Below are positions 1 to 64,000 of a stretch of DNA of 64,000 bases, one piece after another. The DNA lies in NCBI GenBank assembly GCA_016215625.1, contig JACRIW010000016.1, positions 6,025 through 70,024 of the forward strand, given 5' to 3'. This DNA comes from Candidatus Eiseniibacteriota bacterium. Its GTDB lineage: Bacteria; Eisenbacteria; RBG-16-71-46. How positions within the stretch are numbered: the stretch's first letter is position 1; each line of letters opens with the position of its first letter. The notes under the pieces were generated by a model. The model saw only the letters and a list, made by a program, of their open reading frames with translations. It had not been told where the DNA came from and made no database searches. A program made the position numbers and the translations under genes.

Positions 1-755
1 CGGCGCAGCTTCACCACCTCGCGGCGCGAGGCGACCGGCGGAAACGCCTCGGGCGTGCCCGCCGCGTGCGCTTTGCAATGCGCGCGCACCGGGCACTCGG
101 GGCAGCGCGGCGCGCGCGGCGTGCACACGGTCGCACCGAGTTCCATGAGCGCCTGGTTCCAGTCGCCGCTCGCGGCCGCGCCCCCGGCGGGCGGAAGCAG
201 CGCCTCGGCCATGCTCCACAATCGCTTCGCGTCCGCGGGACGCTTCGCCTGCAGCGGGCTCGCGGTCCAGCGCGCGAAGACGCGGCAGACGTTGCCATCA
301 AGAACGGGCAGACGCGCCCCGACACTGATGGAGAGCACGGCTCCCACCGTGTACCGCCCCACGCCCGGCAGCGATGCGAACGCCGCGGCGGTGGTCGGCA
401 CGCGGCCGCCGTGCTCGCGCGCGACGACGCGCGCGGCTTCGTGCAGGAACCGCGCGCGGCGGTAGTAGCCGAGCCCCGCCCACGCGGCGAGCACGTCGTC
501 GAGCGGCGCGTCGGCGAGCGTGACGACGTCGGGGAATCGCTTCACGAAGCGTTCGTAGTACGGTGTCGCGGTCGCGACCTGCGTCTGCTGCAGCATCACC
601 TCCGAGACCCAGATGCGGTACGGGTCACGGGTGCGGCGCCAGGGCATGTCGCGGCGGAACCGGTGGTACCAGTCGAGCAGCTTGCGGCGCAGTTGCGCCA
701 CCGAGCCCGCCGGAGTCGGCGGCGCCGGAACTTTCACGGAGCGCTTAGCCACCAT
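1..755 (-). CDS. mutY: A/G-specific adenine DNA glycosylase MutY, 3'-truncated at window edge (N-terminal catalytic domain and Fe-S cluster loop present, C-terminal NUDIX-like domain off-window)
   Basis: Reverse-strand translation reads MVAKRSVKVP...LRRKLLDWYHRFRRDMPWRRTRDPYRIWVSEVMLQQTQVATATPYYERFVKRFPDVVTLADAPLDDVL...LPGVGRYTVGAVLSI...LPVLDGNVCRV...DWNQALMELGATVCTPRAPRCPECPVRAHC, which are classic HhH-GPD and 4Cys Fe-S MutY motifs. The frame is continuous to position 1. It is not in the ORF track because it has no stop within the window. Confidence 0.8.
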   Translation of the reverse strand, partial: MVAKRSVKVPAPPTPAGSVAQLRRKLLDWYHRFRRDMPWRRTRDPYRIWVSEVMLQQTQVATATPYYERFVKRFPDVVTLADAPLDDVLAAWAGLGYYRRARFLHEAARVVAREHGGRVPTTAAAFASLPGVGRYTVGAVLSISVGARLPVLDGNVCRVFARWTASPLQAKRPADAKRLWSMAEALLPPAGGAAASGDWNQALMELGATVCTPRAPRCPECPVRAHCKAHAAGTPEAFPPVASRREVVKLR

Positions 756-1590
756 GCACGACCCCGCGGTAATCCGCGCGCAGTTCGCCGAACTTCTCGG
801 ACGCGACGACGAGCGCATCGAGCTCGCGCGCGCGGCGCTGCTCGTGGCCGCCGAGCGCGACGAGACGCTCGACGTGGACGCGGCCATGGCGACGCTCGAC
901 GCGTGGGCCGCGACGCTCGCCGAACGCGTGAGCGCGGACGCGACGAGCCTGCAGCGCCTCGCGGCGCTCCGGCAGTTCATGTTCGAGGAGCTGGGCTTCC
1001 GCGGCGACGTGCACGACTACTACTCGCCCGAAAACTCGCTGCTCCACTCGGTCATGGACCGCCGCCTCGGCATCCCGCTCACGCTCGGCATCGTGTTCAT
1101 GGAACTCGGCTGGCGCATCGGCATGCAGTTCGAGGGCGTCGGCTTTCCCGGCCACTTCCTCGTGCGGCTCGCCGGCGAGGAGTCGGACCTGCTGCTCGAT
1201 CCGTTCGATCACGGCAGCTCGGTCGCCGAGGACGATTGCCGCCGCATGATCGCGGCCTCGTCGCAGGGAGCGCTGAGCTACGAGCCCGAGATGACGCGCT
1301 CGATCGGCAAGCGCGACATGGTCGCGCGGCTGCTGCTCAACCTGAAGATCGCGCGGCTGCGCGAGAAGGACCTGCCGGGCGCGCTGCTCGCGGTGGACCA
1401 GCTGCTGCTGGTGTTCCCGGACTCGCCGCCCGAACTGCGCGACCGCGGGCTGCTGCTCTACCAGCTCGACCGCTATCGCGCCGCGCTCGCCTCGCTCGAG
1501 GACTACCTGCGCGTGCGCCCCGACGCGGCGGATCGTGCGGCGATCGAACGCCACATGCTCACGCTGCGGATGATGCTCGCCGCGCACTGA
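754..1590 (+). CDS. Transglutaminase-like/TPR protein of the SirB1/YchA (UPF0162) type
   Basis: This is the in-frame ATG (M48) of ORF 613..1590 and reads MHDPAVIRAQFAELLGRDDE...DYYSPENSLLHSVMDRRLGIPLTLGIVFMELGWRIGMQFEGVGFPGHFLVRL...LLNLKIA, the pattern typical of the SirB1 N-terminal transglutaminase-like domain followed by a TPR-like tail. It is divergent from mutY, with start codons overlapping by about 2 nt. Confidence 0.6.
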   Translation: MHDPAVIRAQFAELLGRDDERIELARAALLVAAERDETLDVDAAMATLDAWAATLAERVSADATSLQRLAALRQFMFEELGFRGDVHDYYSPENSLLHSVMDRRLGIPLTLGIVFMELGWRIGMQFEGVGFPGHFLVRLAGEESDLLLDPFDHGSSVAEDDCRRMIAASSQGALSYEPEMTRSIGKRDMVARLLLNLKIARLREKDLPGALLAVDQLLLVFPDSPPELRDRGLLLYQLDRYRAALASLEDYLRVRPDAADRAAIERHMLTLRMMLAAH

Positions 1591-1601
1591 GGAGCGACGC
1601 G

Positions 1602-1799
1602 TCAGCCGCGCTGCTTGATGAGCGCCGCGTCCTTCATGTTCGGCGTCTTGGTCTGCGAGCCCGTCCAGGCGCACGACATGACCACGCCGCAACGCGGGCA
1701 CTCGAATCGGGTCGCCGCGCCTTCTTCGGCGGTGGGCATCCAGCGGTCCAGCTTGGTCTGGCAGCCCGGCGTGTAGCAAAGGTAGACGCACAACGGCAT
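1602..1799 (-). CDS. Small zinc-ribbon protein (65 aa, two CxxC pairs)
   Basis: This is the C-terminal 65 codons of ORF 1602..2042. The sequence MPLCVYLCYTPGCQTKLDRWMPTAEEGAATRFECPRCGVVMSCAW contains CxxC...CxxC. An AGGAG motif lies 7 nt upstream of the ATG. Confidence 0.5.
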   Translation of the reverse strand: MPLCVYLCYTPGCQTKLDRWMPTAEEGAATRFECPRCGVVMSCAWTGSQTKTPNMKDAALIKQRG

Positions 1800-1825
1800 C
1801 GCGAGGACTCCTGTATGAGTACGGC

Positions 1826-2908
1826 TCAGCGCCCGCTCGAGCGGGCGTCCGTGAAGACGAACGCGTGAAACGTCACTCCGGCGGCGTCCGGTGACAGCTT
1901 CACCACCCGCTCGCCGTCGCCGCGATCGAACCAGTACAGCCGGCTTTCGCGGACCTCGATGCAGGCCGCGCCGCGTCCGTCCGTGACGACGTCGGCGTCG
2001 CGATCCTGCGCGCGCGGCCACTGGTCGTTCCGCAGGATCCACACCCGCGCGCTCGCGCCCGCGGGCGGACTCAGCACCACCCCGGCGCGGCCGGCACTAT
2101 AACGGATGCTCACGAAGTTCGCCGCCCCGGCCCGCGAGGCGACCAGCCCCTCGCGCTCGAGCCGCCAGCCCCCCACCGGGTAGGGCGTCCAGGCGACACC
2201 CTGCTCCTCGTGCCGCAGCGGCGCCACGAACACCTGCTCCACCCCGGTCGCGAGCCCGGCCAGCGGGCCCTCGGCGACGCGCCCGGCCCCGAGCGGCACG
2301 CTCCGCACCCCGGCCGGCAGCGCCGGGGCGAGCCGCGGCGGCGGCGCCTCGCCCGGGTGCGCGCGTTCGAACCACGCGGCCAGCGCCTCCTCGGCGGGCG
2401 CGAGCGTCCCGACCGTATCCACGACGATCGCGCCCTTCTCGTCCGCCACGAGCAGCCGCGCGCCCTCGGTCATGCCGCCGAGCGCCAGCGCGATCCGTCC
2501 CGCGGGATCGAGCGCGACGGGCACGGTCGGGCAGGCCGCGCGCGTGATCGCGCCGGGCACGGTGCTGTCGGCGGCGAAGGCGAACTCGGGTTCGTGCACG
2601 GCGAGCACGCGCACGCCGTGCGGCTCCCACGCGCGGCGCCAGGCCTCGAGCACGGGCAGCGCCGCGAGCGCGCGCGGATCGGTGTCGCTCCACAGCAGCA
2701 TCACGACCGGCCGGCCGGCGAGCGCGGCGTCGTCGAGCGGCGGCGAGTGCAGCCAGCCCTGCGCCTCGGCGAGGCTCGGGAGCGCGCGGGCGCCCTCGGG
2801 CGCGTCGTCGCTCAGGCCCGGCAGCAACCGTGGCGCCAGCAGCCACGTACTGAGACCGAACACGAGCACGAGCAGGACGGCGGCGAGAATCGCGCGGGGA
2901 GCGGACAT
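1826..2908 (-). CDS. Membrane-anchored thioredoxin-fold (TlpA/redoxin-like) protein lacking the CxxC active site, with a C-terminal extension
   Basis: The M21 start gives MSAPRAILAAVLLVLVFGLSTWLLAP, a signal anchor. A redoxin-like block VVMLLWSDTDPRALAALPVLEAWRRAWEPHGVRVLAVHEPEF carries SDTD where a WCxxC would be expected. Confidence 0.5.
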   Translation of the reverse strand: MSAPRAILAAVLLVLVFGLSTWLLAPRLLPGLSDDAPEGARALPSLAEAQGWLHSPPLDDAALAGRPVVMLLWSDTDPRALAALPVLEAWRRAWEPHGVRVLAVHEPEFAFAADSTVPGAITRAACPTVPVALDPAGRIALALGGMTEGARLLVADEKGAIVVDTVGTLAPAEEALAAWFERAHPGEAPPPRLAPALPAGVRSVPLGAGRVAEGPLAGLATGVEQVFVAPLRHEEQGVAWTPYPVGGWRLEREGLVASRAGAANFVSIRYSAGRAGVVLSPPAGASARVWILRNDQWPRAQDRDADVVTDGRGAACIEVRESRLYWFDRGDGERVVKLSPDAAGVTFHAFVFTDARSSGR

Positions 2909-3043
2909 GACGCGGCAGTATAGCCGCGTGCGTGGTCCGCGCGAGCAGGCCGGAGCCGAATCGAGCATTGGAGCCGGACGCGCGCGTCACTATGCTGCAC
3001 CCCTCGCGCGATCGAACGTGAACGAGCTTCGCCGGAGGAACCC

Positions 3044-3988
3044 GTGACGATTTCGTACACCGAACCGCTGCAGCATTCCTATGCGCGCATGAAGGCGGTG
3101 CTGTTCCGCTCGCCGTTCCCGATCGAGTCGTGGTTCGTGATGGGGTTCGGGGCGTGGCTCGCGGACATTCTCTCCAGCAACAACGGCTCCGCCGGCTCGC
3201 AGTGGAAGACCACGAAGGGCGAGATGGCCGATGCGGCTTCGCGGGCGGGCGACTTCCTCGCGAACCCCACGATGGTCGCTCTGGTGCTCGCGGGGCTGCT
3301 CATGATCGGCATCCTGCTGCTCGTGCTCTCGTGGGTCTCGGCCCGGTCCAAGTTCGTGTTCCTCGAGAACGTCGTGCACGGGCGCGCCGCGTTCCTCGAC
3401 CCGTGGCGCCGCAACGGCCGGCTCGGCAACTCGCTCTTCCTCTGGAACGCCATGATCAGCTTCGCGTGGCTGCTGCCGATCGGCTTCGTGCTGGTGCCGA
3501 TGCGATACGCGATCGTCTCGTACCTGAGCGGCCACGGCTGGACACACGTCCTGATCGGCCCGCTCGCGCTCGGCATCGCGCTCGCGCTGGTGTGCGGGCT
3601 GGCGATCTTCGTCGTGTGCGCGCTGACCGAGGACTTCGTCGTGCCGCTCATGTGGCGCTACGACGAGGGCGCGTGGGCCGCGTGGGCGCGCTTCCGGCCG
3701 CTGCTGTTCGCGCACTTCGGTGATTTCGTCGCCTACCTGCTCTTCTCGGTCCTGATCGCGATCCTCGCCGGGATCGGGCTGCTGCTCGCCGGCCTGCTCA
3801 CGTGCTGCGTCGGGATCGTGCTGATGGTGATCCCCTACCTCGGCACCGTGGTCACGCTGCCCGTGCACTTCGTGTTCCGCGCCTTCGGCCCGATGTTCCT
3901 GCGCCAGTACGGGCCGGAGTGGGACGTGTGGGGGCCTCGCACGGCTCAAGACACGGACAGCCGCAGCACTCCCTCGGCGATCAGCTGA
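3044..3988 (+). CDS. Polytopic integral membrane protein, function unknown
   Basis: A GTG start has GGAGG 5 nt upstream. The sequence has multiple long hydrophobic segments (LVLAGLLMIGILLLVLSWV, ISFAWLLPIGFVLVP, ALGIALALVCGLAIFVVCAL, LFSVLIAILAGIGLLLAGLLTCCVGIVLMVIPYLGTVV). It converges on drmC, with about 43 bp of 3' overlap. Confidence 0.5.
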   Translation: MTISYTEPLQHSYARMKAVLFRSPFPIESWFVMGFGAWLADILSSNNGSAGSQWKTTKGEMADAASRAGDFLANPTMVALVLAGLLMIGILLLVLSWVSARSKFVFLENVVHGRAAFLDPWRRNGRLGNSLFLWNAMISFAWLLPIGFVLVPMRYAIVSYLSGHGWTHVLIGPLALGIALALVCGLAIFVVCALTEDFVVPLMWRYDEGAWAAWARFRPLLFAHFGDFVAYLLFSVLIAILAGIGLLLAGLLTCCVGIVLMVIPYLGTVVTLPVHFVFRAFGPMFLRQYGPEWDVWGPRTAQDTDSRSTPSAIS

Positions 3989-4737
3989 TCGAGATGTGCC
4001 CTCGCGGCCACCGGCGCACGGCCGCCAGTGAGCAGCACGCCCAGCTCCATGTTCGCGTCGAGCGCCGCCTCGGTGAGGTTGGCGCTCGACACGAAGAGCA
4101 CGCTCTCGTCCGCGAGCGCGAACTTCGCGTGCAATAGGCCGCGGCGCCCGCTGGCGTCGGCTGGTCGCCTGTCACGCGGCCACTCGTAGATCTCGATGCG
4201 ATCGGCCAGTGATCGGCCCAATGCGGCCGCTGCATCGCGGGACAGCCGCCCATCGCTCTGCGACTCGGTTTCACCGAAGAAGCGAACCGTGACACCTCGC
4301 GCGAGCGCCTCCCGCAACGCGGCCGCGACCGACTCGATCCGGTAGGCCGCGAACGTGACGATCGAAAGCCGATGCCGTGCAGCGTGCACGACCTGCAGAA
4401 GCGCTTCGTCGGAGCGCCTGAGGGCCTCACCTGAGCGCGGGCCGCTCCAAACGAGGTCCACACGCTCGTGCTCGTCACGCCACCGCGACGCGGCGGCCAT
4501 CGTGCGAAGAGATTCTGCCAGCATGCTCCCCGTCTCGGGGGCTCGCTGAGACCAGGTTGCGAGCAATCGGACCACGGCGTGCCGCACGTGAGGGTCCGCG
4601 AATCGGGCGCCGATGCGTTCGGGCTGAGCCTCTTGGCCCGAGGCGTCACCGCCCAGTTCGTCTGCAAGCCTATCGAGCGTCTCGGGCGTGACCTGACGCG
4701 CAAAGTCGACCACGGCGGCGCGCAGTTCCGGCGTCAT
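3946..4737 (-). CDS. drmC: DISARM DrmC, phospholipase D-family (HKD) nuclease-like protein
   Basis: The HKD motif region is GLLHAKFALADESVLFVSSANLTEAALDANMELGVL. The ATG overlaps the drmB stop in an ATGA configuration. It is the last gene of the helicase-DUF1998-PLD triad. Confidence 0.75.
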   Translation of the reverse strand: MTPELRAAVVDFARQVTPETLDRLADELGGDASGQEAQPERIGARFADPHVRHAVVRLLATWSQRAPETGSMLAESLRTMAAASRWRDEHERVDLVWSGPRSGEALRRSDEALLQVVHAARHRLSIVTFAAYRIESVAAALREALARGVTVRFFGETESQSDGRLSRDAAAALGRSLADRIEIYEWPRDRRPADASGRRGLLHAKFALADESVLFVSSANLTEAALDANMELGVLLTGGRAPVAARAHLDQLIAEGVLRLSVS

Positions 4738-6605
4738 CCGACCAATCCGAAGAACGATCCGGTTTCACGACCGAAGATCGCCGCGAGTGCGGCCCGGTCG
4801 AGATAGCGGTTGGCGCGTTCGCAACTCGTCTCGGGAACGAACAGGCACGCGTGGCAAGCCGCGCCGTGAAGGTCGTGCCCGACCGTCGGGTCGTGCTCAG
4901 CGCAGAGGGGATCGGAAGAGCAGAGCTCTGCTTCCTTGAGCGCCGCCTCGACGAGCCTTCCGAGCTGGTCCGGTTCACCGAGGCGCACGAGTCCGCCCAG
5001 CGTGCCTTCGCTGTCCGGCGCCGCCGTGTACAGAAGCAGGCCCGCCATGGCCGGGCCGTATTGATCGGCATCACGCGAGTAGATGCGTTCGCGCACGCTG
5101 GCGAGTGCGTACCCGCACTCGATCGCCAGCTGACGCATGAGCGCGTGCGCGAGCGAGTGGATGAGCACGAACCGCATGCCCGGAAAACCCGCATCGAGCG
5201 GCGTGAGCTGGTGACGTTCTCGATTGCGACGATGCGCCACGAGGAGCGCGTTCGCGCGCTCCAGGGTCGAGGGCCGGTTCAGCCATTCCTGAACCGCCGA
5301 CTCGTCGAGCTGAAGGAACAGTCCTTCGCCTCGCACCTCGCTCGCGACGACCCACTGAGGAGGGCGGCGAGAGAGCGGCGCGAGGGCGCCTTCGCGGCCA
5401 CCTCCGGGCTCGCCGAGGTCGCCAGGAGGAGAGACGCGCGTGAAGCCAACGAGCGCGCGCACTTCCCTGAGGCGCTCAGCCAGCACGACACGCGCGATCT
5501 GGCGGCTGAACTGGACTGGTGTCTCGACTCGGCGCAGCTGGAAGTCCGCCGACAGCCTGCGCGATTTGGGATCCGAGAATGCTTCCCATTCGGGCGTCCG
5601 CAGGGACACCGGCGCAACGGTCGACGGTTCCTGCTCCATCGTCTGCCTGTGCGCTTCGATCGCGCGCCAGAGTTGGTCGTCGGAGTATCCACTGAGATCC
5701 CGCAGCAGGTTCAGCCCTCGCATGGTCGCCACGCCCTCCACGGAGCGAAGCGTGACCAGTTCCGCCCATCGCGCCGCGACACCGTCCGCGAGGGGATCAG
5801 TGTCGCCCGGAATGTCGAGGGCGGACAGGACGACCGGGAACCAGAGGTTCGAAGCCCCGAGAAGGATCGCACGCGGCGTGACGGTGCAGCGTTCATCGGA
5901 ATAGTCGCGAAGGTGCGGGCGACGCCCCGAGCAATCACCGAGCGCGTCCGCGGCGTCGTCGCCAAACGCGTCGGACATCGGGCGGCTGGCTTCACAACCA
6001 AGACACTTGAGCAAGAGCCCTGAAACGTCGCCTGAAGGATTGATGACGCGCAGTTCGTACGGCCCATGACAGGCGGAGGCACCACGATGCGCGAACGAGT
6101 TCCAGGGAAAGTCGTCCAGGTGACCGGCTTCGCACGCCACCATGAATCGCACCGGAAGCGCCTCGGCACGCGGCGTGACGTGACAGTTCTCGTGCAAGTA
6201 ACGCGTACGGTCCGGGCGGTGCTCGTCGGGCTTCAGCCGGAAGAGTCCGGAACCGATCGCTGCGAGCTTCCTGCAGCGCGTGCAGCACAGCCACCGCGGG
6301 AACGGCGCCACGGGCACACCCACACGGGCATCGCCGGCCTGGCCTTCAGCAGGATCGGGCATCGGCGGCAAGCGAAGGTCCTGAACCTGCGCGCCCAACT
6401 GCTCTCGGACTGCGGCCAGCAAGCGCGGCTCGGGCAACGACCGAGTACGCGATTCGTCCCAGTCGTCCAGTCCCATGATCATCACGGACAGGCCCGGCAG
6501 ATCGGCGATGGCGCCGACTCCGGAGGAATACAGCAGCTGGCTCGGCCGGAGTTCGCCGAGACGAGCGCGCTGCGGCGCGGGCGTGGGATTCGGAGTCGTC
6601 GTCAC
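4734..6605 (-). CDS. drmB: DISARM DrmB, DUF1998-domain protein
   Basis: The N-terminus LGELRPSQLLYSSGVGAIADLPGLSVMIMGLDDW matches the canonical DUF1998/DrmB start. Cys-rich stretches CCTRCRK...CHVTP...C and a C-terminal HGAACHACLF...CERANRYLDRA are present. The listed ORF starts at 6695, but a GTG at 6605 overlaps the drmA stop (GTGA), so that start is proposed. The true start could be either. Confidence 0.75.
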   Translation of the reverse strand: MTTTPNPTPAPQRARLGELRPSQLLYSSGVGAIADLPGLSVMIMGLDDWDESRTRSLPEPRLLAAVREQLGAQVQDLRLPPMPDPAEGQAGDARVGVPVAPFPRWLCCTRCRKLAAIGSGLFRLKPDEHRPDRTRYLHENCHVTPRAEALPVRFMVACEAGHLDDFPWNSFAHRGASACHGPYELRVINPSGDVSGLLLKCLGCEASRPMSDAFGDDAADALGDCSGRRPHLRDYSDERCTVTPRAILLGASNLWFPVVLSALDIPGDTDPLADGVAARWAELVTLRSVEGVATMRGLNLLRDLSGYSDDQLWRAIEAHRQTMEQEPSTVAPVSLRTPEWEAFSDPKSRRLSADFQLRRVETPVQFSRQIARVVLAERLREVRALVGFTRVSPPGDLGEPGGGREGALAPLSRRPPQWVVASEVRGEGLFLQLDESAVQEWLNRPSTLERANALLVAHRRNRERHQLTPLDAGFPGMRFVLIHSLAHALMRQLAIECGYALASVRERIYSRDADQYGPAMAGLLLYTAAPDSEGTLGGLVRLGEPDQLGRLVEAALKEAELCSSDPLCAEHDPTVGHDLHGAACHACLFVPETSCERANRYLDRAALAAIFGRETGSFFGLVG

Positions 6606-9600
6606 GCGCGGCCCTCCGGCGGTAGCGCATCCATCTGGTAGTCGTCGAGCAGCAGTGGCACGCCGGGTTCGACATCGCGAAGAGAGCCCAGACACGTGAA
6701 CGGATCTCGCTCACCGAGCTCGGCCTGCCTGAGCAGGCCCGTCGTCGAACCGTCACGGCGCGCGTCGTAGCCCAACTGGCTGCCGAGCGCGGCCCTCCTC
6801 ACTCGCGAGCTCCACTCGTCCAAGCGGCTATCGATCATGTCGCGCACCTGTTCGACGCGCTCTCGCTGGCCAGTCACCGCCTCCACACGTCGCAAGATCG
6901 CTTCCCGCGCGACCTGAACATGCGCGTCGTCGCGACTGAAGGCTTGCGCCTGCTCATTGGCGTTGAGCCGGGAGTCACGCAGGCGCACGAGCGAAACGAG
7001 TACGCCGGACAGTCCGCGGTCCAGCGCTCGAGGGGCAAACGGCGTGACCGAGAGGGCCTCGACATGGCGATAGAACGTGGCGTGGAACTGGCGGAACCTT
7101 TCGTAGTGCGACAGGTCGCGCGGCCGTGCCCAGTTGAGGGCGACGAGGACGAGCCCGGGGTGCCGGCGCCCCACTCGGCTCGTGGCCTGGATGTACTCAG
7201 AGGTCGTCTTCGGCTGCCCCGCCACGACCATGAGCCCGAGCCGCGGCACGTCCACGCCCACACTGACCATGCTGGTCGCGAGCAGCACGTCCACCGGTGC
7301 CGGCCCTGCGAACTCGTTTCGCTTGGCACGTTCGCGCCGCTCCTCGGCGGCGGCGGCGGAAAACTGCAGTTCGAGATCGTCCAGCACCACGGGAATCTGC
7401 GACGACGGCAGGCGCGACGTGAGTTCGCGCACGTTGGGGCGAAGCCGACGTCGGAACCCGAGGCGATCGCCCTGTTCGAGCCGCGTACGCACGTCGTCTT
7501 CGACCACGCGCCGCATGCCGCCCAGGTCGCGCAGGGTGTTGAAGTACCCGACCAGAGTCATCCACGGATCGGCGTTCTTGTCCCACTGCTCGTACTCGGT
7601 CTGTGCTGCGAGCATGGCGGCGAGATAGGCGCGGATGTAGGTATTCTTCACACGGCGGCCCGGTGCGCAGATGCCCATGTAGCGTCGGCCGGGCGTCTCG
7701 TGGACCGGACGCCTGCGCGCGAAGAAGTTGTCGGACACGTCGAGTCCGTGCGGAGGAAAGACCTCGAGCCTGCGCACGAAGAGATCGCGCATCTGCTGAT
7801 CGGCACGCCGAATCGTCGCAGTGGACGCCACGAGCTTGGGGCGCACGCGGCGGCCGTTCACAGTCCAGCTCGCAAGCTCGTCGAGCGCGGTCTCGTAGAG
7901 CCCGACGAGGCTGCCGAGCGGCCCGCTGATCAGGTGCAGCTCGTCCTGGATGACGAGATCCGGCGGGCGCAGCGGCCCATGCGCACGAGTCTGGACTGCC
8001 GAATGACCTCCCGTCGCGTTGTGCCGGCTCGCGTCCTCGAGTTCGGGCGAGCGGAACCCGTGTCGCGGGCACAACCCGTCCACACGACCGAACAGCGTCT
8101 GCGTCGCGCCCGCCCACGGCATGCGCGCGAACTTGTCCACGGTGGCGATGAGCAGTGCCGGAGGATTGCGGTAGATCTCTTCGTCCACCGAGAGCAGCGG
8201 CAGCCCCTCGCCCGGCGCCTGCGCCATGGTGAACGGGCACAGGCCCTGTGAGTCGGAGCACGCGATCACGGTACGAGCGCGGCCGCGCGCATAGGTCTCG
8301 ACGTGCACGTTGGAGCGCAACGAAAGCTTGGAGCCGCACCACGGACAGCGCGTGATCTGCAGCGCATGCACGCCGTGGAATTCACCCTGCTGCCGGCGTG
8401 CTCGCGTCACCGACTCGTCGCTCTCGCGAGTCGAGTTGGGCGTCGTGGTGCCACCGACCCAGAGCCCAATGCGGAAGGGCGTTGCGCCGAGTCGGGTGTC
8501 GCCATTGCGCTGCGCGTCGCGCCGCAACCATTCGAGCGCGCACATGAGCGCCGCCGCGCGCTGGTACTGCTGAACGGTGAGAAGACGCAGCGTGTAGCGC
8601 ATGAGCACGGCCACGCCGTGTTCACCCGAATGGCCTTCGATCGGGCCCTGAAGGCGGCGCAGCACCATGGCGTACGCCGCGAGGCCGAGATACGCCTCAG
8701 TCTTGCCGCCGCCCGTGGGGAACCAGAGCAGATCGCCCGCCGCGCGTTCGGGATCGCTGCGATCCGGATGATGCAGGTCAGTGAGCGAAGGAAGATTCAG
8801 CAGGATGAACGCGAGCTGGAATGGGTACCAGCGGCCGCGCTCGGTTGCGGGGATATTCGATTCATCCACCGCGACGCCTTTGCGGCGCTCGCGGATCAAC
8901 CAGCCACGCTCACGCTGCAGCGCCATCGCGCGGTTGGCATACCGGAACGCCTCGGCCGCGAGCGCGTCGCCCCCCAGCAACTGGATGCCCGCGCGCATGC
9001 GCTCCAGCGCCGCGTCGGCCTTGGCCATGGCTGCTCGCGCCACGTCGGCGTGCGGCTCCAGCTGATCCTCGCCTCCCTCAATGCGCTTGCGCTGCCGCTT
9101 GATCCAATCGGCGTAGGCCGCAATCAGCGGTTCCAGACGAGCCGCGAACTCTTCGTCGCGGCTCTCGCCCAGTACGCGCATGTCGAGTTCGAGCGTCGCG
9201 AGCCTCTCTTCGTCCTTTGCCGTGACGGGATCCATGCGAGCCACGTCGTATGAGGGGAGCGACTCCGTCCGAACGCTCGTCGCTCTCGACGGATCACTTT
9301 CCGCTAGCGTCCACTCGACGCTGACGCCGTGACCCACCGCGAACTCGAGGTCGTGGCGATGCAGCATGGCCAGCTCGCGTTCCTCGGCGGCGGCCGCCGG
9401 ATCGCCAGCACTGCCGACTCGCTCAATCGGCCGCCGAATGAACGCTGCCGAGCCGTCGGCCGAATGAACTTCGAGTTCGCACTGGAACAGCCAAGCCTCG
9501 TCCCGATTCACCTCAGGTGCTTCCTGCTCATTGACCAGGAACACCGTCACGATCCACTGGCTTTCGCGCGCGCGTACTCGACCGGTGACGCGAACCCCGG

Positions 9601-10102
9601 AACGCTCGGCGTCGGGAACCCACGGATCAAGCGGCCCGTCGGCGAGCGACACGGCCGGCGAAGTGGCTTCGAACGGCCGACGCAGCCAGACCGTCTTGGG
9701 CTTGCCGGTGGGAGTCTCGATCGATGAGCTGGGGCCCTTCTCGTAGCGCCCCCACCGCGCCGTGAACTTCAGTTCCGAGCAGGAGCGGTCCACCGCGAAC
9801 GTGAGCCCGAACGACTGCGGCAGCACCGTGACGCGCGAAGCGCTACCGGCGTCCGAAGGCCCTTGCGCGTCTTCGTCTTCTGCCGCGCCCTCCAGGTCTT
9901 CGTCCTTCTCGGGCGCCAGCACTTCGTCGCGTGGCGCCAGCGTGCCGACGATGTAACGCTCGCCGGGGCGCTGTTCGAGCTCTTCGTCGGGGCCGCCGAG
10001 CGGTCCGACGAGATCGGCGCGCACGAGCCGAGCGATGTCGTCACGAATCTCGCGGGGCTCGGGGGCCGCGAGTGCGGGCGTGGGATCGGGGGGCGTGGTC
10101 AA
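6602..10102 (-). CDS. drmA: DISARM DrmA, large DExH-box helicase-domain protein
   Basis: Motif I is [21 protein letters not shown], motif II is [16 protein letters not shown] and motif VI is [16 protein letters not shown]. The N-terminus is RYIVGTLAP. The gene is 1166 aa. The annotated start appears to be a non-ATG codon (TTG) overlapping the upstream nucleotidyltransferase stop, so the exact start is uncertain. Confidence 0.8.
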   Translation of the reverse strand: [1166 protein letters not shown]

Positions 10103-10920
10103 TCGGTGGCCCTCATGAGTTGGAGCAGCGCCTGCATGAGCTGCCAGCTTGCTTCTCGCGCCGCCTCGGGATCATCCGTTTCGGCCAGGGCCTGCGCCAC
10201 CAGCGTCGGTCCCTCGCCGTGAGCAGTAGCAAACAACCCCGAAAGGTAGGCCAGAGCGCGCCGCGTGGCGTCGCCTGTCACGGGATGATCGAGGAGAACG
10301 CGCAGTCGCGCAGCCAGCGGTTCGGGTCCCACGGCCATCAACAACCGAAACACGTCGAGCGCATCCTTGGGCTCGACTCGCGATGGTCCCTGCGTCACGC
10401 GCTCCCCGAGCTTGTGGGCCTTGGCCACGAGCAGCGCTGCCGGTCCTGCCACGCGAACTTCGAACGCACGGCCGTCCGCCGGGTCGAGCGCCGACAGGCG
10501 CAACGTGACCACGTCCACGATGCAGGCTTCGATGCCGGAGGCCTGTCTCGCCGCGTTCGTCGCGTGCGGCGGCATGCGCGCGCCCCGCCTGCCCGGAGCG
10601 CCGCCGAGCGTAGCCGGCACCATCAGATCGACGTGCGTATCGTGTGGACCGCGCCAGTTGCCGGGGTTCGGACCGAGCACGAAGCCTGCGGCGAGCATAC
10701 ATTGTTCGATTCGCGGGTCGTTGCCGATCGAACGGGGATCGAGCGCCAGATCGGCGTCCTCGGTGAACGGCGTGACCTGCAACTCGCCTTCGCCCGTGTG
10801 CAGGTACACGGCCTGCGCACCGATGAGCACTGTGTTCTCGCGGTGCGGCCCAAGCGCCTCGTAGGCATCCAGCAGCACGGCTCGCGCGATCACGTACCTC
10901 GGGTCAGCTGCGCCAGGCAT
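10099..10920 (-). CDS. Nucleotidyltransferase-fold protein, putative toxin partner of an AbiEii/GSU2403-like two-gene module
   Basis: An ATG start is used. The pattern IGAQAVYLHTGEGEL...TEDADLALD resembles a minimal nucleotidyltransferase G[SX]-x(n)-DxD. Its 5' end overlaps the upstream HTH gene by 17 bp and its stop overlaps the drmA start. Confidence 0.5.
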   Translation of the reverse strand: MPGAADPRYVIARAVLLDAYEALGPHRENTVLIGAQAVYLHTGEGELQVTPFTEDADLALDPRSIGNDPRIEQCMLAAGFVLGPNPGNWRGPHDTHVDLMVPATLGGAPGRRGARMPPHATNAARQASGIEACIVDVVTLRLSALDPADGRAFEVRVAGPAALLVAKAHKLGERVTQGPSRVEPKDALDVFRLLMAVGPEPLAARLRVLLDHPVTGDATRRALAYLSGLFATAHGEGPTLVAQALAETDDPEAAREASWQLMQALLQLMRATD

Positions 10921-12040
10921 CTTCGTTCTCTCCCATCCACTCGATCAGGGCTTCTGCCAGGCGCGGGTTGCGATCGCCGCTCGTCAGCAGGTCTGCCGCC
11001 GCCTGGCTGGGCGCCACATACCACAGGCCCTCTTCTTCCCACCTGCCCTGATAGACGGCCTCGTCACCCGGTTCCGCCAGCAGCACATTGGCTACCGCGG
11101 CCGAGGCCCCAAGTTCGAGTTCGCGCGCCAGCGCCGGAACATCGTCGGTGTACATCATCGCCAGTCGCGACGTGGCCAGCGTTCGCCGGCGTTCGGCCAC
11201 GAAGGGCCCGGTAATCGCGTATCGGCGTTGCGTCGCGCGTAGTTTTTCGAACATCGGGCCGAAGCCTCGCAGCGCGAGATACCGTTCGACACGGTTCGAG
11301 CGGGTGAACTGATACTCCTGCGCCCAGCGTTGGAGCAGCGCACGCCAATCGAGCTTGAGAATCGGGCCGTTCGAGTCCTTGTCCACGATGGCATCGCGCT
11401 GCAGCAGTGCGACGACGCGCGACACCATGGCGGGCGAAGTCACCGCCTGCCGCGCAAGTTCACGAATACCGTAGGGCGGCTTGCGGTCCAGCAATGCGCG
11501 CACGATTCGACCTGCCACCGGTCCGCGGAGCGACTGTAACGGCCGCGCCTCGGGTGCCGGGTCGCGCTCGCTGCCCGTGAGCTTGAGGAACAACGCCGGG
11601 CGCTCGCTGGCGATTCGAACGTTGCCGGTGGAGTCGGCGTAGTTCCATCCGGACTCGGTGAGCAGGTCGCGGCTGCGTGGCGAGAAGTAGCGGCTGACGA
11701 TCATGCGCGCCGGCGGTGCCTCGGAGCGCTCACTCACCCGGGCGATCGACTTCGTCGCGCGCTCGAACGCGAGCAGGATGCGCATGGCGTCACGAGGCTC
11801 GAAACGTTCGCGCACTTCGATCGCCAGCGTGACGCGATCGTCGCCCGCGATGATGTCGGCCCAGGCGTCCACCACGCCGTCCGATTCGAAGTCCATGATC
11901 TCGCGTGTGGCGTATGCGCCGCGGCCGGACTCGCTCGCGAGGCGCGGGCCTTCGAGCCGCCACGCCTTCGGGAGTTGGGCGGCAAGGCGGCGGAACACTT
12001 CGTCCAAGAGGACTGTTTCAGGAAATCGCTTGTTTCTCAT
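10904..12040 (-). CDS. Winged-HTH transcriptional regulator, AbiEi-like putative antitoxin/regulator
   Basis: The central wHTH-like segment is RIVRALLDRKPPYGIRELARQAVTSPAMVSRVVALLQRDAIVD. The ATG (M21) at 12040 is chosen over the TTG at 12100. It is immediately upstream of, and overlapping, the nucleotidyltransferase gene. Its 5' region is palindrome-rich. Confidence 0.5.
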   Translation of the reverse strand: MRNKRFPETVLLDEVFRRLAAQLPKAWRLEGPRLASESGRGAYATREIMDFESDGVVDAWADIIAGDDRVTLAIEVRERFEPRDAMRILLAFERATKSIARVSERSEAPPARMIVSRYFSPRSRDLLTESGWNYADSTGNVRIASERPALFLKLTGSERDPAPEARPLQSLRGPVAGRIVRALLDRKPPYGIRELARQAVTSPAMVSRVVALLQRDAIVDKDSNGPILKLDWRALLQRWAQEYQFTRSNRVERYLALRGFGPMFEKLRATQRRYAITGPFVAERRRTLATSRLAMMYTDDVPALARELELGASAAVANVLLAEPGDEAVYQGRWEEEGLWYVAPSQAAADLLTSGDRNPRLAEALIEWMGENEDAWRS

Positions 12041-12269
12041 GGCGTGCAACAGGCTATTGCATGCAACAGCGGGGAGGCAACGGGGAAGTTGGATTGCCAA
12101 GACTTGGCGTCAACATGTTGCTGCGCAACACATGTTGCATGAATCGGCCAGTTGCGCGCTGTGCGTAACAGCGTTCTTCGCGCAACAGACGACGGCGAAT
12201 CCGGACAACGGCTGGGTCCGATGCGCCTGTCTGCGAAACGCCAGCCGAAGCCGCCCACAACGCCAGCCC
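12041..12269 (-). promoter_or_regulatory. Putative promoter/operator region with an array of GCAACA/TGTTGC inverted repeats
   Basis: There are perfect palindromes TTGCATGCAA (~12057-12066) and CAACATGTTG (~12111-12120). A near-palindrome GCAACACATGTTGC is at ~12125-12138. A direct repeat TGCAACAG occurs twice, and AGTTGCGCGC...GCGCGCAACAG flank about 20 bp. GCAACAG-like half-sites occur at least six times in 230 bp. Confidence 0.4.
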
Positions 12270-13256
12270 TCAAGGCCGAAGCGCTTTCACCCCGCCCCAT
12301 GTGTTTCGCCGCGCCGCGGTCGGGGCCACGCCGAATACCTGGATGCGATGGTTCCAGCGATCTGCGACGTAGACGTTGCCGTCGTCGCCCACTGCGACGC
12401 CCGTCGGCGAGGAGAACTGGCCGGCCGCAGCGCCGTGCGTACCCCAAGCGCACAGGAACGCGCCGTCACCCGTGAACTTCTGGACGCGATGATTGAGCGC
12501 ATCCGCGACGTACACATTGCCCAGCAGGTCCACGGCGACGCCGTGCGGAATATTGAACTGGCCCTCTGCGGTTCCCGCGCTGCCCCACTGCGTGATGAAC
12601 ACGCCGGACGACGAGAACTTCTGCACGCGGTTGCCATTCCTCTCGGCCACGAAAACGTTGCCCGATCGATCGACGGCGATGCCGTAGGGAGCGGCAAACT
12701 GTCCTGGGCCGGTACCCGAACCGCCCCACACCGCCAGCAACAGGCCGTCGGGGTCGAACTTCTGAAGGCGGTCGTTGCCCTCTTCCGTCACGTAGACGGC
12801 ACCCGTTTGATCAATGGCCAAGAATGCGGGGTAGCTGAACTGGCCCGGCGCTGTGCCGTAACTTCCCCACATCTGCTTGAGCGCGCCGTCGGGACCAAAG
12901 CGCTGAAGGCGATGGTTCTGCCACTCGACGACATAGACGTCGCCGTTCGGACCCACGCCGATTCCAGCAGGCGTGTAGAACTGCCCGGGCGCCCCACCCT
13001 GCGAGCCCCACATCGATTCGAAGGTGCCGTCGAGCGCGAACAGGCTCACCCGATGTCCCCACTCCTCGGAGACGAACATCGAGCCGTGGCCGTCGAGCGC
13101 CATCGCGATAGGCTCGATCATCTGGCCGGGCGATGTTCCGTAGCAGCCCCATGCGCTCAGAAAGGCGGGGGGCGCCTCCGAGGCTGCAAGCGGAGTCACT
13201 GCGATCAAGAAGACCGCTGCGCACATGATCAACTCGAACAAACGTCTGCTCGCCAT
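12270..13256 (-). CDS. NHL-repeat (six-bladed beta-propeller) secreted protein
   Basis: The M188 start of ORF 12270..13817 gives the signal peptide MASRRLFELIMCAAVFLIAVTPLAASEA, with GGGAG upstream. There are about six repeats of the ...GxxPGQFxxPxGIAVDxxGNVYVAD..NHRVQKF type typical of NHL repeats. Confidence 0.7.
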   Translation of the reverse strand: MASRRLFELIMCAAVFLIAVTPLAASEAPPAFLSAWGCYGTSPGQMIEPIAMALDGHGSMFVSEEWGHRVSLFALDGTFESMWGSQGGAPGQFYTPAGIGVGPNGDVYVVEWQNHRLQRFGPDGALKQMWGSYGTAPGQFSYPAFLAIDQTGAVYVTEEGNDRLQKFDPDGLLLAVWGGSGTGPGQFAAPYGIAVDRSGNVFVAERNGNRVQKFSSSGVFITQWGSAGTAEGQFNIPHGVAVDLLGNVYVADALNHRVQKFTGDGAFLCAWGTHGAAAGQFSSPTGVAVGDDGNVYVADRWNHRIQVFGVAPTAARRNTWGGVKALRP

Positions 13257-13325
13257 CGAAGAAACTCCCTCTGCTAGGCTGCAGCCCTCATCGTCGGCGT
13301 GCCGAAGCTCACGCATGGAGATCTC

Positions 13326-13481
13326 ATGACACAGCTCAAACCCGGCACTCGCGTCGTGCGCCTCGAAACCGGCGAGCAGGGAACAGTCGAGGAGCAGTTC
13401 ATCGACGGCTATGTGGCGCTGACCTTCGATGACGGTCGGCCCGCGGAGCTCTCCGCGTCGAGCCTGCGCCCCATCGGGTAG
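13326..13481 (+). CDS. Possible small protein (51 aa), hypothetical
   Basis: MTQLKPGTRVVRLETGEQGTVEEQFIDGYVALTFDDGRPAELSASSLRPIG has a non-GC-shadow-like composition, with GGAG 5 nt upstream of the ATG. It lies in a 577-bp gap between two minus-strand genes. Confidence 0.3.
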   Translation: MTQLKPGTRVVRLETGEQGTVEEQFIDGYVALTFDDGRPAELSASSLRPIG

Positions 13482-13833
13482 ATCACGGCAGCGTTCGAGG
13501 TTGCTCGCGTTGTTGACGGCCCACTCTCTCGGGCGGGCCGTCACAGCGAGGCAACTGGCTCGGGGGGAGTCGCGATGGCGACTCAACCAATCGCGACGGC
13601 AAGATAGCAGCGAGCTCTTCGGAGTCAATCTCGACGTGGCTCTCGGGCTCGCTGTCCTCGACGCACGTGCTCGACTGCTGAGTGTGGCGTGATCGGACCT
13701 CCGCGACGGCGACCTCCAGGCGTCAGGCTCTCGCCTCCTCAAGTAATCCAAGGCCGTCGCGTGCACACCGGGGCCGCGGAAATCGCGGGTGCAAAGGTGG
13801 TCGGGTTCTTGCCGCACTCAGGCGGTGTGGCCA

Positions 13834-16800
13834 TCAGTCTTGGAGGCCGTCCCCATCGAGCAACCCCTCATACCCGCTGTAGCCTCGCTCAGAGAACTGG
13901 TTCACAACTTCGCGAGCCGTTTCGCGCAGGTTCCCACCCTGCGCGACCGCGAGCCGGATGATCTTGGTCGCCGGCTCAGTCCAGTTGTGCAGCCCCAGCG
14001 GCATGAGCGGGCGCGAAGCGGCCAGCAGCAGAAGTTCGAGCGCGCTGGCGAGGTCGGTGTCCGCGATCTTCCCGGTGCGCTCGGGAAGCCAAAGATCGGC
14101 AGCGACGCCGGGACTCGCGCGCAAAGCCAGCTTCGCCATCTCGGCGACCCATGCATCCGGAAACGCCGAGGCACGGCAGAGGGGTTCCCAGTTCGACAAC
14201 TCGGCGCTCTCCGCGGTCGAGCTGGAAGCCGCAGCGATCCGAACCCGCCGCTCCACGACGGCCATGATGCGCTCGAGCGGTTTCGCTCCGATCTCGGGAT
14301 TGCCCTCGACGTGCCAGCCCGCCTGACCAAGAAAGTGTGAGCGCAGCTCGGGGCTCGCGTGCTCGAAGAACGCTTCCAGCAGTTCGTCGAACCCCGGCAT
14401 GACTTCGGCACAGTAGGCATTCAAGAGCAGTACGTGCACCGCGAGCGCCTGTCCCAGGTCGTTGGTTCGCTCGTTGGCTGACTCTGAGCCGAGGCCGCGA
14501 CATGCTCCGAGATAGCTCTCGTAAAGCATTGGCACGACTCCGAGGTGAACCTGTCCGAACAGCAGGTACACCTCCCAGGCATCGCCAAGTCCCCCGAACA
14601 TCCGATCCACCGACGCGCGCAACCACTCACGATCAAGATAGAGCAGGTTGGGCAAATAGTGGGCGAGAACACTCGGGATGGCTCCGCACGGCTCACGCCC
14701 GACGTCAAGCTTTTCGTCGAACAGTGCGCGCACTTCAGGCACTTCCTCGAACCAGCTGTTCGGCGTTCGCCCTTCGGACTTGAGCATTCGCGCAACCCAG
14801 AGCGCGTACTCCACCGCCGCATGCATCGCGACTCCGCGAACGGAATTCAGGGCAATCACCTCGGGCTCGGCCAAGCGGCCACGGAGGCGCTCATGCTCCA
14901 TCGGCTCAGGATCAGCATCGTGAGCAAGCCGTTCGATCACACCCCACACACGGGCGCGGTGCTCGAGCCGTAGCCCCAACTGCCCGCGCAATGCGCGCTG
15001 AAGGAGCGTTGCCATCGCTCGAAGCACTTCGCTGTGTCTTGAGAGCGCCGCGCCTGGTTCCGACGGTGCGGTAGGAGCCGCGATGCCCACGATGTGCTCG
15101 CACAACTCCAGAATGACGAGCCAATCCAGCGTCGTCTCGCCGCCGTGCTCGTCGGCAAGCCCTTCGAACAGGGCACGCACATACGCCAGGTCGAGCCCAC
15201 GCTGGAACTCGAGCGCAGCCCCGGACCACTCTTCGCGCCGTGCCTTGATCACCTCGACAAGCTCTCGCGCCAGCCCCTCCGGCGAAGGCGTCATCATCTC
15301 CGCCGCCGGGATCCACGCGCGGAGGTAGCTGATCACTTCTTTCGGGGACATCGCGCGAAGCTCATCGCTCGCCAACGGGCTCGTCGGACCAACCCAGCTG
15401 AAGCGGCGGAAGCCCCGTGGGGCCCGCTCGGCCGACCTCGTGCGACTCAGCGACTCGTAGAGGTCGCGTGCCTCGCCGCTAATCGAGCCGGCAATCGGCT
15501 TCAGCCAGTAGTACTGCCACGTCTCCTTCTGCTCCGTACGCTGCGCTTCGCGGTCAGCCATCGCTTGGTCCGTGACATCGTCATCCTGCTGGCTCGGTCC
15601 CGCCAAGATCCAGGCAAGAATCATTTCCTGATCGGCCTGTGCGAGGTACTCCCACGCTTCGGAGAGCAGGAGCCGGTATTCGATTCGGGCAAGTGGGTCG
15701 TCGAAGATCGCTCGATCAATCAGCCGGTCGAGCGCAGGCCGCGAACTCGGATCAATCTCCGCCAGCAGGAACAGCTGAAGTCGACGGAAGATCGCCTGTG
15801 GGGGTACGGCAAGGTGACCAAGGAAGTCACCAAGATCCTCGGGGTGACTCTCGAGGTGCCTTCGTGCCACTCGCACGACGGCAGCGACGAGCGCCTCCGC
15901 GATGCCGTCGGAAAAGTCCTCTTCCGCACCGAGATCATCGGCCCACATCCACGAGTAGTCGTCATACCCGGCGCCATGTTCGGCGTGGACAACCGCCCGG
16001 AGCTGGCGAACAAGAGTCTGGTGGAGTTCCAGACCGCACGTGGGTAGCAGTGCCGCCTCGCACTGCTTGAGGATCATTTCGTACGCGTGGGGATTCAGCC
16101 GCGGATTAACCCTGCGGAAGTGATCGGCACCTCCGCTGCTCGGCTCATTGCAACTGAGCATCAGACTCAACAGACGCAAAGCCGCCCGATGCTGGCCGCC
16201 AGTCGCGAGGCGAACGCACAGGTCACCGAGCTGGAATGGAACTCGAAGTGAGACTCCGCGCTGCAACCAACGGCCGAATCTCGTTACGAGCCTCGCAGCC
16301 ACGTCTGGTGGCATAGCGACCGCTGCCGCGACGAGGTCGATCTGAATCAGTGCGTTCCGAATGTCGCCACCTCGTCGCAAGATGAACTCGGCAATTTCAT
16401 TCGGGCAACTCGCCGCGATTCGAGCCATGTACTGCGACTGAGGCCAGGGCGGAAAGCTGATGATGTCGCCCTCGACGACCGGCTCGTAAGGTGATTCGAA
16501 GTACCCCTGAGCGTTTAGAAAGCTGAACCACTGCGCACCAGCGTACTCGACGAGAAAACGTCGAAATGCTTCGGGCTTTGAAATGAGCGCTTGGATGCTC
16601 TCGGAGGCACCGGGTGAACTCGGATCCTGTCGCCCAAGCACTTGAAGTTCGGGAAGTACCGTGAGGATCGGGCCGTGGATCGAGTGCAGAATCCCGAGCA
16701 AACGGCTCCACTTCGTTTCAAATTCCGGCCGCTGGTCCTCAAGCCGGGCCAGCCCCTTCCTGTAGTGACACCGACCCACGAACCATTTCTGAAGTCTGTT

Positions 16801-17259
16801 CCACAACGCGGCGGTGGGAGGAAGATTTCTCGCGTGCAAGCCGGTTGGGTCGTTCAGTGCGAGTGCGCGAAGCAGCATCTTCGCAAGAGCGTCCTCGTCG
16901 CCCCCCGAGCACACGCCATGATCGGGGTCGTCGGCCGGCATCTCCTCGCCCGAGTCGCGCCGGGCCGGGTCGGCATCGGCAGCTGCCGAGGGATCGGTTG
17001 TTGCGGCGTCTCGATCGCTCTCGACTACCACCCCGGGAGCAGCCCGACCTGGAGTGTCTCGCCTTCTGCGTCGCGGCGGCTCAACTCCTCGAGCCTCGGG
17101 ATAGATCAAGTTGAACTCACGAATCGCATGAGCCGCGAGCTTCAAATTCAGCGGGCCCGGGCGATCTTTGCACTCCTTGGCGGCCGCGAGATGCGCGGCG
17201 AGATCGGCATCGATCAGGCTAATCTGAGCCAGGAGCCGATCGAACTCTTCATTCGTCAT
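13834..17259 (-). CDS. Large (~1141 aa) all-alpha-helical protein of unknown function, located about 50 bp downstream of drmMI; candidate accessory DISARM component
   Basis: There are no recognisable catalytic motifs. The sequence is long, Leu/Ala/Glu-rich and helical (HEAT/ARM-like character). The ATG at 17259 has GAGGTG just upstream; alternative starts are the ATG at 17286 and the TTG at 17298. It is on the same strand as, and 48-9 bp downstream of, the drmMI stop (17308). Confidence 0.55.
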   Translation of the reverse strand: MTNEEFDRLLAQISLIDADLAAHLAAAKECKDRPGPLNLKLAAHAIREFNLIYPEARGVEPPRRRRRDTPGRAAPGVVVESDRDAATTDPSAAADADPARRDSGEEMPADDPDHGVCSGGDEDALAKMLLRALALNDPTGLHARNLPPTAALWNRLQKWFVGRCHYRKGLARLEDQRPEFETKWSRLLGILHSIHGPILTVLPELQVLGRQDPSSPGASESIQALISKPEAFRRFLVEYAGAQWFSFLNAQGYFESPYEPVVEGDIISFPPWPQSQYMARIAASCPNEIAEFILRRGGDIRNALIQIDLVAAAVAMPPDVAARLVTRFGRWLQRGVSLRVPFQLGDLCVRLATGGQHRAALRLLSLMLSCNEPSSGGADHFRRVNPRLNPHAYEMILKQCEAALLPTCGLELHQTLVRQLRAVVHAEHGAGYDDYSWMWADDLGAEEDFSDGIAEALVAAVVRVARRHLESHPEDLGDFLGHLAVPPQAIFRRLQLFLLAEIDPSSRPALDRLIDRAIFDDPLARIEYRLLLSEAWEYLAQADQEMILAWILAGPSQQDDDVTDQAMADREAQRTEQKETWQYYWLKPIAGSISGEARDLYESLSRTRSAERAPRGFRRFSWVGPTSPLASDELRAMSPKEVISYLRAWIPAAEMMTPSPEGLARELVEVIKARREEWSGAALEFQRGLDLAYVRALFEGLADEHGGETTLDWLVILELCEHIVGIAAPTAPSEPGAALSRHSEVLRAMATLLQRALRGQLGLRLEHRARVWGVIERLAHDADPEPMEHERLRGRLAEPEVIALNSVRGVAMHAAVEYALWVARMLKSEGRTPNSWFEEVPEVRALFDEKLDVGREPCGAIPSVLAHYLPNLLYLDREWLRASVDRMFGGLGDAWEVYLLFGQVHLGVVPMLYESYLGACRGLGSESANERTNDLGQALAVHVLLLNAYCAEVMPGFDELLEAFFEHASPELRSHFLGQAGWHVEGNPEIGAKPLERIMAVVERRVRIAAASSSTAESAELSNWEPLCRASAFPDAWVAEMAKLALRASPGVAADLWLPERTGKIADTDLASALELLLLAASRPLMPLGLHNWTEPATKIIRLAVAQGGNLRETAREVVNQFSERGYSGYEGLLDGDGLQD

Positions 17260-17307
17260 GTGCACCTCGGCCCAGGGGCTCGCCATCGCATCGCACAATC
17301 TCAGGTC

Positions 17308-20300
17308 TCACGAGAAGAGGTCGGGGGCTTCGGGCTTGGGTGGGGCCGGCTTCGGCGACTTTGCGCGGGACTTGGCTGCCGACTTCTTGGCGGGTTTGTC
17401 GTGGAGGCCTTGGGCGAGTTCTTCGGCGTGGCGGTCGTGGTTGAGCTGGAGGAGGCGAGCGAGCACTTCGCGGCGGGCGGGGTCGCTCAGGGTGAAGCGG
17501 GTGCCTTGCTTGGTGGCGTGGAAGTCGTGGCCGAGCGCGAGGTCGGTCCAGCCGTAGGCATCGGAGACGGCGCGGTCGAGTTCGACGTGGAGCGCGCGAA
17601 GTTGCTCGATGTCGGGCGATTTTTCGGCGGGCGAGTGGAAGCGGTTATAGGTGGCGGTCAGGCCTTCGCGTTCGGCTTCGTACACTCGAAGCCGATGTTC
17701 GACAAGCTGGCCGCGTACTTCTCTTGCGTGGAGAGATGCTAGATGGAATGGAAACACCTCAAACGTGTCCGTCAAAACGTAACGAACCCTACTTTCAAGG
17801 GTCGAAGCATACGCCCTGACCCAGGCCTCATAAATCGTCGACTCCAACGGAGCCCAGAGTTCCGCATCGACAATGACATTAAGCCCCACGTCGAACACCT
17901 GAGCAGGATTCGCCGAATGATGTGCAATGAACTTCGTGACGCGGCAAGCTACAAGCACACTGTCCAAGCTATGAACCGCGGCGTAGAGACCCATCGTCGG
18001 CCGCGCAAACTGCCACCAGCGACGAGCCCGATCACGCGCAGTGGCATCCCCAGCTGCAAGCCTCTCTCTCTCTGCGCGTGCCCTCTCCTCAATGAGCCGC
18101 AAACACTCCGGATACTCCGCCGCCACCGGCCCCTCGTATCCCTCCGGCGCACTCGCTCTATCCAGCGGCCAGTCGTGGAAGTTGATCACCCAGCGGCTCG
18201 GAGACTGGTCCCATCGCGAATTGAGATCTTCACCGTTCAGGTACGGGAACAGCACGTCGCGATTGCGCGGATCGCGGGCAATCAGCGCTTGCGCTTCCTC
18301 GGGCTCCAGCACGAACCCCATTCCGAGCACGATCGAACCCTGAAACGACTTCCCCGCGTTCGCGGCCAGCCGATACGGCTTGCCTTCCACGCTGCCGGGC
18401 ACGGTCAGGTAGGGCGTGATCCCGCCCACCGCGTTGCCGTCGAGCACGTGACCACCTGCCCACGCGCCGCGTCGCACCCACAGCAGCGCCACCTCGAGGT
18501 TCGCGACGCCCGGCCACTTCTGGCTGGCCACCGCGCGCGGGCACACGTAGCCGTCGGCCAGCAGCGTGTCGAGCCCGACCTCGCGCGTGTCGCCCTGCGC
18601 AATGGTGTTGGTCGCGATCATGCCGATCGCCCCACCGTCGCGCAGCAGTTCGGCCACGCGCCGCATGAAGTAGGCGCTCAGGTCGGCGCTGCCCGTGGCG
18701 CCGTGCGCGACGACCTTCACGAGATACGTGCGGTAGTCGCTGCCCATGGGACCGGTGATCTTCTGTCCCCCCAGGAACGGCGGGTTCGCGACCATCGAGT
18801 CGAAGCCACCCTGCTCGAACACCTCGGGAAACTCGATCGCCCAGTGGAACGGCCGGCGGCTCATGCCACGCGGCGGTTTGGCGGCATCGAGCAAGCGCTG
18901 CCCCTCGGCGCGCAGTTCGGACAACCGCGCGGTACGTTCGGCGCTGCCCTCGGGCGTGTCGAACAGGTCAGCCGCGCGATCGCGCGCCGCGCCCATAACA
19001 GATTTCGCGTTCACGTCCTTCGCGTGACCGGCCAGCGTCGCGCCCACCAGCAAGTCGCCCAGCGCGCGCAGTTCCGCCAGCCGCGCGTCGGCTTCGGCCA
19101 GCAGCGCGGCCTTGCGCTCCGCGTCGGCGGCGCTCAGCACGGGGAACCCTTCCAGTTCGCGCCGCTTCTCCGACGCGGCGGTCAACGCGGGTGCCACCAG
19201 CCGCTCGAACGTCTGCAGCTTCTGCCCCGCGGCTTCGCCCAGATCGAAGTAGCGCAACTGCTCGGGCCGCGTCACGCCCAGCAGTGAATCCCCCGCGCGC
19301 AGCGCGTGGTCCAGAAAGTTGAACGGGCGGTCCTTCTGCAGCGTGACCAGCCACAGCGACAGCTTGGCCATCTCTACGGCCATGGGGTTACGGTCCACTC
19401 CGTACAGGCAGCGGTCGGCCACCAGTCGCATGGCCACTACGCGGCGCTCTTCGTCGTCCAGCGGCACCAAGCGTTCACCCGCGGCGCCGGTCGAGGGCTC
19501 ACCCTCGGGTGTCACGCGCACCGCGCCGGGCGCGGCGGATTCGGCAGCGGACCAGGCGTCCAACAAGCGTTCGGCAAGGTAGCGACAGGCCTGCACCAGG
19601 AAAGCGCCCGAGCCCATAGCGAAGTCGCACACCTTCAGCGTCAAGAGTTCGCGCGCAGACCTCAGCTGCCACTCGGCTTCAGGCAGGCCTTCGGCCGGCC
19701 CGCGGTAGACCACCGGCTCCAGCGCGTGGCGCACGATGGGCTCGGTCAGCGTGCGCGGCGTGTAGTGCGTGCCGCTGGTGCGACGGCTGTCGCCCGCGGT
19801 CACGTACACGCTGCCCGCCCGAATCACCACGGGCGCCTCGAGCGTGTCGTCGCGCACCAGTCCCAGCCACGGCTTCACGCGGACGTAGAGCTGCTCGTCG
19901 TTTCCGCACGATCGACGCGCGCGCGCTTCGTCGCGCACTACAGGCTGGGCGAGCGCTTTCTCGAGCGTCTTGCGGGTGCGCCCGGTCTGCTCTTCGAGGT
20001 AATCGAGCAGCTCCTTGCGCCCCTTCTGCTCCAGCGCCTCGAGCTTCGGCAGCGGCACTTCGGGTTCGAGCGAGCCGCCCAGCCCGAGGATCGGCGCCTC
20101 CACCGCGGCCGCGCGCACGGCGGTGTGGTCGAGCAAGCCCTCGTACACATGGCCCACGTCTTCCACGTCGAGCTCGCGGAACGACAGCTGACGCCGCTCG
20201 CGACCGCCTGGCACTTCGACTTCCAGTTCCTGCAATGCAGTCAACAGGTGCAGCACGGTGCGATTCGACACGGCCAGCGGCTGGGCGGCAGTGTCGCGCC

Positions 20301-21456
20301 AGTGCGTACCAGCCTCGCGGCCCTCAAGGAACGCGAAGCGGTCGGGATCGAACAGCGACCCGCCGTATGCGGGGAATGCCAGCGCCTCGTGCCGCGCGCC
20401 CTCGTGAATCAAACGGAACGTGGCCAGCAGACGGCCCCATGCGTCGTAGCGCGACTCCAGCACTTCCTCGCCGTGCTGGTCGGCGGCTTCGCGCAGCTGC
20501 TCGCGCAGCGTGGACACGGCGTAGTCGCGCGCGTAGGACTCGCTGCCCTCGCCCATCAGCCCTCGTTCTTCGGCGGCAAACAGGAACACCAGCCGCATCA
20601 TCACGGTGAGCGCGCCTTCGTACACCTCCACCGGAGGCACCCGGGACAGCAGCTGGCCCTGCCGCGTGCGGTCGGCGGTGTCGAGCGCCTGCACCAGCAC
20701 TTCGACGGCGCGACGCACCTGCTTGCCGAGCTGGTCGGTCACCAGATGCTGCTTCGATCGGCTGCGATCGAGCATGGCCTCCAGCGTGTGCTCGGCCGCC
20801 ACGGCGAAGAACCGCGACGACTCGAACAGCGCATAGAACGCGGTCAGGGTGTCGCGTTCATCCAGCCACAGGTCCACGTCCCAGTGCGCCACACCGGGCA
20901 TCTCGCCGGGCACCAGCTGCACGAACGTCCACTCGGCGCCGTTGGTCACCAGCCCCAGTCGTACGCCCGTTCCGCGCAGCAGCTCGACCATGCGGTCGGT
21001 CGGACTCGCTCGCCACGTGCGGTCCTGCAGCGGGCGATCCAGCTGCTGCCGGGGCGTCACGATGCTCACCAGCATGCGAACCCGCTGCCCATCGGGATGG
21101 CCCTCGGGGTTCTGCAGCAACAGATCGGGCGACAGCGTCTCACGGCCGAGCGGCGCCTGCGCCGTGGGCAACGTCACGCCCGCGCCCAGCGCACGCACAC
21201 AGCCCGATGGCCAGCCGAGGAAGTCGCGCACCACGTGCTCGCACCACTGGCGGTGCAGCGCCAGGTCGGGGCGCGGGCCCGAGACGGCGTCGCGCCATTC
21301 GGACAAAGCGTCGCGCAGCCACTCGAACTTTTCGGTGGGCGGCGCGGCCATCCCCTGTGGCCATACCTCCACCAACACCGGCGGCGACAGGAACGGCCCT
21401 GCGGGCTCGGCAAAGCGGAGCCATTCGAATCGCTGGCGCATCGGGCGGCGGCTCAT
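17308..21456 (-). CDS. drmMI: DISARM DrmMI, large N6-adenine (gamma-class, Eco57I/PglX-like) DNA methyltransferase
   Basis: Motif I is VCDFAMGSGAFLVQACRYL and motif IV is SMVANPPFLGGQ (NPPF). The HYTPRTLTEPIV block is typical of these approximately 1300-aa defence methyltransferases. The ATG at 21456 overlaps the drmD stop (ATGA). The listed ORF extends to 21516. Confidence 0.8.
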   Translation of the reverse strand: MSRRPMRQRFEWLRFAEPAGPFLSPPVLVEVWPQGMAAPPTEKFEWLRDALSEWRDAVSGPRPDLALHRQWCEHVVRDFLGWPSGCVRALGAGVTLPTAQAPLGRETLSPDLLLQNPEGHPDGQRVRMLVSIVTPRQQLDRPLQDRTWRASPTDRMVELLRGTGVRLGLVTNGAEWTFVQLVPGEMPGVAHWDVDLWLDERDTLTAFYALFESSRFFAVAAEHTLEAMLDRSRSKQHLVTDQLGKQVRRAVEVLVQALDTADRTRQGQLLSRVPPVEVYEGALTVMMRLVFLFAAEERGLMGEGSESYARDYAVSTLREQLREAADQHGEEVLESRYDAWGRLLATFRLIHEGARHEALAFPAYGGSLFDPDRFAFLEGREAGTHWRDTAAQPLAVSNRTVLHLLTALQELEVEVPGGRERRQLSFRELDVEDVGHVYEGLLDHTAVRAAAVEAPILGLGGSLEPEVPLPKLEALEQKGRKELLDYLEEQTGRTRKTLEKALAQPVVRDEARARRSCGNDEQLYVRVKPWLGLVRDDTLEAPVVIRAGSVYVTAGDSRRTSGTHYTPRTLTEPIVRHALEPVVYRGPAEGLPEAEWQLRSARELLTLKVCDFAMGSGAFLVQACRYLAERLLDAWSAAESAAPGAVRVTPEGEPSTGAAGERLVPLDDEERRVVAMRLVADRCLYGVDRNPMAVEMAKLSLWLVTLQKDRPFNFLDHALRAGDSLLGVTRPEQLRYFDLGEAAGQKLQTFERLVAPALTAASEKRRELEGFPVLSAADAERKAALLAEADARLAELRALGDLLVGATLAGHAKDVNAKSVMGAARDRAADLFDTPEGSAERTARLSELRAEGQRLLDAAKPPRGMSRRPFHWAIEFPEVFEQGGFDSMVANPPFLGGQKITGPMGSDYRTYLVKVVAHGATGSADLSAYFMRRVAELLRDGGAIGMIATNTIAQGDTREVGLDTLLADGYVCPRAVASQKWPGVANLEVALLWVRRGAWAGGHVLDGNAVGGITPYLTVPGSVEGKPYRLAANAGKSFQGSIVLGMGFVLEPEEAQALIARDPRNRDVLFPYLNGEDLNSRWDQSPSRWVINFHDWPLDRASAPEGYEGPVAAEYPECLRLIEERARAERERLAAGDATARDRARRWWQFARPTMGLYAAVHSLDSVLVACRVTKFIAHHSANPAQVFDVGLNVIVDAELWAPLESTIYEAWVRAYASTLESRVRYVLTDTFEVFPFHLASLHAREVRGQLVEHRLRVYEAEREGLTATYNRFHSPAEKSPDIEQLRALHVELDRAVSDAYGWTDLALGHDFHATKQGTRFTLSDPARREVLARLLQLNHDRHAEELAQGLHDKPAKKSAAKSRAKSPKPAPPKPEAPDLFS

Positions 21457-24400
21457 CGTGCCAGCCTCGCCGGCACGAGGAACGAAACCGCGAACGGGAA
21501 CAGCCGAGGCTCGCACGACGCGAAGCGAGCCTCGATCAACCGACGCTCGGCATCGATCTCGGCGGGGATGCGCTCGAGCCGCAGGCGCATGGCGTCGCGG
21601 TTGTGCTGACGCTGCGTGCGCTCGGATTCGAGCTGCAACTCGAGCTGTTCGAAGTCCATGTGCGTCATGCGTGCGCGAATGGACTTGGCCAGCTCGTTCA
21701 GGATGGCCGCGCTATCTGCCGCTTCCCTAGCCCCGCGCTCCGCGAGCTTCTTCTGCATGCCTTCGGCCAACGCCCGCATGCGCGCCTCCAGCGCACGCTG
21801 GAGCGGATCGCGCAGCCTGGGCCATTGTTCGGCGAATCGTGCCTGCACGCTGGCCGGCACGGGCTCAGACGTGGCGGCCTCCAACGCGGCCTGCGTGTCG
21901 CCCACGCCCAGGCGTTCGGCGCGCGGCGCCTCGAGCCGCAGGCCGGCGGCGATGATCTCTTCGTGCACGCGCCTTTGGTCACCGCCCAACACCACCACGC
22001 GGCCGTGCGCAACCACTACGGGATCGCGAAGGGCGGTGTCGGGCACGATGCGCGCGGTCACGCGGTGCAGGTGACGGCGGTGCTGCGCGTCCCACATCTC
22101 GCCGCGCAGCAGCCGAAGGCAGTTCGAGACCAGCCGGTGGTGCAGGTGCGCGAGCACGACGTCGTCATGGCCGTCGGCCAGCGTGGCGTCGAACACCACC
22201 GGCCGCAACACGCCCGTGTGCGGGTGCGCGAGCCCTTCGGCGCACGCCAGCCACGAGCCGTCGAACGGTGGCAGGCGCCACGCTTCGATCTGCGTGGGAG
22301 CGCCGTCGCGGTTCGTGCGAGGAAGCACCACGCGTTCGAGGGGCGGCCGTTCGGCGACCGCGAGCCCGGTCTGCACCACGTGCAGCACGTTCTGCGGGCT
22401 CAGGTGCAGGTCGCGGCGCGTCTCCTGAAGCTGGTCGGTCAGCTTGCGCAGCTCTTCTGCCAGTCTGCGCTCGAACGTCAGCTGGCGGCGCACCTGCTCG
22501 CCTTCGCTCTCGGCTTGTTCGGTTTCCATGCGCCGTCGCCCGCCCAGCATGGCCTCTTCGACCTGTGTGGCAATGACCGGCCCCACCTTGCCCAGATCGC
22601 GACGAATGTTCTCGACCTTCTCCGCCGCACGCGCGAGGAACTCCAAGTCGCCCTCGAGTCGCCCGGGCGGAACCTGTGGATCGCGGCGGCCCGTTTCATA
22701 GCCGCGGGGCACGAAGTGGTGAATGAGCACTTCGGGTTCGGCCTGGCCACGACGATCCACGCGGCCGTTGCGCTGCTCCAGCCGCATCGGGTTCCACGGA
22801 ATCTCGTAGTGCAGCAGCCGGCTGCAGTGGTTCTGCAGGTCGATGCCCTCGGAGGCCGCGTCGGTCGCGAGCAGGATGCGCACTGCAGAAACTACCGGGC
22901 TCGCCTGGAACGCCGCCTTCACGGCTTCGCGCTGATTGGTCTCCATACCGCCGTACAGCAACTCGAGACGGCCGTCCGCGGCGAAGCCCTCGTGCGCGAG
23001 CAGGTCGTGCAGCCACTTCTGCGTCGAGCGGTACTCGGTGAACACGATCACGCGCTTGTCGCCCCAGCTTCCGCCGGGGCGCACGGTCGCCCGCAACCAG
23101 TCGAGCAGCTGCTGTGCACGCGCGTCGGCGCGTTCGGCCAGTCGGGCGGCGCGCTCACGCAGACTCTTCAGCAACTCCTTCGCACGCACATCGGGCCGGC
23201 TCAGCGTGCGCGTGGCCTGTCGCACGTTCTGGGCCGTCTCGCCTTCGATCACGTCGTCATCGGCTTCGTCGTCGAGCTCGTCCAGCAGCCGGGCGAACCG
23301 CGCGGCGTTGCCGGCAGGTTCGGTCGCCACCTGCTCGCGTGCGCGAACCGACTTGGCGTGCTCTTCGATAGTGTCGCGGAATGCAGCGGGAGAAGAGAAC
23401 AGTCGCTTCTTGAGCAGCTTGGCCACGAACTCGCCCGCGTAACACCGGCCGCCCTCACGAGCGGATCGCACGAGCCATGCGGAGTAGTCCTGCAGCTCGG
23501 CGTGCAGCACGCGCTCGTCATCGCCGTACTCCACCTCGATCGGCACGATCCGGCGCTCGGGGAACCGGCGCCGGCCGTCCCATTCGCGAATCTGCGGTTC
23601 GTCCTTCAGCCGGCGCACCATGACCGCCTGCAGCTGCTTGGGATCAGGTGGCACGTCGGGCATGAAGCGCTGGTCGTCCAGCATGGCGAGCAGCGAGCTG
23701 AAGCTCTCCGAATAGCCGTTGTGCGGCGTCGCGGTGAGGAACATGCGGTGCTCGAAGTGCGGCGAAATCTCGCGCAGCATGCGTGTGCGCTGCGAGTCCG
23801 TGGCGTAGCGACCGCGCCCCGAGGGCGCAAGGTTGTGGGCCTCGTCCACGATCAGCAGATCCCACTTGCGCGGGTACACGGGCTCGCCCGGCGCGGGCAG
23901 CCCGTGCCGAAACAGCTGCATCGGGCGTTCGCGCTTCAAGTAGTCGTACGACGTGATCAAACGCGGGAAGTGCGCCCACGGATTCACGTGGGGTCCGCGC
24001 CGACGGCGCAGGTCGCGCATCAGTTCGGTGTCCACGATGCGGAACTCGAGCCCGAACTTCTCGCGCAGCTCGTCGCGCCACTTGATCTGGAGCGCGGACG
24101 GACACAGCACCATCACGCGGCGGGCACGGTGACGCAGCAGCAGTTCCTGCAGTACCAGCCCGGCTTCGATCGTCTTGCCCAAGCCGACATCGTCCGCCAC
24201 GAGCAAGTTGACGCGCGGCATGCGGAGCGCGCGAGCGAGCGGCTCGAGCTGGAAGTCCTCGATCGCGACGCCGCTGCGGAACGGCGCCTGCAGTGAGCGC
24301 GCGTCGGCCGAAGCGATCGCTCCCCAGCGCACGGCGTCCACGAAGGCGTCGAAGCGCGCGGGATCGTCGAAGGCCGCTGGCTCGGGCAGCGACCGCTCGT

Positions 24401-24728
24401 CGTCGAGCCGGGCGCCGGGCTCGATCTCCCAGATCACCTCCAGCGTCTCACCGTGCGCGTCATCCTCGACCGAGGCGAGTGCCACCAGGTGTTGCGGCTC
24501 GAGCTGGGGCTGCAGCGGATCGGGCGCAAGCTCGCTGCGCCGCACGTCGGTCACGACATAGCGGCGTTCACGCACGCGAACGATCTGGCCGGTTTCAGGA
24601 GCCGAGGACATGGGGAGATATGGGAAATCCGCACGGGAAGGGATTGGGATTCCGGACGGCGCGGACTCTACCCTATCCGGCCGGAGCCGTAACGGATCGT
24701 GTCGGGAGAGAGCGCCGGAGCGGCTCAC
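21453..24728 (-). CDS. drmD: DISARM DrmD, SNF2-family helicase
   Basis: SNF2 motif I is LLVADDVGLGKTIEAG, motif II is DLLIVDEAHNL and motif VI is HYEIPWNPMRLEQRNGRVDRRGQ. The longest ORF starts with a GTG at 24728, only 16 bp from the upstream gene. An internal ATG at 24611 (MSSAPETGQIVRV) would leave a 132-bp promoter region, so the start is uncertain. Confidence 0.8.
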   Translation of the reverse strand: MSRSGALSRHDPLRLRPDRVESAPSGIPIPSRADFPYLPMSSAPETGQIVRVRERRYVVTDVRRSELAPDPLQPQLEPQHLVALASVEDDAHGETLEVIWEIEPGARLDDERSLPEPAAFDDPARFDAFVDAVRWGAIASADARSLQAPFRSGVAIEDFQLEPLARALRMPRVNLLVADDVGLGKTIEAGLVLQELLLRHRARRVMVLCPSALQIKWRDELREKFGLEFRIVDTELMRDLRRRRGPHVNPWAHFPRLITSYDYLKRERPMQLFRHGLPAPGEPVYPRKWDLLIVDEAHNLAPSGRGRYATDSQRTRMLREISPHFEHRMFLTATPHNGYSESFSSLLAMLDDQRFMPDVPPDPKQLQAVMVRRLKDEPQIREWDGRRRFPERRIVPIEVEYGDDERVLHAELQDYSAWLVRSAREGGRCYAGEFVAKLLKKRLFSSPAAFRDTIEEHAKSVRAREQVATEPAGNAARFARLLDELDDEADDDVIEGETAQNVRQATRTLSRPDVRAKELLKSLRERAARLAERADARAQQLLDWLRATVRPGGSWGDKRVIVFTEYRSTQKWLHDLLAHEGFAADGRLELLYGGMETNQREAVKAAFQASPVVSAVRILLATDAASEGIDLQNHCSRLLHYEIPWNPMRLEQRNGRVDRRGQAEPEVLIHHFVPRGYETGRRDPQVPPGRLEGDLEFLARAAEKVENIRRDLGKVGPVIATQVEEAMLGGRRRMETEQAESEGEQVRRQLTFERRLAEELRKLTDQLQETRRDLHLSPQNVLHVVQTGLAVAERPPLERVVLPRTNRDGAPTQIEAWRLPPFDGSWLACAEGLAHPHTGVLRPVVFDATLADGHDDVVLAHLHHRLVSNCLRLLRGEMWDAQHRRHLHRVTARIVPDTALRDPVVVAHGRVVVLGGDQRRVHEEIIAAGLRLEAPRAERLGVGDTQAALEAATSEPVPASVQARFAEQWPRLRDPLQRALEARMRALAEGMQKKLAERGAREAADSAAILNELAKSIRARMTHMDFEQLELQLESERTQRQHNRDAMRLRLERIPAEIDAERRLIEARFASCEPRLFPFAVSFLVPARLAR

Positions 24729-24743
24729 CCACCGCCTGAGCGC

Positions 24744-25685
24744 TCACAACTTCCCCGCGAGCCACCTCAGCGCGTTGATCGCGAACTGCCGGTTGTCGAG
24801 GCCGGGCTCGTTCATGCCCATCTTGAAGTCGCCGCCGCGCCCGGCGAGCTGGGCGCTGAACATGGCGGCCTCGCCGCTCACCACGACGCGGCCCTGGCCG
24901 AGCGTGAACGCGATCACCTGCGCGCGGCCGGCCGCGGACTCGCGCGCTTCCTTCGGCGCCTTGCCGCGCGCACGCTGGAACGCGCCGTACGACATCTTCA
25001 TGTCGTACGCCTCGTCGCTCAGCGCGCACAGCGCCGCCGCGCCGGGCGGTCCGGCGACGGATTGGCCGGTGAACGTCTTCACGTGGCGCACGCGCTCGGA
25101 CGCGTCACGCCCGCGCACGATCGCGTGCGTCGTGTCGAGCCCGTCGCCGGGCCGGTAGTGCACCATCGTCTCGGCGCCCTTCTCGCCGCGCCGCGGGTCG
25201 GCCGCGTAGCCGTTGCGCAGGTCCACGCCCAGCGCGCGCGCGAGCGTCGCGGTCGCGGCGCCGAACGGCGCGTGGTCGGCGATCAGCAGCAGCGCGCCGC
25301 CGCGCTCGACCCAGGCGCGCACCGCGGCGCACTCCTCCGGCGTGAACGCGTCGCGCTCGGCGTTCGCTCCGCCGAGATCGAACTCGCCCGCGGCATTCGC
25401 GATCACCAGCAGGTCGCACGCGTCGAGCGATTCGCGCGTGAACGCCGCCTTGCCCGCGCTCACGCGGAAGCCGTCCGAGCGCGCGAGGCCGGCGAACGGC
25501 CGGTAGCGCCCCGTGGCGGTGTGGAAGTTGAAGTGCGCCTCGTCGAGCACGAGCCGCGGGCCGGCGCCCGGGGGCCAGAGCGGCCGGGCGACTCGCGTGT
25601 CGAACAGTGTGTCGGGCACCTGCTGCGCACGCGCGGGCGCGGCGGCGCACAGCAGGATCGTCAGCAGGGCGGTCGCGGTCTTCAT
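24744..25685 (-). CDS. Secreted hypothetical protein (signal peptide)
   Basis: MKTATALLTILLCAAAPARAQQ is a signal peptide. The ORF is 313 aa and plausible. There are no diagnostic catalytic motifs. Confidence 0.5.
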   Translation of the reverse strand: MKTATALLTILLCAAAPARAQQVPDTLFDTRVARPLWPPGAGPRLVLDEAHFNFHTATGRYRPFAGLARSDGFRVSAGKAAFTRESLDACDLLVIANAAGEFDLGGANAERDAFTPEECAAVRAWVERGGALLLIADHAPFGAATATLARALGVDLRNGYAADPRRGEKGAETMVHYRPGDGLDTTHAIVRGRDASERVRHVKTFTGQSVAGPPGAAALCALSDEAYDMKMSYGAFQRARGKAPKEARESAAGRAQVIAFTLGQGRVVVSGEAAMFSAQLAGRGGDFKMGMNEPGLDNRQFAINALRWLAGKL

Positions 25686-25767
25686 GCGCGCGAAACTAGC
25701 GGCCCCGCGGCGCGAGGCGCCCGCGCTTCACGACCAGCGACGCGTTCGCGCCGCCGGACGCCGGGCG

Positions 25768-26529
25768 TCACTGCGCGACGTTCCACCTCAGCAGCAGGAA
25801 CTCGTCGTCCATCTTGCGGCCGTTGTTGAACCGCCGGTACGACCAGTAGATCGCGGCCTGCGAACCGTCGCCGATGGGCCCCATGTGCAGGCTCGCGACC
25901 AGCGCCTGCGCGCTCGCGGCGCCCTTCACCAGGCCGTGCGCCGAACGGAACGTGGCGAACCAGGTCCAGTCGAGCCGCGCCGCCTGCTGCTGCATGTCGG
26001 GACGCGCGGTACCGATCAGGTCGAGCCGTCCGCGACGGTTGGTCGCCGTGCCCTTGTCGAGATCGATCACGGTGCCGTTGATCGGCGCGAGCTTGCCCCA
26101 GCCCTGGAGCGTCCAGCGGTTCGCGGAGCCGTCCCGCTTGAACGTGAGCGTCACGCGCTGCGTGACCGCGAGCGGCACGTTGGCGGACTCGTCGAGGTAG
26201 CGCTGGTACTCCGGCTTCGTGACGCCGAGGTTCGGGTGGTAGGGCAGCGGCCGGGCGTGGCGCTGCGTGTAGGCCTGGAACCAGCCCGGGTTGCGGCGCG
26301 CGGCGGCCTCGAGCTTGACGGCGATGTCCTCGACTTCCTGCGAGTACTTCGGGCTCAGGATCTCGACCACGACCGGCCTGGCCGGAATGATCCGGGCGAG
26401 CGAGTCGGCGGCGCCGCCGCGCGGGTACGCGCGAGCGGCCGGAGCCGTGAAAGGCCACGGGCCGGACAGCATCAGGAGCATCAGCGTCGCGAGGAGGGGC
26501 CGCCCCGCGAGGAACGTCCGTGTGGACAT
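25768..26529 (-). CDS. Secreted hypothetical protein
   Basis: The M13 start gives MSTRTFLAGRPLLATLMLLMLSGPWPFTAPAARA, a signal peptide. The protein is 253 aa. Confidence 0.45.
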   Translation of the reverse strand: MSTRTFLAGRPLLATLMLLMLSGPWPFTAPAARAYPRGGAADSLARIIPARPVVVEILSPKYSQEVEDIAVKLEAAARRNPGWFQAYTQRHARPLPYHPNLGVTKPEYQRYLDESANVPLAVTQRVTLTFKRDGSANRWTLQGWGKLAPINGTVIDLDKGTATNRRGRLDLIGTARPDMQQQAARLDWTWFATFRSAHGLVKGAASAQALVASLHMGPIGDGSQAAIYWSYRRFNNGRKMDDEFLLLRWNVAQ

Positions 26530-26584
26530 GCAGCCTCCTCGTGCGGTGACGTACGCGCCAGTCATCGGCCCGCTCGGGGCGCGG

Positions 26585-27115
26585 CTACAGCCCCAGTTCG
26601 GCGCGGGCCTTCTCGTAGGCCGCCCGCGTGGCGGCGTCGAAGCAGCAGCAGGTCACGCACTTCAGGCTCGTGCCGGGCTGCTCGAGCGCCGCGGCGATCT
26701 CGGCCAGCGCCAGCGGGATCGCGCGCTCGAGCGGGAAGCCGTAGATGCCCGTGCTGATCGCCGGGAACGCCACCGTCGCCAGCCCCGCCTGTGCGGCGAG
26801 CGCCAGCGCCGAGCGGTAGCACGACGCGAGCAGGCGGTCCTCGCCCTGCTGGCCGCCGCGCCAGACCGGCCCGACCGCGTGGATGACCCAGCGCGCGGGC
26901 AGCTCGAAGCCCGGCGTCATGCGCGCCTCGCCCGTCGGGCAGGGCGCCTCCTCCTCGCACGCCTCGGCCAGTTCGGGGCCGGCCGCGCGGTGGATGGCGC
27001 CGCACACTCCGCCGCCCGTGGCCAGCGCCGCGTTGGCGGCGTTGACGATGGCGTCCACGTCGAGCGTGGTGATGTCCGCCTGCACGACGCGAAGACGATC
27101 GGCCAACCGCACGGG
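26585..27115 (-). CDS. Macro-domain protein (O-acetyl-ADP-ribose deacetylase / YmdB-like)
   Basis: RVVQADITTLDVDAIVNAANAALATGGGVCGAIHRAAG and later AFPAISTGIYGFP are canonical macro-domain motifs. A GTG at 27115 with GGAG 5 nt upstream is preferred over the TTG at 27181. Confidence 0.7.
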   Translation of the reverse strand, partial: PVRLADRLRVVQADITTLDVDAIVNAANAALATGGGVCGAIHRAAGPELAEACEEEAPCPTGEARMTPGFELPARWVIHAVGPVWRGGQQGEDRLLASCYRSALALAAQAGLATVAFPAISTGIYGFPLERAIPLALAEIAAALEQPGTSLKCVTCCCFDAATRAAYEKARAELGL

Positions 27116-27434
27116 AACTCCCGGGAACTGGAACGGAGGTGCTGGGGTTTGGGGATGTGACGCCCCGCCGGTTTCGGGCAACAGGCTCAGGACCCTCGCC
27201 GCCCGCCGACCGCCGCACGCTAGGACGCGTGCGCGGGAGCGTCAAACCTGCGCCGCCGGGTTCGCCGGTGCGTCGCGCCGCGATTGGCCTCCCGGCGTGG
27301 CGCCCGGCTTCCGGGTTCCGCGCGCGTGGCGCGCCGCCCCGTGGCTTTGCCGCGGCGCGCGGCCGGGCCGTACAGTGTCGGCGCGGCGCGATCGCGCGCC
27401 GAATCCACCGCGGCCGATCGGACTCCCACATCGC

Positions 27435-28433
27435 ATGAGCGCCCGCCCACACCTGGTCGACTCGCACGGTCGCACCGTGCGCGACCTGCGCATCTCGGTC
27501 ACCGACCGCTGCAACCTGCGGTGCACGTACTGCATGCCCGCCGAAGGCATGCCGTGGCTGCCGCACGAGGCGATCCTCACGTACGAGGAGATCGCGCGCA
27601 TCGCCCGCGTCGCCATGGAGTGCGGCGTCACCGGCGTGCGCCTGACGGGCGGCGAGCCGACCGTGCGCAAGGGACTCACGACGCTCGTGCGACAGCTGCG
27701 CGCGCTCTCCCCCGCGCTCGACCTCAGCATGACGACCAACGGGATCGCGCTGCGCGAGCTGGCCGGGGAACTGCGCGAGGCGGGACTCGACCGGCTCAAC
27801 GTCAGCCTCGACACGCTCGATCGCGACCGTTTCGTCGCGCTCGCGCGCCGCGACAAGCTCGCCGACGTGCTCGCCGGCATCGCGGCCGCCAAGGTGGCGG
27901 GCTTCGCGCCGATCAAGATCAACACCGTGCTCATGCGCGGCTTCAACGAGGACGAGGCGGTCGCGCTCGCGAGCTGGGCGCGCGAGGAAGGCTTCGAACT
28001 GCGCTTCATCGAGTGGATGCCGCTCGACTTCCAGCAGCAGTGGGACCGCACGAAGCTCGTGAGCGGCGAGGAGACGCGTGCGGCGATCCACGCCGTGCAC
28101 CCGCTCGATCCGGCCGAGGGCGACGATCCGAGCGCGCCCGCGCGGCCGTGGCGCTACCGCGACGGGAAGGGCCGCGTCGGGTTCGTGGCGTCGGTGTCGA
28201 ACCCGTTCTGCGGCAGCTGCGACCGCATCCGCCTCACGGCGGACGGCCAGGTGCGCACGTGCCTGTTCGCGCTCAAGGAGTGGGACTTCCGCGCGCTGCT
28301 GCGCGAAGGCGCCACCGACGGGCAGATCGAGCAGCTGCTGCGCGACGCCGTGCTGCGCAAGCAGCCGGGCCACCTGATCGGGCAGGCGGCGTTCCGCCAG
28401 CCCGACCGGGGCATGAGCGCGATCGGCGGCTGA
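27435..28433 (+). CDS. moaA: GTP 3',8-cyclase MoaA (radical SAM, molybdenum cofactor biosynthesis)
   Basis: MSARPHLVDSHGRTVRDLRISVTDRCNLRCTYCMP contains the CxxxCxxC radical-SAM cluster. The C-terminal CGSCDRIRLTADGQVRTCLF is the second cluster. This is the internal ATG of ORF 26883..28433. Confidence 0.85.
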   Translation: MSARPHLVDSHGRTVRDLRISVTDRCNLRCTYCMPAEGMPWLPHEAILTYEEIARIARVAMECGVTGVRLTGGEPTVRKGLTTLVRQLRALSPALDLSMTTNGIALRELAGELREAGLDRLNVSLDTLDRDRFVALARRDKLADVLAGIAAAKVAGFAPIKINTVLMRGFNEDEAVALASWAREEGFELRFIEWMPLDFQQQWDRTKLVSGEETRAAIHAVHPLDPAEGDDPSAPARPWRYRDGKGRVGFVASVSNPFCGSCDRIRLTADGQVRTCLFALKEWDFRALLREGATDGQIEQLLRDAVLRKQPGHLIGQAAFRQPDRGMSAIGG

Positions 28434-28442
28434 GGCCGGACG

Positions 28443-28940
28443 TCAGTCCTCGGAGTCGCCTCCGGCCATCGCCTGGGCGTCGTAGCCGTAGAGCTTCTCG
28501 AGCAGCTGCGAGATCTGGCGCGCGTCGTCCTCGCTGATCATCTCGCCGACCTTCTTGTGCACGGCCTTCACCTTGGCGTTGACGGGCGCGATCAGCGCGC
28601 GACCCTTCGCCGTGATGGTCGTGATCGCCTGGCGGCCGTCCTCGCCCGAGCGCGCGCGCTCGACGAGCCCGCGCTTCACGAGCCGGTCGATCATGCGCGT
28701 CATGTCCGGCGCGCGGTCGATCATGCGGCGCGAGATCTCCCCGCGCGAATAACCGGCCGGGTAGGCGCCGTTGAGGATCCGCAGCAGGTTGTACTGCGGA
28801 AACGTGAGGTCGGTGTCCTCGAACGCCTCGTCCATGCGCATGCGGATGAACGTGTTCGCGAGCATGATGTTGATCATCATCTCGTGAACGGAGTTCTCGA
28901 ACTTCGACGTCAGCAGTCGCTTCTGGAGTGCAATTCCCAT
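28443..28940 (-). CDS. MarR-family transcriptional regulator
   Basis: The ORF is 165 aa. The winged-helix region is FPQYNLLRILNGAYPAGYSRGEISRRMIDRAPDMTRMIDRLVKRGLVERARSGEDGRQAITTITAKG. Confidence 0.75.
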   Translation of the reverse strand: MGIALQKRLLTSKFENSVHEMMINIMLANTFIRMRMDEAFEDTDLTFPQYNLLRILNGAYPAGYSRGEISRRMIDRAPDMTRMIDRLVKRGLVERARSGEDGRQAITTITAKGRALIAPVNAKVKAVHKKVGEMISEDDARQISQLLEKLYGYDAQAMAGGDSED

Positions 28941-29248
28941 GGTCTCGCTAGGTCTTGGAGCTCGGGGGGGCCTGCGGGAGCAGTTTGTGTGGGTACTCGG
29001 TCATTCGATGGACCGGACAAGGGACCGAACAAAGTGCTTCTCGGCGGGGAGCAGATTCGCACGATTGGGGCCACGCCGCACGCGCGTTTCTGCTCCCGGC
29101 TCACTTTTCCGTCCGAACACGAGCAGTGGTCCCGAACGCTTCGATCGACAGCTCCACCGCGGCCGGAAGGGCCGGGGCCCACGGGTGCGCGCCTCGAGCA
29201 CTCACGTGGACCCTGCCGGATGCGGCCACGTGGCACCCGCCCCGACCT

Positions 29249-30247
29249 TCATGCAGGCGATCCGGCGGCATCCGGGAGCGCGGGGCGCGGCCCGAGGAAC
29301 ATGACCTCTTCCTCGAGCTCGACGCCGAACTTCGCGCGCACGCGCGCCTTGAGCGTCTCGGCGAGCGCCAGCATGTCGCGCGCGGTGGCGTGCCCGGCGT
29401 TGACGAGGATGTTCGCGTGCTTCGCGAACACCGCGGCGTCGCCCACGCGCAGGCCGCGCGCGTCGCAGGCGTCGAGCAGCGCGCCCGCGGGAATGCGGTG
29501 CGTGCCCGGCGAGTGCGGCAGCCCGGGTACCTGGAAGCCCGGCGGCAGGTTCTTGAAGTAGCTGCCCGCCGTCGGCTCGGTGCGCCACTGCGGGTGCTTC
29601 ACACGGCGGATCTCGAGCTTCTCGTCCATCTCGCGCTGGATCGCCGCGCGCTCTCCCGCCTCGAGCTGCAGCAGGCACGAGAGGATCACGTGCGGCTCGC
29701 GCTTAAGGCGCGTGTCGCGGTACTCGAACGCGAACCACGAAGCGGGATGGGTCTCGACCTTCGCGCCGTCGAGCGTCGCGACCGTGCACTCGATCACGCG
29801 CGCGCCGATGTCCTGGCCGTAGCAGCCGGCGTTGCCGTACAGCGCGCCGCCGACCGAACCCGGGATGCCCGCGGCGTACGCGAGCCCGGCGAGCGCCTGA
29901 TCGCGGCACTTCGCGATGAACTCGAGGTAGTCCGCGCCGCCCTCGACGAACGCCGCGGTGCCGTCGAACTCGACGCGCTCGCAGGCGTTCCGGATCACCA
30001 TGCCGCGCAGGCCGTCGTCCGAGACGAGCAGGTTGCTGCCGCCGCCGAGCAGGAACACCGGCATGCCGAGCTGGTGCGCGAGACGCAGCGCCTGCACGAG
30101 CACGTCGGTCGTGCGCGCGGTGACGAAGAAGTCGGCCGGCCCGCCGATCCGGAAGGTCGTGTGATGGCGGAGCGGCTCGCCGGTGAGCAGGTCGTCGCCG
30201 AGTTCACGGCGCAGGAGCGCCTCGGCGGCGCGATCGGGCGTGGACAT
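29249..30247 (-). CDS. murB: UDP-N-acetylenolpyruvoylglucosamine reductase MurB
   Basis: The M80 start gives MSTPDRAAEALLRRELGDDLLTGEPLRHHTTFRIGGPADFFV...GGGSNLLVSD...GIPGSVGGALYGNAGCYG, matching the FAD-binding and MurB C-terminal motifs. Confidence 0.8.
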   Translation of the reverse strand: MSTPDRAAEALLRRELGDDLLTGEPLRHHTTFRIGGPADFFVTARTTDVLVQALRLAHQLGMPVFLLGGGSNLLVSDDGLRGMVIRNACERVEFDGTAAFVEGGADYLEFIAKCRDQALAGLAYAAGIPGSVGGALYGNAGCYGQDIGARVIECTVATLDGAKVETHPASWFAFEYRDTRLKREPHVILSCLLQLEAGERAAIQREMDEKLEIRRVKHPQWRTEPTAGSYFKNLPPGFQVPGLPHSPGTHRIPAGALLDACDARGLRVGDAAVFAKHANILVNAGHATARDMLALAETLKARVRAKFGVELEEEVMFLGPRPALPDAAGSPA

Positions 30248-30335
30248 GCGCGCACGTTGCATCGGCCGCCGCGAGGCGGTCAAATGCGCGCTCGCCGCAC
30301 CACGCTCGCTTCCGTCCGGCACCCCACGAGGTGAC

Positions 30336-32240
30336 ATGCGCCCCACGCGCCACCACGCCGCCGCCACGAATTCGTCCGCGCCGTCTGCGCGTTCCGCGCG
30401 TTCAGCCGCCCTGCGGCTTCCGGCGCTCGCGGCGCTGGTCGCGCTCGCGCTCAAGCTCTCGGCGCTGCGCCGGCTGCTCGGCACGCCGCTCGCGGAACTG
30501 CGCGAGGCGGACGCCGAGGCGTACTGGCGCTGGTCGGGCGCGCTGCTCGAGTCGGGCGGGCGCGGCGACGCGCCGTTCTTCCTCGGACCGCTCTACCCCT
30601 ACACGCTCGCGCTCGTGCGCGCGCTCGCCGGGCACTCGGTCGCGCTCGTACTCGCGTTGCAGTGCGTCGCGGGCGCGCTCGCGATCGGCCTGCTCACGTT
30701 CGCGGCGGAGCGCCTCGCCGGGCGTGCCGTCGCGCTCACCGTCGGGCTGCTGCTCGCGGCGAACGCGTCGTGGACGTTCTTCGACCTGCTCGTGCTCTCG
30801 GAGTCGCTGCAGCTCGCGCTCGGCTCGGCGCTGCTCGCGGTGATGGTGTCGTGGCGCTGGGAGGAGCGCCCGCGCGCCGGAGCCGCGCTCGCGGGTGCGC
30901 TCGTCGGGCTGCTCGCGCTCGCACGGCCCAGCTCGGCGCTGCTGCTGCTGCCGCTCGTCGCGCTGTTCGCCGCGCGTGCGCCGCGGCGCGCGTTCGGGGG
31001 CACCGTGCTCGCGGCGGCACTCGCGATCGCGGCGTGCGCCGCCCCGGCCACGTGGCATCACGCGCGCGTGAGCGGTGAGTTCGTGCCCTGGACCTACAGC
31101 GGCGGCTTCAACCTGTTCGTCGGCCACGGCCCGTGGGCGAACGGCACGTGGAGCATGCCCGCACTGAAAGCCTCGTCGTTCGCGGGCGCGGCGCACGACG
31201 CGCCGAGCCGCGCGGGCGACTACGCCGAGGCGGTCGTGCGCGCCACCGGTCGCGAACCGAGCCCGCGCGAGCACAGCGACTACTTCGCGGACATGGCGTT
31301 CTCGTCCATGCGCGCCGAACCGGGACGCGCGCTGTCGCTGACCGCGCGCAAGCTGCTGCTCGCGTTCCACCACCGCGAGCTGCCGCAGATCGAGAGCCGC
31401 GAAGCGTACGAGCACCTGCTGGGCCCGCTCGGCGTGCCCGGGCTGGGCTCGTTCGCGCTCCTCGCGGTGCTCGGGCTCGCCGGCTTCGCATGCGCGTGGC
31501 GCACCGACGTGCCGTCGCGCGCGATCCTCGGCATCGCGCTCGTGCACGTGGCCGCGATGTGCGCGTTCTTCGTGACCGACCGCTATCGCGTGCACCTCGT
31601 GCCGCCGCTCGCGCTGGGTGCGGCGTTCTCGCTGCGTGCGCTCGCCGATCTCGCGCGGCGCCGCCGCGTGCCGCTCCTGCGGCTCGCGACCGGCGCGGCG
31701 ATCGGCGCGCTGCTCACGTTCGCGCCGGCGTACCCGTACGCGCGCACCCGCACCGCGTGGGACGCCGCCGTCACGAGCGGCGACGCCTACCTGCGGGCGG
31801 GCGACCCCGCGCGCGCGCTCACCGCCTACGACGACGCGGTCGCGATCGACCGGCGCGAAGGGGACGCGGGCGATCGCTCCGCGATGCGGCGCAAGATCCG
31901 CGCGGCGCTGTACGCCTCGCGCGCGATCGCGCTCGTCGAGCTGCGGCGCACGGCGGACGCCGCGGCCGAACTGGAGAGGGCCGTGGCGATCGACCCGTCC
32001 GACGGCGAGCTGGCGTTCTGGCTCGCCGACCTGCACGCGCTCGGCGGACGGCACGACGAGGCGGCGCGCGCCCTCGCGCTCGCCGGTCTCCCCCGCGAAC
32101 GCTGGGCCGTGCATTTCGAGGCGCTCGCCGTGGCGCGCGCGGCCGAGGGGCGATCGGAGGAGGCCGCCGCGTTCCGCCGTGCCGCGGGCGTGTTCGCGGC
32201 GAGGGACACCGTTCCGGACCGTGCGGCCCCGCGCAGGTGA
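30336..32240 (+). CDS. Membrane glycosyltransferase of the GT39/ArnT/PMT-like (dolichyl-phosphate-mannose mannosyltransferase) family, with C-terminal TPR repeats
   Basis: The internal ATG gives MRPTRHH.... There are multiple TM helices, a PFFLGPLYPY motif near the first loop (the DE-like loop of GT-C enzymes), and TPR-like C-terminal repeats (AYLRAGDPARALTAYDDAVAID...). It is divergent from murB. Confidence 0.55.
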   Translation: MRPTRHHAAATNSSAPSARSARSAALRLPALAALVALALKLSALRRLLGTPLAELREADAEAYWRWSGALLESGGRGDAPFFLGPLYPYTLALVRALAGHSVALVLALQCVAGALAIGLLTFAAERLAGRAVALTVGLLLAANASWTFFDLLVLSESLQLALGSALLAVMVSWRWEERPRAGAALAGALVGLLALARPSSALLLLPLVALFAARAPRRAFGGTVLAAALAIAACAAPATWHHARVSGEFVPWTYSGGFNLFVGHGPWANGTWSMPALKASSFAGAAHDAPSRAGDYAEAVVRATGREPSPREHSDYFADMAFSSMRAEPGRALSLTARKLLLAFHHRELPQIESREAYEHLLGPLGVPGLGSFALLAVLGLAGFACAWRTDVPSRAILGIALVHVAAMCAFFVTDRYRVHLVPPLALGAAFSLRALADLARRRRVPLLRLATGAAIGALLTFAPAYPYARTRTAWDAAVTSGDAYLRAGDPARALTAYDDAVAIDRREGDAGDRSAMRRKIRAALYASRAIALVELRRTADAAAELERAVAIDPSDGELAFWLADLHALGGRHDEAARALALAGLPRERWAVHFEALAVARAAEGRSEEAAAFRRAAGVFAARDTVPDRAAPRR

Positions 32241-32293
32241 TAACCTGCGAGCCGCTCGCGCACGGCGCGCGTGCGGCACACGAGGAGTCCCCC

Positions 32294-32515
32294 GTGACGA
32301 TCGAGATCCAGTACTGCGTGCAGTGAAACTATCTGCCCCGGGCCTCCAGGTTGGCGGCCGAGATCCAGCGTGAACGCGGCATCACCCCGACGCTCGTGAA
32401 GGGCACCGGCGGTGTGTTCGAAGTGACCATCGACGGCAAGCTCGTCTTCTCGAAGAAGGCGCTCGGCCGGCACGCGGAGATCGACGAGATCCTCGCACTG
32501 ATCCCGGCGACGTGA
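32294..32515 (+). CDS. selW: SelW/Rdx-family small thiol-redox protein with an in-frame TGA at the CxxU position (putative selenoprotein)
   Basis: A GTG has GAGGAG 5-6 nt upstream. Translation gives VTIEIQYCVQ-TGA-NYLPRASRLAAEIQRERGITPTLVKGTGGVFEVTIDGKLVFSKKALGRHAEIDEILALIPAT, which closely matches the SelW/Rdx signature (IEYCxxU.YxPRA...GGGVFEV.VDG.LVFSK...G.FP). The TGA at 32324-32326 sits exactly at the Sec position. The ORF track ends ORF 31133..32326 here. Confidence 0.6.
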
Positions 32516-32517
32516 CG

Positions 32518-32547
32518 GGCGGGCGCGATCACGCGCCCGCCTTTCCC
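32518..32547. terminator. Rho-independent-type terminator hairpin between convergent genes
   Basis: GGCGGGCGCG-atca-CGCGCCCGCC is a perfect 10-bp stem with a 4-nt loop, followed by TTTCCC. It starts 3 nt after the selW stop. Confidence 0.5.
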
Positions 32548-32552
32548 GCGGG

Positions 32553-33281
32553 TCACCGGTAGAGCGACTTGATGCTGCCCCACGTGCGATTGCGCACGGG
32601 CACGAGCGCACAGTTGCCCGGCAGGCCACCCTGCCACGTCGCCACATCGCTCGAAGCCGCGCCGGAAACGACGACCGACGGCAGACCATCCGACTGCACC
32701 AGGTTCACCGAGTTGAGCACGAGGCACGCGGGCTCGTCGCAGCCGGTGCACGCCGACGACCCGACGGTGTTCACGTTCAGGACCGTGTAGCGCACGGCGT
32801 AGTACTCGCGCGCCGGATCCATCGGGATCACCTGCGACGAATCCATCACGAAGATCGTCACGATGCGCGCGCGATCGTTCATGCCCGCGAACCCCTTCGT
32901 GAATGTGGTCGTGCCCGCGCCCGCGAGGCCGCGCAGGTAGTCGGCGCAGCCGGGCTGGCCGTTCATGTCGCCGCCCACCTGGAGCGCCGAGCGGCACAGG
33001 CCGGGACCGCGGACCGCCCACCACGGCGTGAAGCCGGGGTTCTGCGTGAGCAGGTCCACGACGATCTCGAAGCTCTTCACCTTCGTGAGCCCCGCGGGCG
33101 GCACGACCGAGCCGTACAGCACGTTGATGCCGATGTTCGACGCGCACGCCGAATTGCGATTGGTGGCGCCCCCGCCACCGATGCACTCGTTCCAGCCGAG
33201 GTTGACGCCCACGGCGTGCGCGAGCGCGGGGGCGCACGCGAGCACGAGCATCGTCACGAACATCGTCATCGCCTTCTTCAC
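32553..33281 (-). CDS. Secreted hypothetical protein
   Basis: MKKAMTMFVTMLVLACAPALAHA is a signal peptide. The protein is 242 aa and Cys-containing (several C...C pairs). Confidence 0.45.
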   Translation of the reverse strand: MKKAMTMFVTMLVLACAPALAHAVGVNLGWNECIGGGGATNRNSACASNIGINVLYGSVVPPAGLTKVKSFEIVVDLLTQNPGFTPWWAVRGPGLCRSALQVGGDMNGQPGCADYLRGLAGAGTTTFTKGFAGMNDRARIVTIFVMDSSQVIPMDPAREYYAVRYTVLNVNTVGSSACTGCDEPACLVLNSVNLVQSDGLPSVVVSGAASSDVATWQGGLPGNCALVPVRNRTWGSIKSLYR

Positions 33282-33300
33282 CGCATGCCGCCTTCCGTCT

Positions 33301-35706
33301 TCACCGCATGATCACGAAGCGCCCGGTCTGGTGCCGCGACGCGCTGTCCACCACGAAGAGATACACCCCGGACGCCACGTCCTGGCCGTTGCGCGAGATG
33401 AGATTCCACGAGGCCTGTCCGTCGCCCGAGCTTCCGTCGTGCGGGATCTCGGCCACGAGATCGCCCGCGAGCGTGTAGATGCGGACGGTGCAACGTTCGC
33501 GCGGCAGCCCGAGGAAGTCCACGTGCTTCGTGAACACGTCGCCGGGCACCGCCGGGCGGTCCCACGGCGCGCTCGCGCGGTACGGGTTCGGCGCGACCCA
33601 CACGTTCCCGCCGCGCGCGCCGGCCGCGACGTGCGGCACGACGCGCGCGTCGAAGTCCGGCTCGAACGAACTCTCGAGTTCGGCGACGTAGCCGGGCAGC
33701 GTGTCGTACGGCGCGTGCGCGCGCAGGAACGACGTCACGACGTAGCTGTAGTCGAAGCCGTCGTGCACGGTGGAATCCACGAACGCGTAGCGCCCAATCG
33801 CGTGCACCGGGATGCCGTCCACGTCGCCGGTGACGGGCGAAGACTCGTCGGTGATGCCCGCGAGCGTCGCGCCGCTGGCGCCATCGGCATTGAATACCGC
33901 GAGGCGCTGCCAGCGCTCGGGCGGCGGTAGCAGGCCGTCGCGGCGCCAGTCCGAAAGCCGGTAGAGCTTGTAGCCCGCGAAGCGCAACCCCGAGTCACCG
34001 ACGCGTCCCGAGGCGAGCACGGCCTCGGGTGCATCGTTCCACTCGATGCGCGCGTACGAATCGCCCGCGCTGGCGCGCTGTGCGGGCGGTGGCGGCAGCA
34101 GCGACAGGAGGTACCACGGGCGCGTGCGGTCCACGCCGTCGTTGCCGGTGCAGCCGTCGCAGTCGAGATCGGTCCAGATGGGCTTGCCGTGGCGGTACTC
34201 GATCTCGAAGGAGATGGACGGGCCTTGTGTGAGCGGATCCGGCGTGTAGTCGTCGTACACTTTCTGCGGGCAATGCGGATCGTAGGAGAACACGATGCCC
34301 TCGGGTGGCTCGTAATAGGTCTCGTGACCGTTCACGCCGGTCGCGCCGGCGAACCAGGCGCCGGCCTTCGCCGTGTCGGGCAGCATGTTGAACCGTGAGC
34401 CGCGCTGCAGGTCGCGCGCGGTGATCGCGAGTGCCGGGATGCTGTCGCGCGTCGAGGCTGCGACGAACGCGACGGAGAACTCGACCGATTGCCCCGGCGC
34501 CAGGTACGCGAACGGACCGCACGAGACGAGCACCGACACGTCCTGCGGGAGCGTCTCGTCGCGCACTCCCGGCCAGCGTCCCTCGAGGGCCTCCCAGCGG
34601 TCGCGGTCGAGCGACGGCGGCCCACCCTGCCCCGGCGGCAGTCCCGGCGAATACGAGTAGACATGAAAGGTCGTGTCGTACGCGGGTGCGCGTGCCGCCG
34701 CACGCGCCTCGCGCACACCGGGAAACACGTCGTTGGTGAACGTCGCGAGCGGATCCGTCGTGTGCGACAGCGGCACGATCGCGCCGATCGGCACGTTTGC
34801 CTGCCCGGGCAGCGGCGCCGCCGCGATCGCCGCGCCCTGCGTGCGCTCGAAGCACGGTTTCCGCCAGTAGCCGCCCGCATTGATCGCCGACTCGGGCTTC
34901 GGCACCACGCGCGAGTACGGGATGCGCGCGACCGCGTCGTCGAGATGGCCCGCGCCTTCGTTACGCCCGCGCGAATCGAGGTCGGCGTACAGCCCGAGCC
35001 GGAGGTCGCGCACGGTGTGCGCCGAATGGTTCGTGACCACGAAGCGCACGCACGCGATGCCGTCGAGCCCCGGCCGGTTGTACGTGAACGCCTCCTGGTG
35101 CACGGAGAGCCCGAGCGGCACGTGCTGTTCGCCACCGTCGTAGCCGTATTGGATCGCCTCGCGCGTGTCGTCGGTGTACTCGGCGGTGAGTAGTTCCTGC
35201 GCGGGCATGTCGAAGTCCTCGTCCACGAGTCCGTCGCCGTCGTCGTCGCGGCCGTTCACGATCTCCTCGTCGACTCGGCCGTCGCCGTCGTCGTCCACGT
35301 TCCAGCGTCCGCCGGGATCACCGGCCACCGTGAGCCGCACGCGGTCGTCCGGCTCGAGCGTCGGCCGCCACTCGAGCATCGGGCCGCCGGACACGCGGCG
35401 CTCACCCGACCCGGTGAGCCCGCCGACCCACAGTTCGGCGTGACCGAGCAGCTCGTGCCCGCTGCCGCTCGGGAACTCCCACGACGGATCGTACGAGCGC
35501 CCGTTGACGAACCACGGATTGCCGAGCACGCCGACGTTGCTCACGCGCAGCGAGAAGCGGCCCGCGTGCAGCACGGGGCCACGGTCCTCGATGTCCATCA
35601 CGGCGAAGGCGGGCGGCGCGAGCACGCACAGAGCCCCGCACGCGGCCACGCATGCGGCCCATGTGGCGACCACGGCGAGCGCGCGGCGGCGGAAAGGCGG
35701 GCTCAT
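33301..35706 (-). CDS. Large secreted protein with calcium-binding Asp-rich repeats and a C-terminal T9SS sorting domain
   Basis: The ATG at 35706 (MSPPFRRRALAVVATWAACVAACGALCVLAPPAFA, a signal peptide) overlaps the stop of the upstream gene (ATGA). DDDGDGRVDEEIVNGRDDDGDGLVDEDFD is thrombospondin-type-3-like. The C-terminus GVYLFVVDSASRHQTGRFVIMR is a T9SS CTD-like pattern. The longer ORF (to 37902) overlaps the upstream gene in another frame. Confidence 0.55.
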   Translation of the reverse strand: MSPPFRRRALAVVATWAACVAACGALCVLAPPAFAVMDIEDRGPVLHAGRFSLRVSNVGVLGNPWFVNGRSYDPSWEFPSGSGHELLGHAELWVGGLTGSGERRVSGGPMLEWRPTLEPDDRVRLTVAGDPGGRWNVDDDGDGRVDEEIVNGRDDDGDGLVDEDFDMPAQELLTAEYTDDTREAIQYGYDGGEQHVPLGLSVHQEAFTYNRPGLDGIACVRFVVTNHSAHTVRDLRLGLYADLDSRGRNEGAGHLDDAVARIPYSRVVPKPESAINAGGYWRKPCFERTQGAAIAAAPLPGQANVPIGAIVPLSHTTDPLATFTNDVFPGVREARAAARAPAYDTTFHVYSYSPGLPPGQGGPPSLDRDRWEALEGRWPGVRDETLPQDVSVLVSCGPFAYLAPGQSVEFSVAFVAASTRDSIPALAITARDLQRGSRFNMLPDTAKAGAWFAGATGVNGHETYYEPPEGIVFSYDPHCPQKVYDDYTPDPLTQGPSISFEIEYRHGKPIWTDLDCDGCTGNDGVDRTRPWYLLSLLPPPPAQRASAGDSYARIEWNDAPEAVLASGRVGDSGLRFAGYKLYRLSDWRRDGLLPPPERWQRLAVFNADGASGATLAGITDESSPVTGDVDGIPVHAIGRYAFVDSTVHDGFDYSYVVTSFLRAHAPYDTLPGYVAELESSFEPDFDARVVPHVAAGARGGNVWVAPNPYRASAPWDRPAVPGDVFTKHVDFLGLPRERCTVRIYTLAGDLVAEIPHDGSSGDGQASWNLISRNGQDVASGVYLFVVDSASRHQTGRFVIMR

Positions 35707-37997
35707 CGCGCCACCGGTCTTCGCGTCATGCCCCAGAAGTCCTGGAGCACCCAGTCGACGAGTGCGATCGCGTGCGCACGCTGGAAGTACCAGATCGGGA
35801 ACCCCGACGTGACAACCGGCGCGCAGTCGTCGCCGTGATAGAGCGTCATGACCGGCCAGTTGGGCCCGGCGAGTCCTCCCTGCGTCACGTAGAGCGTGTC
35901 GAGCGCCGAGCGCACCGGGCTCGCGGGCGTGTCGAGCCCCTCGAGGAGCCGGGTGGGCTGCGACAGGTACTCGGCGACATGGCTCGTCACGTAGAACTCG
36001 CCGTTCACGCGATACGGCGGCAGCGCATCCGTGGCCGCGGTCTTCTCGGCGAGAAGTGGCGGCAGTGCGGCGTAATCCGGCGCGCCGGCCCACCCGCCGA
36101 CCGCGCGCGGCGACTTCGCGGCCCGCGTGGTGCTGTTGAGCGTGATCTCGTGCCGCCAGTGCGGGAACGCGTACGGAAAGCGGCCGGCGACCAGCTCGCC
36201 CGTGGATTCGGCGAACACGTTGTCGGGCGTGCCGCGCGAGGGCTTGTACGAGATGAGGCTCGCGTACGCGGCGCCGCCTCCCATCAGCCACAGCCGCCCG
36301 CCCTGCGCGATCCACACCGCGAGCGAGTTGTTCACGCCGGGATCGGTGAGCGCGCGCAGCATCGGGATCGAGAACGCGCCCGAGCCGATCGGGTTGATGC
36401 CGTTCCGCGCGCGCGTGATGTCGGTGATCCAGACGATGTTCCGGTAGCGGTCGAGCCGTCCCAGCGACATGGCGCCGAGAGCGATCGAACGCGTACTGAC
36501 CGTGTCGAACGCGTAGCCCACGAAGATTCCGGGGACGCTGCGCGTGCCCGTGGGATAGCACCGCCACGGCTTGTCGCCGACCGCCACGAGGAACGAATCG
36601 AGTTCGGCGGACGTCGGCCAGGTGCCGCGCGGGCGGTCCACGCAGCCGCCCGTGACGAGCTTGTCGAGCGGGAAGCCCGTGTCGTTCACGATCAGCAGGT
36701 CGCGCTCGAACGTGGGGCGGCGGCAGCGGAATTCGATCACCGCGAGGCTCTGGTAGCCGATGTCGTCGGTGGCCTTGAGATAGAAGTAGTGCGGCGCGCT
36801 CACGCCCGAGGCCGCTGCTTCGAAGGGCGGCAACAGCACGTTCGTCGCGGTGGTCGGCTGGCTCCAGTGCGAGAGATCCGTGAGTTCGTTGGCGCGCGGC
36901 GCGATGTCCTCGATCGAACTGAGGTCGACCGCCCACTGGTAGGACTGGACATATGTGCCCGACGAGTTTGCGGCCGACCACGAAAGCGGGATCGGCAGGT
37001 CGGCGGGGAACTCCTGCTGGACGAAGCTCGACGGCTCCGAGAACCAGCCGCCGGACGGATAGCGGTAGTAGAACGAGTCGTTGAAGAGCGTGAGCTGCGG
37101 CCCGATGGAGGCGTTCGTGTCGATGTACAGGTCGAGCACGTTCTCGAACAGCGAGAAGCCCGGCGACGTCGCGCCCGCGGTGTCGAACGCGACGATCGCG
37201 AACAGGTAGCGCTGGCGCGGCGTGAGCCCCGAGAGCGTGAGCGACGTGGTGGCGCCGGGCAGCGAGTCCCAGCCCGCGTACGCGGGCGCGAACAGCGTCC
37301 GCAGCGTGTCCGGGTTCGCGGCGACGTCGGCGGCGGAGGGCGCCGTGCTCACCGAGAAGACGCGGTACTTGTATTCGACCGGCAGCTTCGACGTGACGCC
37401 GTCGGGGTCGCGCCCGGTCCAGTGGATCTGCACGGTCGGTGCGACGAGGCGCGAGCCGAGGCCCGAGGGCTGCGGGCCGGAGATCGCGACCGTGGGCGCG
37501 ATCGTCGTCGCGTCGAAGGTCACGGACGCAGGCGGCGACCACGCACCGCGATCGTCCACCGCCTCGACGACGAGCGTGTGCATGCGGTGCGCGACCGGGC
37601 CCGTGCCCGCGCTGTCCACGGGGAATTGGAAGAAGCGCCGGTTCTCGCTCGTCGCGGTCCAGAGCGTCTCGGCAGCCGCGGCGCGCGGCGGGTCCACCGC
37701 CCAGCGGAACCCCGTCACCGCGCCGTCGGCGTCGGAGGCCGACCAACTGAACTCGAACGCGTACTGCGAGGGCGAGCCGGATTGAGCGGGCCACTGCGTG
37801 ATCTCGACCGTGGGGCGAGCGTTCGGGATCAACACACCCATGTAGCCGCGCTCGGAGCACGAGGAAGCCGCGCACCACGCGACGATCACGAGACAGAGCC
37901 ACACGCCGGAACGCAATGTTCCGCGCACGAACGCCTTCACCGCCCTCCCCTTCTCACCCGGAACGGGGAGTGTGCGGGCCGCGCTCGCGCCCATCAA
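35703..37997 (-). CDS. Secreted/lipoprotein-like hypothetical protein (764 aa)
   Basis: The N-terminal hydrophobic segment is VWLCLVIVAWCAASSCS. The sequence is Ig/fibronectin-like in character (repeated ...WTGRDPDGVTS... blocks). Its stop overlaps the start of the downstream T9SS cargo gene. Confidence 0.45.
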   Translation of the reverse strand: MMGASAARTLPVPGEKGRAVKAFVRGTLRSGVWLCLVIVAWCAASSCSERGYMGVLIPNARPTVEITQWPAQSGSPSQYAFEFSWSASDADGAVTGFRWAVDPPRAAAAETLWTATSENRRFFQFPVDSAGTGPVAHRMHTLVVEAVDDRGAWSPPASVTFDATTIAPTVAISGPQPSGLGSRLVAPTVQIHWTGRDPDGVTSKLPVEYKYRVFSVSTAPSAADVAANPDTLRTLFAPAYAGWDSLPGATTSLTLSGLTPRQRYLFAIVAFDTAGATSPGFSLFENVLDLYIDTNASIGPQLTLFNDSFYYRYPSGGWFSEPSSFVQQEFPADLPIPLSWSAANSSGTYVQSYQWAVDLSSIEDIAPRANELTDLSHWSQPTTATNVLLPPFEAAASGVSAPHYFYLKATDDIGYQSLAVIEFRCRRPTFERDLLIVNDTGFPLDKLVTGGCVDRPRGTWPTSAELDSFLVAVGDKPWRCYPTGTRSVPGIFVGYAFDTVSTRSIALGAMSLGRLDRYRNIVWITDITRARNGINPIGSGAFSIPMLRALTDPGVNNSLAVWIAQGGRLWLMGGGAAYASLISYKPSRGTPDNVFAESTGELVAGRFPYAFPHWRHEITLNSTTRAAKSPRAVGGWAGAPDYAALPPLLAEKTAATDALPPYRVNGEFYVTSHVAEYLSQPTRLLEGLDTPASPVRSALDTLYVTQGGLAGPNWPVMTLYHGDDCAPVVTSGFPIWYFQRAHAIALVDWVLQDFWGMTRRPVAR

Positions 37998-38015
37998 GCG
38001 GAAACTCGTGCGGCC

Positions 38016-38387
38016 TCAACCCTGCGGCGCCGCGCCGCCCTTCTCGAGCCGCACGCGGAACGCACCGCCCTCGCTCTTCGCGAACACGATCGTGTCGCCG
38101 GGCTCGAGCCCGCGTTCGCGGCACCACTTCATCATGCCCGGCTGGCTCGGCGACCGCGGACGGAACACCCACGAGCCGTACTGGATGTCGCTCTCGAACG
38201 ACCAGCCGAGGTCGGTCTCGATCGTGAGCGGCTTCACCTCGTACGGCCGCGGCGCGTCCTTCGGGCCGCGAGGCCCGATGCTTTCGCGCGGAAAAAACTC
38301 GAGGATGTCCCACAGCGGCACGTTGCGCTGCGTGAACGTCCACACGTCCTCCGGCGTCTTCACCGGGATGCGAGCTTCGGCGCTCAT
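38016..38387 (-). CDS. Hypothetical protein (123 aa)
   Basis: This is the M153 start of ORF 38016..38843, reading MSAEARIPVKTPEDVWTFTQRNVPLWDILEFFPRESIGPRGPKDAPRPYEV.... Its ATG overlaps the upstream gene stop (ATGA). Confidence 0.4.
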   Translation of the reverse strand: MSAEARIPVKTPEDVWTFTQRNVPLWDILEFFPRESIGPRGPKDAPRPYEVKPLTIETDLGWSFESDIQYGSWVFRPRSPSQPGMMKWCRERGLEPGDTIVFAKSEGGAFRVRLEKGGAAPQG

Positions 38388-38875
38388 CGCACACCGTGCG
38401 CGGCGGCGAGCACTTCGATCGCCTTCAGCGCTTCGTCGAAGCCGGGCTCGACGTCCTGGAACTGGACGAGCAGCGCCGGCTTGCCGCCGATCACGTTGAG
38501 CGCCGCGAACGGCCGCGCGAGCGGTGTCATGCGCCTGACCACCGACCAGGGTTCCTTCGGGTAGACCTCGAGCGCCTTCGCGAGCCCCGCGTCGCGCACG
38601 GCCACGCGTTGCATGTCGTCCCAGCGCACGAGGCCGCAGCCCATGCGGCGGTCGTCGATGCCGTGCTCGTCGATGCGCAGCGCGAGATCGCCCATGAACA
38701 TGCGCGGCACGTGCATCGCGGGCGCGATCACGCCGAAGATCACGAAGGCGGCGCCCGCGTACACGCGCAGGCGGCCCTCCGCGTGCCACGCGACCCAGCC
38801 GAACACGACCGCCATCGCGCACGTGCCCGCGAGGATGGCCCACTGCCTGTGGCGGGCGAAGCGGAACTCGATCAC
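38384..38875 (-). CDS. Small membrane protein with two TM helices and a PH-like C-terminal domain (163 aa)
   Basis: A GTG start has AGGAG 5 nt upstream, immediately after the S9 peptidase stop. The sequence VIEFRFARHRQWAILAGTCAMAVVFGWVAWHAEGRLRVYAGAAFVIFGVIAPAM then a soluble domain. This is only the C-terminal part of spurious ORF 38384..40801. Confidence 0.45.
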   Translation of the reverse strand: MIEFRFARHRQWAILAGTCAMAVVFGWVAWHAEGRLRVYAGAAFVIFGVIAPAMHVPRMFMGDLALRIDEHGIDDRRMGCGLVRWDDMQRVAVRDAGLAKALEVYPKEPWSVVRRMTPLARPFAALNVIGGKPALLVQFQDVEPGFDEALKAIEVLAAAHGVR

Positions 38876-38883
38876 GCGCGCTC

Positions 38884-41118
38884 CTAGGGCTGCGGCGGCG
38901 CGCCGTCGCCCGGCGCGCCGAGATGCTGCCGGAAGTACTCCGCCATGCGCGAGTACACGCGCTGCACCTGCACGGCCTCGATCACCGAGTGCGCCTGGCC
39001 CGGCAGCGGCAGGAAGTCCCAGTTCATGCCGGCCCGGTTGAGCGCGTCGGCGAGCTTGAGCGTGTGGAAGAAGTACACGTTGTCGTCGGCGGTGCCGTGA
39101 ACGACGAGCAGCGGGTTCTTCAGGAAGCACGCGCTCGTGAGCGCGCTGCTCACCTGGTACGCGCCCGAATCGGCGTCGGGGAAGCCCAGGTAGCGCTCGG
39201 TGTAGAACGTGTCGTAGTCGCGCCAGTCCACGACGGGCGCGCCGGCGACCCCGGCCTTGTACAAGCTGCCCGAGCGCTCGAGCGCGAGCACGGCGAAGTA
39301 GCCGCCGAACGACCAGCCGGTCACGCCGACGCGCTCGAAGTCCATCTCGGGATGCAGGCGGCAGAGTTCGAGGATCGCCGCCTGATGATCGGCGAGCGCG
39401 GGACCGATCAGGTTGCCGCGGATCGCGCGCTCGAACGAGCGCGTGCGGCCGGGAGTCCCGTGCCCGTCCACGGCGACCACGATGAAGCCCTGGTCCGCGA
39501 GGTACTGCTCGAGCACGTAGCCGTCGGCGCGGTGCACGACGCGGTTCGAGTGCGGTCCCGCGTACGCCCAGTCCACGACCGGGTAGCGTTTCATCCGATC
39601 GAAGTCGCGCGGGCGCACGATCACGGCCGCGAGCGAGTCCGGCGTCACGCGCTCCCACGACACGTTCGGCGTGTACGGCAGCGGCTCGGCGTTCGACTTC
39701 ACCTCGCCGATCACCTTGCCGCGGGCGTCCTCGATCCGGTGGGCGACCGCCCCGGTGACGGGCCTGACGACGTGCACACGGACGCGGGCGCCGGGACGCA
39801 CCACGAGTTCGTCGCTGCCCGGCTCGTCGCCGATCCGCTGCATTTCGCCGTGGCCGGTGAGCGAGACGGCGTAGACGTGGCTCTCGACCGCATCGGTCGT
39901 CGCGCTCACGTAGGCGACCGCGAGCTTCTCGTCCACCGCGACGATCGACTGCACGCGCAGCCCCCAGGGCGTGAGCCGTCGCACGAGCGTGCCGTCGGCC
40001 GCCCGCAGCTCGAGCTGCGGCCCGGAGTCGTCGCGCTCCGCGATCCAGAGGAAGCCACGCTTCTCGACGAAGCGCGGCGCGGACTGCGCGAGGTTGATCC
40101 AGACGTCGTCGTGCTCGGTGAGAAGCGTGCGCGTGGCGCCGGTCGTGGCGTCGCAGGCCAGAAGCGCTTCGTTCTTCTGCGCGCGGTCCATGACGAGCAG
40201 CGCGAGCGGCCCGCCCATTTGCCAGCGTACGGTGCACAGGTACGGATACTTCGCACGGTCCCATTCGACGAACCGCGGCGCGCCGCCGGCCACGCTCACG
40301 ATCGCGAGCCGCACGTCGGCATTGGCGCGGCCGGGCCGCGGATAGGCGAAGTCGAGCGGCGTCGCGACCGGATCGGAGGGGTCGGCGATGCGCATGCGCT
40401 CGACCATGCTCTCGTCGGTGCGCTGCACGGCGATCGCGCGCGAGTCGGGCGACCACCACCAGCCCTCGTAGCGGTGCATCTCCTCCTGCGCGATGAAGTC
40501 GGGCGGCCCCCACGTGACGTGCGCGCTCTCGCGCGCCGCGAGCACGCGCTCGGCGCCCGTCGCGAGATCGATCACGCACAGCGAGCCGTCGCGCACCAGC
40601 CCGACGAACGCGCCGTCGGGCGAGAAACGCGCATCCTGCGCGCCGGTCCTGCCGGTTGAGAGTTCGCGCACGGCGCCGCTCGCGCGCTCGAGCACGAACA
40701 GCCGGCCCGAGAGCGGCACGAGCAGCCGGCTGCCGTCGCGCGAGAGCTCGAACGAGGCGATCCCGCGCGCGGAGGAACGCAGGCGCTGCTGCCGGGCCCA
40801 CTCTTCCTTCGAGAGCCTTTCCTGGCCTCCGGCCAGGAGTTGCGACGCCGTGAGCACGACGCGCTCACGCTTCGTGCGCGTGTCGTAGGCCCACAGGTCG
40901 AGCGTGCGGCTGCGGCCGTCGGCCGAGCGCAGGAACAGCACCTCGCCGCCGTCGGGCGTGATCGTGAACGCGCGCGGCGTGCCCGAGCGGAAGCGGTCGG
41001 TGGCCGAATACTGGTCGAGCAGGTCCTCGGCGGCCGCGCCGCGCGGCGCGAACGCACACGCGGCCGCCGCGCACAGCGCGAACGTGACGATCGAGCGGCG
41101 GGTGTACGAAGCGCGCAT
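38884..41118 (-). CDS. S9-family serine peptidase (dipeptidyl aminopeptidase IV / prolyl oligopeptidase-like), secreted
   Basis: The M95 start gives the signal peptide MRASYTRRSIVTFALCAAAACAFA, with GGGAG upstream. An N-terminal beta-propeller is followed by the catalytic GWSFGGY (GxSxG), ...VHGTADDNV (Asp) and ...GQAHS (His). Confidence 0.75.
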   Translation of the reverse strand: MRASYTRRSIVTFALCAAAACAFAPRGAAAEDLLDQYSATDRFRSGTPRAFTITPDGGEVLFLRSADGRSRTLDLWAYDTRTKRERVVLTASQLLAGGQERLSKEEWARQQRLRSSARGIASFELSRDGSRLLVPLSGRLFVLERASGAVRELSTGRTGAQDARFSPDGAFVGLVRDGSLCVIDLATGAERVLAARESAHVTWGPPDFIAQEEMHRYEGWWWSPDSRAIAVQRTDESMVERMRIADPSDPVATPLDFAYPRPGRANADVRLAIVSVAGGAPRFVEWDRAKYPYLCTVRWQMGGPLALLVMDRAQKNEALLACDATTGATRTLLTEHDDVWINLAQSAPRFVEKRGFLWIAERDDSGPQLELRAADGTLVRRLTPWGLRVQSIVAVDEKLAVAYVSATTDAVESHVYAVSLTGHGEMQRIGDEPGSDELVVRPGARVRVHVVRPVTGAVAHRIEDARGKVIGEVKSNAEPLPYTPNVSWERVTPDSLAAVIVRPRDFDRMKRYPVVDWAYAGPHSNRVVHRADGYVLEQYLADQGFIVVAVDGHGTPGRTRSFERAIRGNLIGPALADHQAAILELCRLHPEMDFERVGVTGWSFGGYFAVLALERSGSLYKAGVAGAPVVDWRDYDTFYTERYLGFPDADSGAYQVSSALTSACFLKNPLLVVHGTADDNVYFFHTLKLADALNRAGMNWDFLPLPGQAHSVIEAVQVQRVYSRMAEYFRQHLGAPGDGAPPQP

Positions 41119-41135
41119 GCGCGACTCCCGGAGGC

Positions 41136-41588
41136 TCAGAGCCCGAACTGCGTGAGGTGATGGTTCCAGTGACGCCAGACGAGCCGGCCCATCTGCGGAC
41201 CGCTCAACGGGCCGAACGCCGGGTGCACGGTCGCGGCCTTCGCTTCGCCGTTCGCGACCATGCGGTGCACGCGCTCCTTCAGCTCCGCGACGAGCGCGCC
41301 GAGCTCGCCCGGCGAATCGCTCAGGTACTGCGGCGCGGTCGGCGTGCTCTTCGGCCACGGCATGCCCGAGTCGATGATCAGCCAGTGGAAGAGCGGCCAC
41401 TTGAACACCGGCGGCGTCGGCCGCGGCGGCACATGGATCTCGCCGAGCACGTTGCGCATCTGCGCGTTCAGGTGGAAGACCATCTGCTCGGGCGTGAAAC
41501 CGCCCCAGCGGCGCGCGGTCGTCGTGGTCAGCCGGTCGAGCCGGGCGAACATCGCGTTGCGTGCGGCCTCGTCGAACATCGTGGGCAT
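41136..41588 (-). CDS. DinB/DUF1569-like four-helix-bundle protein (150 aa)
   Basis: MPTMFDEAARNAMFARLDRLTTTTARRWGGFTPEQMVFHLNAQMRNVLGEIHV...GPQMGRLVWRHWNHHLTQFGL has GGAGG upstream. It is the C-terminal real part of spurious ORF 41136..43247. Confidence 0.5.
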   Translation of the reverse strand: MPTMFDEAARNAMFARLDRLTTTTARRWGGFTPEQMVFHLNAQMRNVLGEIHVPPRPTPPVFKWPLFHWLIIDSGMPWPKSTPTAPQYLSDSPGELGALVAELKERVHRMVANGEAKAATVHPAFGPLSGPQMGRLVWRHWNHHLTQFGL

Positions 41589-41614
41589 GGCGCGTCCTCC
41601 GGGGGTTCGTCGTG

Positions 41615-42235
41615 CTAGGTGAGCGGCTGGCCGCTGCTGCGCGAGATGCGCGGGCGCGGCACCTTCGCCAGTTCGCGGAACGGCATGTAGAACTCGCCGC
41701 CGAGACGGCCGACCGGGCGCAGCTTGGCCGCGTCCACGCGCCCTTCGGTGAGCACGCGCTCGTCCACGCGCGCGAGCACGATCTCGCCGACCAGGAAGAA
41801 CGCGTTGCCGAGCGGGATCTCGCGGTGGAGCCGGCACTCGAGGTGGATGGGCGACTCCTGCACCGAAGGCGCCTGCACCTTCTCGGACGGCGCCGGCGTG
41901 AGCCCCGCGATCTCGAACTCGTTCACGCCCGTGGGCCACTCGCCCGCCGTCTGCACCATGGCGGGCAGCAGGTCTTCGTCCACGGCGTTGATCACGAACT
42001 CGCCCGTCTCGCGGATGTTGCGCAGCGTGTCCTTCGGGTCGTCCTTGCGGTCCACGACCGCGAGCCCGACGAGCGGCGGCGCGCTCGAGATGGCGATGAA
42101 GTACGAGAACGGCGCGAGGTTGAATCCGCCGGACGCGCTCCGCGTGGACACGAAGGCGATCGGCCGCGGCACCACGGCGCTGGTGAGGAACGAGTACATC
42201 TGCGGCAGGGCGATGTCGGCGGGATCGAGACGCAT
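41615..42235 (-). CDS. Flavin reductase-like (FMN-binding split-barrel) domain protein
   Basis: LPQMYSFLTSAVVPRPIAFVSTRSASGGFNLAPFSYFIAISSAPPLVGLAV is the typical flavin reductase/HpaC-like N-terminal signature. Confidence 0.65.
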   Translation of the reverse strand: MRLDPADIALPQMYSFLTSAVVPRPIAFVSTRSASGGFNLAPFSYFIAISSAPPLVGLAVVDRKDDPKDTLRNIRETGEFVINAVDEDLLPAMVQTAGEWPTGVNEFEIAGLTPAPSEKVQAPSVQESPIHLECRLHREIPLGNAFFLVGEIVLARVDERVLTEGRVDAAKLRPVGRLGGEFYMPFRELAKVPRPRISRSSGQPLT

Positions 42236-42419
42236 GGCGGGCGGGGTCGCTCCGTGTGGTGTGCCGTCGGGGAAAAGCGTCGCGGGAGCCTGCCGCGCCG
42301 CGGCCGCGAGCGCAACCGTGCGGGCGTACCTCCGTGGCCGTGAGCGCGAGCGCGCGGTGGTCTAGTATGGCGGCGCATTTCCGCGCCCATCCCGCGGCTC
42401 GCATCCATCCCTCCCTCGC

Positions 42420-43328
42420 ATGGAGAAGGGCATCGTGGAATTCCGAAAGATCACCATCGTGGGCGGCGGCGGGTTCATGGGCCGCTCGCTCGCGCAGAAG
42501 ATCGCCTCCAGCGGCATCGACGTGACCGTGCTCGAGGTTTCGCAGGAACGCATCGGACACGCGCAGCGCGGCATGGCGGCGAGCCTCGACGACGAACTCC
42601 GCAAGTGGGGCATCACGGCCAGCGAGAAGAAGGTCGTGCTCTCGCGCGTCTCCTTCACGACCGAGCCCTCCGAGGCGGCCGACTGCGATCTCGCGATCGA
42701 GGCCGTGCCCGAGGACCTCGCGCTCAAGCAGGCGGTCATGCTGCGGCTCGACGCCGTGTGCCGCCCCGAAACCGTGTTCGTGACCAGCACCGCGACGCTC
42801 AGCGTGACCGAGATCGCCGCCGCTTCGGGCCGCGCCGACCGCGTCGTGGGCATGCACTTCCTGCATCCCGTCACGCGCAGCAAGCTCGTCGAGATCGTGC
42901 GCGGATCCGAGACGAGCGATGCGACCTTCGCGACCGCCACCACGCTCGCGCGCACGCTCGACAAGACGCTCATCGAGGTCTTCGAGTATCCGGGCTACGT
43001 GGTCACCCGCGCGATCCTGCCGTTCGTGAACGAGGCCATGCACATCGTCATGGAAGGCGTCGCGAGCGCCGAGGACGTGGATCTCGCGCTGCGGCTGGGC
43101 TACGAGTTCAAGATGGGCCCGCTCGAGTACGCCGACCGCGTCGGTCTCGACACGATGCTCGACTGGATGGAGCACCTGTTCCACGAGCTCGGCGACTTCA
43201 AGTACCGCCCCTGCCCGCTGCTGCGCAAGATGGTCCGCGCCGGGCACAAGGGCCGCAAGACGGGGCGCGGTTTCTTCGAGTGGAAGGGCAGCGAGCGCGT
43301 GCGCTCCGAGAAGGAGGCGTCGCGATGA
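42420..43328 (+). CDS. hbd: 3-hydroxyacyl-CoA (3-hydroxybutyryl-CoA) dehydrogenase, NAD-binding
   Basis: KITIVGGGGFMGRSLAQKIASSGIDVTVLE is a Rossmann GxGxxG. ...AIEAVPEDLALKQAV...VGMHFLHPV...LIEV is typical of the 3HCDH family. Confidence 0.75.
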   Translation: MEKGIVEFRKITIVGGGGFMGRSLAQKIASSGIDVTVLEVSQERIGHAQRGMAASLDDELRKWGITASEKKVVLSRVSFTTEPSEAADCDLAIEAVPEDLALKQAVMLRLDAVCRPETVFVTSTATLSVTEIAAASGRADRVVGMHFLHPVTRSKLVEIVRGSETSDATFATATTLARTLDKTLIEVFEYPGYVVTRAILPFVNEAMHIVMEGVASAEDVDLALRLGYEFKMGPLEYADRVGLDTMLDWMEHLFHELGDFKYRPCPLLRKMVRAGHKGRKTGRGFFEWKGSERVRSEKEASR

Positions 43329-44557
43329 AGGTGCTCGTGCTCAACTGCGGCTCGTCCTCGGTGAAGTACCAGCTGATCGAGACGTCGCTCGAACAGATCG
43401 AAGCGAACGCCGACGTCGTGATCGCGAAGGGCTCCGTGGACCGCATCGGCACCGGCAGCGCGGTGCACACGTTCCAGCCGGCCGGGCGCGCGAAGGTGAC
43501 CGAGTCGGGCGAGATCCTCGAGCACCGCGAGGCGCTCACGCAGATCGTGCGCATGCTCACGCACGCCGAGAAGGGCGTGATCGCCTCCCCGGGCGAGATC
43601 GACGCCGTCGGCCACCGCGTCGTGCACGGCGGCGAGAAGTTCACGGCGTCCGCGCTCGCGACTCCCGAGGCCATCGCGGCCGTCGAGGCGTGCGTGCCGC
43701 TCGCGCCGCTGCACAACCCGCCCAACCTGCGCGGCTACGAAGCGGCGAAGCGCATCCTGCCCGACGTGCCGCACGCGCTCGTGTTCGACACGGCGTACCA
43801 CCAGACGATGCCGCCCGTGTCGTACCTGTACGGCCTGCCCTACGTGCTGTACTCGCGCCACAAGATCCGGCGCTACGGCTTCCACGGCACCTCGCACCGG
43901 TTCGTCGGCTGGCGTTCGCGCCAGCTGCTCGGCCGCCCGCGCGAGGAGACGCGTCTCGTGACGTGCCACCTCGGCAACGGCGCGAGCGTGTGCGCGATCG
44001 ACCACGGCCGCTCGGTGGACACGAGCATGGGCTTCACGCCGCTCGAAGGGCTGCTCATGGGCACGCGCAGCGGCGACCTCGACGCGTCGGTCGTCTTCCA
44101 CGTCATGCACGAGGAAGACCTCACCGAGCACCAGGTCACGACCATGCTCAACAAGCACTCGGGACTCTTCGGGCTCTCGGGCGTGTCGAACGACATGCGC
44201 GAACTGCTCGCCGAGGAAGCGAAGGGGCACGAACGCGCGAAGCTCGCGATCGACCTGTTCTGCTACCGCCTGCGCAAGTACGTCGCGGCCTACGCCGGCG
44301 CGATGGGCGGCGTGGACGCGGTGATCTTCACCGGCGGCATCGGCGAGAACTCGCCGGCGATCCGCTCGCGATCGCTCGCCGGGCTCGAGTTCATGGGGCT
44401 CGAGGTGGACGAAGCGAAGAATGCCGCCGCGATCGGTACCGAGGCGGACGTCTCGGCCGCGGGCGCCCGCGTGAAGACGCTGGTGATCCCGACCAACGAG
44501 GAGCTGATCATCGCCCGCGACACCGTGCGACTGGTGGCGGGCGCCGAAAACCCCTAG
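43325..44557 (+). CDS. ackA: Acetate/propionate kinase
   Basis: MKVLVLNCGSSSVKYQL, ...VGHRVVHGG..., ...FDTAYHQTMP..., ...RRYGFHGTSH... and ...VIFTGGIGENS... are the five canonical acetokinase motifs. Its ATG overlaps the hbd stop (ATGA). Confidence 0.85.
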   Translation: MKVLVLNCGSSSVKYQLIETSLEQIEANADVVIAKGSVDRIGTGSAVHTFQPAGRAKVTESGEILEHREALTQIVRMLTHAEKGVIASPGEIDAVGHRVVHGGEKFTASALATPEAIAAVEACVPLAPLHNPPNLRGYEAAKRILPDVPHALVFDTAYHQTMPPVSYLYGLPYVLYSRHKIRRYGFHGTSHRFVGWRSRQLLGRPREETRLVTCHLGNGASVCAIDHGRSVDTSMGFTPLEGLLMGTRSGDLDASVVFHVMHEEDLTEHQVTTMLNKHSGLFGLSGVSNDMRELLAEEAKGHERAKLAIDLFCYRLRKYVAAYAGAMGGVDAVIFTGGIGENSPAIRSRSLAGLEFMGLEVDEAKNAAAIGTEADVSAAGARVKTLVIPTNEELIIARDTVRLVAGAENP

Positions 44558-44734
44558 AAGTGCGCGCTCGGGGTGACGGACGGCGCGGGAACGCCGCCCG
44601 TTCTCCCGGGGGTAGCAAAAGGGCGCATTGCGAAACGCGGACAAAATGTCGAAGCTGCCTTCGCAGCCCGAAGGTGACCGCGATCGCTCATGACACGAGC
44701 CGCGCGACCAGCGCGTCATGCAGGAAGGAGCCAC

Positions 44735-45532
44735 ATGATCCGCACGCTTCGTCTCGCCATGGTCATCGCCGCGTTCGCGACGGCCGCCATGGCGGTCTCA
44801 TGCGCCCAGCAGACCTCCAAGGCCGCGGCCGACGCCGCGGCTGCCGCCCAGGCCGCCGCCGACTCCGCCAAGACCGCCGCGGCCGTGCAGCGCGGCCAGC
44901 ACCTGTTCCTCTCGTACTGCGCCATGTGCCACGGCGACGGTGGCGCCGGTGACGGCGAAGCCGCGGCCCGGTTCCAGCGCGACAGCGTCATGGTCGCCAA
45001 GCTCAACAACTCGGACCGGATGGACAAGTTGACGCCCGAGGAGCTGCGCAAGGTGATCGCCGAAGGTGGCGGCAAGACCCACCGCTCCGACCTGATGCCG
45101 CCGTGGGCTTCGCGCCTGTCGCCGGAGCAGATCGACGACCTCGTGCAGTTCGTGCTGCAGCTGCGCTACATGAATCCGTCCGTGCCGTCCGCGACGCTCG
45201 CCGCGTACATGGCGGCGCCCGAGGGCGTGCCGGCCGACGGCCGCGCGCTGTTCGTGCACCACTGCGTGGCCTGCCACGGCTCCGAGGGCAAGGGCGACGG
45301 ACCGTTCGCCGCCAAGCTGCTCGAGACCGCGAAGGTCCAGCCGCGCAACCTGACGGACTCGGTCTACTTCAAGGATCGCAAGGACTCCGACCTGTACGCG
45401 ACGATCGCGCTGGGCGGCGGCCACTTCAAGAAGGCCGTGCAGATGCCCGCGTGGACGCAGACGTTGACGCCCGCGCAGATGAAGTCGCTGGTCGCCTACG
45501 TGCGGTCCATCTCGCAGACCGAATCGAAGTAG
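44735..45532 (+). CDS. Diheme c-type cytochrome (periplasmic)
   Basis: MIRTLRLAMVIAAFATAAMA is a signal peptide. There are two heme-binding sites, CAMCHGDG and CVACHGSEG. AGGAAGGAG lies upstream of the ATG. Confidence 0.75.
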   Translation: MIRTLRLAMVIAAFATAAMAVSCAQQTSKAAADAAAAAQAAADSAKTAAAVQRGQHLFLSYCAMCHGDGGAGDGEAAARFQRDSVMVAKLNNSDRMDKLTPEELRKVIAEGGGKTHRSDLMPPWASRLSPEQIDDLVQFVLQLRYMNPSVPSATLAAYMAAPEGVPADGRALFVHHCVACHGSEGKGDGPFAAKLLETAKVQPRNLTDSVYFKDRKDSDLYATIALGGGHFKKAVQMPAWTQTLTPAQMKSLVAYVRSISQTESK

Positions 45533-45608
45533 CGGCGCTCCCCGGCGCAGCAACGCAGCGGGCCCGGTCGAGTGATCGACCGGGCCCGCGGTGCGTTCGG
45601 CGTTTGCG

Positions 45609-48600
45609 TCAGTTCGTGACGACCATCTTCCGGGTCTGCGTGAAGCCCGGCGTGGTCAGGCGGTAGAAGTACACGCCCGCCGCGACGCGCGTGCCCTGCG
45701 ACGTGCGGCCCGCCCACTCGAGCTGGTGCTGGCCGGCCGGCATCTCGCCGTCCTGCAGCGTCGCCACGTGACGGCCGCTCGCGTCGATCACCTGCACGTT
45801 CACGTGTCCGCGCTGCGCGAGCGAGAACCGGATGGACGTGCCCGTGCTGAACGGGTTCGGCGAGTTCTGGTGCATCGCGTTCGCGATCACGCCGAGCGGG
45901 GCGAGCCCCTTCTGCGGCGGGATGTTCGCGTTCGCGAGTCCACCGGTGACCGTGAGCGCGTAGCTCGCCGTGGCGCCGAGGTAGCCGTTCACCTTGACGT
46001 AGTAGCGGCCCGCGGTCGCCGAGTACGTGCCGACCTCGGGGTTCGCCGTCGAGTAACCCTGCGCCACCTGCGTGAGCGCCGAGTTGTAGAGGTACCAGTC
46101 GAGGTCGGCGGTGCCGGTGATCGCGAGCGACAGGTTGAGCGTGCCCGCGGTCGTGACGTCGAGGTAGTACCAGTCGTTGTCGGTGGACGAACCGACGGCG
46201 CCGCTCACGGCGCGGCCCGTGCCCACCGGGCCGTTGGCCGTCGTGGACGCGTCGTTCGGCTCGGTCTCGGCGGAGATGCCGGCGGGCAGCGAAGCCGGAA
46301 TCGTGACCGAGATGTCGTCGAACGCCATGCCGTCAGCGCCGCTGACCGGCTGGTTGTCGTACTGCTCGAAGCGGACGACGAACGTGCCGTTGAGCGCGAG
46401 CCCGGCGGTCGCCGCCAGCGCGTCCACGTCGAGCACGACGTTGCGCCAGGTGTTGTTCGAGAAGCTCGCGGGCGCGAGCGAGTACACCTTCGTGAACGTC
46501 GTGCCGCCGTTGTTCGAGAAGTAGATGCCGTCCTGCGTCTGGGTCTCGTCGCCGAAGTCCTTCCACCAGAACGACAGGTTCGCCTGCGTGACGCCCGACA
46601 GGTTCAGCTTCAGGTCCGCCGCGGCGACGCTGTAGTTGTTGGCCACGGAGCAGTCCATGACCATGTGGCGCGCGCCGGAGTGCGGCGTGTTCGTCGTGAG
46701 CAGCTGCACGCGGCCGCTCGCGGTCACGAACGTGCTCCAGTAGGCGTCGAGCACGCCGGAATCGAAGCTCGTGCTGTAGGGCAGCGACGCGTAGCCGGTC
46801 GAGAGCACGATCGAGAAGTTCGCGTTGCTCATGTCCGTCGCCGTGCCGCCCGAGACGCGTACGCGGCCCGTCGTGGTCGTGCCCGCGGGAACGGTCCACG
46901 CCTGCGTGCCGTCGTTGGGCGTGCCCGCGACGATCGAGGTCCACGTCGTGCCGCCGTCGGACGAGTAGTCGAGGTTCACCGTGGTGAACGAGCCGACGGA
47001 CGTCCACGTGATGTTCACGGACGAGCCCGCGACGAGCGACTCGCCGCCGTTCGGGTACGTGACCGTGACCTGGTCGGCGGGCGGAGCGGCGATCGTGAAG
47101 TTCGCGTTGCTCATGTCCGTCGCCGTGCCGCCCGAGACGCGCACGCGGCCCGTCGTCGTGGTCGCGGCCGGGACGGTCCACGCCTGCGTGCCGTCGTTCG
47201 GCGTGTTCGCCGCGATCGACGTCCACGTCGTGCCGCCGTCGGAGGAGTAGTCGAGGTTCACCGTGGTGAACGATCCGACCGACGTCCACGTGATGTTGAC
47301 CGTCGAGTTCGTGGTGAGCGACTCACCACCGTTCGGGTACGTGACCGTGACCTGATCGGTCGGCGGCACCGCGCCCGCGACTGCGGCGGCCGCGTCCACC
47401 ATGCCGTAGCCGGCGTAGCGGTCCCAGCCCGCGCCGGACTCGGCGTTCACGACGTCCTGCGCCGTGGACGTGAGGCGGGCGCGGATCTGCGCGTTCGTCC
47501 ACGTCGGATTGGCCGACTTGATCAGCGCGCACACGCCCGCCGCGTACGGCGTGGCGCACGACGTGCCGTTGAACCACTTCGAGTAGTCGCTCGCGTCGTA
47601 GCCGAGCGAGCCGAGACGGTCGGTCGTCGGCAGGATCGTCGGCGCGATCACGTCCACCGCGCCGCCGGCGTCCGCCGTGGCGACGCCGTAGTTCGAGCCC
47701 CACCAGCGCTCGCCGTCGCACGTGTAGCCGCGCGGGTCGGTGCTCACGCCGGGGTTCACTTCCGTGGACAGGCTGCTCGAGCGCTTGCGGTCGCCGCAGG
47801 GCGACGCGGCGCCGACGCCGATCACGTTCGGGTTGATGGCCGGGTAGCTGATCGTGCTCTTGTTCTCGTTGCCCGTCGCCGCGAGGATCACGCAGCCCGC
47901 GTTGTACGCGTAGGTGATCGCCGCGTCGGTGGCCGCGTCGCTCGCGATGGCGGCGCCGAGGCTCATGCTGATGATGTTCGCGCCGTGATCCGCCGCCCAG
48001 TAGAGCGCGTTCTGGATCGACGTGAAGCTCATCGTGCCGGCCGAGTTCGCGACCTTGAGCGGCATGATGCTGCAGTTGGGAGCCGCGCCCGCGCTGCCGA
48101 GCGAGTTCGCGTTCGCCGCCGCGACGCCCGCGCACGCGGTGCCGTGACCGGCCTGCGAGGAGTTGTCGTCGGGGTTGGCGTCGTTGTCACCGAAGTCGTA
48201 GCCCGCGACCTGCGTCAGGTCCGGGTGTCCGGTCTGCACGCCCGAGTCGATGATCGCGATGATCACGCTCGCCGATCCGTAGCCCTGGGCGGCGTCCCAC
48301 GCGGCCTGCGCGTTGGTGTCGAAGCCCACGGTGCCGACGGGAGAGCCCGTCTCGTGGTTGTTGTTCGTCCAGTTGTAGCTGAGCATCTGCGCCGTGTTGT
48401 TGTGTCCCCAGTGCATCGCGTGCAGCGGGTCCGCGGGCACGACGGCCGGGAACGCGATCCAGTCGAGCGACACCGCCTCGACGCCGTCGGCGGTCGAGAG
48501 CTGGTTCGCGATGTCCACCGCGTCCTGCGATTCGTCGAAGCTCACCGTGTACCAGCGCGCGACGCCGAGGCGCGCGGCCTCGACCGCGTTCGCGGGCTCG

Positions 48601-48926
48601 AGGTACGAGGGCGCGACCGCGGTCGCGCCGGCGTTGTCGAGCACGCCGTCGATGGCGTCGATGCCGAAGCGGGCGCCGGCGACGGCGCCGCCGAAGCGCG
48701 TCGCCTGGGCGCGGAACGAGGACGCGCGCGCCGCGCTCGTGAGCTTCACGAGCACGCGGCCGGGCACGTGCTCGGGCACGTCGGGGGCGTTCGGCTGGAA
48801 TCCGCCCTGCACCGGCGCGAACGGCCGGGCGGCGGCGGGAGCGACCGCGAGCGTGAGGGCGAACGCGAGTGCGGCGAGGGACGTGAGCACTGCCCGGACG
48901 ACGGCAGGCATGCGAAGACGGCGCAT
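45609..48926 (-). CDS. Subtilisin-like (S8) serine protease, multi-domain, with a C-terminal T9SS sorting domain
   Basis: A signal peptide is present. The S8 catalytic triad context is IAIIDSGV (Asp), ...HGTACAGVAAA (His) and ...GTSCATPYAAGV (Ser). There are repeated Ig-like modules (VTVTYPNGGESL...NITWTSVGSFTTVNLDYSSDGGTTWTSI, twice). The C-terminus GVYFYRLTTPGFTQTRKMVVTN is a T9SS CTD. Confidence 0.8.
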   Translation of the reverse strand: MRRLRMPAVVRAVLTSLAALAFALTLAVAPAAARPFAPVQGGFQPNAPDVPEHVPGRVLVKLTSAARASSFRAQATRFGGAVAGARFGIDAIDGVLDNAGATAVAPSYLEPANAVEAARLGVARWYTVSFDESQDAVDIANQLSTADGVEAVSLDWIAFPAVVPADPLHAMHWGHNNTAQMLSYNWTNNNHETGSPVGTVGFDTNAQAAWDAAQGYGSASVIIAIIDSGVQTGHPDLTQVAGYDFGDNDANPDDNSSQAGHGTACAGVAAANANSLGSAGAAPNCSIMPLKVANSAGTMSFTSIQNALYWAADHGANIISMSLGAAIASDAATDAAITYAYNAGCVILAATGNENKSTISYPAINPNVIGVGAASPCGDRKRSSSLSTEVNPGVSTDPRGYTCDGERWWGSNYGVATADAGGAVDVIAPTILPTTDRLGSLGYDASDYSKWFNGTSCATPYAAGVCALIKSANPTWTNAQIRARLTSTAQDVVNAESGAGWDRYAGYGMVDAAAAVAGAVPPTDQVTVTYPNGGESLTTNSTVNITWTSVGSFTTVNLDYSSDGGTTWTSIAANTPNDGTQAWTVPAATTTTGRVRVSGGTATDMSNANFTIAAPPADQVTVTYPNGGESLVAGSSVNITWTSVGSFTTVNLDYSSDGGTTWTSIVAGTPNDGTQAWTVPAGTTTTGRVRVSGGTATDMSNANFSIVLSTGYASLPYSTSFDSGVLDAYWSTFVTASGRVQLLTTNTPHSGARHMVMDCSVANNYSVAAADLKLNLSGVTQANLSFWWKDFGDETQTQDGIYFSNNGGTTFTKVYSLAPASFSNNTWRNVVLDVDALAATAGLALNGTFVVRFEQYDNQPVSGADGMAFDDISVTIPASLPAGISAETEPNDASTTANGPVGTGRAVSGAVGSSTDNDWYYLDVTTAGTLNLSLAITGTADLDWYLYNSALTQVAQGYSTANPEVGTYSATAGRYYVKVNGYLGATASYALTVTGGLANANIPPQKGLAPLGVIANAMHQNSPNPFSTGTSIRFSLAQRGHVNVQVIDASGRHVATLQDGEMPAGQHQLEWAGRTSQGTRVAAGVYFYRLTTPGFTQTRKMVVTN

Positions 48927-49227
48927 GACACCTCCAGTGGTAGGGGGCCTCGATCGCGGTGGCGCCGGGGACGGTTCTGTGCCCCGGGCACCGGCGAAAA
49001 AGTTCGGCCCCAGCCCTCGTCGTGACCGCGGAGCCGAGGGAGATCCGCGGCTGGGGGATACACGAGAACTGGGAGCCGACTCGCACCTTCGGGCCTCGGC
49101 CCGTGACGAGTCAATGACATTTCAGGAAACATTCTTTCCTGTTCGACCACAGGTTTCGCCTACCGAACCACTCCCGCGGCGGTGCTCGCTTTGCCGGGGC
49201 CGCCGGACCGACTACCTTCCCCCGCCC

Positions 49228-50829
49228 ATGACGACACCCGTGCCCGATCCGAAAATCGCCGAGTTCCGCCAGAAGCTGCTCGACGCCACCGAAGCCTTGG
49301 CCGCCGCCGTGGACGACCGCGGCCTGCTGATGGGCCTCTCCCAGCTCGAGCGCCGCCGGCTGATCCAGCTGGCCGGCCAGGTCTTCCATCCCGATCCGGC
49401 CGAGCGCCGCCGCATGGTGAAGACCAGCGCCCGGCTCCGCCGCGTCGCCAGCGCGCTGCGCGACGAGGAGAAGCTCGCCGACACGGGCATCCGCGAGCTG
49501 CGCCGCAAGCCCGTCTTCACGACCCCTTCGGCGTACGCGCCGCGCGAGTTCGCGCCCGTGGACGTCCCGCCGGGCTCGCCCGAGGAAGAGGCGCTGCTCG
49601 CCAGCGGCGCCGAACTGCCGCAGACCGAAGAAGTGCGCTGCTGCTACGTGTGCAAGCAGGAGTACACGGCGGTGCACCACTTCTACGACCGCATGTGTCC
49701 CGAGTGCGGCGAGTTCAACTTCTTCAAGCGCACGGAGCTCGCGGACCTCTCCGGGCGCGTCGCGCTGCTGACTGGCGGCCGCGTCAAGATCGGCTACCAG
49801 ACCGGGCTCAAGCTGCTGCGCTGCGGCGCGCACCTGATCGTGACCACGCGCTTCCCGCGCGACTCGGCCATGCGCTACGCGATGGAGCCCGACTTCGAGG
49901 AGTGGCGCGACCGGCTCGAGGTGTACGGCCTCGACCTGCGGCACACGCCGAGCGTCGAGCGCTTCTGCCATCACCTCATGACGACGCGCGACCGGCTCGA
50001 CTTCATCGTCAACAACGCCTGCCAGACCGTGCGGCGCCCGCCCGACTTCTACGCGCACATGATGGAGCTCGAGACGGCGTCGCTGCACGACATGCCCGAG
50101 CACGCACGCAAGCTGCTCGGCGCGTACGAGGGGCTGCGCGGCTATCACCTGCTGCCCGAGAACGACGCGAGCGCGGCGACGGGCACGGCGGTCGGCAAGC
50201 CGCTCACGCCGGAGCTCGCGGGCCTCGTGCACGCGGCCGAGCTGTCGCAGGTGCCGCTGCTGCCCGAGGAGATGAACGCGCAGAAGGACCTGTTCCCGAT
50301 CGGCAAGCTCGATCAGGACCTGCAGCAGGTGGACCTGCGCGGGCGCAACTCGTGGCGTCTGCTGCTCGCGGAAGTGAGCACGGTCGAGCTGCTCGAGGTG
50401 CAGCTCGTGAACGCGATCGCGCCCTACGTGCTCAACGCGCGGCTCAAGCCGCTCATGATGCGCACGGACAACCGCGACAAGCACATCGTCAACGTGTCGG
50501 CGGTCGAGGGCCAGTTCTACCGCAGCTTCAAGACGACGCGTCATCCGCACACGAACATGGCGAAGGCCGCGCTCAACATGATGACGCGCACGGCGGCGGC
50601 GGACTACTTCGGCGACGGCATCCACATGAACAGCGTGGACACCGGCTGGGTGACCGACGAGGACCCGTTCGAGATCGCGGCGCGCAAGACGGCCGACCAT
50701 CGCTTCCACCCGCCGCTCGACATCGTGGACGGCGCCGCGCGCATCGTGGATCCCATCATCGTGGGCATCAACACGGGTGAGCACGTGTGGGGCAAGTTCC
50801 TGAAGGACTACAAAGAGACGCCGTGGTAG
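49228..50829 (+). CDS. SDR-family oxidoreductase with a long N-terminal extension containing a zinc ribbon
   Basis: Zinc ribbon: CCYVCKQ...CPECGEF. The SDR core is ALLTGGRVKIGYQ...NNAC...YRSFKTTRHPHTNMAKAALN (YxxxK). The internal ATG MTTPVPDPK is chosen. Confidence 0.6.
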   Translation: MTTPVPDPKIAEFRQKLLDATEALAAAVDDRGLLMGLSQLERRRLIQLAGQVFHPDPAERRRMVKTSARLRRVASALRDEEKLADTGIRELRRKPVFTTPSAYAPREFAPVDVPPGSPEEEALLASGAELPQTEEVRCCYVCKQEYTAVHHFYDRMCPECGEFNFFKRTELADLSGRVALLTGGRVKIGYQTGLKLLRCGAHLIVTTRFPRDSAMRYAMEPDFEEWRDRLEVYGLDLRHTPSVERFCHHLMTTRDRLDFIVNNACQTVRRPPDFYAHMMELETASLHDMPEHARKLLGAYEGLRGYHLLPENDASAATGTAVGKPLTPELAGLVHAAELSQVPLLPEEMNAQKDLFPIGKLDQDLQQVDLRGRNSWRLLLAEVSTVELLEVQLVNAIAPYVLNARLKPLMMRTDNRDKHIVNVSAVEGQFYRSFKTTRHPHTNMAKAALNMMTRTAAADYFGDGIHMNSVDTGWVTDEDPFEIAARKTADHRFHPPLDIVDGAARIVDPIIVGINTGEHVWGKFLKDYKETPW

Positions 50830-50936
50830 AGGCGGGCGCCCCGGCCTCCGGCCGGGTGTGCTCGGCATGAACGAATGAGCCCGGCGCGATCGCTCGCGCC
50901 GGGCCCTTCGCGGTCACACGTCACCGCGCGGCCGCG

Positions 50937-52988
50937 TCAGCTCTTCGGCTTGTCGCCTTCCGACATGCCCCGGCGGATGTTGTCGCGCAACTCCGCGGCC
51001 TCCGCACTCCGCGCACCGGCCGCGGCGCCGACGAGGTCGTTGCCCATCTTCTCGCTCAGCAGCATGGTGAGCAGCGCCTCCATCACGTTGCCCGACGCTC
51101 CACCGCCCTCGGCGCCGCCGCCACCCACGACCACGCGGGGCACGACGTCCACCTTGGACACCTGGATCGCTTCGGCGAACCGGTTCATCACCTGCTGCGT
51201 GAGCTGGAAGCGCGGGCCGCCGTACGCGCGGACCTGCTCCTCGATCGCCATGGCCTGCGCCACGCCGACTCGCGCCGCACGCTCGGCGTCGGCGCCGGCG
51301 ATCGCCTTCACCTTCGCCGCTTCGCCTTCGCCCATGATGCGCACCTTCTCGGCCTCGGCCTGCGCCAGCGTCTGGATCTTCGTGGCTTCCTGCTGGGCAC
51401 GCGCGAGGTCGGCCTTACCCTGGTTCGACTGCACGACGATGGACAGCTCGGACTCGGTCATCGCGGCCTGCTGGCGCGCGCGCTGCTCGGCCTCGCGCAG
51501 CTCGCGCTCCTTGACCGCGGCGACTTCCTGCCGGTTGTACGTCTCGACCTGCTCGGTCGCGATCTGGCGCGAGCGCAGCTGCGTCAGGATCTGCTCGATC
51601 TGCCCGCCCGCCACGCCGCTCGTGGGCGTGCCGATGAGCACTTCCTGCAGCTCGAGGTTGTACTGCGCGAACTTCTCCTTCATCTGGTCGCCCGCGATCT
51701 GCTGGATCGCGCTGCGGTCCTGGATGAGCTGGATGAGCGTGCGCGTCTGACCGATGTTCTTGAAGTACGCGCTCACCATCGGGTCGAGCGTCTGCTCGAC
51801 GAGCCGCTTGATGTCGCCGAATCGCTGGATGACGAGCGGCGCCTTGCGGTAGTCGATGTGCACCACGACCGACAGCGGCAGCGACGGCTCGAACGCGTCC
51901 TTCGTGATCAGCGAGACTTCCGCGAGGTTCTCGTCGTACTTGTGCTCGCCCGACTCCGACTTGTTCCACTTCAGGATGAAGTTGGTCGTCGGGACCATGT
52001 TCACCTTGCCGGCATACGTGTTGAACGCGTATTTGCCCGGCATCAGGCCTTCGCTCCAGACGCCGCGCAGGCCCTTCTGCACCAGCTCGCCGTGCTTGTA
52101 CTGCTCGCCCGAGAGGTCCGTACCGACCGCGCCGGTGTAGGACACGACGACGCCGACGTTGCCCACGTCCACGATCGTCTTGGGCACCAGCTCGACCGTC
52201 GCGAACAGGCGGTTGATGTAGTACGTGCCTTCGACGAGCACCTGGTACTGGCGGCCGCGATTACCGCCGCCCGCGAGGAAGCGCTCGGGATCCTGGAAGC
52301 TGTTGTGGTACGTCGCGAGGTTCGCGGGGTCTTCGCCGACCGTGGGCGCGATGATCTGGCCCTGCGCGAGCGACGGGCCGTCGTGCACGGTCACGATGCC
52401 GAGCATGTCGTCGTGCCCCTTGATCACGACCGGGTTGAAGCCGTCACGCTCCTTGATGAGCGTGGCCATGCGGCGGAACAGCTCTTCCTCCGCCTTGTCG
52501 AGCGCGAGCGCGTACACGCGCTCTTCCGCGATGACGACGAACTGCGCGAGATGAATGGCGTACGAGCCTTCGCGCAGGATCTTGCGCTGCGGACCGCGCG
52601 AGCCGCCCGCCTTGAGGAACACGGCCGCGTCCTGGAAATCGTCGGCCTTGTCGTTCGCGGCGAGTGTCTGGGACGGCGGCAGCGGCTTGCCGTCGCGCGC
52701 GAACACGTAGCCGATCTTGCCCTGCGGAATGGTCACGATGGGCAGCACGTGCACGGCGTACTGGATGGGCATCAGGTAGTGCAGGCCGCCGCGCAGCATG
52801 TTCGGCTGGAAGCCGGCTTCGCCGTTCAGCGCGATGATGCCGCTCTTGATCGAGCCGCGGCCGGACATGCGCTTCTCGATGACGCCGATCTTGTTGTTGG
52901 GGATGTAGCGGATGCCGCTCAGCAGGAACAGGACGAGCACCAGCAGCAGGAAGCCGAGCACGGGAGTGAGCAGGAACAAGGCAGCCAT
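50937..52988 (-). CDS. SPFH/Band-7 flotillin-like membrane protein with a long coiled-coil
   Basis: An N-terminal TM segment LFLLTPVLGFLLLVLVLFLL is present. The SPFH core is followed by an extended EA-rich coiled-coil (AQAEAEKVRIMGEGEAAKVKAIAGADAERAARV...). Confidence 0.7.
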   Translation of the reverse strand: MAALFLLTPVLGFLLLVLVLFLLSGIRYIPNNKIGVIEKRMSGRGSIKSGIIALNGEAGFQPNMLRGGLHYLMPIQYAVHVLPIVTIPQGKIGYVFARDGKPLPPSQTLAANDKADDFQDAAVFLKAGGSRGPQRKILREGSYAIHLAQFVVIAEERVYALALDKAEEELFRRMATLIKERDGFNPVVIKGHDDMLGIVTVHDGPSLAQGQIIAPTVGEDPANLATYHNSFQDPERFLAGGGNRGRQYQVLVEGTYYINRLFATVELVPKTIVDVGNVGVVVSYTGAVGTDLSGEQYKHGELVQKGLRGVWSEGLMPGKYAFNTYAGKVNMVPTTNFILKWNKSESGEHKYDENLAEVSLITKDAFEPSLPLSVVVHIDYRKAPLVIQRFGDIKRLVEQTLDPMVSAYFKNIGQTRTLIQLIQDRSAIQQIAGDQMKEKFAQYNLELQEVLIGTPTSGVAGGQIEQILTQLRSRQIATEQVETYNRQEVAAVKERELREAEQRARQQAAMTESELSIVVQSNQGKADLARAQQEATKIQTLAQAEAEKVRIMGEGEAAKVKAIAGADAERAARVGVAQAMAIEEQVRAYGGPRFQLTQQVMNRFAEAIQVSKVDVVPRVVVGGGGAEGGGASGNVMEALLTMLLSEKMGNDLVGAAAGARSAEAAELRDNIRRGMSEGDKPKS

Positions 52989-53543
52989 GAGTCACCTCTC
53001 GGACGCGCGGGGCGTGCGCGCAGGGCGCGCGGGGAGCCGCGTGAGGAAAAGACGATGCGATGTGAGCGAGAGAGAGCTGCGGCGCGCGGGTGCGCGGTCA
53101 GGCTCGCACGAGTCGCTCGAAGAACAAAGCGCGACCCGGAGCCCGAAACGGAATTCTACGTCGGAGTGACGAAGCGGGGGCGGCGATCGGAGCGGGTGCT
53201 GCGCGCGGAACGTGCGGGGCGCGTGGGGAACGCGGCGGCGGGGCGCTTCTGCTGCGAGGGCATCGAGTGCGACCTCCGTGTGGCGGCCCGGTGGCGGGCG
53301 CGCCGGCGAGGCCGACTCCCCGAGGCGATCCTGCAGCCCGTGCGCGCGCGATCGAGAGGTGCGCGGCCGGGAATCTGTCGCTGGGGAGCGGACTCGGCCG
53401 TACTTACGGAGCCACGCGGGCGGCGGTTGCACGGGGCACGCGCCGGCCGCGGTGCGGCGGCGGCCGGAACGCGGCGCGGGCCGCCCACCCGGTGGTGGAC
53501 GGCCCGCGCAAGTGCTTCGGCCGCTTGGCTTGGGGCGAAGTAC

Positions 53544-54208
53544 CTAGTCGCCCGAACGCCACTTGAAGCCGACGCTCAGGAGGTACGTGCGGTTCTTGAT
53601 GCTCGGCGTCTCCTGCCCGATGAACTGGAGCGGGTCGGCGATGGACATGACGCTCTTCTCCACGCGAGCGTCGGCGAACCAGTGCGAGTCTTCGTCGTCG
53701 CCGAAGTCCACGTTCACGCCGAGCACGGACGTGAGGTCGATCGAGTCCATGGTCTCGGGGTTGGACTCTCCCGCATCCGGGCCACCCTCGATCGTCAGCC
53801 GCTCGGCGGTCTCGAAGTTGACCGCGGCGCCCGCCTGCAGCGCCGGGCGCAGGCCCGCGAGCTTCGGAAGTCCGGCGTGCAGCATCATGTTCAGCTGCCA
53901 GTAGTTCAGCGCGTAGGTCATGGACTCGGCGCCGATCGCCCGCGTGTTCTGGTCGTCCTTCCGCGTCAGGCCGCGCTGCGTGTAGTTCAGCTCCGCGAGC
54001 CCGCCGAACGTGTCGGTGACCAGGAAGCGCACGCCGAGACCGGCGTGCAGGCCGCGCCGGTCGCCGGGATCGCCGGTGACGTCGCCCGTGAGCGTCGAGC
54101 TCGTGAGCCCGCCGCGGAAGTACGAGTACAGGCCGGTCTGCGCGAAGGCGGGCGCGGCCGCGAGCAGGAGAAGCAGCGTGAGGGCGGTGGAGCAAAGCGT
54201 GCGCGACA
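53544..54208 (-). CDS. Outer-membrane beta-barrel protein (OmpA-like N-domain / porin family)
   Basis: MSRTLCSTALTLLLLLAAAPAFAQ is a signal peptide. Alternating amphipathic strands are present, and it ends in an aromatic residue region (YLLSVGFKWRSGD). GGAGG lies upstream. Confidence 0.55.
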
Positions 54209-54316
54209 TGGAAAGAGCGGCCTCCGATTCGGGGGATCGGGCGTGCTGCCGGAAAACGGCGGCGGTCACGCTACTCGTGACCGCCGTCACCGGCAACGTT
54301 GTCGGCCGCCCGGGGC

Positions 54317-54943
54317 TCAATCTTCGGTGCTGTAGATCTTGAACCTCCCCTTGCGCTCCACGACCGCCCGCAACCACTTCCATTCGTGCGTCACTCCCGT
54401 GTCGTCCTTCGCCACGATCGTCACGCTGGAGTGCAGCGTGAAGTTGCGATAGCGCGCGACCGAGTCGGCGCGCACGCTCACGAGCTGGTACCAGTGCCCG
54501 CCGAAGTCGCGGCGCGCGTGCGCGACGCCCGCGTGCAGGCGCGCGTACTGGATCTTCCACGCGTCGTCCCACTGCAGCCCGGTGGCCGGGCGGCTCTGCG
54601 GGAACTCGCGCCACAGGACGTCGCGGAACTCCTCGTCCGTGATGCAGAGCTTCTGCAGCGAGTCGCTCTGCGCGTGCTGCAGCCCCCAGCACACCGCGCG
54701 GCCGAGTTCGGTGAGCGACGCGGCCCCGCCGCGGAAGCGCTTCGAGACGAGCGGCGCGTTCGTGCGGCGGCCGAGCCGCACCGACGCCGATTCGGGGTCG
54801 GCGAGCGGAACGTAACCGGGCGAGTCCTTCACCGAGGGGCGACCGGCCGGCGCCGATGCGGCGGCGCGCGGCGGCGCCAACGCCACCGCGGATGCGAGCA
54901 CGGCGGCCAGCAGGCCGAGCCGGAGCACGTTCGTGCGAACCAT
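54317..54943 (-). CDS. Secreted hypothetical protein
   Basis: The M6 start gives MVRTNVLRLGLLAAVLASAVALA, a signal peptide. It lies immediately downstream of the TonB-dependent receptor. Confidence 0.45.
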   Translation of the reverse strand: MVRTNVLRLGLLAAVLASAVALAPPRAAASAPAGRPSVKDSPGYVPLADPESASVRLGRRTNAPLVSKRFRGGAASLTELGRAVCWGLQHAQSDSLQKLCITDEEFRDVLWREFPQSRPATGLQWDDAWKIQYARLHAGVAHARRDFGGHWYQLVSVRADSVARYRNFTLHSSVTIVAKDDTGVTHEWKWLRAVVERKGRFKIYSTED

Positions 54944-54945
54944 GC

Positions 54946-57765
54946 TCAACCTCCCCACGACAGCGACAACGACGCGCCGCGGCCGGTGCGGTAGCCCGAG
55001 ACTTCCTTGCCGCCCTGCAGCAGCTGGTGCTTCCCGTCGAGCAGGTTCTTGCCCGCGAGCTTGAGCCGCACGCCGTGACGGGCGACGAGGCTGAACGAGG
55101 CGTCGAGCGTCGAGTACGGCTGCTCGTACACGTCGGGCAGCGGCTGCATGCCGAGCGTGCGCAGGCGGCGGCCGTTCGCGGCGTAGAGCACCGAGAGATC
55201 GGCGTGCCCGGGCACGACCGCGTACGTGAGCGCGGCGTTCACGAGGTAGTTCGCCTGGCCCTGCAGCGGATGCTCCGTGCTGCCCGTGCGCGTGATCGCC
55301 GGCCGCAGCTTCAGCTTCGACGAGATGAGCGACGCATTCGTGTTGAGCGTGAAGCGCGACAGCCGCGGGTGGACGCGCGCGAGGCTCGTGCGCGCCTCGA
55401 GTTCGAGCCCGAGGTTGCGGCCGTGGTCGGAGTTCTCGGGCACGAGCATCGGCGGCGTGCCCGCGCGGATCACCTGCTCGATCGGGTCGTGCAGGCGCTT
55501 GAAGAACACTCCCGCGGCGAAGACCTCGGACAGCGCCGGGAACGCCTCCACGCGCAGGTCGTAGTTGTCGATCGTCGCGCGCTCGAGCTGCGGGTTGCCC
55601 GCGACGCGGTAGCCGCCCACGTATTCGAGCGCCGGGCTCGGCGACATCTCGTTCAGGTCGGGACGCGACAGGGTGCGGCTCGCGCCGAACTTCACGCCGA
55701 TCTGCCGGGTCGCGTTCCAGGTGAGGTTGACCGTGGGCAGCAGGTCCACGTCGTCGAGTGAGCCGCGTGCGGTGATCTTCGCCGGATCGAACAGGTCGAA
55801 CGTGCGCACGTCCTGCACGCCGTGCTCGAGGCGCACGCCGAAGTAGGCCTTCACGGCCGGCCCGAACGGCACGTCGAGCGACGCGTATCCGGCCTCGACG
55901 CGCTGGTCGGCGCGGTAGTTGTCGATGTCGAGCGTCGTCTCCTCGACATACCCGCCGCTCATCGTGCTGTCGAACTGCCCGCCCGCGAACAGCGACTCGG
56001 GCGGCGCGCCGTAGTCGCCGTTCTCGTTCGGATGGAGGTTGAAGCGGCGGTAGCCGTTCGCGCGCTGCTTCGTCTGGCGGTCGTAGCCGAACGCGAACTT
56101 GCCCTTTCCGAGCCGGCCGAAGCCGACCGGGAGTGAGCTCGCGAACGTCGTGCCCCAGCCGTCGTCACGCAGCTGGCCGAACTCGCGCAGCCCGTTCGAG
56201 CCGAGCAGCCAGTGTTCCGCGGGGCCGTTGCCGTCGTCCCACACCCAGCGGTCGTACGTGACCTCACGGCGGTCGGGCTGGTTCCGCTGGGCGCGCGAAC
56301 GCGTGAACTTCCACTCGAAGTGCAGCGCGCGAGCCTTCGGGAAGTCGTGCTTGCCCTCGACCGTTCCCGACAGCACGTCGCGCTGCACGTACATGAGGCG
56401 CGTGCTGCGATGCTGCAGCCAGTTGCCCTCGGAGTCGATGCGGTTGTGGTCGGGCCCCTCGTACGTGCGCACTTCGTCGTCGGCGTGGTTCGTGTAGAGG
56501 CCGCGCAGGTGCAGCTCGTGCGCAGGCGACAGCCGGTAGCTGAGCCCGGAGATGCCGCCCAGCTGCACGGACTCGGTCGAGCGGCGCACCGCGTAGTCGT
56601 ACAGCGTGTCGCTGCGGTCCATGAAGAAGCGCTGCGATTCGCGCTGCTCGTCGTAGGCGGTGGACAGGCTCCACGACTCGATCAGTCCGAGCGAGCGGCC
56701 GAACAGCTTGAACTCGTCGCCGTAGGTCATGGACCAGCTCGAGTTCGGGCGCGCATTCTCCGTGGTGGGCGTCCACACGTTGCGGAACGCGCCGGCGAGA
56801 TTCGCGACCACGGACTTGCGGAATCCGAGCGCAGGGTTGTTGCTCACGATCAGCCGGCGGTCGCCGATCACGTCGAGGATCGCGCCGGGCAGTTCGCGCG
56901 CGCCGGCGCCGAAGCCGAAGCGGTCGGCGTTCGTCGCGGCGTACGTGCGGCGCTCGCGGAACGTGACGCCCTCGGCCCAGCCCTGCGACACCGACAGCGA
57001 CCACGTGCGCGCGCCGGGAAAGTCGCGCGTGCGCACCTGCACGTCGCCCCCGCCGAACTCGCCGGGACGATCGGCCGTGTAGGTCTTCTGCACGACGATG
57101 TTCTCGAGCAGGTTCGCGGGCAGCAGGTCGAGCGGCACGACGCGGCGGTTCTGCTCGGGGCTCGCCAGGCGAACACCGTCCACTTCGGTCGAGCTGTAGC
57201 GCTCGCCGAGGCCGCGCACGAACACGTACTTGCCTTCGGACACCGAAAGGCCCGTCACGCGGCGCAGCACTTCGGCCGCGTCCTTGTCGGGCGAGCGGCG
57301 CACCTGCTCCGCGCTCACGGCGTCACCGACCACGGCGCTCCTGCGGCGCGCGGCGAGCAGCGCGTTCTCGGTGTTCTGGCGCAGGCGCGCCTCGACGAGC
57401 ACTTCCTTCTGCTCGATCGCCTGCGGCGTCAGCGTGACGACCATCTCGCGCATCGCGTCCGGCGAGATCAGCACGCCCTCGACGAGCTTGCGCGTGTACG
57501 CCATCGCGCGCACCTGCAGCCGGTACAGGCCCGGCTGGGCGACGAGCAGGAACGTGCCGTCCGCGTTCGTGAGCCCGCCGACGCGCTTGAGCGTCGTGTC
57601 GGACGGGATCAGCGACAGGTCGGCGTAGGCGACCGGTTCGCCGGTTTCGGAGGACACCAGCCGGCCCTGCACCTTTCCGAGCGCGGCCGCGCCGGCGATG
57701 CCGGCGAGCGATACCAACCCCAGGAGCAGCAGCGACAGGCACGACACGACCACACGATGCTTCAC
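54946..57765 (-). CDS. TonB-dependent outer-membrane receptor with an N-terminal carboxypeptidase-regulatory-like domain
   Basis: A GTG start has AGGAGG 6 nt upstream. A signal peptide precedes GKVQGRLVSSETGEPVAYADLSLIPSD (a CarbopepD_reg-like domain), then the plug DAAEVLRRVTGLSVSEGKYVFVRGLGERYS. A 22-strand barrel is inferred from the length. The C-terminal ...ASLSLSWGG is a TonB C-terminal-like motif. Confidence 0.75.
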   Translation of the reverse strand: MKHRVVVSCLSLLLLGLVSLAGIAGAAALGKVQGRLVSSETGEPVAYADLSLIPSDTTLKRVGGLTNADGTFLLVAQPGLYRLQVRAMAYTRKLVEGVLISPDAMREMVVTLTPQAIEQKEVLVEARLRQNTENALLAARRRSAVVGDAVSAEQVRRSPDKDAAEVLRRVTGLSVSEGKYVFVRGLGERYSSTEVDGVRLASPEQNRRVVPLDLLPANLLENIVVQKTYTADRPGEFGGGDVQVRTRDFPGARTWSLSVSQGWAEGVTFRERRTYAATNADRFGFGAGARELPGAILDVIGDRRLIVSNNPALGFRKSVVANLAGAFRNVWTPTTENARPNSSWSMTYGDEFKLFGRSLGLIESWSLSTAYDEQRESQRFFMDRSDTLYDYAVRRSTESVQLGGISGLSYRLSPAHELHLRGLYTNHADDEVRTYEGPDHNRIDSEGNWLQHRSTRLMYVQRDVLSGTVEGKHDFPKARALHFEWKFTRSRAQRNQPDRREVTYDRWVWDDGNGPAEHWLLGSNGLREFGQLRDDGWGTTFASSLPVGFGRLGKGKFAFGYDRQTKQRANGYRRFNLHPNENGDYGAPPESLFAGGQFDSTMSGGYVEETTLDIDNYRADQRVEAGYASLDVPFGPAVKAYFGVRLEHGVQDVRTFDLFDPAKITARGSLDDVDLLPTVNLTWNATRQIGVKFGASRTLSRPDLNEMSPSPALEYVGGYRVAGNPQLERATIDNYDLRVEAFPALSEVFAAGVFFKRLHDPIEQVIRAGTPPMLVPENSDHGRNLGLELEARTSLARVHPRLSRFTLNTNASLISSKLKLRPAITRTGSTEHPLQGQANYLVNAALTYAVVPGHADLSVLYAANGRRLRTLGMQPLPDVYEQPYSTLDASFSLVARHGVRLKLAGKNLLDGKHQLLQGGKEVSGYRTGRGASLSLSWGG

Positions 57766-57890
57766 GTACGACCTCCTCGATGGCGAATCACCGGAGCCCG
57801 GAACATCACGAGTGATCCCGGAGACGGCCGGGCGGCGACGGGTTCCGGGCCCGCCGCCGCGACCGGCCGCTCCGTGCATCACGGAGTGCG

Positions 57891-59642
57891 TCAGTCGATG
57901 CGCGTCAGCTTGCCCGTGGCCGTCTGGCCGCCGGCGCGCACCTTGTAGAAGTACATGCCGCTCGGCGTGCCGGCGGGCAGGCGCCAGACCAGCGAGTGCC
58001 GTCCCGCTTCCATCCGCGCGCCGTCCGCCATCGTGCTGACGAGGCGGCCGTCCGCGGAGTACACCTCGACCTTCACGTCCGACGCGGCCGGCAGCGTGAA
58101 GTTGAGCGCGACCTGGTCGCGGAACGGGTTCGGGGCGCTGGCCGACACGAGCACCTGGCCCGTCGCCATCGGCTCGGCCGAGAGCGCGCCCGGGCAGTAC
58201 ACCGGCAGCGCGGCCGGCACCGCCGCGCAGTGCGCCTGCAGCGTGGCGTTGTCGTCGATCTTCACGGCCGACGTCTTGAAGTTCGTGATGATCGAGTTCA
58301 CGAGCGTCGCGGCGGTGCCGCGGCGGAAGTTCGCGCCGGCCGCCGGGCCGGGGAACTGAGCGCCGGTGCGCTTGTCGCCGACGATCGTGAAGTTCGCGAG
58401 GAACGTGTTCGAGCGCCCCGCGCACTGCGTGGCGTTGAAATCGAACTCGTTGTCGTCCGCTTCGATGCCTTTGTCGCCGTTCTGCGTGCCGGACGGCGCG
58501 AAGCGCGGGCTCGGGCGGATGATCACGAACTGCGCGCGGTTGCGCGTGCCCATCTGCCAGTCGTAGCCGTCGTCGGTGCCGTCGGTGGCGACGAGGTGCT
58601 TCTGGTCCATCGCGCCGCCGAACCACTCGAACGAGTCGTCCGCGCCCATGTACGCCTGCAGGTAGTCGCCCTTCGTGTTGCGGCCGGCCGCGCACCACGT
58701 GAAGGAGTTCAGCTCGTTGTTGGGCGTGATCTCCTTGCCCGCGAACTCGACGCGCACGTAGCGCAGCGCGCCCGAGCAGTCGTTGTCGTCGTTGCCGCCG
58801 TAGTAGCCGACCGCGCCACCCTCGGTGGCCGCGGAGTCACCGGCGCACGAGTTCACGAGGTTGGTCTTCGCCCGGCCGTTGATCACGAGACCGCCGCAGC
58901 GGCCGCGCGTGAACGTGCCGGGAGCGTCATCCGAGGTGATGATGATGGGCTCGCACTTGTTGCCGACGGCCCAGAGCTGCCCGCCGCGCTCGACGATGAT
59001 CGTGCCCAGCGTGGCGTTTTCCTCGAAGATCACGACGCCCGGAGCGACCGTGAGCGAGGCCTGGTCCTTGATGCGCAGCTGGCCGCGCACGAAGTAGTTC
59101 GAGTCGGGACCGAAGTACTGCTTGCCGAGGATCTTCACGTTGTCGTACACGGCGAGCGGGCGCGGGTTCGGCATGCCGGCGAGGTGCAGGTCCTGGCGGT
59201 TCGCGCCGGTCGAGTCCCAGTACGTCCAGCCTTCGGTCCAATCCAGACCGGGGCCCATCGCGCCGACGTAGCACGTCTGCTCGAAGAAGCCGTCGTGCGG
59301 CAGCGTGAGCGCGCCCGTGTACGCGGGGCTGCCCATGCCGGGCTGGAAGCTGGGGCGCACACCCGGCAGGTAGGGCGCGGTCGGCAGCAGCGGATCGGCG
59401 TAGCTGTTGTGCGTGAAGGTCACCGTGGCGATCTGCGCCGGCGTGAGGCCGATGCAGAGCGGACCGGTCGAGGTCGTGCCCGTGAACTGCCCGGCGAGCG
59501 TCCCCGACGCGTTGTTGTTGAAGACGAGATTGCCGTCGATCAGCAGCTGCGCCGACGCGACGCCCGCCGTGCAGGCGAGCAGCGCGGCGGCGGCGATGCC
59601 GCGACGCAGAAGTCCGAGTCCGTGGTCTGCAACGAAACGCAT
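57891..59642 (-). CDS. Secreted right-handed beta-helix-like hypothetical protein with a C-terminal T9SS sorting domain
   Basis: A signal peptide is present. The body is Gly/Asn/Thr-rich. The C-terminus GMYFYKVRAGGQTATGKLTRID is a T9SS CTD. Confidence 0.55.
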   Translation of the reverse strand: MRFVADHGLGLLRRGIAAAALLACTAGVASAQLLIDGNLVFNNNASGTLAGQFTGTTSTGPLCIGLTPAQIATVTFTHNSYADPLLPTAPYLPGVRPSFQPGMGSPAYTGALTLPHDGFFEQTCYVGAMGPGLDWTEGWTYWDSTGANRQDLHLAGMPNPRPLAVYDNVKILGKQYFGPDSNYFVRGQLRIKDQASLTVAPGVVIFEENATLGTIIVERGGQLWAVGNKCEPIIITSDDAPGTFTRGRCGGLVINGRAKTNLVNSCAGDSAATEGGAVGYYGGNDDNDCSGALRYVRVEFAGKEITPNNELNSFTWCAAGRNTKGDYLQAYMGADDSFEWFGGAMDQKHLVATDGTDDGYDWQMGTRNRAQFVIIRPSPRFAPSGTQNGDKGIEADDNEFDFNATQCAGRSNTFLANFTIVGDKRTGAQFPGPAAGANFRRGTAATLVNSIITNFKTSAVKIDDNATLQAHCAAVPAALPVYCPGALSAEPMATGQVLVSASAPNPFRDQVALNFTLPAASDVKVEVYSADGRLVSTMADGARMEAGRHSLVWRLPAGTPSGMYFYKVRAGGQTATGKLTRID

Positions 59643-59994
59643 GTGACCTCCCGAAGGTGTGATTCGCCTGCTGCCGAGCGTGTGAGGCGCCGTCTCGTCC
59701 GCGTTTCGGGCCCAGCCAAGCCCTCCGGGCGGATTCGACGACGTGGGGCGAAGAAGCGGCGGCGTGCGGGGTGCGGTGCGGGCGGCGCCGTGGGTGCGAG
59801 CCTTGTCGGGAGAGCGCCTGCCGTGTCGTGGTCACCGCTTCTTCGTGACGGGGGACACGCTACGGACGGGGGTGGTCCCGCCGCGTGACCGCGAAGTGAA
59901 CGCTCCCGCAAATGAGCGTGAACGCCGTGTGTCGGCGATTGCCGCAACTCCGCGTGCTTGACGCGACCGGCGCGCGTCAGGAGACTGCCGCGCC

Positions 59995-60945
59995 ATGACC
60001 TCCAAGACCTCGAAGACCCGCCGGGCCGCGAAGCCCTCGTCCTCTTCCGTGCGCGTCGCGATCACGCAGATGGCGTGCTCCGCCGACGTCCGCGCGAACC
60101 GCGCGAAGCAGCTGCACCTGCTCGAGAAGGCCGCGAAGGGCGGCGCGAAGATCCTGTGCACGCAGGAACTGTTCGCGAGCCAGTACTTCTGCCAGAGCGA
60201 GGAGCACCGGTTCTTCTCGCTCGCCGAGAGCATCCCGGGGCCGAGCACCGACGCGTTCTGCAAGCTCGCGAAGAAGCACAAGGCGGTGATCGTCGCGAGC
60301 CTGTTCGAGAAGCGCGCGAAGGGCCTCTACCACAACACCGCGGCGGTCATCGACGCCGACGGCTCGCTCATGGGCGTGTACCGCAAGATGCACATCCCGG
60401 ACGATCCGCTCTTCTACGAGAAGTTCTACTTCACGCCAGGCGACACCGGCTTCAAGGCGTGGAAGACGAAGCACGCGCAGATCGGCGTGCTCATCTGCTG
60501 GGACCAGTGGTATCCCGAGGGCGCGCGCCTCACCGCGATGCAGGGCGCCGAGATCCTCTTCTACCCGACCGCGATCGGCTGGCACCCGTCCGAGAAGAAG
60601 CAGTACGGCAAGGCGCAGCACGAGTCGTGGGAACTCATCCAGCGCTCGCACGCCGTCGCGAACGGCTGCTACGTGTGCGCGCCGAACCGCATCGGGCACG
60701 AACACGTGCTCGGTGAGGACGGCAAGCCGGTGAGCAAGGACGGCCTGCAGTTCTGGGGACAGTCATTCATCTGCGCGCCGGACGGGCAGGTCGAGCACCG
60801 CGCGTCGGTGGACCGCGAGCAGATCCTCGCGGCCGACCTCGACCTCGCGCGCGTCGAGTTCTCGCGCACGCACTGGCCGTTCCTGCGCGACCGCCGCGTG
60901 GACGCGTACGGCGGGCTCGTGCGCCGCTTCGGCGACGAAGGCTGA
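59995..60945 (+). CDS. aguB: N-carbamoylputrescine amidase (carbon-nitrogen hydrolase family)
   Basis: The CN-hydrolase triad context is ...LCTQELF (Glu), ...YRKMHIP (Lys) and ...GVLICWDQWYPE (Cys). High similarity to AguB-type enzymes is inferred from the pattern. It lies directly adjacent to the agmatine deiminase gene. Confidence 0.75.
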   Translation: MTSKTSKTRRAAKPSSSSVRVAITQMACSADVRANRAKQLHLLEKAAKGGAKILCTQELFASQYFCQSEEHRFFSLAESIPGPSTDAFCKLAKKHKAVIVASLFEKRAKGLYHNTAAVIDADGSLMGVYRKMHIPDDPLFYEKFYFTPGDTGFKAWKTKHAQIGVLICWDQWYPEGARLTAMQGAEILFYPTAIGWHPSEKKQYGKAQHESWELIQRSHAVANGCYVCAPNRIGHEHVLGEDGKPVSKDGLQFWGQSFICAPDGQVEHRASVDREQILAADLDLARVEFSRTHWPFLRDRRVDAYGGLVRRFGDEG

Positions 60946-62024
60946 TGGCCGCGCGCGCGCGCAAGCCGCTGACCGGCACGCCGAAGTCGCACGGCTACAC
61001 GTTCCCCGCCGAGTGGGAGAAGCAGTCGGCGGTGTGGTTCTCGTGGCCGCGCCCCGAAGGCATCTCGTTCCCGGGCAAGTACCACACGGTGCCGGGCAAC
61101 CTCGCCGCGATCGTCGCCGAGATCGTGCGGCGCGAGCACGTGCACGTGATCGTGCCGAACGAGAACTGGGAGTTCATCGTGCGCCAGCAGCTCGCGGCGT
61201 ACGACTGCCCCACGCGGCGCGTGCGCTTCTTCCACGCGCCGACCAACGAGTGCTGGTGCCGCGATCACGGTCCGGCGTTCGTGACGCGTAAGGGCCGCGG
61301 CGGCGCGAAGCAGACCGCGATCGTGGACTGGGGCTACAACGCCTGGGGCGGCAAGTACCCGCCGTTCGACGCCGACGACGCCGTGCCCACGCATCTCGCC
61401 GCGCAGCTGAAGCTGCCGCTGTTCCGCACGGACGTGGTCATGGAGGGCGGCGCGGTGGACTTCAACGGCGTCGGCTGTGTGCTCACCACGGAGAGCGTAC
61501 TGCTGAACGAGAACCGCAATCCCGGCATGAGCCGCAAGCAGGTCGAGAAGACGCTGTGCGAGTGGTACGGGCAGGAGAAGGTGCTGTGGCTCGGCGAGGG
61601 CATCGAGGGCGACGACACCGACGGCCACGTGGACGACCTCGCGCGCTTCCTCGATCCGCGCACGATCGTGACGGCGGTCGAGGACGACCCGCGCGACCCG
61701 AATCACAAGGTGCTGAAGGAGAACCTGCGCCGGCTGAAGACGCTGCGCGATCTCTCCGGGCGGCCGTTCGACCTCGTGACGATCCCGATGCCGAAGCGGA
61801 TCGAGTACGACGGCCAGCGCCTGCCGGCCACGTACCTGAACTTCCTGTTCGTGAACGGCGCGGTGCTCGTGCCGACGTTCCGCGACCGGAAGACCGAACG
61901 CGTCGCGCTCGCGACGATCTCGAAGGCGCTGCCGAAGCACGACGTGATCGGCATCGACTGCACCGAACTCATCTGGGGCCTCGGCGCGATTCACTGCCTG
62001 AGCCAGCAGCAGCCGAAGGGCTGA
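60945..62024 (+). CDS. aguA: Agmatine deiminase
   Basis: ...VWFSWP..., ...CWCRDHGP..., ...EGGAVDFNGVG... and ...GDDTDGHVDDLARF...GLGAIHC (catalytic Cys near the C-terminus) are porphyromonas-type peptidylarginine/agmatine deiminase motifs. It overlaps the aguB stop by 1 nt. Confidence 0.8.
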   Translation: MAARARKPLTGTPKSHGYTFPAEWEKQSAVWFSWPRPEGISFPGKYHTVPGNLAAIVAEIVRREHVHVIVPNENWEFIVRQQLAAYDCPTRRVRFFHAPTNECWCRDHGPAFVTRKGRGGAKQTAIVDWGYNAWGGKYPPFDADDAVPTHLAAQLKLPLFRTDVVMEGGAVDFNGVGCVLTTESVLLNENRNPGMSRKQVEKTLCEWYGQEKVLWLGEGIEGDDTDGHVDDLARFLDPRTIVTAVEDDPRDPNHKVLKENLRRLKTLRDLSGRPFDLVTIPMPKRIEYDGQRLPATYLNFLFVNGAVLVPTFRDRKTERVALATISKALPKHDVIGIDCTELIWGLGAIHCLSQQQPKG

Positions 62025-62127
62025 CGCGCTTCGCGAGAAACGACAGCGCCCCGCGACGGCGGACCGTCGCGGGGCGTGATTGTTTCCACAGGCAGGGGCC
62101 GCGGCCTCCGGCCGCGTGTGCTCGGCG

Positions 62128-63501
62128 CTACTCCCCGCCCTTCGCCTGCGCGGCCGCGGGCGAGACGTCCTTCTTCTTCGCCGCTTTCGCCGCGTTCGTC
62201 TCGCGCATCGCCTTCGCGAGCGACTTGTCGAACAGGTGGATCTGCGGCGGCTCGTCGGCGATCAGGTACTCGAACTCGTCGCGGTACTCGTCGAGGTTCA
62301 TGCCCGCCGTCGCGGCGAAGCGCGCGAGCTCGTGCTCGTCCTCGAAGTCGTCGCGGCGCAGACGGATCATGTAGCGGCGCGCGATCGCGTAGCGCGTCGA
62401 GTGGATGTCCACCATGCGCGTCTTCGCGCGGCCCGTCACGGGGTCGAGCAGGTCCACGAACGGAATCGGCACGAACTGACCGGCCTGCATGGACACGAGC
62501 GCGGCGCTGCCGCCGTCGAGCAGGTACTTGGTCGCGCAGTAGCCGAGGTCGCGCGTGTACTCCATGTCGTTCGGGATCGGATCGGCGCAGCGCAGCTCGT
62601 AGCCGATGTTCTTCTCGACGATCGTCGTCGCGATGTTGAACTCCTTGAGACGCTTCTGCACCGCGCGCTTGAGCATCTCGCCGATGTTCACCTCGGCGAT
62701 GCGGACGTGGCCGTGCGCGTCGCGCTCGACGTCGTCGAAGTTCTCGAAGTCCTGCGGGTCGATGCTCAGCACGACGCCCTCGGCGATCACCGCGACGCCG
62801 TCGCGGCGGCCGTACGCGAGACGCTTGATGATCGCGGACACGAGCGTGTCCACGAGCGTCTTGAGGCGGATCGGCTGCGTCTTGAACTCCTCGGGGATCA
62901 GCGTGAGCGTCGCGCCCGCGGCCTTGCCGATGCCGAGCGCGAGGTGACCGGCCTTGCGGCCCATCGCGATGATGAAGTACCAGCGCGACGTGGTCTTCGC
63001 GTCCACCATGATGTTCTTGACGATCTCGACGCCGTGATGACGCGCGGTCTGGTAACCGAACGTGTCCACGTACGACGGCAGGTCGAGGTCGTTGTCGATG
63101 GACTTGGGCACGTGCACGACGTTGATGCGTCCGGCCGCCTTCTTCTCGACCATCATGGCGCTGAACGCGGTGTCGTCGCCGCCGATCGTGACGAGGTCGG
63201 TGACGCCCAGGCGCAGCAGCGACAGCACGACGTTCTCGAGGTACTCGGGCTTGGTCGTCGGGTTCGCGCGCGAGATGCCGATGTGCGAGCCGCCGCGGAA
63301 GTGGATGCGCGAGATGGCGTCGATCGTGAGCGGGCGCGCGTGATCGATGTTGCCCTGCATGAGCCACTCGAAGCCGTCCTCGATGCCGAGCACGTCCACG
63401 CCTTCGAGCAGCGCGCGAATGGTGCAGGCGGCGATGACACTGTTGATGCCGGGGGCGGGACCGCCGCCCACGAGGATCGCGAGTTTCTTGCGGTGCGTCA
63501 T
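62128..63501 (-). CDS. pfkA: 6-phosphofructokinase (PFK-A family; ATP- or PPi-dependent not resolvable)
   Basis: The M55 start gives MTHRKKLAILVGGGPAPGINSVIAAC...IGGDDT...HVPKSIDNDL...MGRKAGHLAL. GGAG lies upstream. Confidence 0.8.
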   Translation of the reverse strand: MTHRKKLAILVGGGPAPGINSVIAACTIRALLEGVDVLGIEDGFEWLMQGNIDHARPLTIDAISRIHFRGGSHIGISRANPTTKPEYLENVVLSLLRLGVTDLVTIGGDDTAFSAMMVEKKAAGRINVVHVPKSIDNDLDLPSYVDTFGYQTARHHGVEIVKNIMVDAKTTSRWYFIIAMGRKAGHLALGIGKAAGATLTLIPEEFKTQPIRLKTLVDTLVSAIIKRLAYGRRDGVAVIAEGVVLSIDPQDFENFDDVERDAHGHVRIAEVNIGEMLKRAVQKRLKEFNIATTIVEKNIGYELRCADPIPNDMEYTRDLGYCATKYLLDGGSAALVSMQAGQFVPIPFVDLLDPVTGRAKTRMVDIHSTRYAIARRYMIRLRRDDFEDEHELARFAATAGMNLDEYRDEFEYLIADEPPQIHLFDKSLAKAMRETNAAKAAKKKDVSPAAAQAKGGE

Positions 63502-63701
63502 GATGCTCTCCGTCGGGGATGTGCGCGCGGCGGCGGGGACGGCTTCGCGCGCGGGTGTTTGTCGCGTCACGGCGCAGACTGCCGCAGCGCGGCGCACGTG
63601 GCAAACGCGTGTTTCATGGAAATGTCCGCTCCAGCCGCGGCGAAAACGCGAACGGCGCGCCACCGGAGGGCGGCGCGCCGCTCGACTTTGTTCGGCAGGC
63701 T

Positions 63702-64000
63702 TCAGGCCTTCGACGCCACCGTGCGCGAAAGGCGCGCGAACGCCTCGCCGAGCCCCTCGTGCAGCGCCTTCACATCGTCCGCCTTCCAGACCGACGGTTC
63801 GACGCGCACGAACGTGGTCTTGTCCTTGCGGTTGTCGAAACGCGCCACGGGCAGGTAGCGCACCGAGCCGCGCGAGGTGAACTTCACGGTGTCCGGCTTG
63901 TCGGACTGCTGGATCAGGTACTCCATGTCGTCGCAGCCGTAGTCGCCGAGCATCACCGCGATCGGCACACCGTGGTGCAGGATCGAGCCCGGATCGTTCG
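63702..64000 (-). CDS. C-terminal fragment of an unidentified protein, truncated at window edge
   Basis: The frame is open to the window end and reads ...NDPGSILHHGVPIAVMLGDYGCDDMEYLIQQSDKPDTVKFTSRGSVRYLPVARFDNRKDKTTFVRVEPSVWKADDVKALHEGLGEAFARL. Its composition is not shadow-like. Identity was not recognised. Confidence 0.35.
   Translation of the reverse strand, partial: NDPGSILHHGVPIAVMLGDYGCDDMEYLIQQSDKPDTVKFTSRGSVRYLPVARFDNRKDKTTFVRVEPSVWKADDVKALHEGLGEAFARLSRTVASKA

Follow-up and report, generated by a model that had tools for sequence, protein, structure and literature searches.

A probable AbiE/MenAT-related toxin-antitoxin cassette at the head of drmABC in an Eisenbacteria DISARM locus

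The AbiE systems of S. agalactiae and Lactococcus (Dy et al. 2014, PMC3985639; 2026 preprint 10.64898/2026.01.19.700257) are bicistronic, with a regulator/antitoxin gene placed first and overlapping the gene for a nucleotidyltransferase (NTase) toxin, AbiEii, in which mutation of K173, R180, or D192 abolished toxicity (Dy et al. 2014, PMC3985639). The same study predicted a second AbiE-type pair, COG4861-COG4849, while the 2026 preprint moved AbiE out of type IV and into type VII. Related toxins belong to the MenAT systems of M. tuberculosis (MenT3/TglT-MenA3/TakA and MenT1-MenA1; PMC7450476, PMC11375011), which lie in mycobacterial loci without a DISARM link. A further relative is the AbiEi_2 (PF09952) pair on a Sphingomonas panacis plasmid (WP_069207651 / WP_069207650), which has nuclease-type genes next downstream on the same strand. 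Our literature search found no experiment on any PF12281 / AbiEi_2 pair.

Here, we analyzed a regulator gene (geneA) and an adjacent NTase gene within a 64-kb window, that is, the whole stretch of DNA under study. Our favored reading, to which we assign a probability of roughly 0.72, is that the two form an autonomous toxin-antitoxin cassette of the AbiE/MenAT superfamily, of abortive-infection type, which belongs to the AbiEi_2 / GSU2403 (PF12281) branch and stands at the head of drmABC. The window contains a complete class 1 DISARM system, with all five genes together, on one strand, and in the usual order:

21453-24728, minus strand: drmD (NCBIfam DISARM_DrmD, NF038317, 1268 bits)
17308-21516, minus strand: drmMI (PADLOC DrmMI, 1652 bits)
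10904-12040, minus strand: geneA, 378 aa, from ATG at 12040 to TGA at 10904; predicted antitoxin and autorepressor
10099-10920, minus strand: NTase gene, 273 aa, from ATG at 10920 to TGA at 10099; predicted toxin
6602-10102, minus strand: drmA (PADLOC DrmA, 6e-298)
4734-6695, minus strand: drmB (PADLOC DrmB, 1e-75)
3946-4737, minus strand: drmC (PADLOC DrmC, 9e-62)

These NCBIfam and PADLOC matches bear out the original prediction that the pair is nested in a DISARM locus. Relative to class 1 DISARM, the window adds four genes between drmMI and drmA, so that the order reads drmD, drmMI, Dsr1-like, NHL propeller, geneA, NTase, drmA, drmB, drmC, with drmABC (3946-10102) directly downstream of the pair on the same strand. 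Neither geneA nor the NTase was matched by PADLOC or NCBIfam, and the pair belongs to no DISARM model. Moreover, of the roughly 90 loci examined, about 80 have the pair but no DISARM gene in its vicinity. By these sequence comparisons, geneA and the NTase would not qualify as DISARM components.

The boundaries of the three genes are closely interlocked, at the following sites:

10928-10934, minus strand: Shine-Dalgarno (SD)-like GGGAGAG, 7 nt upstream of the ATG of the NTase gene, read from the sequence
10904-10920, minus strand: 17-nt overlap of geneA and the NTase gene, read from the sequence and the open reading frame (ORF) list
10110-10114, minus strand: SD-like GAGGG, 7 nt upstream of the TTG that starts drmA, read from the sequence
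10099-10102, minus strand: TTGA, 4-nt overlap of the NTase stop and the drmA start, read from the sequence

The shared 17 nt encode ..D-A-W-R-S-stop in the frame of geneA and M-P-G-A-A-D in that of the NTase, and the residues specified there are conserved (W376 of geneA; M1-P2-G3 of the NTase), while the SD-like element falls within the conserved WMxENE codons of geneA. This overlap, noted in the original prediction, recurred at the same length, with ATG, GTG, or TTG at the expected NTase start, in 46 of about 75 homologous loci, which span many phyla; in AbiE, the overlap is 4 nt. NCBI calls both proteins shorter (NTase, 264 aa; geneA, 367 aa), with starts that abolish the overlap. However, conservation of the N-terminal MPGxxDP in the NTase family alignment indicates that the 264-aa call is probably too short, and the constant distance of the geneA ATG from a conserved promoter/operator in homologous loci favors the start at 12040 over both the 367-aa start of NCBI and the TTG at 12100 with which the maximal ORF opens. 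At the second junction, the plus-strand letters tcaa at 10099-10102 give TTGA on the coding strand, such that the NTase TGA overlaps a non-ATG drmA start by 4 nt on the same strand, as had been proposed. The corresponding junctions in relatives read ATGA (L006), GTGA (L085), and ATGA (L005) and are followed in all three by the conserved peptide TTPPD.TP.LAAPEP, which supports the TTG start of drmA; GAGGG was kept in L006 and L085.

One might ask whether these overlaps are products of misannotation in a high-GC genome, arising from spurious long ORFs or wrong starts with no real coupling behind them, given the roughly 68% GC content, the many spurious ORFs on both strands, and the loss of the 17-nt overlap under the NCBI starts. 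We regard this as extremely improbable in light of thousands of homologues, confident AF2 models, the conserved residues and identical length of the overlap, the fixed promoter distance, and the alternation of ATG, GTG, and TTG at a single drmA start position. Thus, geneA and the NTase are confirmed as genuine genes, beyond chance ORFs.

The predicted toxin carries pol-beta motifs I-II together with AbiEii motifs III-IV, all four being present, as in AbiE:

minus strand: NTase motif I, G34-A35, invariant, a G-A variant rather than G-[GS]
10750-10764, minus strand: NTase putative phospho-acceptor and motif II, T53-x-D55-x-D57, invariant
minus strand: third acidic residue of the NTase, D98, an invariant column
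10354-10422, minus strand: NTase motifs III-IV, K167..R174..K185-D186-x-x-D189, invariant

The spacing from K167 to R174 (+7) and from R174 to D186 (+12) is identical to that of K173, R180, and D192 in S. agalactiae AbiEii. Additionally, the invariant T53 lies two residues ahead of the first catalytic Asp, a position that matches the phospho-acceptors of AbiEii (T65/D67), MenT1 (T39/D41), and MenT3 (S78), so that AbiE shares the Thr and MenAT the [ST]-x-D arrangement. Regarding family assignment, the NTase passed PF12281 (GSU2403-type, NTP_transf_8) marginally, at 26.5 bits for a cut-off of 26.3 and with its best stretch covering only aa 16-62, and gave no match to DUF1814/AbiEii (PF08843), the AbiEii family, even at E<=10. 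Most close homologues have a precomputed PF12281 match, some being named 'GSU2403 family' by NCBI, and one (P0061) carries both models. The two families are also connected by profile comparison: hhalign aligned the NTase family profile (A2) with WP_069207650 at 94.9% (E 4e-8, 224 columns), bringing TxDxD and KDAxDV into register, with WP_069207650 serving as the AbiEii reference on the strength of its PF08843 score (24.1 bits, cut-off 22.5). The S. panacis toxin thus differs from that of the window in lying on PF08843.

Structural searches pointed in the same direction. An HMMER search for relatives of the NTase with solved structures found none, nor is its similarity to MenT detectable by HMMER, but its AF2 model (pLDDT 93.6) retrieved MenT3/TglT as the top seven Foldseek matches (E 2.6e-4 to 4e-3, TM 0.47-0.53), over the full length (about 300 columns) and with probability 1.0 for the best match. 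The nucleotidyltransferase-fold match sought in the original prediction was therefore found, and the model supports an AbiEii/MenT-related protein with a MenT3-like two-lobed fold. Foldseek also returned ANT(2'')-Ia, viral poly(A) polymerases, and FKRP lower down (E 0.016-0.04), which, along with a literature search that found no toxicity data for PF12281, leaves some room for a benign enzyme, such as a small-molecule/antibiotic NTase or a signaling enzyme, with geneA as its transcriptional regulator. We consider this quite improbable: the leading full-length matches are all to the MenT3 toxin, motifs III and IV, which are specific to AbiEii, are invariant, as is the Thr at -2, cGAS-type matches were insignificant (E >= 0.33, probability <= 0.13), and the AbiEi_2 antitoxin domain of the partner protein co-varies with the NTase.

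That partner has three domains, the AbiE-like elements being a winged helix-turn-helix (wHTH) and a predicted toxin-neutralizing C-terminal domain:

11576-12040, minus strand: N-terminal domain of geneA, aa 1-155, PD-(D/E)xK-like, with D58 and E75-x-R77
11348-11533, minus strand: wHTH of geneA, aa 170-231
10907-11347, minus strand: AbiEi_2-type C-terminal domain of geneA, aa 232-378

The geneA product itself matched no AbiEi Pfam model, AbiEi_4 included, even at E<=10, and had weak Pfam HTH matches at aa 177-237. Across its family, 15 of 38 members had their C-terminal domain covered in full by AbiEi_2, with P0177 and P0155 among them scoring above the gathering cut-off, whereas AbiEi_1, AbiEi_3, and AbiEi_4 found no match. 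The family profile aligned with the S. panacis AbiEi, named 'AbiEi family antitoxin' by PGAP and itself scoring on AbiEi_2, at 99.7% (E 5e-27, 306 columns), that is, end to end over all three domains, and the regulator-then-NTase order is shared with that pair as well. With the toxin alignment and fold above, this upholds the description of the pair as an AbiE-like regulator and nucleotidyltransferase; among the HMMER models proposed for checking it, the GSU2403-type one matched, while DUF1814/AbiEii and AbiEi_4 did not. The proposal to view AbiE as a toxin-antitoxin/abortive-infection module likewise holds, apart from the type IV label, replaced by type VII in the 2026 preprint (10.64898/2026.01.19.700257). 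Similarly, the HTH is central, as had been remarked, but does not mark a divergent family: this is the standard architecture of an AbiEi_2-type family with an extra N-terminal PD-(D/E)xK-like domain, and the family is very large (7527 50%-identity clusters). The window antitoxin differs from that of AbiE, which is COG5340-type, both in being AbiEi_2-type and in having this additional domain of about 155 aa; the MenAT antitoxins belong to different families again.

The AF2 model of geneA (pLDDT 86.9) had weak Foldseek matches, none at E<=0.001, to EndoMS/NucS (N-terminal), many wHTH regulators, and TM1012/MenT1 (C-terminal). Its N-terminal topology fits the PD-(D/E)xK alpha-beta-beta-beta-alpha-beta core, with D58 and E75-x-R77 at the expected positions, although the EndoMS match was weak (probability 0.94, E 0.023), Hjc/NucS matches were faint, about 10 of 38 members lack the Glu, and Arg replaces the catalytic Lys in the window protein. 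Across loci, identity in the C-terminal domain tracked that of the NTase, while identity in the N-terminal domain did not.

Upstream of geneA, we identified a conserved arrangement of repeats around weak promoter hexamers:

12116-12187, minus strand: four more GCAACA/TGTTGC sites arrayed upstream, among them the palindrome CAACATGTTG
12075-12080, minus strand: -35-like hexamer TTGCCT, read from the sequence; TTGAC in most homologous loci
12062-12068, minus strand: predicted operator repeat 1, TGTTGCA, a direct repeat at 17-nt spacing
12051-12056, minus strand: -10-like hexamer TAGCCT, separated from the -35 by 18 nt and from the ATG by 10 nt
12045-12051, minus strand: predicted operator repeat 2, TGTTGCA, whose end is separated from the ATG by 4 nt
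12031-12036, minus strand: inverted half-site GAAACA, inside geneA codons 2-4 (M-R-N)

A simple consensus promoter scan found none here, but TTGCCT aligns by position with the TTGAC(T/A) of homologous upstream regions, and a TAnnnT box is conserved at the -10 position. Since the -10-like hexamer ends 10 nt before the ATG, the mRNA would be leaderless or nearly so. A double TGTT[G/C/T]CA repeat was present in 40 of 84 homologous upstream regions compared with 12 of 2342 background windows (roughly 90-fold enriched), and in 22 of those 40 loci the GTTNC core specific to the locus recurred, inverted and without mismatch, at most 24 nt past repeat 2. Within each locus, the three repeats co-vary at the variable base, and across phyla the pattern stays at a constant distance from the ATG. 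Recognition-helix residues M, S, or T-L before the invariant S207-R208 of geneA correlate with operator base G, C, or T, respectively, a correlation confounded by phylogeny. The 64-kb window has 19 GCAACA sites, six of which fall in 12046-12187 against an expectation of about 0.04, and arrays of this type were also upstream in L005, L006, and L014. AbiE promoters likewise have repeats and a -35/-10 spacer of roughly 17 nt, but with two inverted repeats of 23 bp each and a 26-nt leader, as opposed to three 7-mers (two direct, one inverted) and a leaderless-type start. Three conserved, co-varying repeats around the ATG argue for the TGTTGCA elements being an operator that geneA may bind for negative autoregulation.

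In terms of distribution, about 72 of 84 loci had the NTase gene as the immediate downstream neighbor of geneA; on long contigs, NTase homologues likewise had a partner of 307-369 aa upstream, and the pair recurs across many phyla, mostly alone. In Eisenbacteria-like contigs, the pair always precedes drmA directly: the geneA-NTase-drmA order was found in five (the window, L005, L006, L007, and L085), and a sixth (L086) ends after the pair; geneA is 51-72% identical across these loci, and the cargo genes upstream of it vary. Where the NTase is only about 50% identical, DrmA is still 79-87% identical, implying that the position was retained while the cassette diverged. In other phyla, the gene after the cassette, which it overlaps by 1-4 nt, encodes a type IV restriction enzyme, a TOTE primase-helicase, or a radical-SAM protein, or the cassette is followed about 100 nt downstream by a second TOTE primase-helicase gene (L008, +114) or jetA (L041, +103). 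Together with the stop/start overlap at drmA, these patterns would also fit a DISARM variant of which the pair is a functional part, beyond a mere neighbor, with geneA gating drmABC as a dedicated repressor/sensor, its NucS-like N-terminal domain sensing foreign or damaged DNA, and the NTase acting as part of the DISARM response, for example, as a back-up abortive arm. We judge this unlikely, as a same-strand gene downstream is absent from about half of the loci and most contexts are housekeeping genes or mobile-element remnants, a single insertion in one lineage may explain all DISARM-linked cases, and in L061, the sole further locus adjacent to DISARM, the NTase is truncated and the junction is not tight; furthermore, toxin-antitoxin modules are generally enriched in defense islands without functional coupling.

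Repressor genes of the BrxR/CapW type and CapH-CapP of CBASS occur immediately upstream of diverse defense operons, on the same strand. Here too a putative DNA-binding repressor gene heads defense genes on one strand, but the likeness is by analogy only: the families are unrelated, and the regulator in the window has a toxin partner and mostly occurs alone.

On the reading of an autonomous toxin-antitoxin cassette, the NTase would be the toxin and, by analogy to AbiEii and MenT, would add nucleotides to tRNA 3'-CCA ends and arrest translation. The geneA product would be both antitoxin and autorepressor. Its AbiEi_2 C-terminal domain is predicted to bind the toxin and probably to trigger inactivating auto-phosphorylation of T53, by analogy to AbiE and MenAT1/3, and its wHTH would bind the three TGTTGCA-type repeats, which straddle the -35/-10 boxes and start codon of the leaderless-type promoter. 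Unlike in AbiE, the cassette is fused to drmA, before which it appears to have been directly inserted in this Eisenbacteria lineage. As both junctions are stop/start overlaps and a terminator is absent, transcription of drmABC most likely comes from the cassette, with which its translation would be coupled; co-transcription is well supported by this arrangement, although read-through from genes upstream or a promoter within drmA may be other sources of drmABC transcripts. Of modest interest and no new kind of system, the pair represents a genuine, experimentally unstudied relative of AbiE and MenT that has been wired onto drmA, the helicase gene of DISARM.

The locus carries a full set of class 1 DISARM genes, drmD, drmMI, drmA, drmB, and drmC. 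Four genes were located between drmMI and drmA: a 1154-aa Dsr1-like gene, an NHL-repeat propeller, geneA (a predicted AbiEi-like antitoxin and regulator), and NTase (a predicted AbiEii/MenT-like nucleotidyltransferase toxin). GC content was ~68% across the window and dipped to 0.61-0.645 in the cargo slot between drmMI and geneA; geneA, NTase, and the drm genes were all on the minus strand.

21453-24728, minus strand: drmD (NCBIfam DISARM_DrmD, 1268 bits)
17308-21516, minus strand: drmMI (PADLOC DrmMI, 1652 bits)
12270-17298, minus strand: slot cargo, the 1154-aa Dsr1-like gene (PADLOC Dsr1, 1.4e-31; no Pfam match) and the NHL propeller
10904-12040, minus strand: geneA, ATG at 12040 to TGA at 10904, 378 aa
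10904-10920, minus strand: overlap of geneA and NTase, 17 nt
10099-10920, minus strand: NTase gene, ATG at 10920 to TGA at 10099, 273 aa
10099-10102, minus strand: overlap of the NTase stop and the drmA TTG start, 4 nt (plus-strand tcaa, coding TTGA)
6602-10102, minus strand: drmA ORF, TTG start, 1166 aa
4734-6695, minus strand: drmB, after drmA
3946-4737, minus strand: drmC, after drmB

Re-reading of the sequence returned exactly the coordinates of the original prediction for the pair, the 17-nt overlap, and the 4-nt drmA junction. On this Candidatus Eisenbacteria MAG contig, NCBI names both products 'hypothetical' and places the starts of HZA61_01790 and HZA61_01795 9 and 11 codons downstream of the conservation-backed starts, so that the 17-nt overlap is lost from the annotation. 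Elsewhere in the locus, the drmD and drmMI ORFs as listed overlap by 64 nt (21453-21516), and because the DrmD model match begins at ORF residue 44, the true start probably lies downstream of the listed GTG at 24728. Downstream of drmC, two same-strand ORFs of 319 aa and 380 aa (1826-3949, minus strand) had no Pfam, NCBIfam, or PADLOC match and may represent further island cargo; no tRNA gene or integrase marking an island was found.

The NTase, proposed earlier to be AbiE-like, scored marginally on the GSU2403-type model PF12281 (NTP_transf_8; 26.5 bits, cut-off 26.3) and not on the AbiEii model PF08843, which gave no match in Pfam at E ≤ 10; PADLOC and NCBIfam likewise returned no match. Homologues numbered more than 1700, at ~270 aa, and most carried a precomputed PF12281 match. 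Residues invariant in the family alignment (G34-A35, T53-x-D55-x-D57, D98, K167, K170, R174, R181, and K185-D186-x-x-D189) corresponded to motifs I-IV of AbiEii as defined by Dy et al. (PMC3985639), and the K167, R174, D186 spacing (+7, +12) was identical to that of AbiEii K173, R180, and D192, mutation of each of which abolished toxicity (PMC3985639). Moreover, the invariant threonine at position -2 from the first catalytic aspartate matched the phospho-acceptors AbiEii T65 (D67), MenT1 T39 (D41), and MenT3 S78, at which cognate antitoxins trigger inactivating auto-phosphorylation (10.64898/2026.01.19.700257; PMC7450476, PMC11375011). The AF2 model was confident (pLDDT 93.6), and its best seven PDB matches in Foldseek were all to MenT3/TglT over the full length (E 2.6e-4 to 4e-3, TM ~0.5). 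The family profile aligned with 94.9% probability (hhalign, E 4e-8) to a plasmid-borne AbiEii scoring above the PF08843 threshold; an HMMER search of the NTase profile against PDB sequences gave no match. A CBASS/CD-NTase identity was dropped, as structural matches to cGAS were insignificant.

For geneA, Pfam gave weak wHTH matches alone (aa 177-237), and neither PADLOC nor NCBIfam matched. The AbiEi_4 model, named in the original prediction, was run on the window proteins and, like AbiEi_1 and AbiEi_3, had no match (Pfam at E ≤ 10), while HMMER comparison of the geneA profile with PDB sequences recovered generic HTH matches alone. The AF2 model (pLDDT 86.9) resolved three domains, an N-terminal alpha/beta domain, the wHTH, and a C-terminal domain, the outer two of which are as follows.

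11576-12040, minus strand: N-terminal domain, aa 1-155, PD-(D/E)xK (NucS/EndoMS-like) topology in the AF2 model, with a D58...E75-x-R77 motif
10907-11347, minus strand: C-terminal domain, aa 232-378, AbiEi_2-type

In 15 of 38 geneA family members, PF09952 (AbiEi_2) spanned the C-terminal domain in full, two of these members scoring above the gathering threshold. The family profile also aligned to a protein carrying the PGAP name 'type IV toxin-antitoxin system AbiEi family antitoxin', over 306 columns that included the N-terminal domain (hhalign, 99.7%, E 5e-27). The central HTH, which had been taken as a possible sign of a divergent family, is by these alignments the normal architecture of AbiEi_2-type antitoxins, in which a nuclease-like domain precedes the AbiEi core. 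The family is very large: clustered at 50% identity, it counts 7527 clusters when E ≤ 1e-3 is required and 4024 when E ≤ 1e-10 is, and at least 380 relatives were found across species genomes from many phyla.

Nuclease matches of the N-terminal domain were weak (EndoMS/NucS, Foldseek probability 0.94, E 0.023; faint sequence matches to Hjc and NucS). Catalysis is doubtful, because the nuclease motif varies: the glutamate was missing in ~10 of 38 family members, and the lysine is an arginine in the window. The domain also carried a strongly invariant Y-A-D136-x-T-G139-N140-x-R142 segment; that the domain senses DNA is speculation. Foldseek on the C-terminal domain returned the minimal nucleotidyltransferase TM1012 (probability 0.98) and the MenT1 toxin (0.92) at E 0.03-0.07, a weak structural resemblance, and a T-G-[SP] motif was conserved there while DxD was absent; the domain may have a degenerate NTase-like fold. 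Its origin as a duplicate of the partner toxin was rejected, since hhalign did not align it with the NTase family (probability 0.1%). Both components can be shown to be homologous to AbiEi_2/AbiEii pairs, if remotely, and the cassette formed by geneA and NTase belongs to the AbiE superfamily.

The two genes travel together. Among loci fetched via geneA, an NTase homologue lay directly 3′ of it in ~72 of 84, the overlap was exactly 17 nt with the start codon at the expected place in 46 of ~75, and the overlap nucleotides were double-coding, specifying a conserved ..A-W-R of geneA and M-P-G of NTase. Independently found NTase homologues on long contigs had a partner of 307-369 aa just upstream. 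Since the surroundings were mostly housekeeping genes or mobile-element remnants, and a same-strand downstream gene was absent in about half of the loci, the module is autonomous. Among Eisenbacteria-type loci, identity in the geneA C-terminal domain tracked NTase identity, whereas that of the N-terminal domain did not, consistent with the C-terminal domain being the toxin-contacting part, as in AbiEi (10.64898/2026.01.19.700257).

Upstream of geneA, a sigma-70 consensus scan reported no promoter, which became visible only through comparison of loci. GCAACA occurs 19 times in the 64-kb window, six of them within 12046-12187, directly upstream of geneA, and upstream regions from different phyla shared one layout.

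-35 box, first element: TTGAC in homologues, TTGCCT in the window
Repeat 1, between the -35 and -10 boxes: TGTT[G/C/T]CA
-10 box: TAnnnT in homologues, TAGCCT in the window, ending 10 nt before the geneA ATG
Repeat 2: following repeat 1 at a spacing of exactly 17 nt, with its end 4-6 nt before the ATG
Inverted repeat copy: within geneA codons 2-4

Given where the -10 box ends, a leaderless or almost leaderless mRNA is predicted. The conserved antitoxin N-terminus M-R-N (12031-12040, minus strand) is encoded by the inverted half-site, so that a DNA-level constraint would shape this end of the protein. The double repeat was present in 40 of 84 homologous upstream regions versus 12 of 2342 background windows, and the variable positions co-varied within loci in all three repeats (CGTTCC in L013, TGTTGCC in L075, and TGTTTCA in L073, each three times). 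In the recognition helix, the residues just ahead of the invariant S207-R208 corresponded to the operator base (M where it is G, S where it is C, T-L where it is T), a correlation confounded by phylogeny. Together, this comparative evidence argues strongly for wHTH-driven autoregulation at the predicted operator; AbiEi autoregulation has been demonstrated experimentally (Dy et al., PMC3985639).

The order geneA-NTase-drmA recurred on three contigs of another Eisenbacteria MAG, isolate SJ457 (L005, L006, and L007), and in L085, while the contig of L086 stops just past NTase; geneA in these five loci was 51-72% identical to the window copy. The NTase/drmA junction kept its position while its start codon varied: the window has TTGA, L005 and L006 have ATGA, L085 has GTGA, and L007 has a 10-nt gap. 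The TTG start is validated by the conserved DrmA N-terminus directly after the junction. At a distance of 7 nt, an SD-like GAGGG preceded the start of drmA, and no terminator-like site was found at the geneA/NTase or NTase/drmA junction. On the strength of the overlaps, the SD-like site, and the uninterrupted junctions, co-transcription and translational coupling with drmABC would be the most economical reading. The slot between drmMI and geneA held different cargo in each locus, geneA and NTase being the constant neighbours of drmA.

L006, 2548-9110: SIR2_2, a 386-aa unknown, a propeller with FlgD_ig, and Schlafen/AlbA_2
L085, 1596-3959: dCMP deaminase and a same-sized 386-aa unknown
L086, 3-2657: Dsr1-like gene only

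The SJ457 copies of geneA had diverged (72, 67, and 51% identical to the window for L005, L006, and L007), reflecting either several DISARM loci per genome or a bin that mixes strains, and the L005 drmA frame was broken after ~45 codons. Compared with the window, DrmA of L006 and L085 was 82-87% identical over the first 100 residues, and NTase ~50% overall and 37-43% in its C-terminal half; either the cassette evolves much faster than drmA or recombination swapped it, its position being kept. Outside the Eisenbacteria lineage, the only DISARM adjacency was in L061 (Dormibacteraeota), where geneA and a truncated NTase lie just upstream of drmD-drmMI (11028-14921). It was rejected as an independent tight fusion, as NTase is cut off after ~aa 140 and followed by ~300 nt of unrelated sequence; its DISARM genes look frameshifted, which long-read assembly may explain.

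In other loci, five of the ten same-strand genes starting within ~115 nt downstream of NTase were conflict genes.

Type IV restriction enzyme gene: 4-nt overlap with NTase
TOTE primase-helicase gene (L049): 1-nt overlap
Second TOTE primase-helicase gene (L008): +114 nt
Radical-SAM, viperin-like gene: 4-nt overlap
jetA: +103 nt

Toxin-antitoxin modules are enriched in defence islands, which these neighbours fit, and a regulatory 'driver' role is also accommodated. On a Sphingomonas panacis plasmid (L093, NZ_CP014169, 2854-6927), an annotated AbiEi_2/AbiEii pair is followed with 4-nt overlaps by a same-strand Metallophos 'DNA repair exonuclease' and a large hypothetical gene, and is another cassette heading a nuclease-type operon.

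A mechanism can be proposed from AbiE and MenAT biochemistry, building on what is directly supported: the structure of the genes, their homology, motifs, and fold, the conserved pairing and operator, and the repeated fusion to drmA. NTase would add nucleotides to tRNA 3′-CCA ends and arrest translation, the geneA C-terminal domain would bind it and induce auto-phosphorylation at T53, and the wHTH would repress its own promoter via the TGTTGCA repeats, with drmABC carried on the same transcript. A fuller reading is that AbiEi_2/GSU2403 cassettes are portable, self-repressed drivers of defence operons, that the Eisenbacteria cassette is the promoter-proximal, translationally coupled head of drmABC, whose antitoxin-repressor (possibly through NucS-like DNA sensing) gates the DISARM effectors with NTase as an abortive back-up, and that the same wiring arose independently before type IV restriction, TOTE, and viperin-like genes. 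With all parts taken jointly this is unlikely, at a probability of about 0.18.

A second AbiE-type pair, COG4861-COG4849, was predicted by Dy et al. 2014 (PMC3985639). We came across no experiments on either PF12281 toxins or AbiEi_2 antitoxins, a literature search on GSU2403, PF12281, and NTP_transf_8 gave nothing relevant, the YprA/DISARM preprint makes no mention of such a pair, and the PADLOC model library did not flag it. Compared with AbiE, the cassette differs in the Pfam family of its toxin, its three-domain antitoxin, its distinctive leaderless-type three-repeat operator, and, in one lineage, its operon-level fusion to DISARM.

These findings would provide a concrete, testable case of an AbiE/MenT-type cassette in physical fusion with an operon of DISARM effectors, and they point to a whole branch of PF12281 toxins with three-domain AbiEi_2 antitoxins, comprising thousands of clusters, uncharacterised and missed by current defence finders. 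The conserved promoter, predicted to be leaderless, offers with its co-varying operator repeats a ready system for studies of antitoxin specificity. DISARM activation is still poorly understood, and true control of drmABC by the cassette would add a regulatory layer to it; if there is no such control, the cassette is one more, ordinary toxin-antitoxin module in a defence island. A module of this kind in such an island is unsurprising, but it is a reasonable subject for experiments, given its conserved link to drmA and the very large size of its uncharacterised family.

Follow-up and report, generated by a model that had tools for sequence, protein, structure and literature searches.

SelW-like selenoproteins of bacteria, which carry a CxxU motif and a SECIS element inside their coding region, were first described in 2005 by Zhang, Gladyshev and colleagues (PMC1088965, PMC2398784). 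In metagenomes they are the most abundant known prokaryotic selenoprotein family: the Sargasso Sea data contain 48 Sec forms against 7 Cys forms, and GOS contains 427 against 56 (PMC1088965, PMC2398784). The metagenomic members of this family (PF10262, formerly PF05169; TIGR02174) are about 75 aa long and have their CxxU motif at the N-terminus, with Sec encoded by an in-frame UGA. Their bSECIS hairpin, which has a G in a small apical loop, lies within the coding region just 3' of the UGA. In environmental bacteria the Sec form is far commoner than the Cys form, and a redox role is presumed. The same features are found in the gene described here, located at positions 32294-32515 (+) of a 64,000-nucleotide stretch of DNA that was analysed as a whole and is called the window below. 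Nothing structural separates this gene from the metagenomic SelW-like selenoproteins; it differs from them in coming from a Candidatus Eisenbacteria MAG, where it is annotated as a truncated hypothetical protein. On the strength of sequence comparisons, we consider it very probable that 32294-32515 is a genuine Sec-encoding SelW-like gene whose CxxU motif is Cys-Val-Gln-Sec.

Among proteins of known structure, the nearest relatives are Cys-form bacterial SelW-like proteins (2fa8 Atu0228, 3dex SAV_2001, 2oka, 2ojl, 2obk and 2p0g) and mouse SelW (2npb), and the CxxC of the bacterial proteins aligns with the CVQ-TGA of the window gene. The bacterial proteins have the domain in common with the window product (E = 3e-9 to 6e-4) and bear CTQC at the position of CVQU. 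The Cys that opens the CxxU redox motif is encoded by TGC at 32315-32317 (+) and falls opposite the first Cys of CTQC in 2fa8 and 3dex. These proteins differ from the window product in having CxxC and not CxxU and in being longer at the C-terminus (about 100-108 aa against 73 aa), and their genes need no SECIS. The Rdx fold family and the CxxU position are also shared by mammalian selenoprotein W (2npb; E = 2e-3) and the SelT/SelH/Rdx12 group. Eukaryotic genes rely on a 3'-UTR SECIS with a kink-turn core and on SBP2/eEFSec, whereas the window gene has a bacterial-type hairpin right after the UGA. Judging from its similarity to the solved structures, the 73-aa product would adopt a thioredoxin-like fold.

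The translation of 32294-32515 (+) reads VTIEIQYCVQ up to an internal stop, the TGA at 32324-32326 (+), and continues with NYLPRASRLAAEIQRERGITPTLVKGTGGVFEVTIDGKLVFSKKALGRHAEIDEILALIPAT, whose C-terminal end is PAT. The full-length gene comprises 73 codons, including the one for Sec, and runs from a GTG start to a TGA stop at 32513-32515; the internal TGA is the predicted selenocysteine codon, residue 11. A Shine-Dalgarno-like GAGGAG, read from the sequence, is located at 32282-32287 (+) with a 6-nt spacer to the GTG at 32294, and GGAG/GAGG-like motifs occur at the equivalent place in most homologues. The ribosome-binding site and GTG start proposed by the first-pass annotation are both present. 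The 10 codons ahead of the TGA have a GC3 of 0.91 and those that follow it 0.89, with one frame throughout. When all six frames of the window (69% GC) were scanned, 67 CxxTGA/TGAxxC motifs with an open frame downstream were found, and only that of the SelW gene was coding-like. The gene is indeed split by ORF calling, as had been noticed beforehand: a long ORF (31133..32326) ends at the TGA, and a 54-aa ORF (32351-32515, +) restarts at a TTG at 32351, without the first beta-strand and the CxxU motif. The end of the long ORF at 32324-32326 had been placed correctly, but its description as antisense did not hold. This spurious ORF shares both strand and frame with the SelW-like gene, and overlaps a real gene at 30240-32240 (+) out of frame.

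Profile searches were run on the 73-aa product with Cys in place of the stop. The product scored 68.1 bits with Pfam Rdx (PF10262; cut-off 22.6) over profile positions 1-72 of 74, 53.8 bits with NCBIfam TIGR02174 CXXU_selWTH (cut-off 34.2) and 88.4 bits with NF041051 SelT/SelW/SelH (seleno)protein (cut-off 88). The redox motif C8-V-Q-U11 follows the first beta-strand near the N-terminus, as is required of an Rdx protein. With Pfam Rdx and NCBIfam SelT/SelW/SelH scores above the curated cut-offs, the earlier claim that read-through of the TGA yields a 73-aa SelW/Rdx protein is borne out.

In order to collect homologous loci, species-representative genomes and metagenomes were each scanned once with a query bearing Cys at the Sec position, and 37 loci were obtained. 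Because the query carried Cys at that codon, the search was unable to favour TGA. The N-terminus is covered in 36 loci; each of them has TGA at the aligned codon, and so has L042. The 36 loci represent at least 12 phylum-level lineages and have a locus GC of 34-73%; they come from Eisenbacteria, Gemmatimonadales, Thermodesulfobacteriota, Methylomirabilota, Ignavibacteria, Krumholzibacteriia, Chthonomonas, Acidobacteriota, Anaerolineae, Pseudomonadota, Actinomycetota, unclassified MAGs and others. Cys forms were seen in the homologues P0007 (TGT) and P0009 (TGC). The alignment of SelW homologues that had been recommended to distinguish Cys from Sec at this position gave TGA or, in these two proteins, Cys. 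The start codon stands exactly 10 codons 5' of the TGA in 34 of the 37 genes (28 ATG, 6 GTG) and 1-3 codons further up in the other three, and an in-frame stop is often found just ahead of it. The N-terminal peptide I-E/Q-Y-C-x-x is conserved among the homologues. Protein identities among orthologues span 46-100% and their contexts differ, which excludes that the loci are assembly copies of one another.

Directly 3' of the Sec codon, the next two codons (32327-32332) show almost no variation beyond AAC-UAY (Asn-Tyr) and GGN-UAY (Gly-Tyr). A purine follows the UGA in 35 of the 36 aligned sequences and C in the remaining one. Besides protein constraint, these fixed codons may reflect a codon-context requirement for Sec insertion.

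A bSECIS-like hairpin, GGCC-U-CCA[GGU]UGG-C-GGCC, is located at 32341-32359 (+), with its apical loop at 32349-32351. It begins 14 nt after the UGA and has 7 pairs, a 3-nt loop GGU (or AGGUU), a UGA-to-loop distance of 22 nt and a folding energy of -9.5 kcal/mol. The bSECIS model used here specifies a loop of 3-9 nt, a stem of 4-16 bp, a G in the first two loop positions, a UGA-loop distance of 16-37 nt and an MFE of at most -7.5 kcal/mol (PMC13188914). All of these properties are found in the hairpin at 32341-32359 and in 33 of 36 homologues. The criteria alone are not discriminating here, because 26% of the 1285 TGA triplets in the GC-rich window pass all of them, and 9% do so with an equal or better MFE. 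Moreover, the single-sequence fold of the 76 nt after the UGA was no better than shuffled sequences (z = +1.0). With this z value and this base rate, the hairpin taken in isolation was rejected as evidence. Neither a SECIS nor any other meaningful family was matched in Rfam, whether the whole window was searched at gathering thresholds or the stretch 32250-32560 at permissive E-values.

The comparison between homologues was more informative. The 48 nt from the UGA were aligned without gaps in 36 sequences, and the hairpin fell in the same columns in nearly all of them. Pairing in the proposed register was observed in 82.7% of cells, against 24-51% with slid partners. Double-sided changes, which exchange CG and UA at two stem pairs and GC and AU at another two, numbered 25; slid partners gave 2-17. 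The covariation score was 0.301 against at most 0.159 in controls; the observed values were reached in 0 of 500 shuffles. The first loop base, G32349, is invariant in the 36 sequences, while the codon to which it belongs encodes Arg, Gly or Ser depending on the lineage; in these alignments, its invariance points to a constraint on the RNA. The hairpin is specific to the TGA form in so far as the Cys forms P0007 and P0009 (n = 2 only) lack it, with 4 of 8 pairs in register and folding energies of -4.8 and -6.9 kcal/mol, and lack the conserved G at the aligned first loop position. Part of the stem pairing could be due to protein constraint, as the stem overlaps the conserved codons A-x-x-L-A-A. 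The search for a bSECIS stem-loop 3' of the TGA, which the first-pass annotation had suggested, supports the proposal: the hairpin is present, conserved in position and covarying among homologues.

The bSECIS element of E. coli fdhF is likewise found inside the ORF, immediately 3' of the UGA. Its upper stem is short, with a U left unpaired on the 5' side, and its apical loop is G-G/U-rich; the hairpin at 32341-32359 has the same traits. The two elements differ in that the window hairpin has no sequence homology with that of fdhF and no Rfam match, and in that its binding by SelB is only predicted.

A TGA within a gene of this family could have arisen by a nonsense change or a sequencing error in a gene that once contained Cys, since changing one base turns TGC into TGA and the family includes Cys forms (P0007, P0009). 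The same TGA is found in L001, in L002 and in 34 further loci. L001 is a separate Logan assembly (run SRR12113407) that is 100% identical to the window over 30864-33536 (2673 nt), TGA included. L002 comes from a second, independent Eisenbacteria MAG and has the same 73-residue product; over the whole frame it differs from the window by 7 synonymous and 0 non-synonymous changes, whereas its flanking DNA is only about 86-87% identical to the window (13-14% divergence). As judged from these substitutions, from the GC3 values and from the N-terminal peptide and start position conserved in 34 of 37 loci, purifying selection acts on both sides of the UGA in one frame. A pseudogene and a sequencing error had both been named in advance as ways in which the proposal could fail; the former is excluded by the substitution pattern over the 73 codons and the latter by the shared TGA of L001 and L002. 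We regard this explanation as effectively refuted, with a very small probability. Reassignment of TGA to Trp or Gly in the genetic code was also considered, and was rejected: TGA ends 32 of the 40 predicted genes of the window and is thus the normal stop. Taken together, TGA conservation, the L001 and L002 sequences and this stop usage exclude sequencing error, pseudogene and a global code change. The database model, for its part, places the start of a 54-aa product at TTG 32351 and makes the upstream CxxTGA an untranslated leader or a remnant. Gene callers gave this model here and in most homologues, and in precomputed annotation the truncated product still matches Pfam Rdx. It is hard to reconcile with the 10 upstream codons, which have a coding composition (GC3 0.91), encode a conserved peptide and begin at a fixed-distance start in 34 of the 37 loci. 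These codons also give the first beta-strand and the redox motif, aligned with the solved structures. Furthermore, the TTG is not conserved as a start, and the truncated calls of homologues begin at various positions. The database model is in our opinion extremely unlikely to be right.

It might also be argued that the UGA is recoded to cysteine, by a selC* tRNA-Cys (UCA anticodon, tRNA-Sec-like) and a SelB paralogue, SelB*, acting on the same hairpin. A selC* tRNA-Cys(UCA) with an adjacent selB* is known from Syntrophobacterales and Desulfobacterales and has been proposed to be an opal suppressor (PMC5389517). A conserved TGA, a hairpin and purifying selection would look identical in that case. 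However, selC* and selB* have been reported only in delta-proteobacterial subgroups, where they occur beside a complete Sec system (PMC5389517), whereas the TGA form described here is spread over at least 12 phylum-level lineages, a distribution that the ordinary Sec pathway fits better. In addition, nothing in the window suggests selC* or selB*. Recoding to cysteine is hence very unlikely. The proposal of the first-pass annotation, a SelW/Rdx selenoprotein with Sec at the CxxU position, is supported by TGA conservation, by the conserved covarying hairpin and by purifying selection.

If the UGA is decoded as Sec, translation would start at GTG 32294, and the hairpin at 32341-32359 would be bound by a SelB-type elongation factor carrying Sec-tRNA(Sec). 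Sec would then be inserted at UGA 32324 with no termination, and translation would continue to the true stop at 32513. In the finished protein, the CxxU pair would alternate between its reduced form and a selenenylsulfide, a cycle already proposed for the SelW-like family, in a thiol/selenol oxidoreductase-type activity. The steps of SelB/tRNA-Sec decoding, selenium incorporation and redox chemistry are predicted by analogy with the established bacterial Sec pathway (SelA, SelB, SelC, SelD).

The SelW-like gene itself suggests that the Eisenbacteria organism has the Sec-decoding trait, and decoding of UGA as Sec by this organism would imply that selA, selB, selC and selD are present elsewhere in its genome. 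Within the material analysed, ARAGORN predicted no tRNA in the 64-kb window or in 38 loci, hence no tRNA-Sec. Pfam searches on all 40 predicted genes of the window gave no SelA, SelB or SelD domains. Similarly, neither the window nor the fetched loci gave a tblastn match to E. coli SelA or SelB, SelD being covered by the Pfam scans only. Two scans of the window for coding-like in-frame TGA codons gave no second selenoprotein gene; apart from the SelW gene, every hit was the end of a gene or an antisense frame.

The best database match, P0001, is a 54-aa protein from a Candidatus Eisenbacteria MAG named 'hypothetical protein HZA61_01860', and corresponds to the TTG-initiated fragment of the gene at 32294-32515. 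Of the 120 listed homologues, 117 have at most 74% query coverage and begin after the Sec codon. The full-length ones among them are only P0007 and P0009, which have CxxC, and P0008, in which 'W' is given at the Sec position; the DNA of P0008 has TGA at this codon. Such truncation is a recognised annotation artefact of bacterial selenoproteins (PMC13326102), and the 54-aa entry, starting after the Sec codon, is an artefact of this kind. Automated pipelines undercount selenoproteins in uncultured phyla, as the records of the window gene and of these 117 homologues lack the catalytic CxxU. The value of the finding lies mainly in this annotation aspect, since what has been found is a mis-annotated SelW-like gene of a well-known and abundant bacterial selenoprotein family. 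It changes nothing in the knowledge of Sec decoding or of SelW-like protein function.

For the host organism, the SelW-like gene is indirect evidence that UGA is decoded as Sec. The literature was searched for Eisenbacteria together with selenocysteine, and no paper in the library searched links the phylum to it. The aspects that are new, and only mildly so, are the host lineage Eisenbacteria and a clade-specific synteny. The latter concerns a PMT_2/TPR membrane glycosyltransferase-like gene, which lies directly upstream of the SelW-like gene on the same strand in 8 loci (the window, L002, L003 and L021-L025), at a distance of 53 nt in the window. We put forward, tentatively and with some doubt, that Candidatus Eisenbacteria is an unrecorded selenocysteine-using lineage and that the PMT_2/TPR synteny could give the SelW-like family its first functional context.

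No universal neighbour of the SelW-like gene was observed among the loci, where synteny is only clade-specific. In the Gemmatimonadales/Methylomirabilota group, a phosphofructokinase gene is located downstream of it. In the Gemmatimonadales- and Methylomirabilota-type loci L004, L006, L008, L014, L027, L028, L029 and L042, a conserved same-strand gene closely follows the SelW-like gene, a pairing with no obvious rationale. The L042 product matches Pfam PFK, and the sequence MRIA(I/L)STGGG begins most of the other products. Pfam annotation is almost absent from the 801-aa and 764-aa proteins that neighbour the SelW-like gene. On its 3' side, the window gene is converged upon by a 242-aa gene at 32553-33281 (-), which has no Pfam match and whose product has, by eye, a hydrophobic signal-peptide-like N-terminus. 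This gene is absent from the otherwise syntenic L002, in which window positions 32526-33298 have no counterpart and are replaced by about 70 nt.

Between the convergent genes, at 32517-32542, lies a GC-rich hairpin with 10 G-C pairs, one G-U pair and an AUCA loop (-30.5 kcal/mol, z = -3.9). The 'perfect terminator' that the first-pass annotation had seen here did not hold up. In a canonical intrinsic terminator, a U-tract with at least 5 U in 8 nt comes after the GC-rich hairpin, and the terminator scan made no call at 32517-32542, where the tail is UUUCCC, a run of three U that falls short of such a tract. Terminators of high-GC bacteria often lack a strong U-tract. The hairpin may terminate transcription, with its weak U-tract, but it is not a canonical terminator.

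Elsewhere in the window, PADLOC identified a complete DISARM class 1 anti-phage system at 3946-24728 (-). It consists of DrmD (21453-24728, -; 1330 bits), DrmMI (17308-21456, -; 1653 bits), DrmA (6602-10102, -; 990 bits), DrmB (4734-6605, -; 253 bits) and DrmC (3946-4737, -; 207 bits). The GC content of the DISARM block is 61-69%, against 70-75% elsewhere in the window, and this lower GC suggests that the block is a horizontally acquired defence island. DrmMI and DrmA are separated by four inserted genes (10099-17298, -). They encode a Dsr1-like protein of 1154 aa (13834-17298, -; PADLOC 107 bits, no Pfam match), an NHL-repeat beta-propeller protein (12270-13817, -), an HTH protein (10904-12049, -) and a weakly matching NTP_transf_8-like protein (10099-10920, -). 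This insert could be either a second defence module nested in DISARM or part of an unusual DISARM variant. Several large secreted proteins are encoded on the reverse strand at 33301-37997, 45609-48926 and 57891-59642. The subtilase encoded at 45609-48926 and the 583-aa protein encoded at 57891-59642 have FlgD_ig / Por_Secre_tail (type IX secretion sorting) C-termini.
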